From an uncultured virus (IMG/VR IMGVR_UViG_3300022752_000051) (Duplodnaviria > Heunggongvirae > Uroviricota > Caudoviricetes), in IMG/VR virus record IMGVR_UViG_3300022752_000051: a stretch of 20,000 nucleotides of DNA, one strand, 5' to 3'. The translations under genes were made by a program, and so were the position numbers. The notes beneath the pieces are model-generated. The model made no database searches. It had not been told where the DNA came from and saw nothing but the letters and a program-made list of their open reading frames with translations. Position 1 is the stretch's first letter. Every line of letters begins with the position of its first letter. Below are positions 1-20,000 of the stretch, one piece after another.

Positions 1-3000
1 TCTTATTTGCAAGAAACGAACTCTATCAGCTACTAAAATATCAATTACGTAGGTTGAACAAGCACATCTTGATGGTGTGACTGTTGGTGTGGTAGTATAT
101 GTTGGTGTTTGTGTTGTCGTTTGAGTATTGGTTATGGTATTGGTAGGTGTTTGTGTATTGGTTATGGTATTGGTAGGTGTTTGTGTATTTGTATTTGTTG
201 GTGATATTGTATTTGTTGGTGATATTGTATTTGTTGGTGATATTGTATTTGTTGGAGTTTCTGTAGTTGTAGGTGTTGAAGTATTCGTAGGTGTATTTGT
301 TGGAGTTTCTGATGGTGTGGATGTTGGTGTGGTTGTATTTCTAGGTGATCCAGTTGGTTCAGCAGTTCCTGTTTGAGTTGGTGTTGCGGTAAGTGTCGTT
401 GTTGTTGTAGGTGTAGGTGTTGTTGTTGTTGTAGGTGTAGGTGATGGAGTAGTTGGTGGAGTTTCGGTAGGTGTTTGAGTATTTGTTACTGAAGGACTTA
501 CAGAACTTGTAGGCGTGTTTGTTTGTGAAGGACTAATTGTGTTTGTTGGTGTTGGTGTTGATGTTTGAGTTGGTGAAACACTTGAAGATGGAGATTGAGT
601 AGGTGAGTTCGTTTGTGATATTGTATTTGTTGGTGTGACACTTTGAGTTTTTGTTGCCGAGGGTGTTGGATCTGTTACACAGGTTGGATAATCTTCTCTG
701 ATTGAAATACAATTTTGTGGACCACCGATAGGTGTGAAAGTTGCAGAACAAGCACAAATACTTATGGAGTATCCAATTGGAAAATATGGATTAGGTTGTG
801 TTGGGGTCAAGTTTACTAAATTATTATCACAATTTGTGTATCGGATGGAAGAAATATTACAATCAGAAACTAGTTCAATAAAATAAGTTTTACAAGCACA
901 CCTAGTAGTTGATGGTGTTGGGGTGAAAGTTGGACTTGTCGTTGGTGTTGGACTATTTGTTGGTGTAAATGTATTAGTTGGTGTGGCGCTTAATGTTGTT
1001 GTACTTGTTGGACTTTGTGTTTGTGAATTAGTGATAGTATTTGTCGGTGTTTGTGAATTAGTGATAGTATTTGTCGGTGTTTGTGTATTTGTCGGTGTTT
1101 GTGTGTTTGTTGAAGTATTTGTTGGTGTTGGGGTATTTGTTGGAGTTTCTGTAGTTGGAGGTGTTGAAGTATTCGTAGGTGTATTTGTTGGAGTTTCTGA
1201 TGGTGTGGATGTTGGTGTGGTTGTATTTCTAGGTGATCCAGTTGGTTCAGCGGTTTCTGTATTCGTTTGTGTTGGTGTATTTGTTGGTGTTTCTGTTGGT
1301 GTAAACGTATTTGATGGCGTATTTGTTGGAGTTTCTGTTGGAGTTAATGTTGATGTTACAGTAGAACTTATTGTATTCGTTGGAGTATTTGTAGAAGTTT
1401 TTGTTGTTGTATTTGTTGGTGTTGTTGTATTTGTTGGTGTTGGTGTAGGTTGACAGTAATTTCCACATTGTGAACCTGTGGTAATAGTTGGGGCAATTCC
1501 CGCCAGATCTGGATAGTTCTTCGAACAAATACTGATAGTTTGTCCATTACTTAAATTATTGATTCTCGGAATATTTGAACAATCAGTATAACCAATGGTA
1601 ATAGTACCTCTTGCGGTAATTGTATATTCAAAACAAGGTGGACACGTAACTGTTGGTGTCTGTGTAACTGTTGGTGTCTGTGTAACATCCGCTGTCTGTG
1701 GTGGAGTACCAGTATTACTTACAGTTTGTGTTGGAGAAACTGATGGTGTTGTAGTATTTGTTGGTGTTACTGATGGTGTTGTAGTACTTGTTGGAGTTTC
1801 TGTAGTTGGAGGCGTTGAAGTATTCGTAGGTGTATTTGTTGGAGTTTCTGATGGTGTGGATGTTGGTGTGGTTGTACTTCTAGGTGATCCAGTTGGTTCA
1901 GCGGTTTCTGTTTGAGTAGGTGTTGCTGTAAGCGTTTCAGTAGTAGTTGGTGTGAATGTATTTGTTGGGGTTTGAGTCGGACTAGTTGTTAAAGTCGGAG
2001 TATTTGTTGGGCAAGATGCTGGAACACATTCTTCGTTAGTAAGTATAATTGTGATTGGATAGGGTGAGATCCCATCTCCGTAACCAACGGGTACTGAACA
2101 TGAACAGAAACAAATCTGAAAATTTCTAGGAAAAACTCCACTTACCGTGTACTGATAACCATATATTTGTTGAGGTAGATTATTACAATCTGTATATTCT
2201 ATTATTGTAATATTGTTGTTTATAGCATCTGCATTTACTGTTACAGAATAAGTTTTACAAGAACATCTTGTTTGTGTAGGTGTAAATGTCGGAGATTGAC
2301 TTGGTGATAAAGATATTGATGGCGAAAGAGTTAGTGTGTTAGTTGGTGTCGGAGTTGGTGAACTTGTTCTTGTCGGTGTCAATGTTGGACATGGTACACA
2401 TCTATCACATATATTATCGAAAATATCTGTCGTTCTAAAGTCATAAGGTAAATTTATAAGATCACCTATCAACCAACATTGTCCATTGTACACAACACCT
2501 GTAGACGTTGTAATGTTCAAACCAGTTGGTATTGACACAACAATCGTTGTTCCAAAAATTACACAACAGTTTTGTGCAATGTAATTTGAAAAAACTAATG
2601 TTTCTGTTGGACTTACGGTTGGAGTTGTCGTATTAGATGGAGTTGTAGTTATTGTTGGTGTAGATGTTGGAAATGTTAGACATCCAGGACCAATTTCAGA
2701 AAAATAACCTCTGGGAGTTTCACAAGTCCCTTGGAAAGCTGGCACAGAACACGAACATATGTAATAACTCCAGTTTAATGGAAAAAATGTTAAGTTTAAT
2801 AAAGATTGTGCTTCAAGTACTATTAAAGTTCCAGAACAATCGGTATAACGAATTCTTGTCACACAATTTATTTTGGTAACTTCTATGTAATAAGTTTTAC
2901 AACTACAAGATGTTTTTGTTGGGGTTGGGGTCGGAGTATTCTGTGGGGCACCAGTATCGGATGGTGTGTTTGTTGGTGTTTCAGTTGGTGGTGGTGTTGG

Positions 3001-5463
3001 TAAATCTGTACCTGTTGGTGGTGGTGTTGGTGTTTCTGAATTTGTTGGTGTATTGGTAGGTGTTGGAGTATTTGTTTCAGGATTTGTTCTTGTTGGTGAT
3101 AAAGACAATGTAGGCGTTGTGGTAGGTGTTATTGTTGTAGTCGGCGTAGGTTGTGGACATGGTGAACCAATACTTTGACTACAAATGTTCGGTATTATTG
3201 AGGTGTATCGTATGTTGTAAGTCGTGAAATCTGTGGGTTCAATTATGTAATACCTGAAACCTTCAAAAACAACACCATCAACATTAAAATTGATGATAAT
3301 ACCGCTTGGAAGACTAATTACAATTGATTGAACAACATCTTCACAACAATTTTCAGCAATATAATTTATAAAAGTTGTTGTTGAGGTTGGTGTGTTCGGT
3401 GGTGTACTGTTTGGTGTTGCTGTTATAGTCGGTGTAACTGTGTTAGTTGGTGTAGGAGTTTTAAATTCCGTTGATGATGGTGATGGTGTTAGAGTTGATG
3501 TAGGAGTTACTGAAGGAGTTGGATTCAAACAGAAATAACCACAAATATTAAATCTTTGTATTATTCCTTGATTTCCTCCGACATTTTGTGGTTGTTGAGG
3601 ACTACATATCAATTCTACTGGATTAACTGATGACGACATCGAGAGTGTCGTCAAAATTCCATCACAATTTGTGTATACGTAAACTGACTGTGCACCAAAA
3701 CCAACCAAACTTATTTGCCATAAGTAACAAGGGATTGAAGTACCACCATCACATATTGGTTGAGTTGCATTTGGTGTTGGTGGAGGTGTTTGTGAATTTG
3801 TATTTGTCGGTGTGAAACTAGGTGTCTGACTTAATGATAAACTGATAGTTGGTGTTGTTGAAGATGTTGGTGTTGACCTTGGAGTTTCTGTCGGTATTGG
3901 TGTTTGAAAAGGTGTTAATGGAGGTGTTGATGTATTTGTCGGTGTCAAAGGGGGGGTTGCCGTTGGACTATTTGTGGGTAAAGGTGTGACACCTGAACTC
4001 CGTGACTGTGTAGGTGTTGGACTAAATGTTCTTGTTTGTGTTGGGGTTCTTGTGTTTGTACGTGTTGGTGTTTGGCTAGCGGTTATGGCGGGAGTACTTG
4101 TTTGAGTGGGTGTTGGGGTTTTAGTTGGAGTTTGAGTCGGTGGGATACAAAATAAACCACAAGTTCTGATAGGAGTTGCTGGGGTAAAACTACCAGTTCC
4201 TAAAAATGTCGGTATAATTCTCGAACAAACATAAGCAATCTCATTACTCGGGACATTTATAGAAACTTCAAGACCAGACGAACAATCTATTAAACTCCAC
4301 TGACCTGAACCTAAACCAGATTGACTAATTAAAAACTCAGTACAAGATTGAGAACCACCAATACAAGTTGCCAGAGGTGTGGAAGTTGGTGTTGGTGTGA
4401 TTGTTTGTGTACTCGTTCTAGTAACTGTTGGTGTTGTTGTTCTAGTTGGTGATGGTGTAAGAGTAGGACAAACTGAGGTATTACATATTGGAGAAACTTG
4501 AGATACCGTATAGTCTGATGGTGTAACTAAAGTACCAAGGAAACTTAATTGTGAACATGAACAAATACAATTTGAGTAATTTACTGGAAAAAATTGTGCT
4601 GGACTAGGCGATATAAACGATAATTGACCTTGACAATTTTGATATGTTATAAGTGTAATTCTGTTATTTGCAAAAATTCTAAAATTATAGGTTCTACAAT
4701 CACAAGTAATATTAGTGGGTGTTTGGCTCGGAGTTATTGGAGGTGTTGCTGTGTTTGAAGGTGTTATTGATGGTGATGGTGTTAATGTTGGTGTTGGTGG
4801 AATAGGTGGACATAAACTCAGATCACATGAACTATATTGTAAAATAGAATAATCGCTCGGTAAAAGATTTTGTGTTCCACCTATTATTGGTTGTGAACAA
4901 GAACAGAAACATTCAATTCTTCCTTGTGGAAAGTACGAAGGTGATGATATGAAACTAAACTGACCACTACAATTCGTATAACTAATTAAACTTACTTTGT
5001 TGTTTGATCTAATTGTAATTACATATGTGTTACAAGAACAAGAAGTTTTTGTTGGTGTAATACTTGGTGTAATATCTGGTGTTGTGGGTGGTGTTGACGT
5101 GTTTGTTGGTGTTGACGTGATTGTTGGAGTATTGGTAGGTGTTAAGGTTGGAGTTTCAGAAACTGGAAGTGTTGGCGGGTTTGAAGGTGTTATTGATGGT
5201 GATGGTGTTAAACTTATAGTTGGGGTGGGTGTGAGTAGAATTGGTAAACATAGATCTGAAATGATTTGGTAATTTGTTACATTGAACGCGGTTTGAAATG
5301 TACCTGATAAATAACTAAATTGAAATATTTCATTTGGTGCAAGGTTTCTATTTGTAACAGTCTCATTGTCACATCTATTATATGTTATTACAATAGTAAT
5401 ATTACTTATATTTTGTATTGTCATTTGACAACACCTACATGTTCCTAGTATACAATTACTCAT
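1..5463 (-). CDS. Giant (>1821 aa, 3'-truncated) modular protein of Cys-rich domains separated by Thr/Pro-rich mucin-like linkers; putative virion surface or fibre protein
   Basis: ATG at 5463-5461 (MSNCILGTCRCCQMTIQN...). I found no in-frame stop on reading down to base 1 (...PSRCACSTYVIDILVADRVRFLQIR). It is absent from the ORF track because its stop lies outside the window. The function is inference. Confidence 0.92.
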   Translation of the reverse strand, partial: MSNCILGTCRCCQMTIQNISNITIVITYNRCDNETVTNRNLAPNEIFQFSYLSGTFQTAFNVTNYQIISDLCLPILLTPTPTISLTPSPSITPSNPPTLPVSETPTLTPTNTPTITSTPTNTSTPPTTPDITPSITPTKTSCSCNTYVITIRSNNKVSLISYTNCSGQFSFISSPSYFPQGRIECFCSCSQPIIGGTQNLLPSDYSILQYSSCDLSLCPPIPPTPTLTPSPSITPSNTATPPITPSQTPTNITCDCRTYNFRIFANNRITLITYQNCQGQLSFISPSPAQFFPVNYSNCICSCSQLSFLGTLVTPSDYTVSQVSPICNTSVCPTLTPSPTRTTTPTVTRTSTQTITPTPTSTPLATCIGGSQSCTEFLISQSGLGSGQWSLIDCSSGLEVSINVPSNEIAYVCSRIIPTFLGTGSFTPATPIRTCGLFCIPPTQTPTKTPTPTQTSTPAITASQTPTRTNTRTPTQTRTFSPTPTQSRSSGVTPLPTNSPTATPPLTPTNTSTPPLTPFQTPIPTETPRSTPTSSTTPTISLSLSQTPSFTPTNTNSQTPPPTPNATQPICDGGTSIPCYLWQISLVGFGAQSVYVYTNCDGILTTLSMSSSVNPVELICSPQQPQNVGGNQGIIQRFNICGYFCLNPTPSVTPTSTLTPSPSSTEFKTPTPTNTVTPTITATPNSTPPNTPTSTTTFINYIAENCCEDVVQSIVISLPSGIIINFNVDGVVFEGFRYYIIEPTDFTTYNIRYTSIIPNICSQSIGSPCPQPTPTTTITPTTTPTLSLSPTRTNPETNTPTPTNTPTNSETPTPPPTGTDLPTPPPTETPTNTPSDTGAPQNTPTPTPTKTSCSCKTYYIEVTKINCVTRIRYTDCSGTLIVLEAQSLLNLTFFPLNWSYYICSCSVPAFQGTCETPRGYFSEIGPGCLTFPTSTPTITTTPSNTTTPTVSPTETLVFSNYIAQNCCVIFGTTIVVSIPTGLNITTSTGVVYNGQCWLIGDLINLPYDFRTTDIFDNICDRCVPCPTLTPTRTSSPTPTPTNTLTLSPSISLSPSQSPTFTPTQTRCSCKTYSVTVNADAINNNITIIEYTDCNNLPQQIYGYQYTVSGVFPRNFQICFCSCSVPVGYGDGISPYPITIILTNEECVPASCPTNTPTLTTSPTQTPTNTFTPTTTETLTATPTQTETAEPTGSPRSTTTPTSTPSETPTNTPTNTSTPPTTETPTSTTTPSVTPTNTTTPSVSPTQTVSNTGTPPQTADVTQTPTVTQTPTVTCPPCFEYTITARGTITIGYTDCSNIPRINNLSNGQTISICSKNYPDLAGIAPTITTGSQCGNYCQPTPTPTNTTTPTNTTTKTSTNTPTNTISSTVTSTLTPTETPTNTPSNTFTPTETPTNTPTQTNTETAEPTGSPRNTTTPTSTPSETPTNTPTNTSTPPTTETPTNTPTPTNTSTNTQTPTNTQTPTNTITNSQTPTNTITNSQTQSPTSTTTLSATPTNTFTPTNSPTPTTSPTFTPTPSTTRCACKTYFIELVSDCNISSIRYTNCDNNLVNLTPTQPNPYFPIGYSISICACSATFTPIGGPQNCISIREDYPTCVTDPTPSATKTQSVTPTNTISQTNSPTQSPSSSVSPTQTSTPTPTNTISPSQTNTPTSSVSPSVTNTQTPTETPPTTPSPTPTTTTTPTPTTTTTLTATPTQTGTAEPTGSPRNTTTPTSTPSETPTNTPTNTSTPTTTETPTNTISPTNTISPTNTISPTNTNTQTPTNTITNTQTPTNTITNTQTTTQTPTYTTTPTVTPSRCACSTYVIDILVADRVRFLQIR
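125..255. repeat. Short in-frame tandem repeats: 30 bp x2 (125-184) and 18 bp x3+ (190-255)
   Basis: GTATTGGTTATGGTATTGGTAGGTGTTTGT twice; TGTATTTGTTGGTGATAT three times plus a partial copy. Similar doublets occur near 1018-1080, 1646-1681 and 1739-1798. Confidence 0.9.
245..1902. repeat. Three dispersed ~119-bp near-identical direct repeats (245-363, 1133-1251, 1784-1902) inside the giant ORF
   Basis: Unit GTATTTGTTGGAGTTTCTGTAGTT...GGTGATCCAGTTGGTTCAGC with 1-4 mismatches between copies. Offsets of 888 and 651 are in frame. Encodes AEPTGSPRNTTTPTSTPSETPTNTPTNTSTPPTTETPTNT. Confidence 0.95.
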
Positions 5464-5528
5464 TATTGGGAATTGATTTTTATCCTAACATAATTATCAT
5501 ACAAACAAAATATTTCTCAATAACAAAA

Positions 5529-5535
5529 TATTTAT
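5529..5535 (+). promoter_or_regulatory. TATTTAT motif, candidate phage late promoter
   Basis: 13 nt upstream of ATG 5549. The same 7-mer lies 14-15 nt upstream of the minus-strand genes starting at 8970 and 19588. Confidence 0.45.
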
Positions 5536-5548
5536 ATTAAAAATTTTT

Positions 5549-6625
5549 ATGAATTTAGTACTCAATGAAACTCAATACGAACTACTCAAAAAAAATTTGT
5601 TGAATGAGGATGGTGTCATCTCCGAAGCTACTGGGTGGAATACCTTTTTTGATGTTGTCGGAATATTTGATCCTTCGGGGATCGTTGATTTTCTAAACGG
5701 TGTTTCATATTTGAAACAAGGTGATACAGTTTTTGGTCTACTTTCTATGATTTCTGTTTTACCGTTTATTGGTGATTTAGCGGCAAAACCTCTTTTACTT
5801 TTAGGTAAATCTGGTGCAGTAATCAGAAAAACTGAATTAGCTATGAAAATGGTTAAAGCTGGTGAAATGGGTAAGGCGACCAAAATAATACAAGACTTAT
5901 CCAAAACAAACAAACATTTGTCAAAATTGAAAAATACTGTAAGAACTTGGGGTCCTAAATTAATTGAGGGAATCGATAATTTACCTAAAGGTTATTTATT
6001 TCAGGGACTAAGAACAACAATCATTGATTGGATTAGATTATTTACAAATGCTAATCAAGGTTCTAGATCCGCCATTAGAATGGCACGTAGAGTATCAAAA
6101 TTACCACCAGGAGCACGTTTGAAACCATCTGAGGCTGAAAACATTCTTAAAAAAATGAACCAGTTAGCACAAAGTGACCAAAGATTATTTTCGGGTTTAG
6201 GTGGTAAACCTACAGGGGGTATGTTTTCTGATCCAAAAGGATATGCAAAATGGTCTATGGAATCTTTTAAAAAATATCCGTTTTCTGGAGGCGTTGGCCG
6301 AGTGTGGGGAAATAGACAAGTTAGGGGTCTGATGAGAAATACAAAGTGGTGGTTGGGTTTTTTGGATTATATTGGTGGGCCAAATTTTGTGGGACCAGAT
6401 GAGTTGGAAAAACAAATTGGTGATTATACATCTGAAATTAATGACTATTCTCAGACACCTGAATCTGAAAAACATTGGAATGAAGATTTTGCGCAAACTG
6501 GTTCTAAATCTACACCAGAGCAAACACAAAAAACACAAACTCAACCACAGAGTTCTAGAGATTTGTTGAGTGATTTACTCTTCGGTGGGATTCCAGGAAT
6601 AAAACCAGGAGTTCCCTTTATTTAA
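5549..6625 (+). CDS. Hypothetical protein with a pre-toxin TG (PT-TG)-like segment; possible virion internal protein
   Basis: 358 aa ORF. DVVGIFDPSGIVDFLNGVSYLKQGDTVFGLLSMISVLPFIGDLAAK resembles the PT-TG pattern (D..G..P.G...D..N...Y...GD...A.LS....P..GD). The N-terminus carries LNE, LNE and ISE motifs. Confidence 0.7.
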   Translation: MNLVLNETQYELLKKNLLNEDGVISEATGWNTFFDVVGIFDPSGIVDFLNGVSYLKQGDTVFGLLSMISVLPFIGDLAAKPLLLLGKSGAVIRKTELAMKMVKAGEMGKATKIIQDLSKTNKHLSKLKNTVRTWGPKLIEGIDNLPKGYLFQGLRTTIIDWIRLFTNANQGSRSAIRMARRVSKLPPGARLKPSEAENILKKMNQLAQSDQRLFSGLGGKPTGGMFSDPKGYAKWSMESFKKYPFSGGVGRVWGNRQVRGLMRNTKWWLGFLDYIGGPNFVGPDELEKQIGDYTSEINDYSQTPESEKHWNEDFAQTGSKSTPEQTQKTQTQPQSSRDLLSDLLFGGIPGIKPGVPFI

Positions 6626-6633
6626 AAAAAATT

Positions 6634-7002
6634 ATGAAAAACGAAGTTATACAAAATTTATTAATGGCACAAAACCAAATGAAAATATTTCATTGGCAAA
6701 CAGATTCTTATGCACAACATCAAGCGTTTGGTTCAATATATGACCAGTTGAGTGACTTAATTGATTCATTTGTTGAAGTCTGTATGGGAAAACACGGTAG
6801 ACCTCAATTTGAACAAGGATTGAATTTACCTTTGTTGGATTTGATGAGTGTGGATGTTATGGAATATATTGAGTCAGTAGTGGAATTCTTGATTTCATTG
6901 ACAAATGTATACGATCCAAGTTCCGATAGTGATCTATTAAATATAAGAGATGAAATGCTCGCAGAATTCAACAAACTCAAATATTTGCTTACTTTAAGCT
7001 AA
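6634..7002 (+). CDS. Ferritin/Dps-like four-helix protein (DUF5856-like)
   Basis: HWQT..YAQHQAFGSIYDQL..LID.FVE matches the Dps-type His/Asp/Glu pattern; C-terminal NIRDEML...NKLKYLLTL. Confidence 0.8.
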   Translation: MKNEVIQNLLMAQNQMKIFHWQTDSYAQHQAFGSIYDQLSDLIDSFVEVCMGKHGRPQFEQGLNLPLLDLMSVDVMEYIESVVEFLISLTNVYDPSSDSDLLNIRDEMLAEFNKLKYLLTLS

Positions 7003-8411
7003 TGAAAAAAATTATATTAGAAAGTGGTCTTCGGGATATTAAACAACTTGCTAGACGATATAAAAAGGCAAAAATTTATTATCACCAAGATTTAGACGGA
7101 GTTACTACTGCTTTAGGAATGAAAAAATACCTTGATGACAATGGTATCAAGGTAGTAGATTGTGAAATAATTCAGTACGGAGACAAAGAATTTTCAATAA
7201 AAAAACCTGATGCTAACGGAGATGTAATGCCCGTGTTAGTCGATTTTGCCCACGGAAAACCTATGTTTGTGATACACACAGACCACCATGATAGACAAGC
7301 TGGTGCTGAAGAAACAAAGTCGAAATACTTTGGACAATCCAGATCGAATGTGGCCACAATATCTCAGAAAGTGTCTCCTGTGGATATATTTCCAGACGAT
7401 GATATCAAATTGATATCAATGGTTGATTCAGCAGATTTTATGAGAAATGGTGTTACCACTGACGATGTTATCAATTACATTTTCAGATTAGATAAACAAA
7501 AAGAATTAAAAAGAAACAAAATATTATTAGGTTTGGTTTGTAACAAACTATTGTTAGCATTCAAAAACAAACCCGGATTTTTAGATGATCTAGTAATGAA
7601 TTGCCAACCTTCATTGCTTTCAATTTATAATCGGATCAAAAAGTTGATGATAAAACGTAATTATGTAAATCCTCAAATTTTACAAAACAATATGAAGGAC
7701 TACATTCAACAAATGCAGGACAGTCCGAATGTTAAGTTGGATGATTCAATTATTGTACAATACGGTGGAGGATCTATGATGAAACCTGGTTCGTATGATA
7801 GGTACACACCGTTTAAAAATCATCCAAATGCTGATTTTTTAGTGATCGCATGGCCAATGGGACTTGTTCAAGCAAGTTGTAATCCATTCAAAGAAGAGAG
7901 AGGTCTGAAAGGTGTAAACCTCGGAGAAATTGCACAAGAAGTAATCGGAAAATGGGAAAAACAATTAAAAGAAAGATTTGTTACTTTGTCAACCATAAAG
8001 TATGTCGCTGAAAAATCTGTCAACAATGAGTCCGTTGGATTTACATTCAAGGATTTTGCCGCACTTTTCGGTACAAAATATTCGGGTATCGTTTCTGACA
8101 ATCAGTTAGAAAACATTATACAAATTATGAAACGTCCATACTATAGTTTAAGTGAGGATGATTTTTTGAAATTGGATGATGTTAAGATAAGTTGTTGGGA
8201 TTTAATACAAGCTATGAGTGGTGGTCACAAATGTATAACAAACATTTCTGGTTTGAATTATTTGGGTAGAGCTAAAAGACCACCAGCGGGTGAGTATAGA
8301 TATGATCCTGAATCAGACGACACACCTTATGTGAAATTCACCAAAATGATACAAAACGAATTTGTGGAGAAACTAAAAGAAAAAATTAGAGAGAGTCAAA
8401 ATGGAAATTGA
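7002..8411 (+). CDS. DHH-family phosphoesterase
   Basis: Motifs HQDLDG, VDF, HTDHHD and VDSAD, plus C-terminal SGGHK typical of DHHA1. The start overlaps the upstream stop (TAATG). Confidence 0.85.
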   Translation: MKKIILESGLRDIKQLARRYKKAKIYYHQDLDGVTTALGMKKYLDDNGIKVVDCEIIQYGDKEFSIKKPDANGDVMPVLVDFAHGKPMFVIHTDHHDRQAGAEETKSKYFGQSRSNVATISQKVSPVDIFPDDDIKLISMVDSADFMRNGVTTDDVINYIFRLDKQKELKRNKILLGLVCNKLLLAFKNKPGFLDDLVMNCQPSLLSIYNRIKKLMIKRNYVNPQILQNNMKDYIQQMQDSPNVKLDDSIIVQYGGGSMMKPGSYDRYTPFKNHPNADFLVIAWPMGLVQASCNPFKEERGLKGVNLGEIAQEVIGKWEKQLKERFVTLSTIKYVAEKSVNNESVGFTFKDFAALFGTKYSGIVSDNQLENIIQIMKRPYYSLSEDDFLKLDDVKISCWDLIQAMSGGHKCITNISGLNYLGRAKRPPAGEYRYDPESDDTPYVKFTKMIQNEFVEKLKEKIRESQNGN

Positions 8412-8571
8412 AAAATTACTTGAAGATTTGAAAAACCTTCGAGAAAACAAGACAGAATTTTTCAAGTTGGTCTTTGGAAAACAAAACATTGAGGTTGAAA
8501 AAGTGATAGAAGAAATAGATTTTTTGCAAAAAGTAGTGAAAACTGATACTTTGTGCAAAAAATTACTTTAG
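8401..8571 (+). CDS. Small hypothetical helical protein (56 aa)
   Basis: MEIEKLLEDLKNLRENKTEFFKLVFGKQNIEVEKVIEEIDFLQKVVKTDTLCKKLL* overlaps the DHH gene end and fills the gap to the Nudix gene; it is shorter than any ORF in the track. Confidence 0.65.
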   Translation: MEIEKLLEDLKNLRENKTEFFKLVFGKQNIEVEKVIEEIDFLQKVVKTDTLCKKLL

Positions 8572-8970
8572 AAGTCTTGAAATTAATCGACGTAATCCCA
8601 ACGATACGTTGTCTGGAAGATTATCTTTCGAAAAATATCCACATTCAGTGTGTTCATCACCATCGATTGCATTTTGCAAATCAGGAAATAATTTCTTGTT
8701 TTGTCTTGATAGGAAAACATAGAATAATCCTTTTGATTTAAGACCAGTTCTGTTTTTTCTCAAAATAATTGCAACTTTTTTAATATCACCTTTTAACTCC
8801 AGATCTGTTTCCTCTAAAAATTCCCTTCTCACACCATCCTCTAAAATTTCGTTTGGCTCAATTTTCCCAGCAGGAATACTCCATTCACCCGGTCTATCAC
8901 CAGAACTGTTTCGTTTACACAGCAGACATTCGTCTTTTACGATTACTAATATTCCTCCGTATCTTTTCAT
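8563..8970 (-). CDS. Nudix hydrolase
   Basis: Nudix box WSIPAGKIEPNEILEDGVRREFLEETDL (GX5EX7REUXEE); also EH....YF. Confidence 0.93.
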   Translation of the reverse strand: MKRYGGILVIVKDECLLCKRNSSGDRPGEWSIPAGKIEPNEILEDGVRREFLEETDLELKGDIKKVAIILRKNRTGLKSKGLFYVFLSRQNKKLFPDLQNAIDGDEHTECGYFSKDNLPDNVSLGLRRLISRLLK

Positions 8971-8990
8971 TTTTCAAATATTTAATAAAT

Positions 8991-9335
8991 ATGATCATAA
9001 AAATAAATGATACAAACCTAGATTGTAAAGTGGTGTCTTCACCAGAAAAAACAATGGAGGGAATGATGAATAAAACTTTTGATGGGTTTGATGGGATGTT
9101 GTTCATTTTACCCAAGTTTGGTCTACAATCCTTTTGGATGAAAAATTGTATAATTCCTTTGGATATTCTTTTTATTGATGATAATCAAATTGAATCAATT
9201 TCTCACAACTGTCCTCCGTGTAGATCCGATGATTGTCCATCGTACAAAGGTTACGGTGGTATGGTACTAGAATTACCGGGAGGTTATTGTAAAAAGATAG
9301 GTATTTCAGTTGGAGATCAATTAGAATTCGTTTGA
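8991..9335 (+). CDS. DUF192 family protein
   Basis: GMM...GMLF...SFWMKNCIIPLDILFID...VLELPGG...GISVGD. The start is placed at ATG 8991 because the longer track ORF overlaps the Nudix gene. Confidence 0.9.
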   Translation: MIIKINDTNLDCKVVSSPEKTMEGMMNKTFDGFDGMLFILPKFGLQSFWMKNCIIPLDILFIDDNQIESISHNCPPCRSDDCPSYKGYGGMVLELPGGYCKKIGISVGDQLEFV

Positions 9336-9373
9336 CATTTCTTCGTTCGAAACTATTATTCTAGAAAAAAATT

Positions 9374-10003
9374 ATGAATTTAATCGAAAAACTCAATTGG
9401 AGGTACGCAACAAAAAGTATGAATGGTGATACGATACCTCAAGGAAAAATGGATCGTATATTGGAAGCAATTCGTTTGGCTCCAAGTTCATTTGGTCTCA
9501 CACCATATAAAGTAATCGTAGTTCAAAGACCTGAACTCAGAGAGGATTTAAAGATCGCTTGTTGGGGTCAACAACAAATTGTTGATGCTTCAGCGGTCTT
9601 AGTTTTTGCAGCCAAAACAAACATCGACGAAAATCTGGTTGATGAATTTATTGTTGAGGTTGCAAACTCTAGAGGTATGGATGTAGAATCACTTGATCAA
9701 TATAGGTATGCAGTTAATTTGAATGTTAATCAGATGACACAAGAACAAAGAGTTGAATGGGCAAAAAAACAAGCTTACATCGGTCTTGGTTTTGGATTGG
9801 TTGCCGCGGCTACTGAAAATGTAGACTCAACTCCTATGGAGGGTTTTATGGCTGACCATGTAGACTTGGTTTTAAATTTGAGTTCCGAAAATCTGACCTC
9901 AGCTTGTATATTAACCTTGGGTTATAGGGATGAAACCAAGGATTATTTGGCGAACGTTCCGAAATTTAGGTTCGAAAAAGAAAAATTCTTCAAGTTCATG
10001 TAA
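9374..10003 (+). CDS. Nitroreductase family NAD(P)H-dependent flavin oxidoreductase
   Basis: WRYATK, LAPSSFGLTPY, QQQIVDAS, WAKKQAYIGLG, DSTPMEGF and LGYR are NfsB-like motifs. Confidence 0.93.
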   Translation: MNLIEKLNWRYATKSMNGDTIPQGKMDRILEAIRLAPSSFGLTPYKVIVVQRPELREDLKIACWGQQQIVDASAVLVFAAKTNIDENLVDEFIVEVANSRGMDVESLDQYRYAVNLNVNQMTQEQRVEWAKKQAYIGLGFGLVAAATENVDSTPMEGFMADHVDLVLNLSSENLTSACILTLGYRDETKDYLANVPKFRFEKEKFFKFM

Positions 10004-10012
10004 TTTTTCTCA

Positions 10013-10038
10013 AAGGGACACCGATTTCGGTGTCCCTT
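10013..10038. terminator. Perfect GC-rich hairpin after the nitroreductase gene; probable terminator
   Basis: AAGGGACACCG-ATTT-CGGTGTCCCTT, an 11-bp stem 9 nt after the stop; the U-tail is weak. Confidence 0.6.
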
Positions 10039-10041
10039 CTG

Positions 10042-10049
10042 TATATTTG
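10042..10049 (+). promoter_or_regulatory. Bacteroidota-type -7 promoter element TATATTTG
   Basis: Matches TAnnTTTG; ATG follows 4 nt later at 10054. Confidence 0.65.
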
Positions 10050-10053
10050 CCAT

Positions 10054-10527
10054 ATGAATATATTTTGGCTCGATTGGGATCTCGAAAAGTGTGCTGAATA
10101 CCACTGCGACAAACATTGCACAAAGATGATTGTGGAATATGCACAGCTACTCTGTACAGCTCACCACGTACTCCAAGATGACCGATCGGATATACCTTAT
10201 AGGTTAGTCCATAAAAATCACCCTTGTGCTATCTGGGCTCGAGAATCTTTGTCCAATTATTTAGTTTTGTGTGAACTTGGTTTGGAACTTTGCAAAGAAT
10301 ATACACATCGATACAAAAAAACACACAAATCCAAACAAGTTCTGGAATGGTGCCTAGTGAATAAATTAAAAGTCCGAGACATAGGACTAACTAAACCACC
10401 ACTCGCGATGCCTGATGAATACAAGACAGATGATGTTATCCAATCGTATCGAAATTATTATATTGGCGCTAAAAAAGGTTTTACCAAGTGGAAAGAAAGA
10501 GAAATTCCCGGTTGGTTTGTAATTTGA
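10054..10527 (+). CDS. Pyrimidine dimer DNA glycosylase / endonuclease V-like protein
   Basis: MNIFWLD...AEYHCDKH..KM..EYAQLL.TAH, H.NHPC..W, EY..RY.K.H, AMPDEYK and YRNYY are characteristic of this phage-common family. The start is placed at ATG 10054. Confidence 0.8.
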   Translation: MNIFWLDWDLEKCAEYHCDKHCTKMIVEYAQLLCTAHHVLQDDRSDIPYRLVHKNHPCAIWARESLSNYLVLCELGLELCKEYTHRYKKTHKSKQVLEWCLVNKLKVRDIGLTKPPLAMPDEYKTDDVIQSYRNYYIGAKKGFTKWKEREIPGWFVI

Positions 10528-10540
10528 TTGTATTTAGAAT

Positions 10541-10894
10541 ATGGAAATTAGAACAACGAAATTTGAGGAGGTTGAAAGTGAGTTGTCTCATTTAAGACCA
10601 ACACTTTTGGATAGATCCGCAACATACCAAGGAGCTTATCTCAATGATGTTTTGGTGGGAGTTGTTTCATATGTTGAACATCCCAATCATATTTACTTGG
10701 GGCATGCTTTTGTAGTTCCAGAACATCAAGGTAAAGGTATCTACAAACTTTTGTGGGAATATAGGAACATGAAAATAAAAGATCTTGGTAAACCATTAAT
10801 TGCACATTGCAATGTATCTAGTCTAAAACATTTCATTAATAATGGGTTCACAATTGATAAAGCGTTGTTTATGGTAGTAAAACAATCAATATGA
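10541..10894 (+). CDS. GNAT family N-acetyltransferase
   Basis: Motif A FVVPEHQGKGIYKLL; C-terminal F..NGF. Confidence 0.85.
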   Translation: MEIRTTKFEEVESELSHLRPTLLDRSATYQGAYLNDVLVGVVSYVEHPNHIYLGHAFVVPEHQGKGIYKLLWEYRNMKIKDLGKPLIAHCNVSSLKHFINNGFTIDKALFMVVKQSI

Positions 10895-11580
10895 AAATAG
10901 AAGCTCTGTTCATTTCTGACATACACCTAGGATCTAAAGGTTGTAATGCTGAATTATTATTGAAAACACTCAAGAAATACGAACCTGAAAATTTATTCAT
11001 TGTTGGTGATTTTATTGATGGTTGGTTACTCAAAAAAAGATTTTACTTCCCACAATCCCAAATAAATGTAATCAGAAAAATACTTTCATATTCTAAAAAC
11101 GGAACCAAAGTTCATTACATCACTGGTAATCATGATGAGTTTCTTAGACAGTATACACCTGTTGACTTTGGGAATATAAGTATATTAGATGAAATGGTTT
11201 GGAACGATTATTATATCACTCACGGAGATTTATATGATGGTGTTGTTCAGTTGAAGTGGTTAGGAAAACTCGGTAGTTGGGGATATGAATTGGCGATTTG
11301 GATAGACAGATCATTAAAAAAATTGGGTTATAAAAATTCTTTAAGTCAATTTTTAAAATATAAAGTTAAAGAAGCTGTCAAGTTTATCACCAGATTTGAA
11401 AAACAACTAGAATATCAAGCTGAAAGAAGAGGATGTAAAGGAGTTATATGTGGACACATACACACACCATCATTAGAAATCTCAAGAGAATTTAATTACA
11501 TTAATTGTGGAGATTGGATTGAAAATAATTCTTACATAGTTTACAACAAGGGTATATTTCACTTGGAATACTCAAATTAA
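10891..11580 (+). CDS. Calcineurin-like metallophosphoesterase, UDP-2,3-diacylglucosamine hydrolase (LpxH/YbbF)-like
   Basis: SDIHLG, GDFIDGW, GNHDE, HGDLYD, CGHIH and NCGDWIE. Confidence 0.88.
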   Translation: MKIEALFISDIHLGSKGCNAELLLKTLKKYEPENLFIVGDFIDGWLLKKRFYFPQSQINVIRKILSYSKNGTKVHYITGNHDEFLRQYTPVDFGNISILDEMVWNDYYITHGDLYDGVVQLKWLGKLGSWGYELAIWIDRSLKKLGYKNSLSQFLKYKVKEAVKFITRFEKQLEYQAERRGCKGVICGHIHTPSLEISREFNYINCGDWIENNSYIVYNKGIFHLEYSN

Positions 11581-11601
11581 TTATTATTTTTTTCATAAAA
11601 A

Positions 11602-11633
11602 TTTGGGATTCACAATTCTTTTGATTATCTTTG
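11602..11633 (+). promoter_or_regulatory. Bacteroidota sigma-A-type promoter (-33/-7)
   Basis: TTTG at 11602-11605, 20-nt spacer, TATCTTTG at 11626-11633; ATG at 11641. Confidence 0.75.
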
Positions 11634-11640
11634 TACCACT

Positions 11641-12261
11641 ATGAAAAAAAGTAAATTTTATGTCAAGGATAACCGTCCATTTAGTGTAAAAGCTGAAGAC
11701 TTTGGACAATCTCTTCTATTTTGGAAAGGTAGAAAAAAAGGAATGATCTATACTAGGGATATAGAGTGGAGTGATCTTTGTTTCATATTCTTTCCCAAAA
11801 ACTTTGCCGAAAAGTATGGTTATTTGGGTTCTATACCTGATGACAAATACTACGACCAAGCTATGGTTCCATTGGTTTTAGTTATGGACTATGAAGCAAA
11901 ACCTTGGTGGTGCCCTCGTTGGTTTCTCAGGTTCCTTCATGTCTTCGGTAACGACAAGTCTATTGTAAGGGTTCGTAATTGGAAGTTACATAATTTACAT
12001 AAAAGATTGACCAAAGGAATTACATTCTACGATTATAAAACAAAGTGGAGTTGGTATGATTTGAGAATTTCAGTTGCAGCACCAAGATACATTCAAGATT
12101 TGGCGGACGCTATTGAAGATCGTTATTACAAAGTTGGTAAAAGGAAAGACACTCTCAAACAAATTCAGACATTAGAGCCTGATTTTGATAAAACACATAT
12201 GACTACAAAGGATCTTGATGATTATTTAAAAAATTTAACCAATGGACTACCAAATTCTTAA
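11641..12261 (+). CDS. Hypothetical phage protein (Trp/aromatic-rich)
   Basis: 206 aa ORF directly after a promoter and overlapping the RNA ligase start; no family recognised. Confidence 0.8.
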   Translation: MKKSKFYVKDNRPFSVKAEDFGQSLLFWKGRKKGMIYTRDIEWSDLCFIFFPKNFAEKYGYLGSIPDDKYYDQAMVPLVLVMDYEAKPWWCPRWFLRFLHVFGNDKSIVRVRNWKLHNLHKRLTKGITFYDYKTKWSWYDLRISVAAPRYIQDLADAIEDRYYKVGKRKDTLKQIQTLEPDFDKTHMTTKDLDDYLKNLTNGLPNS

Positions 12262-13267
12262 AAGATATGAACTGAATGGACTTGTTAGGTCACAAACACA
12301 TCCCATATTACCTCTTATAATTTGGAACTACACCGAGAAGGTTCAATACGAATCCCTTTGGGACGAGGTAACTCTGATGTGCCGAGGATTGGTCACATGG
12401 ACAGATACTGGTGAAATCTGTGCTAGGCCATTCCGTAAATTCTTCAATTTGGAGGAAGGTAAACATACACCAACTTCAAACTTCGAAGTCTTTGAAAAAA
12501 TAGACGGGTCTTTAATAATTGCATTTTTTGTTTGGGATCGTTGGTTCGTTGCATCCAGAGGTTCTTTCGTCTCCGATCAGGCGGTAGCAGGTCAAAAACT
12601 TTTAGATTCACTGGATACTTCTGGTCTTGACGACGAGTACACATACTTGTTCGAGTTAACCGCCCCCTGGAATCGTATAGTGGTTGACTATGGAAATGAG
12701 GATAAACTCACCCTTTTGGGGTCAATCAGAACACATGACGGACAGGAGATGGACTACGAAATTTTACATCAAAACTCCAAAGATCTTGGATGTGATATAA
12801 CTTCTAGATACGACGGAATTTTGGATTATTCCGAACTCAAAGGAAAAATTTCCGACAATGCGGAAGGGTTCGTAGTTCGTTTCTCAAACGGTAACCGGGT
12901 TAAAATAAAAGGTGAAGAATATTTAAGACTTCACCGAATAATGACTAACCTTTCTACTACCGCAATTTGGGAAGTTCTTTCTAATGGTGGTGATGTTCTA
13001 TCTACACTTACTGATGTTCCTGATGAATTTTACGATAAGATTCACCAATACTCAAATGAACTGATGGATAAATACATATCATTAGAAAATGAATATCATT
13101 TCATATTTAAGATTCTTGGTAGATCTGATGATTTTGAATTCCGAGCTAGCTTTGCTGAGCGTGCAAAGAGGTATAAATACCCAGCAATCTTATTCAAGAT
13201 GTATGATGATAAGGATTATTCGGGTTTGATTTGGAAAATAATTAAACCAGAATTTGAAAAATTGTAA
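12242..13267 (+). CDS. RNA ligase, T4 Rnl1/RnlA family
   Basis: NYT..VQY...WD......CRGLV, RPF.KFFN, motif I EKIDGSL, YLFE, motif IV EGFVV and motif V KIKGEEY. Confidence 0.92.
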   Translation: MDYQILKRYELNGLVRSQTHPILPLIIWNYTEKVQYESLWDEVTLMCRGLVTWTDTGEICARPFRKFFNLEEGKHTPTSNFEVFEKIDGSLIIAFFVWDRWFVASRGSFVSDQAVAGQKLLDSLDTSGLDDEYTYLFELTAPWNRIVVDYGNEDKLTLLGSIRTHDGQEMDYEILHQNSKDLGCDITSRYDGILDYSELKGKISDNAEGFVVRFSNGNRVKIKGEEYLRLHRIMTNLSTTAIWEVLSNGGDVLSTLTDVPDEFYDKIHQYSNELMDKYISLENEYHFIFKILGRSDDFEFRASFAERAKRYKYPAILFKMYDDKDYSGLIWKIIKPEFEKL

Positions 13268-13284
13268 TCTACCACTTATCTTTA
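13253..13284 (+). promoter_or_regulatory. Bacteroidota-type promoter (one mismatch)
   Basis: TTTG at 13253-13256, 20-nt spacer, TATCTTTA at 13277-13284; ATG at 13296. Confidence 0.6.
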
Positions 13285-13295
13285 CAAAAAAAAAT

Positions 13296-13415
13296 ATGGA
13301 ATACGCAATTTTGATGTGGATGGGATTCGCACTTTGGTTTTACGCAGGAGTTCGAGTTGGAATCACATATAGTTTGAAAAAAAAAATCAATGAAAAAGAG
13401 AATTTACTTAGATGA
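13296..13415 (+). CDS. Small single-pass membrane protein (39 aa)
   Basis: MEYAILMWMGFALWFYAGVRVGITYSLKKKINEKENLLR*, a hydrophobic helix with a basic tail, directly after a promoter and A-rich leader. Confidence 0.6.
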   Translation: MEYAILMWMGFALWFYAGVRVGITYSLKKKINEKENLLR

Positions 13416-13839
13416 TGTGAGAACACCCAAGGATGAAAATTGGGAGGTTGTCAGGAATTATGACCAATTTGTAGAAATTGTCACGAATACAGGTTTGGAA
13501 AATATCGAACTTATTTCTTTGGATCACGATTTGGGTGATACGGCTATGAATGAGTATTTTACTAATGTGAGTCCAAACTACAAATTGGATTATTCAAACA
13601 TCCTTGAAAAGACTGGAATGGATTGTGCTAAGTGGTTGGTCAATCACTATCTTGACAATTACATTACTCAAGAGAGTAGGTCAGAAAAAAAATCATCTGG
13701 TATCGTTTTTCCACTAGTTTATACTCATTCTGCCAATCCAATTGGATCCGCCAACATTATGGGTTACATTAACAATTTTTGGATGAACGAGGGTCAACCG
13801 CAATCTTGTGTTCGAGTGAATATTCCACACTTTGTTTGA
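13390..13839 (+). CDS. Cyclic-phosphate processing receiver (cREC) domain protein
   Basis: IYLDDVR.P..W.VVRNYD.F, ISLDHDLG, TG.DCAKWL and HSANP.G match this family, which is known from RNA-repair gene neighbourhoods. Confidence 0.85.
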   Translation: MKKRIYLDDVRTPKDENWEVVRNYDQFVEIVTNTGLENIELISLDHDLGDTAMNEYFTNVSPNYKLDYSNILEKTGMDCAKWLVNHYLDNYITQESRSEKKSSGIVFPLVYTHSANPIGSANIMGYINNFWMNEGQPQSCVRVNIPHFV

Positions 13840-13849
13840 GATTTATTTG

Positions 13850-13857
13850 TATATTTG
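13850..13857 (+). promoter_or_regulatory. Bacteroidota-type -7 element TATATTTG
   Basis: Matches TAnnTTTG 12 nt before ATG 13870; the -33 element is not at canonical spacing. Confidence 0.55.
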
Positions 13858-13869
13858 TAAAAAAAAACG

Positions 13870-14502
13870 ATGAAACTGACCCTCAACCCGAATCAAAAAC
13901 TTTGGTTTACTAGTGACACACACTTTAACCATGCGAATATATGTTCTGCAACCACCCAGTGGAAAGATCCTCAAACGGTACGAAATTTCGAGTCTTTGAG
14001 TAAGATGAATGACACACTGGTTAATAACATCAACGAGTTGGTTATGCCAGATGACATCTTGATCCATAACGGTGATTGGAGTTTCGGTGGTTTTGAATCA
14101 ATTGAAAACTTTAGAAAAAGGTTAATTTGTCAAAACATCCACCTAGTATTGGGTAATCATGATCATCATATTGCTCGTAATAAACAAGATTGTCAATCTT
14201 TGTTTGTTTCAGTCAGCAAATATATTGAGTTGAGTGTCTCACATTATGTTGGCAACACTCTAGTTACCAATGAGTTTGTATTATCACATTATCCTATTGC
14301 TAGTTGGAACAATTTGGCCAGAGGTACTATCCATTTACACGGTCACGTTCATTTACCACAAAACAAAAGAATCGGACCTGGTAAAATGATGGATATTGGT
14401 GTTGACGGAAACAATTTGTATCCTATATCGACCAGTGAAATCTTGAAGTTGATGAAAAATCAACCCATCAAGTCAATGATCGCATACGACCATCATGAGT
14501 AA
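13870..14502 (+). CDS. Calcineurin-like metallophosphoesterase
   Basis: FTSDTHFNH, GD, LGNHD, SHYP, HLHGHVH and DIGVD. Confidence 0.92.
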   Translation: MKLTLNPNQKLWFTSDTHFNHANICSATTQWKDPQTVRNFESLSKMNDTLVNNINELVMPDDILIHNGDWSFGGFESIENFRKRLICQNIHLVLGNHDHHIARNKQDCQSLFVSVSKYIELSVSHYVGNTLVTNEFVLSHYPIASWNNLARGTIHLHGHVHLPQNKRIGPGKMMDIGVDGNNLYPISTSEILKLMKNQPIKSMIAYDHHE

Positions 14503-14534
14503 AGATATCAGAAATACCTCTTAATAATAAATAA

Positions 14535-14969
14535 ATGGATAATTTAAAAAAAACAAATTTGAACCCCTCGAACAAGAATTTATTCTTGGTTAGAGGGGTT
14601 CCGTAATAACCTGGATCGGGTAAAAGTACCTTTGCGAAAACATTGGGTTGTCCAGTATTTGAGGCTGATCAATATTTCATTGATTCAGAAACTGGGGAAT
14701 ACAAATTTGACGCATCGAAAATAAAGTTAGCACATAATTGGTGCAAACTACGTGTTGAGCACTCTATGGAAGATGGAGTGGGTAAAATCGCTGTTTCAAA
14801 TACATTCACTCAAGAATGGGAAATGAAACCCTATCTGGATCTTGCACAAAAATTTGGGTATACGGTCTTTTCAATCATCGTCGAAAATCGGCACGTAGGA
14901 ACAAATATTCACGGTTGTCCTGAAGAAAAAGTTGAACAAATGCGTAATCGTTTCGAAATAAAACTCTGA
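14535..14969 (+). CDS. P-loop polynucleotide-kinase-like protein (AAA_33-like) interrupted by two in-frame TAA codons; recoded gene or pseudogene
   Basis: ATG 14535 reads MDNLKKTNLNPSNKNLFLVRGVP-*-*-PGSGKSTFAKTLGCPVFEADQYF...AHNWC...VSNTFTQEWEM.PY...ENRH...NIHG.P. Removing 9 nt restores RGVPGSGKST (141 aa). The track ORF from 14643 lacks the Walker A motif. Confidence 0.88.
14561..14601 (+). other. Strong mRNA stem-loop ending at the CCG codon preceding the tandem stops
   Basis: GAACCCCTC-G-AAC-AAGAA-TTTA-TTCTT-G-GTT-A-GAGGGGTTC: 9+3+5 bp with one mismatch and one bulge. Confidence 0.85.
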
Positions 14970-14972
14970 AAA

Positions 14973-15296
14973 ATGGAAAAGACAGTATTTTTTAATCTGA
15001 TTGAACAATTAGAAAAACATGACCATAAGATTCATGACTTATATCGTTTGGGTGTTGATTTAATCGATTTGAATGACCCATTGAATAGTGTGATTAAAGA
15101 TTTAATGGTCGAATGTTTTGGTATTGATGGTGAAGATATGATTTCTTGGTGGTGTTATGAAAAAGACTTTGGTAAAAGAGAGGATCTGACTTGTCAAGAC
15201 AAAGATGGCAATTTAATTTGTCAAGATTTGGACGGATTGTACGAATATATTCAAACTTTAAAAAATGAAAAAAATAGAAAAAACAGTTTGTGTTAA
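14973..15296 (+). CDS. Hypothetical acidic phage protein
   Basis: 107 aa ORF tightly packed in the operon; ISWWCYE.DFG and ..LYEYI pattern. Confidence 0.8.
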   Translation: MEKTVFFNLIEQLEKHDHKIHDLYRLGVDLIDLNDPLNSVIKDLMVECFGIDGEDMISWWCYEKDFGKREDLTCQDKDGNLICQDLDGLYEYIQTLKNEKNRKNSLC

Positions 15297-15525
15297 TTTT
15301 GAACATAAAAACGGAAAAGCAAGTTTCAATATCAAATTGGATCCGTCAGACACTTCGACTACTTTGTCTGATATAAGGATGATTTTGACAGGAGCTGTCG
15401 CCCTAACGATCAAATTGTCTGAAAATCAACCAGAAGCAATTAGAAAGGTGATTGATTTTCTTCAAGAAGATTTTGTGGATGGAAATTCGTTCGAGGATGG
15501 AAAATTATTGGTTCCAGAATTTTGA
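15265..15525 (+). CDS. Hypothetical protein
   Basis: 86 aa ORF with an A-rich start, filling the gap before the next promoter. Confidence 0.75.
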   Translation: MKKIEKTVCVNFEHKNGKASFNIKLDPSDTSTTLSDIRMILTGAVALTIKLSENQPEAIRKVIDFLQEDFVDGNSFEDGKLLVPEF

Positions 15526-15551
15526 AGTTTCAAATTAGTTCACTATATTTG
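15521..15551 (+). promoter_or_regulatory. Bacteroidota-type promoter (-33/-7)
   Basis: TTTG at 15521-15524, 19-nt spacer, TATATTTG at 15544-15551; ATG 4 nt later. Confidence 0.75.
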
Positions 15552-15555
15552 CTAT

Positions 15556-16287
15556 ATGAAAACTCTATTTTTGGGTGATACCCACGGACGTTCCGTTTGG
15601 AAAAAAATTGTCGAGAAAGAAAATCCTGACAGAGTTATTTTCATTGGTGATTACTTTGATAGTTTTGATGTTCCAGGTCTAGACCAAATACACAACTTCA
15701 AGGAAATAGTTGACTTCAAAAAGTCAAGTGATAAAGAGGTGGTCTTACTTGTTGGTAATCACGACCTTCACTACATGCACATCGGTGAAACATACTCAGG
15801 GTTTCAACCCCGGTTACAATTTGACATATCCGCAGTACTGTCTGAAAACCTAGAACAACTTCAAATGGCTTATTCGTTTGACAAATTTCTTTGTACACAT
15901 GCCGGGGTTAGTCATGTTTGGATGAATAATACATTTGGAATGTATGGTTGGGATTGTGAAAATCTTGTTGAGAAGTTGAATGATATGTTCAAATTCAAAC
16001 CAAGAGCTTTCTGTTTCTCTGGTTGGGATCCTTACGGCGATGATGTGACTCAATCTCCTGTTTGGATTCGTACAAAAGCACTGTTAGCGTCTAATAAAAG
16101 AAGAGTCAAAGAAAATTCCATAAAAAAGACTTTTGTTCAGATTGTGGGTCATACTGAAATCAGTTCAATCGATATGAAAGCGATGAACAAAAGTATGGGT
16201 GGTAAATACTATATGATCGACGCTTTACATGTCGGACAATATTTAATTTTTGATGGTAACCTTAAAGTCGGAACTTATGCTGAATGA
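15556..16287 (+). CDS. Calcineurin-like metallophosphoesterase
   Basis: GDTHG, GDYFD, GNHD, THAG, WIR and QIVGHT. Confidence 0.92.
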   Translation: MKTLFLGDTHGRSVWKKIVEKENPDRVIFIGDYFDSFDVPGLDQIHNFKEIVDFKKSSDKEVVLLVGNHDLHYMHIGETYSGFQPRLQFDISAVLSENLEQLQMAYSFDKFLCTHAGVSHVWMNNTFGMYGWDCENLVEKLNDMFKFKPRAFCFSGWDPYGDDVTQSPVWIRTKALLASNKRRVKENSIKKTFVQIVGHTEISSIDMKAMNKSMGGKYYMIDALHVGQYLIFDGNLKVGTYAE

Positions 16288-16555
16288 TAAAAAATTTGAT
16301 ACCGCCTATTTTGACTGTATGAGGGAGTTGTATTTACACGCAACTCCCTCGGCAGACTTTGATCAATTACTCAAAGATGCTCCATTGAATGAGGATGGAC
16401 AAAAAGTAATAGATTACAATAGTCACACTATACCAGAACCTGAATTCGAATTCATCGTCAAAGATGTAATGAAACGTCACAAAATTAAGAAACCACTTGA
16501 TGTCGTTCGTTTTAGAAATTCTGTTTTATTGGGTGCTAGTCCAAAATTTTCTTAG
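16277..16555 (+). CDS. Hypothetical phage protein
   Basis: Likely start ATG 16277 (MLNDKKFD...CMRELY..ATPSADFD.L...LLGASP). Confidence 0.75.
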   Translation: MLNDKKFDTAYFDCMRELYLHATPSADFDQLLKDAPLNEDGQKVIDYNSHTIPEPEFEFIVKDVMKRHKIKKPLDVVRFRNSVLLGASPKFS

Positions 16556-16561
16556 TTTTAA

Positions 16562-16593
16562 TTTGTAAAAAACAATTTTAATTCTTATCTTTG
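16562..16593 (+). promoter_or_regulatory. Bacteroidota-type promoter (-33/-7)
   Basis: TTTG at 16562-16565, 20-nt spacer, TATCTTTG at 16586-16593; ATG 4 nt later. Confidence 0.75.
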
Positions 16594-16597
16594 ACTT

Positions 16598-16951
16598 ATG
16601 AAAACTACACATCGTATAAATGTCATTCACGAGACACTTGGTAAACTTCTATCAGAGTCATTTGTGGACACCGAACAATTTAGAATTTTTCTTAAACTGG
16701 TTGATGCTTGTTTTGCCCATCAATCTCCACTTGAGTTTTACAATGGTGATACATTCTTTGTTCGAATTCCTTACAAGGTATTGGACGAATGTATCATCAC
16801 AACTCAAGAGGAAGTATTTGACCTCGGTGAGAACACTTTGACCGAGAGGATCAAATCCAAAATTGAAGCTCTCAAGACTGTTGCGGTCGATGGCCCTCCA
16901 ACCCAAGAGGAACTTGTCAGTGCTCGTCGTACCAGTCGGAGGAGGTCTTAA
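16598..16951 (+). CDS. Hypothetical protein
   Basis: 117 aa ORF directly behind a promoter. Confidence 0.8.
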   Translation: MKTTHRINVIHETLGKLLSESFVDTEQFRIFLKLVDACFAHQSPLEFYNGDTFFVRIPYKVLDECIITTQEEVFDLGENTLTERIKSKIEALKTVAVDGPPTQEELVSARRTSRRRS

Positions 16952-17041
16952 TCTTTAAAAAAAAATTGATTGTTATATTGAAAAAATTGTTTCCATGTCT
17001 ATACTTATGGAAAAAATAAACCTCATATAATAACAAAAAAA

Positions 17042-17230
17042 ATGAATTTAGAAGAAGCAAGAGAAATTCTCAGAAGACATGGTAGACCTTTATGTGGATG
17101 TAAATATGGTAGTGGCCCGTACAATAACGCAAACGACAATATGATTCACGAAGCAACCAAAATACTTGAAGCAGAACAAGCATTAATTTCACAAAACAAT
17201 CCACCACAAGATATCCCAACACCAAACTGA
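17042..17230 (+). CDS. Small hypothetical protein
   Basis: 62 aa with an A-rich leader and a CGC motif. Confidence 0.65.
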   Translation: MNLEEAREILRRHGRPLCGCKYGSGPYNNANDNMIHEATKILEAEQALISQNNPPQDIPTPN

Positions 17231-17231
17231 T

Positions 17232-17414
17232 ATGTCACAAGAATACTATTTGATGGAAATGATTAATGAAGCTGAAGAGATGGGACTTAAGGATAAATTG
17301 TTCCGAGTGACTCAAACCACCGTAAGACAAAATCCTGAAGTTCCATACTCAGAGCACATCCGAAAAAACCTAGAAAACATAAAAAAAGAATACAAAAATG
17401 ACACAAATACTTAA
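17232..17414 (+). CDS. Small hypothetical protein
   Basis: 60 aa, starting 1 nt after the upstream stop. Confidence 0.65.
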   Translation: MSQEYYLMEMINEAEEMGLKDKLFRVTQTTVRQNPEVPYSEHIRKNLENIKKEYKNDTNT

Positions 17415-17508
17415 CTTCATTGGTGAAATAACCCTAAAACTTTTTGTAACCGCATTAGGCTTTACCGTATTACTTGGTATTGCTCTTGCATTATCAACTA
17501 TATTTTAA
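17398..17508 (+). CDS. Small membrane peptide (36 aa)
   Basis: MTQILNFIGEITLKLFVTALGFTVLLGIALALSTIF* has an A-rich start and fills the gap exactly. Confidence 0.55.
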   Translation: MTQILNFIGEITLKLFVTALGFTVLLGIALALSTIF

Positions 17509-17515
17509 AAATACT

Positions 17516-18121
17516 ATGAAAAAAATATCATTACTTTTAATTCTCCTGTTTGTTTCAATTATAGCATTCTCTCAATCTAAAAGGGATAGTGTTTATGTAA
17601 AGAATGCCATTTTCGAGATGGTTTATTCTGAGACTTTGGAACAACCAAAATGGGTCAAATACACGGTTCAGTGTTCAGAAAATACGGTTTCTCGTAAGGG
17701 TCTTGATTTCTATACCGAAAAAACCATTCATACATCAAACGGAGATGATTATGCAAAAAATGAATATGATAAAGGTCATATGGCACCAGCGGCAGCATTT
17801 GGATGTGACATTGTTTTACTCAAAATGACGTTTACGTATTTGAATTCAGCCTTACAGCATCAGTCACTCAACAGAGGCCCTTGGAAGGAACTGGAGGAAT
17901 ACGAAAGGACACTCGCAAAATCAACAAATGATGTCCAGGTTCATATTGTTTTGGAGTTTTCACCAAATCCATCAAAAGTACCGGGAGGAGCTTCAATACC
18001 CATAGGATTTTATAAAACTATATCATCAACTAAATTAGGGTTAAAATCGTGTTATTATTTCAGAAATGTTGATCCAGGAAAAAACAAAACGTTCCACCAA
18101 TTCCACACAAATTGTAATTAA
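17516..18121 (+). CDS. Secreted DNA/RNA non-specific endonuclease (NucA/Serratia-type His-Me fold)
   Basis: Signal peptide MKKISLLLILLFVSIIAFS|Q; P.WV.Y, DKGHMAPA, TF.YLN..LQ...LNRGPWKELE and IP.GFYK. Confidence 0.92.
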   Translation: MKKISLLLILLFVSIIAFSQSKRDSVYVKNAIFEMVYSETLEQPKWVKYTVQCSENTVSRKGLDFYTEKTIHTSNGDDYAKNEYDKGHMAPAAAFGCDIVLLKMTFTYLNSALQHQSLNRGPWKELEEYERTLAKSTNDVQVHIVLEFSPNPSKVPGGASIPIGFYKTISSTKLGLKSCYYFRNVDPGKNKTFHQFHTNCN

Positions 18122-18447
18122 TGACCTATCTCTTAGTATTTTTATTACAACTCACATTTAACATTTCCAAAGTATTTGAAATAAAATTTACACAAGAGGA
18201 TAAAACTAGAGAGTTGATGATCAACTCAGTCATTATTAATCTCATAGGTCTTTCTTCATCATTTGTATCAATTGATAGTTTGTTCAAAGGAGATTTTTGG
18301 ATCTTAATCTTTTACACATCTGGAAGTGCAATTGGAAAATGGATAGCAATGAAATACTACAAAACAAAAAATTCGATCACACTCAAAAAATTAACAACTA
18401 AAACCAAAAAAAAATTAAATTATGATTTATTTAGATTTCAACACTAA
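18121..18447 (+). CDS. Small multi-pass membrane protein (DUF5698-like)
   Basis: About three hydrophobic segments, Y..G.A.G.W motif and basic tail; translationally coupled to the nuclease gene (TAATG). Confidence 0.65.
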   Translation: MTYLLVFLLQLTFNISKVFEIKFTQEDKTRELMINSVIINLIGLSSSFVSIDSLFKGDFWILIFYTSGSAIGKWIAMKYYKTKNSITLKKLTTKTKKKLNYDLFRFQH

Positions 18448-18622
18448 AACAAGAGTTCTCAAAGTGAATGCCGATCATGTGGAAACAATTCAAGATGTAA
18501 TTACAATCCGCTGTGAAGGACATTTTTATGAAGTTATTCAATCATCAGATGATGGAATTAAAGCTCCAATTCTTAGGACACCAGTAAATCTTACGTTCAT
18601 TCGATACAGACACAGTGAATAA
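18422..18622 (+). CDS. Small hypothetical protein
   Basis: 66 aa beta-rich ORF in the operon. Confidence 0.7.
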   Translation: MIYLDFNTKTRVLKVNADHVETIQDVITIRCEGHFYEVIQSSDDGIKAPILRTPVNLTFIRYRHSE

Positions 18623-18623
18623 T

Positions 18624-18818
18624 ATGGAAAATCAATTCAAAACCATTTCCCAAGCTTACGAGAGGTATTACAACGACTATATGATGATCACTGCTGACCC
18701 TATGTCAAAAACTGAGTTTATTGCAAGAGTTGTGAATGATAAGTACTTTGCTGAAATATGGGGTGTTAACAAAATTATTGATGGACGAGAAACGTTCGAA
18801 CAAAAAAAAGAAGACTAA
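18624..18818 (+). CDS. Small hypothetical protein
   Basis: ATG 18624 (or GTG 18615); ...SKTEFI.....D..FAE.WG. Confidence 0.7.
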   Translation: MENQFKTISQAYERYYNDYMMITADPMSKTEFIARVVNDKYFAEIWGVNKIIDGRETFEQKKED

Positions 18819-18836
18819 AACTAAAAAACAAAAAAA

Positions 18837-19274
18837 ATGGAAAAAAAAGTAGAAGCAGGACATTCAATCAAGGTTCATTATGTCGGAACCACAAAAAATG
18901 GCAACGAGTTTGATAACTCATACAAGAGAGGTAGTACTCTAGATTTCGAAGTCGGATCTGGGCAAATGATTCCTGGGTTTGATAACGGAGTGGTTGGTAT
19001 GGTTGTAGGTGAAATGAAACAAGTAGAAATACCACCTAGTGAAGGTTATGGTGATCGTAGACCAGACGCAACTGTTCAGGTACTCAGAGAAAACTTTAAT
19101 AACTTAGATCAGTTTAACAAGGGTGATATGGTTCAAGGATCAACTCACGATGGAAGACCAATCCAAGCAATTATTGAAGATATCACTGAAGAATACGTGG
19201 TTTTAGATATGAACCATCCTCTGGCTGGTGAGACCTTAATTTTCGATATTGAACTTGTTGATATTGTATCTTAG
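18837..19274 (+). CDS. FKBP-type peptidyl-prolyl cis-trans isomerase (SlyD/SlpA-like, no His-rich tail)
   Basis: VHYVG...G.EFDNS, F.VG.GQMIPGFD, IPP.EGYG and DMNHPLAGETL.FDIELV. Confidence 0.95.
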   Translation: MEKKVEAGHSIKVHYVGTTKNGNEFDNSYKRGSTLDFEVGSGQMIPGFDNGVVGMVVGEMKQVEIPPSEGYGDRRPDATVQVLRENFNNLDQFNKGDMVQGSTHDGRPIQAIIEDITEEYVVLDMNHPLAGETLIFDIELVDIVS

Positions 19275-19588
19275 TAAAAAGATTGTGCGGTTTTGAAAAA
19301 GGCATCGATGAGTTCAAATACATCGATGTCTTTTTTTTGTTTTGCCTCAAACATAATCCTCATCAACTTTGTTTTGTTTGGTTTTGTAAGAAAACTTTCG
19401 ATATCATCAACTGATTCAAGATCAGTGTATTCTTTCAATTTGTTTAGTAATTCTTGGTTTGATTCCAGAAGTTCTCTCAAGTTTTGATAGTTTGATGATT
19501 GAAACTCTTGAAGATAATCGGTGGTTGACTTTTGCTCCATAAGGTTCATTAACCTCCTAAATCTGTTCTTTTGATATGTGGAAAACAT
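19271..19588 (-). CDS. Hypothetical helical protein; possible virion-associated protein
   Basis: 105 aa ORF with TATTTAT upstream and N-terminal RFRRLMNLME. Confidence 0.7.
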   Translation of the reverse strand: MFSTYQKNRFRRLMNLMEQKSTTDYLQEFQSSNYQNLRELLESNQELLNKLKEYTDLESVDDIESFLTKPNKTKLMRIMFEAKQKKDIDVFELIDAFFKTAQSFY

Positions 19589-19611
19589 TTTTTAAATTTA
19601 TTCATAAATAG

Positions 19612-19642
19612 TTTGTGAATTCAAAAATTCCTTGTATATTTG
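19612..19642 (+). promoter_or_regulatory. Bacteroidota-type promoter (-33/-7)
   Basis: TTTG at 19612-19615, 19-nt spacer, TATATTTG at 19635-19642; ATG at 19663. Confidence 0.75.
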
Positions 19643-19662
19643 TATCATAAAACAACAACGAA

Positions 19663-20000
19663 ATGACACAAGAATTTGTACCCTACGAACAAGCATTAGC
19701 ACTCAAAGAACTTGGTTTTGATGAACCTACGTCATTTTATTGGGAAGATAATATTATAAGACCATTACCAATGAAAGATGAAATTGGTGCTTTTCATTTT
19801 AACAGACACACTCATACAGAAAACGAGTGGATTTGTGCACCAACATTCTCACAAGCATTTAGATGGTTTAGAGAGAAGTGTAATTTATTTGGATGTATTG
19901 ATTTACATGTATGTAGCCCGTCTCATTGGTTTATAAGAGTTGATAAAATAGACATCAACGATTACTTATACCATTCAGAGGATGAACATATACAATATAA
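19663..20000 (+). CDS. Hypothetical phage protein (3'-truncated)
   Basis: MTQEFVPYEQALALKELGFDEP...APTFSQAFRWFREK..., open to the window end; I recall this pattern from Bacteroidota phage proteins. Confidence 0.8.
   Translation, partial: MTQEFVPYEQALALKELGFDEPTSFYWEDNIIRPLPMKDEIGAFHFNRHTHTENEWICAPTFSQAFRWFREKCNLFGCIDLHVCSPSHWFIRVDKIDINDYLYHSEDEHIQY

Follow-up and report, generated by a model that had tools for sequence, protein, structure and literature searches.

An AAA_33/PNK-like kinase gene is interrupted inside its Walker A motif within the window, as we call the whole 20,000-nucleotide stretch of uncultured virus DNA analyzed here, and the kinase is likely to be made by a programmed +9 translational hop across the interruption, itself apparently left over from an insert that gave immunity to a homing endonuclease. 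The sequence at 14598–14630 reads GTT CCG TAA TAA CCT GGA TCG GGT AAA AGT ACC, translating as V-P-stop-stop-P-G-S-G-K-S-T, so that the motif is split by CCG TAA TAA CCT (14601–14612). Sequence and translation thus bear out the earlier note, which had described nine extra nucleotides that keep the frame between the proline codons CCG (14601–14603) and CCT (14610–14612). Beyond the TAA TAA pair there is no further stop in the frame that runs from ATG 14535 to TGA 14967–14969. ORF1 comprises an N-terminal extension of ~10 codons, strand β-1 and the first half of the Walker A motif, and its terminus is the take-off codon. The elements of the site are collected in Table 1.

Table 1. Elements of the interrupted kinase gene, in window coordinates
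Element	Position	Strand	Basis
Leader	14503..14534	+	Between phosphoesterase stop codon (14500–14502) and kinase ATG
ORF1, 23 codons, MDNLKKTNLNPSNKNLFLVRGVP	14535..14603	+	Translation; N-terminal length comparison
5′ stem-loop	14561..14601	+	Fold; covariance model; covariation across relatives
G-rich AGAGGGG (Arg and Gly codons plus first base of Val)	14592..14598	+	Hairpin 3′ arm
Take-off codon CCG (Pro)	14601..14603	+	Sequence, translation
Two in-frame stops TAA TAA, first part of the 9-nt coding gap	14604..14609	+	Sequence, translation
Landing triplet CCT (Pro), closing the gap as its last 3 nt and abutting resume codon GGA	14610..14612	+	
ORF2, from GGA (GSGKST...), remainder of the AAA_33/PNK-like kinase, stop TGA 14967–14969	14613..14969	+	Pfam, PHROGs

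In the mechanism that we propose, the ribosome would translate ORF1 from its ATG until peptidyl-tRNA-Pro occupies CCG with TAA in the A site, where termination following proline would be slow. The stem-loop, the 3′ arm of which would just have been unwound in the ribosome, may then fold again where the message leaves the ribosome and so pull it onward. Released from CCG, the peptidyl-tRNA would re-pair with CCT, 9 nt downstream, and decoding would restart at GGA, giving a single polypeptide with a canonical Walker A motif, ...LVRGVP-GSGKST.... We infer both the hop and its efficiency from sequence comparison. A hop from CCG to CCT aided by the 5′ hairpin was what the earlier note had put forward, and such a hop has strong comparative support in the recurrence of the device, the covariation of the hairpin, gaps of 5, 7 and 11 nt, and a lineage with CAG at both take-off and landing. 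The same note went on to suggest that low or conditional kinase output regulates an anti-defence operon; this is unsupported. The data point instead to the gap being the insert of a homing-endonuclease cassette and no regulatory invention, with both the endonuclease and its promoter since lost in the window.

The insert is genuine, as the earlier note supposed. Contigs from two other DNA runs, belonging to different studies, span it and the surrounding 14595–14620 region without indels (X4, 14334–14830; X5, 14451–14926), and 14 DNA runs hold at least 0.82 of the sampled words of the stretch. The device is moreover found in 62 contigs from the scan with a CYN landing described below, and these have 56 different dataset numbers. 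An artefact of sequencing or assembly, or a private recent mutation, is therefore already refuted and merits next to no credence. An RNA-library contig (X15, 14503–14653) also carries the insert entire and without deletion; this is a single contig, for which carried-over DNA may account, and contigs drop rare variants. The remaining RNA runs (X16 to X20) contain small shares of the words of the stretch only, and X16 does not lie over the site.

The RNA contig bears on the idea of repair at the RNA level, whereby the 5–11 nt would be cut from the mRNA beside the hairpin and the ends religated, conceivably by a neighboring RNA ligase and end-healing enzymes. Such enzymes are at hand, since the gene lies in an RNA-repair cluster with an Rnl1-type ligase (12242–13267), a cREC_REC domain protein and phosphoesterases, and a conserved hairpin abuts the gap. 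Yet X15 retains the full insert, with the reservations just given; many gap-bearing loci have quite other neighbors (NADAR, IMPDH, an ATP-grasp protein, RNase T, a peptidase); and splicing leaves unexplained why the landing triplet should be constrained relative to the take-off codon. We know of no such mRNA editing, and regard this explanation as improbable.

The part of the gene that follows the gap is recognizable by itself, matching Pfam AAA_33 from profile position 8 (28.2 bits against a cut-off of 27) and PHROG 2071 ‘ATPase’ (E = 7.6e-37). Together with the absence of other stops, this agrees with the earlier reading of the remaining gene as intact. The protein has the family profile match and the Walker A consensus GxxxxGK[ST], the latter being whole only once the gap is skipped. 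The genomic context and the names given by depositors to its relatives suggest that it has polynucleotide-kinase activity. A sequence search of the PDB with the kinase gave no match, nor did megablast of 12000–16500 of the window against GenBank phages, and tblastn of the kinase in cultured phages returned relatives at ≤54% identity only.

The downstream frame is under constraint. Of the 52 columns with a conservation of 90% or more among stop-free alleles, the window allele retains 50. The median NG86 dN/dS is 0.30 between gap-bearing alleles (214 pairs) compared with 0.20 between stop-free alleles (413 pairs), dS being saturated in most of the pairs used; selection downstream of the stops had been proposed as a check, and a median of 0.30 is far below 1. 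The frame is open and starts with G.GK[ST] in all 72 unique elements, for which the detector itself demanded 60 open codons, and all 62 matches of an unfiltered scan are open through the 70 residues displayed. These observations argue against a second explanation, that the cassette insert knocked out the kinase, with the hairpin serving the cassette in some other way (as an opposite-strand insulator or a DNA-level feature) and the downstream frames refreshed by recombination. A knock-out would fit with the slightly higher dN/dS of gap-bearing alleles, and with a contig of X5 in a close relative that joins 14480 to 14961 without the kinase gene, showing the kinase to be dispensable there. It would fit also with the intermixing of alleles with and without the gap on a neighbor-joining tree (Biopython, no support values). 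The two kinds of allele recombine, and gene conversion could in this way account in part for the intact downstream frames. Taking these points with the features of the hairpin and the landing triplet described below, we consider a knock-out unlikely.

The hairpin of the window comprises an outer stem of 9 bp, GAACCCCTC/GAGGGGTTC (14561–14569 paired with 14593–14601), and an inner stem of 6 bp, CAAGAA/TTCTTG (14573–14578 paired with 14583–14588), with the last paired base being the first C of the take-off CCG. Its position and its end at CCG are as the earlier note gave them and are upheld by folding and by shuffles, whereas the 17 bp counted there become 15 predicted pairs. The 106-nt stretch has a minimum free energy of −28.8 kcal/mol, against −19.0 ± 3.3 in 200 shuffles of which none was equally stable. 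A covariance model matches the window at 14552–14603 with E = 5.5e-10, and a search of Rfam with 14300–14800 gave sub-threshold chance matches only. The 5′ arm is encoded by the N-terminal extension, as had been noted, and indeed the Arg codon of the conserved Arg-Gly lies 17–19 codons from the ATG in most gap-bearing relatives, compared with 7–9 in most of 47 stop-free relatives. The extension peptide is constrained by the hairpin arm, which would mask any separate nascent-peptide signal.

All real elements have the hairpin. The mean MFE is −24.0 (sd 2.7, n = 62), against −3.8 (sd 2.1) for the 47 stop-free relatives, and the two ranges are disjoint. In a model-based alignment of 44 sequences, 93.3% of cells pair compared with 76.9% in shuffles, and there are 105 double-sided changes compared with 37; none of 500 shuffles reached either value. 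This alignment (A4) consists of the matches at E ≤ 1e-4, with the long kinase family and the Gln lineage outside it; an alignment from the first model search (A3) was set aside because it included reverse-strand and weak matches. The covariation score is 0.507 for the hairpin against 0.08–0.17 with slid partners, and chimeric hairpin arms fold at −13.7. Thus the two arms have changed together, and we infer that the stem-loop stimulates hopping. Its non-Watson–Crick pairs, read on the mRNA strand, are G-U, and in 58 of 72 elements the hairpin folds more stably in the mRNA sense than as its complement; both observations speak against a knocked-out kinase with a hairpin that serves the opposite strand. 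An A-rich tract lies 5′ of the hairpin and gives the complementary strand the look of a terminator, and this does favor the knock-out; a simple terminator scan of the window found none on either strand.

Within the 3′ arm, AGAGGGG resembles a Shine–Dalgarno sequence, with its 3′ end 2 nt before the take-off codon. The Gly codon of the Arg-Gly preceding the gap is GGG in 50 of 62 gap-bearing elements compared with 9 of 47 stop-free relatives. The run may have a role in pairing with rRNA. As to the host, TAnnTTTG boxes that look like promoters and a remote likeness to huge uncultured phages lead us to guess at a member of the Bacteroidota; if that is so, a contribution from SD–anti-SD pairing becomes doubtful.

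How general is the device? We find it at the same codon in ~80 distinct relatives among IMG/VR and JGI contigs, and with covarying hairpin arms in these it is not a private decay, as the earlier note had argued. Its parts are the ~10-codon N-terminal extension, the covarying hairpin, the take-off codon, a stop, a gap of 5–11 nt and then GGN. In an unbiased set of 80 loci chosen by kinase similarity alone, seven have a stop at this codon. A pattern scan of IMG/VR with a CYN landing gave 62 matches, all of them true, and with the landing triplet left free 66 of 69 matches were true. The unique elements number 62 in a first tally and 72 by a stricter detector, which misses seven of ten Gln-type elements and one known 9-nt element. 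In every case skipping the gap restores RG[VLI][P/Q]G[SAC]GK[ST], the motif of the stop-free relatives. Scans for gaps of 3 nt (seven matches) and 12 nt (three matches) gave none that were real. Three candidates with gaps of 10, 13 and 14 nt (L457, L499 and L463) were judged to be chance matches, with weak or atypical hairpins and an unrelated P-loop protein, and were not counted. In a pattern scan of genome contigs, all those inspected among the at least 120 matches listed looked like chance, and these gave no host or prophage case.

The lengths of the gaps are informative. Among the 72 elements the gap is 5 nt in 7, 6 nt in 52, 7 nt in 8, 9 nt in 4 and 11 nt in 1. Were residues inserted at the stops, through readthrough, a suppressor tRNA or an altered code, the Walker A motif would be two or three residues longer, and the 56 gaps that are multiples of three would be compatible with this. 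In the other 16, of 5, 7 or 11 nt, the intact downstream frame is out of phase, and these gaps can be bridged by bypassing alone, so that readthrough is ruled out. The gap in the window is 9 nt, and there the exclusion rests on the relatives. Other observations point the same way. All three stop codons are used (TGA 36, TAA 29, TAG 8; n = 73, one later excluded), and there are two in succession in the window; TAA terminates 13 of the 22 long ORFs of the window, and in 23 of the 51 elements tallied the kinase ends on the same kind of stop that interrupts it. No tRNA gene was found in the window, and the invariant GxxxxGK[ST] spacing would be lengthened. Readthrough is in effect refuted by the out-of-frame gaps, and we hold it to be highly improbable.

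The take-off codon is CCN in 69 of the 72 unique elements and CAG in three, with the stop directly 3′ in all. From CCN the landing triplet is CCN in 26, CUN in 28, UCA in 5, ACA in 8 and UUA in 2, and it is fully cognate to the take-off codon in 29 of 72, namely the 26 CCN together with the three CAG that follow a CAG take-off. CUN, UCA, ACA and UUA are presumably near-cognate for a UGG anticodon, and landing on them would call for G-U pairing or for a P-site mismatch. The earlier note looked to relatives for a conserved insert with a stop and a matched codon and for covariation of the hairpin; the stop insert and the covariation are there, while the landing triplet is not always a Pro codon. 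The 9-nt gaps leave the middle codon unconstrained (ATA, AGA, GTG, GTA, TAA), while here too GGN is preceded by CCN or TCA. A separate lineage has the matched arrangement CAG TGA CAG, in which take-off and landing have changed together. Once again this is not what a knock-out would give, for the triplet before GGN is limited to a few that are compatible with the take-off tRNA, whereas free drift is seen in the middle codon and in the kind of stop.

The same constraint leaves little room for a protein in two pieces, in which ORF1 (23 aa) terminates, ORF2 is translated by termination–reinitiation, and the pieces assemble as in the endonuclease-split NrdA and topoisomerase subunits. Homing endonucleases do split genes into halves that reassemble, as described in a 2022 preprint (10.1101/2022.08.31.505936). 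Here there is no start codon after the gap, and the next in-frame ATG, GTG or TTG is the TTG at 14643, past the whole Walker A motif. The split would moreover cut the P-loop in two and yield a fragment of 23 residues, with the landing-triplet constraint unexplained. We think such a protein distinctly improbable, and return to the hop as the preferred reading.

The gap is linked to homing endonucleases. In 28 of 51 unique elements a gene for a NUMOD3 + TnsA-like endonuclease precedes the kinase, ending ~50–80 nt before its ATG, and a 39-aa endonuclease remnant is left in one more. In the unbiased set this endonuclease is present in six of the seven gap-bearing loci, compared with a full-length homologue in none of the 73 stop-free loci. 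In other lineages it is replaced by GIY-YIG and LAGLIDADG endonucleases, the families being assigned by a Pfam scan of ORFs in the flanking regions. Sister alleles are 88–94% identical downstream and unrelated upstream, and there are pairs of near-identical alleles that differ by presence of the cassette (L064/L026, L130/L061, L146/L060 and L098/L079). A search of cultured phages for homologues of the endonuclease found none but one weak partial match.

The window contains no endonuclease homologue in its 20 kb, while the leader, extension, hairpin and gap are all kept. Homology between its leader and the endonuclease-bearing cassettes starts at ~14505 (..ATC.RGAATACCTCTAAYAATAAATAW ATG, in the window aligned to L225, L100, L114, L083 and L064), and the promoter-like box and endonuclease gene that lie 5′ of the leader in these relatives are missing. 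The window is one of ~20 elements in which no endonuclease was found and the hairpin remains at full strength, again contrary to what is expected of a knock-out in which the hairpin serves the cassette. The data point to the gap having begun as an insert by which a free-standing homing-endonuclease cassette made itself immune, the endonuclease having been lost in the window; since the window itself lacks an endonuclease, its immunity origin is read from the relatives. An insert into the conserved DNA that encodes the Walker A motif would probably let the endonuclease allele escape self-cleavage.

Very few cases of efficient natural bypassing are known: T4 gene 60 with its homologues and the yeast mitochondrial byps, to which phage Hau3 adds a candidate. 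Our literature search, with most subscription journals outside its coverage, turned up no account of bypassing within a kinase or Walker A motif. On balance we lean to the view that natural bypassing has in the kinase device a second class, independent of the first and far more widespread, a compact cassette in which a 5′ stem-loop ends at the take-off codon, followed by Pro or Gln with a stop and a gap of 5–11 nt. It would have spread as a self-immunity insert through the P-loop kinase genes of uncultured, mostly freshwater phages by means of endonucleases of at least three families, and would persist as an endonuclease-resistant allele after their loss. It would then be a second bypassing family, of different and much simpler architecture. 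The natural variants in gap length, in the three stops, in cognate and near-cognate landings and in Pro and Gln tRNAs amount to a ready-made mutational series, which could address what drives take-off, how far the ribosome is pulled and what P-site pairing is needed for landing; if the hop is real, the rules of short-range ribosome hopping are directly testable from this series. It suggests too that recoding as immunity may be general for free-standing homing endonucleases, which would disrupt their own target in an essential motif and yet keep the gene alive. Gene callers can be expected to split or truncate the gap-bearing kinases, and so these are probably mis-annotated throughout viral metagenomes.

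Hopping of tRNA over stops at a low level was reportedly seen in E. coli by Weiss et al. in 1987 and Kane et al. in 1992, with +5, +6 and two-codon in-frame hops. In these the peptidyl-tRNA is said to re-pair with a similar codon close by while a stop or a hungry codon occupies the A site, at ~1%, in synthetic or accidental settings. Unlike them, the arrangement here is natural and conserved, and has a dedicated RNA structure. The +1 frameshift site of prfB (RF2) consists of AGGGGG, a 3-nt spacer and CUU UGA. The kinase device resembles it in having a G-rich SD-like run a few nucleotides 5′ of the P-site codon before a stop, a likeness that may serve as a lead. It differs from the +1 shift on a slippery codon, for here the +1 frame is closed and the shift is 5–11 nt.

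For phage Hau3 a short bypass has been proposed in which a 5′ stem-loop is accompanied by a flanking Shine–Dalgarno sequence (PMC10732093). As described there, its terminase has 10-nt inserts that share with the kinase device a short gap, a slow A-site codon and a proposed 5′ stem-loop with an internal Shine–Dalgarno sequence, and these likewise interrupt a conserved protein junction (PMC10732093). The Hau3 trigger is given in the same text as a rare UUA sense codon tied to host physiology, compared with a stop here; inserts of that type are reported in three of 100 terminase genes analyzed, with endonuclease linkage not described in the portion available (PMC10732093).

The closest comparison is with T4 gene 60. 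The 2022 preprint assigns its cassette to the MobA element, describes it as guarding against self-nicking and as outlasting its endonuclease or exchanging it for another, and says that this bypass cassette ‘remains unique’ (10.1101/2022.08.31.505936). The kinase device is no homologue of it, differing in gene, gap and endonuclease families. The recoded gene is a P-loop kinase and not a topoisomerase, and the sequences are unrelated; the gap is 5–11 nt instead of 50 nt, with no room for a take-off stem-loop within it; the tRNA is that for Pro or Gln, against Gly in gene 60; MobA is an HNH enzyme, and the endonucleases here are of NUMOD3 + TnsA-like, GIY-YIG or LAGLIDADG type; and there is no division of the host gene into two functional ORFs. 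The 5′ stem-loop of gene 60 is reported not to be conserved (10.1101/2022.08.31.505936), in contrast to the strongly conserved, covarying and dominant 5′ stem-loop here. Nevertheless the two appear to work alike. Each has a take-off codon with a stop after it and a landing triplet for the same peptidyl-tRNA. Both cassettes add sequence on the N-terminal side and are linked to a free-standing homing endonuclease, and both place the gap in a highly conserved stretch of coding sequence, by recent insertions that leave near-identical alleles with and without it. In both, the endonuclease is often lost or exchanged for one of another family, and the bypass stays.

The window sequence at 14598–14630 is GTT CCG TAA TAA CCT GGA TCG GGT AAA AGT ACC, in which the Pro-stop-stop-Pro arrangement (CCG TAA TAA CCT) claimed in an earlier note is plainly seen at 14601–14612. 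The TAA TAA at 14604–14609 is the sole interruption of a frame that otherwise runs from the ATG at 14535 to the TGA at 14967–14969. We term the part ending at the take-off codon CCG ORF1 (14535–14603), and that resuming at GGA ORF2 (14613–14969). The sequence following the gap encodes an AAA_33 P-loop kinase (Pfam score 28.2 bits against a cut-off of 27, the match beginning at profile position 8), and the kinase also matches PHROG 2071 (E = 7.6e-37). The hairpin lies at 14561–14601 and ends at CCG as claimed, the first C of this codon forming part of the last pair, but the 17 bp originally counted become 9 + 6 predicted pairs. The 106-nt stretch folds with a minimum free energy (MFE) of −28.8 kcal/mol, compared with −19.0 ± 3.3 for shuffled sequences, of which none out of 200 was equally stable. 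At least 0.82 of the words sampled from this stretch are present in 14 DNA runs, carrying freshwater, lake-water or drinking-water metagenome labels except for one without a label. The site is spanned free of indels by contigs from two runs of other studies, and likewise by a contig from an RNA library. Thus the insert is real, and an artefact is ruled out. The RNA-library contig also makes excision of the gap at the RNA level, by which the gap would be lost from the message itself, less likely, since it still carries the insert.

The kinase is flanked by an Rnl1-type RNA ligase, a cREC_REC domain protein and calcineurin-like phosphoesterases, and belongs to a dense cluster of RNA-end-processing genes at 10891–16287. 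In a contig from the DNA sequencing run X5, position 14480 is joined to 14961 with 52 letters of other sequence between; the whole kinase gene is therefore missing from a close relative of the window phage, and so is dispensable and cassette-like in this population. Elsewhere in the window, the minus strand of 1–5463 carries an ORF of more than 1821 aa that extends past the window edge and has no Pfam match, with an unusually strong GC skew of 0.55–0.58 in its distal part (1–2000). Matches to a 469-residue protein (7002–8408) are restricted to uncultured phages of 634–642 kb.

Genes surrounding the interrupted kinase in the window
Feature	Coordinates	Location
Calcineurin-like phosphoesterase	10891–11580	
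Rnl1-type RNA ligase	12242–13267	
cREC_REC 'cyclic-phosphate processing receiver' protein	13390–13839	
Calcineurin-like phosphoesterase	13870–14502	
Calcineurin-like phosphoesterase	15556–16287	
Non-specific DNA/RNA endonuclease	17474–18121	beyond the RNA-end-processing cluster
FKBP isomerase	18837–19274	beyond the RNA-end-processing cluster

How widely does the device recur? A protein-guided scan of IMG/VR, from which the best 80 of 379 relatives were kept, revealed a stop at exactly the window's codon in seven of the 80 loci (L007, L031, L033, L051, L052, L058 and L064); the window's nearest relatives (78% identity) have no stop at this codon. All 62 matches to a degenerate DNA pattern with a CYN landing triplet were true, on contigs with 56 different dataset numbers, and 66 of 69 were true when the landing triplet was left free. 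Four or five of 20 pattern matches with 9-nt gaps were true, but none of seven with 3-nt gaps and none of three with 12-nt gaps. Freeing the take-off codon revealed a separate T4-Pnk-like kinase lineage, RGLQ*QGSGKS, encoded with CAG TGA CAG (the Gln lineage). Scanning with variable gap lengths, once in IMG/VR and once, for one sub-lineage only, in JGI metagenome contigs, further yielded gaps of 5 nt (tgaca), 7 nt (tgagcta, tgagtta and taaatca) and 11 nt. Removal of duplicates left 62 unique elements, and a stricter detector, which seven Gln-type elements and one 9-nt element escape, gave 72 with gaps of 5 (n = 7), 6 (n = 52), 7 (n = 8), 9 (n = 4) and 11 nt (n = 1). Within search patterns that demanded R-G-x ahead of the take-off codon and GxGK past the gap, the device is found in at least four kinase subfamilies. 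Dozens of relatives carry the gap at the same codon, and the hairpin covaries, which were the two features that the earlier note had proposed should be sought. We found no description of the device in the literature searched, which largely lay outside the subscription journals.

The same device is present in a longer kinase family (∼270–290 residues after the gap, containing ...IHSTDD...) behind 'ITRPSQILIIMRGVP', at L081, L084, L093, L103, L104, L117, L133, L134, L139 and L213, and with a 5-nt gap at L465, L488 and L503. In several of these loci the upstream frame is open without an ATG, and the start of the gene is ambiguous. The 270-kb IMG/VR record G001 contains two Gln-type devices (CAG TGA CAG), L445 and L447, located 191 kb apart with kinase bodies that differ downstream. 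Each is preceded by a gene for a 269-residue LAGLIDADG and zinc-ribbon endonuclease, and the last ∼45 nt of this gene are shared, in a different frame, with the start of the kinase extension.

The hairpin is ∼41 nt in every real element. Its 3′ arm comprises the Arg-Gly-Val/Leu/Ile codons, while the 5′ arm lies within the N-terminal extension; the Arg codon is 17–19 codons past the ATG in most elements, compared with 7–9 in most of 47 unique stop-free relatives. Over a 51-nt region the 62 elements have a mean MFE of −24.0 (s.d. 2.7, range −30.8 to −18.1), while that of the 47 stop-free controls is −3.8 (s.d. 2.1, minimum −12.6). Pairing ends on the first base of the take-off codon in 44 of the 62 elements, and no more than 2 nt away in the others. 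Compensatory pair types are seen at third positions, where changes are synonymous, in the Arg, Gly and Val/Leu codons, as well as at the first base of Val/Leu/Ile. Covariation was analyzed in an alignment of 44 matches to a covariance model that was itself built from 20 of them; pairing cells reach 93.3% (76.9% in shuffles) and double-sided changes 105 (37 in shuffles), values attained by none of 500 shuffles, and the covariation score is 0.507 compared with 0.08–0.17 for slid partners, all figures that overstate independence because the alignment is model-fitted and the sequences are related. Joining the 5′ half of an element to the 3′ half of a different one gave chimeras that, on average, fold at −13.7. 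Gly is encoded by GGG in 50 of 62 elements and 9 of 47 controls. In the outer helix the non-Watson–Crick pairs are G-U in the mRNA sense, and in 58 of 72 elements the sense strand folds more stably than the complementary one. These properties point to the hairpin acting as RNA on the kinase mRNA.

Skipping the gap generates RG[VLI][P/Q]G[SAC]GK[ST] in every case, the same motif as in the stop-free relatives. Within the gap some parts drift. The stop is TGA in 36, TAA in 29 and TAG in 8 of 73 candidates (one dropped later), and the middle codon of the 9-nt gaps is ATA, AGA, GTG or GTA, with a second TAA in the window. The triplet preceding GGN is restricted; with CCN take-off codons it is CCN in 26, CUN in 28, UCA in 5, ACA in 8 and UUA in 2, and with CAG it is CAG in 3. 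Each of these landing triplets could probably make two or three pairs, if G-U is allowed, with the anticodon UGG (Pro) or CUG (Gln). In the window 13 of 22 long ORFs terminate with TAA, the kinase has internal and terminal stops of one type in 23 of 51 tallied elements, and there are no tRNA genes within the window; the internal stops are therefore genuine. In 16 elements the gap length is not a multiple of three, and the frame after it is intact (open for 60 codons or more, beginning G.GK[ST]) but out of phase with ORF1. Readthrough of the stop is thereby excluded, and neither suppression nor a change of code could yield the kinase; it could be made by a jump equal in length to the gap. Nor does ORF2 have the start codon that a protein made in two pieces would need. 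Among internal stops TGA is enriched, at 27 of 62 elements against 24 of 152 long-ORF ends in the same loci, and this excess may bear on which release factor is outcompeted.

The kinase sequence following the gap is constrained. Pairwise NG86 comparisons limited to dS of 0.05–1.5 gave a median dN/dS of 0.30 between gap-bearing alleles (214 pairs), 0.20 between stop-free alleles (413 pairs) and 0.25 for mixed pairs (555 pairs), values that are rough because dS is near saturation. The window retains 50 of 52 alignment columns conserved at ≥90% in stop-free alleles. The main alternative to bypass is that the kinase is dead, and that the hairpin serves the cassette. Yet it gives no reason for the landing triplet being restricted, CAG being matched with CAG, ORF2 being intact in all elements and the hairpin being retained where there is no endonuclease.

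We propose from the sequence that the kinase is made as a single polypeptide by bypass. Proline preceding a stop slows termination, and with Pro-tRNA on the take-off codon and the stop in the A site termination would be slow. At that point the 3′ arm of the hairpin would lie within the ribosome and the 5′ arm just outside. Re-forming the stem at the mRNA exit would draw the message on by a few nucleotides, and the peptidyl-tRNA, once re-paired with the landing triplet, would set the new frame at GGN. The G-run AGAGGGG, in which a possible role in rRNA pairing overlaps that in the stem, ends 2 nt 5′ of the take-off codon, a placement that we take to resemble the prfB arrangement. For gene 60, mRNA pairing at the exit is discussed as a driver of forward movement (10.1101/2024.12.09.627546). 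For the 10-nt gaps of phage Hau3 a 5′ stem-loop with a flanking Shine–Dalgarno sequence has been proposed (PMC10732093).

On a kinase-body tree (neighbour-joining by our own script, without support values) gap-bearing and stop-free alleles are interspersed throughout, and several sister pairs are near-identical downstream. L064 and L026 are 94% identical downstream; homology ends within the β-1 codons, and L064 has ∼960 additional bases upstream. These contain an opposite-strand gene whose 294-residue product combines three NUMOD3 motifs with a TnsA-like endonuclease domain and is labelled 'endonuclease' and 'homing endonuclease' in PHROGs. Of the 51 unique non-Gln elements for which 600 nt or more of upstream sequence was available, 28 have a homologue that ends ∼50–80 nt 5′ of the kinase ATG; it is divergent in 24 of them and runs in the same direction in four. 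Among the best 80 of 379 relatives this endonuclease is present at six of the seven gap-bearing loci, while a full-length homologue is absent from all 73 stop-free loci, a single one of which shows a weak NUMOD match of 52 residues elsewhere in the locus. L092 carries a GIY-YIG and NUMOD3 endonuclease in its place, and the Gln lineage a LAGLIDADG endonuclease with a zinc ribbon. A degenerating endonuclease gene at L446 (3225–3500), which also adjoins an intact device, includes a 91-residue ORF with a LLIGIIDGDGSI stretch that is LAGLIDADG-like by eye, with no Pfam family. TAnnTTTG boxes lie upstream of many cassettes, which we take to be reminiscent of Bacteroidota promoters.

The gap is kept in about 20 elements without a detected endonuclease, including that of the window. 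L122 (∼1180–1296) retains a 39-residue C-terminal remnant of the NUMOD3/TnsA-like gene beside an intact device. The 20 kb of the window contain no homologue of this endonuclease; the leader in the window, from ∼14505 to 14534, aligns to that of endonuclease-bearing cassettes, and upstream of it the end of a phosphoesterase gene replaces their promoter-like box and endonuclease gene. By analogy with gene 60, the insert in the kinase gene would give immunity against the cassette endonuclease, and given its persistence without one the gap-bearing allele may be retained as resistant to endonucleases circulating in co-infecting phages. In T4 gene 60 and MobA, cassette and endonuclease are reported to make up a single mobile unit, in which the insert shields the carrier from that unit's endonuclease; the latter is frequently lost or exchanged for one of another family while bypass is retained (10.1101/2022.08.31.505936). 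The kinase cassettes follow the life cycle of the T4 gene 60/MobA element as described there.
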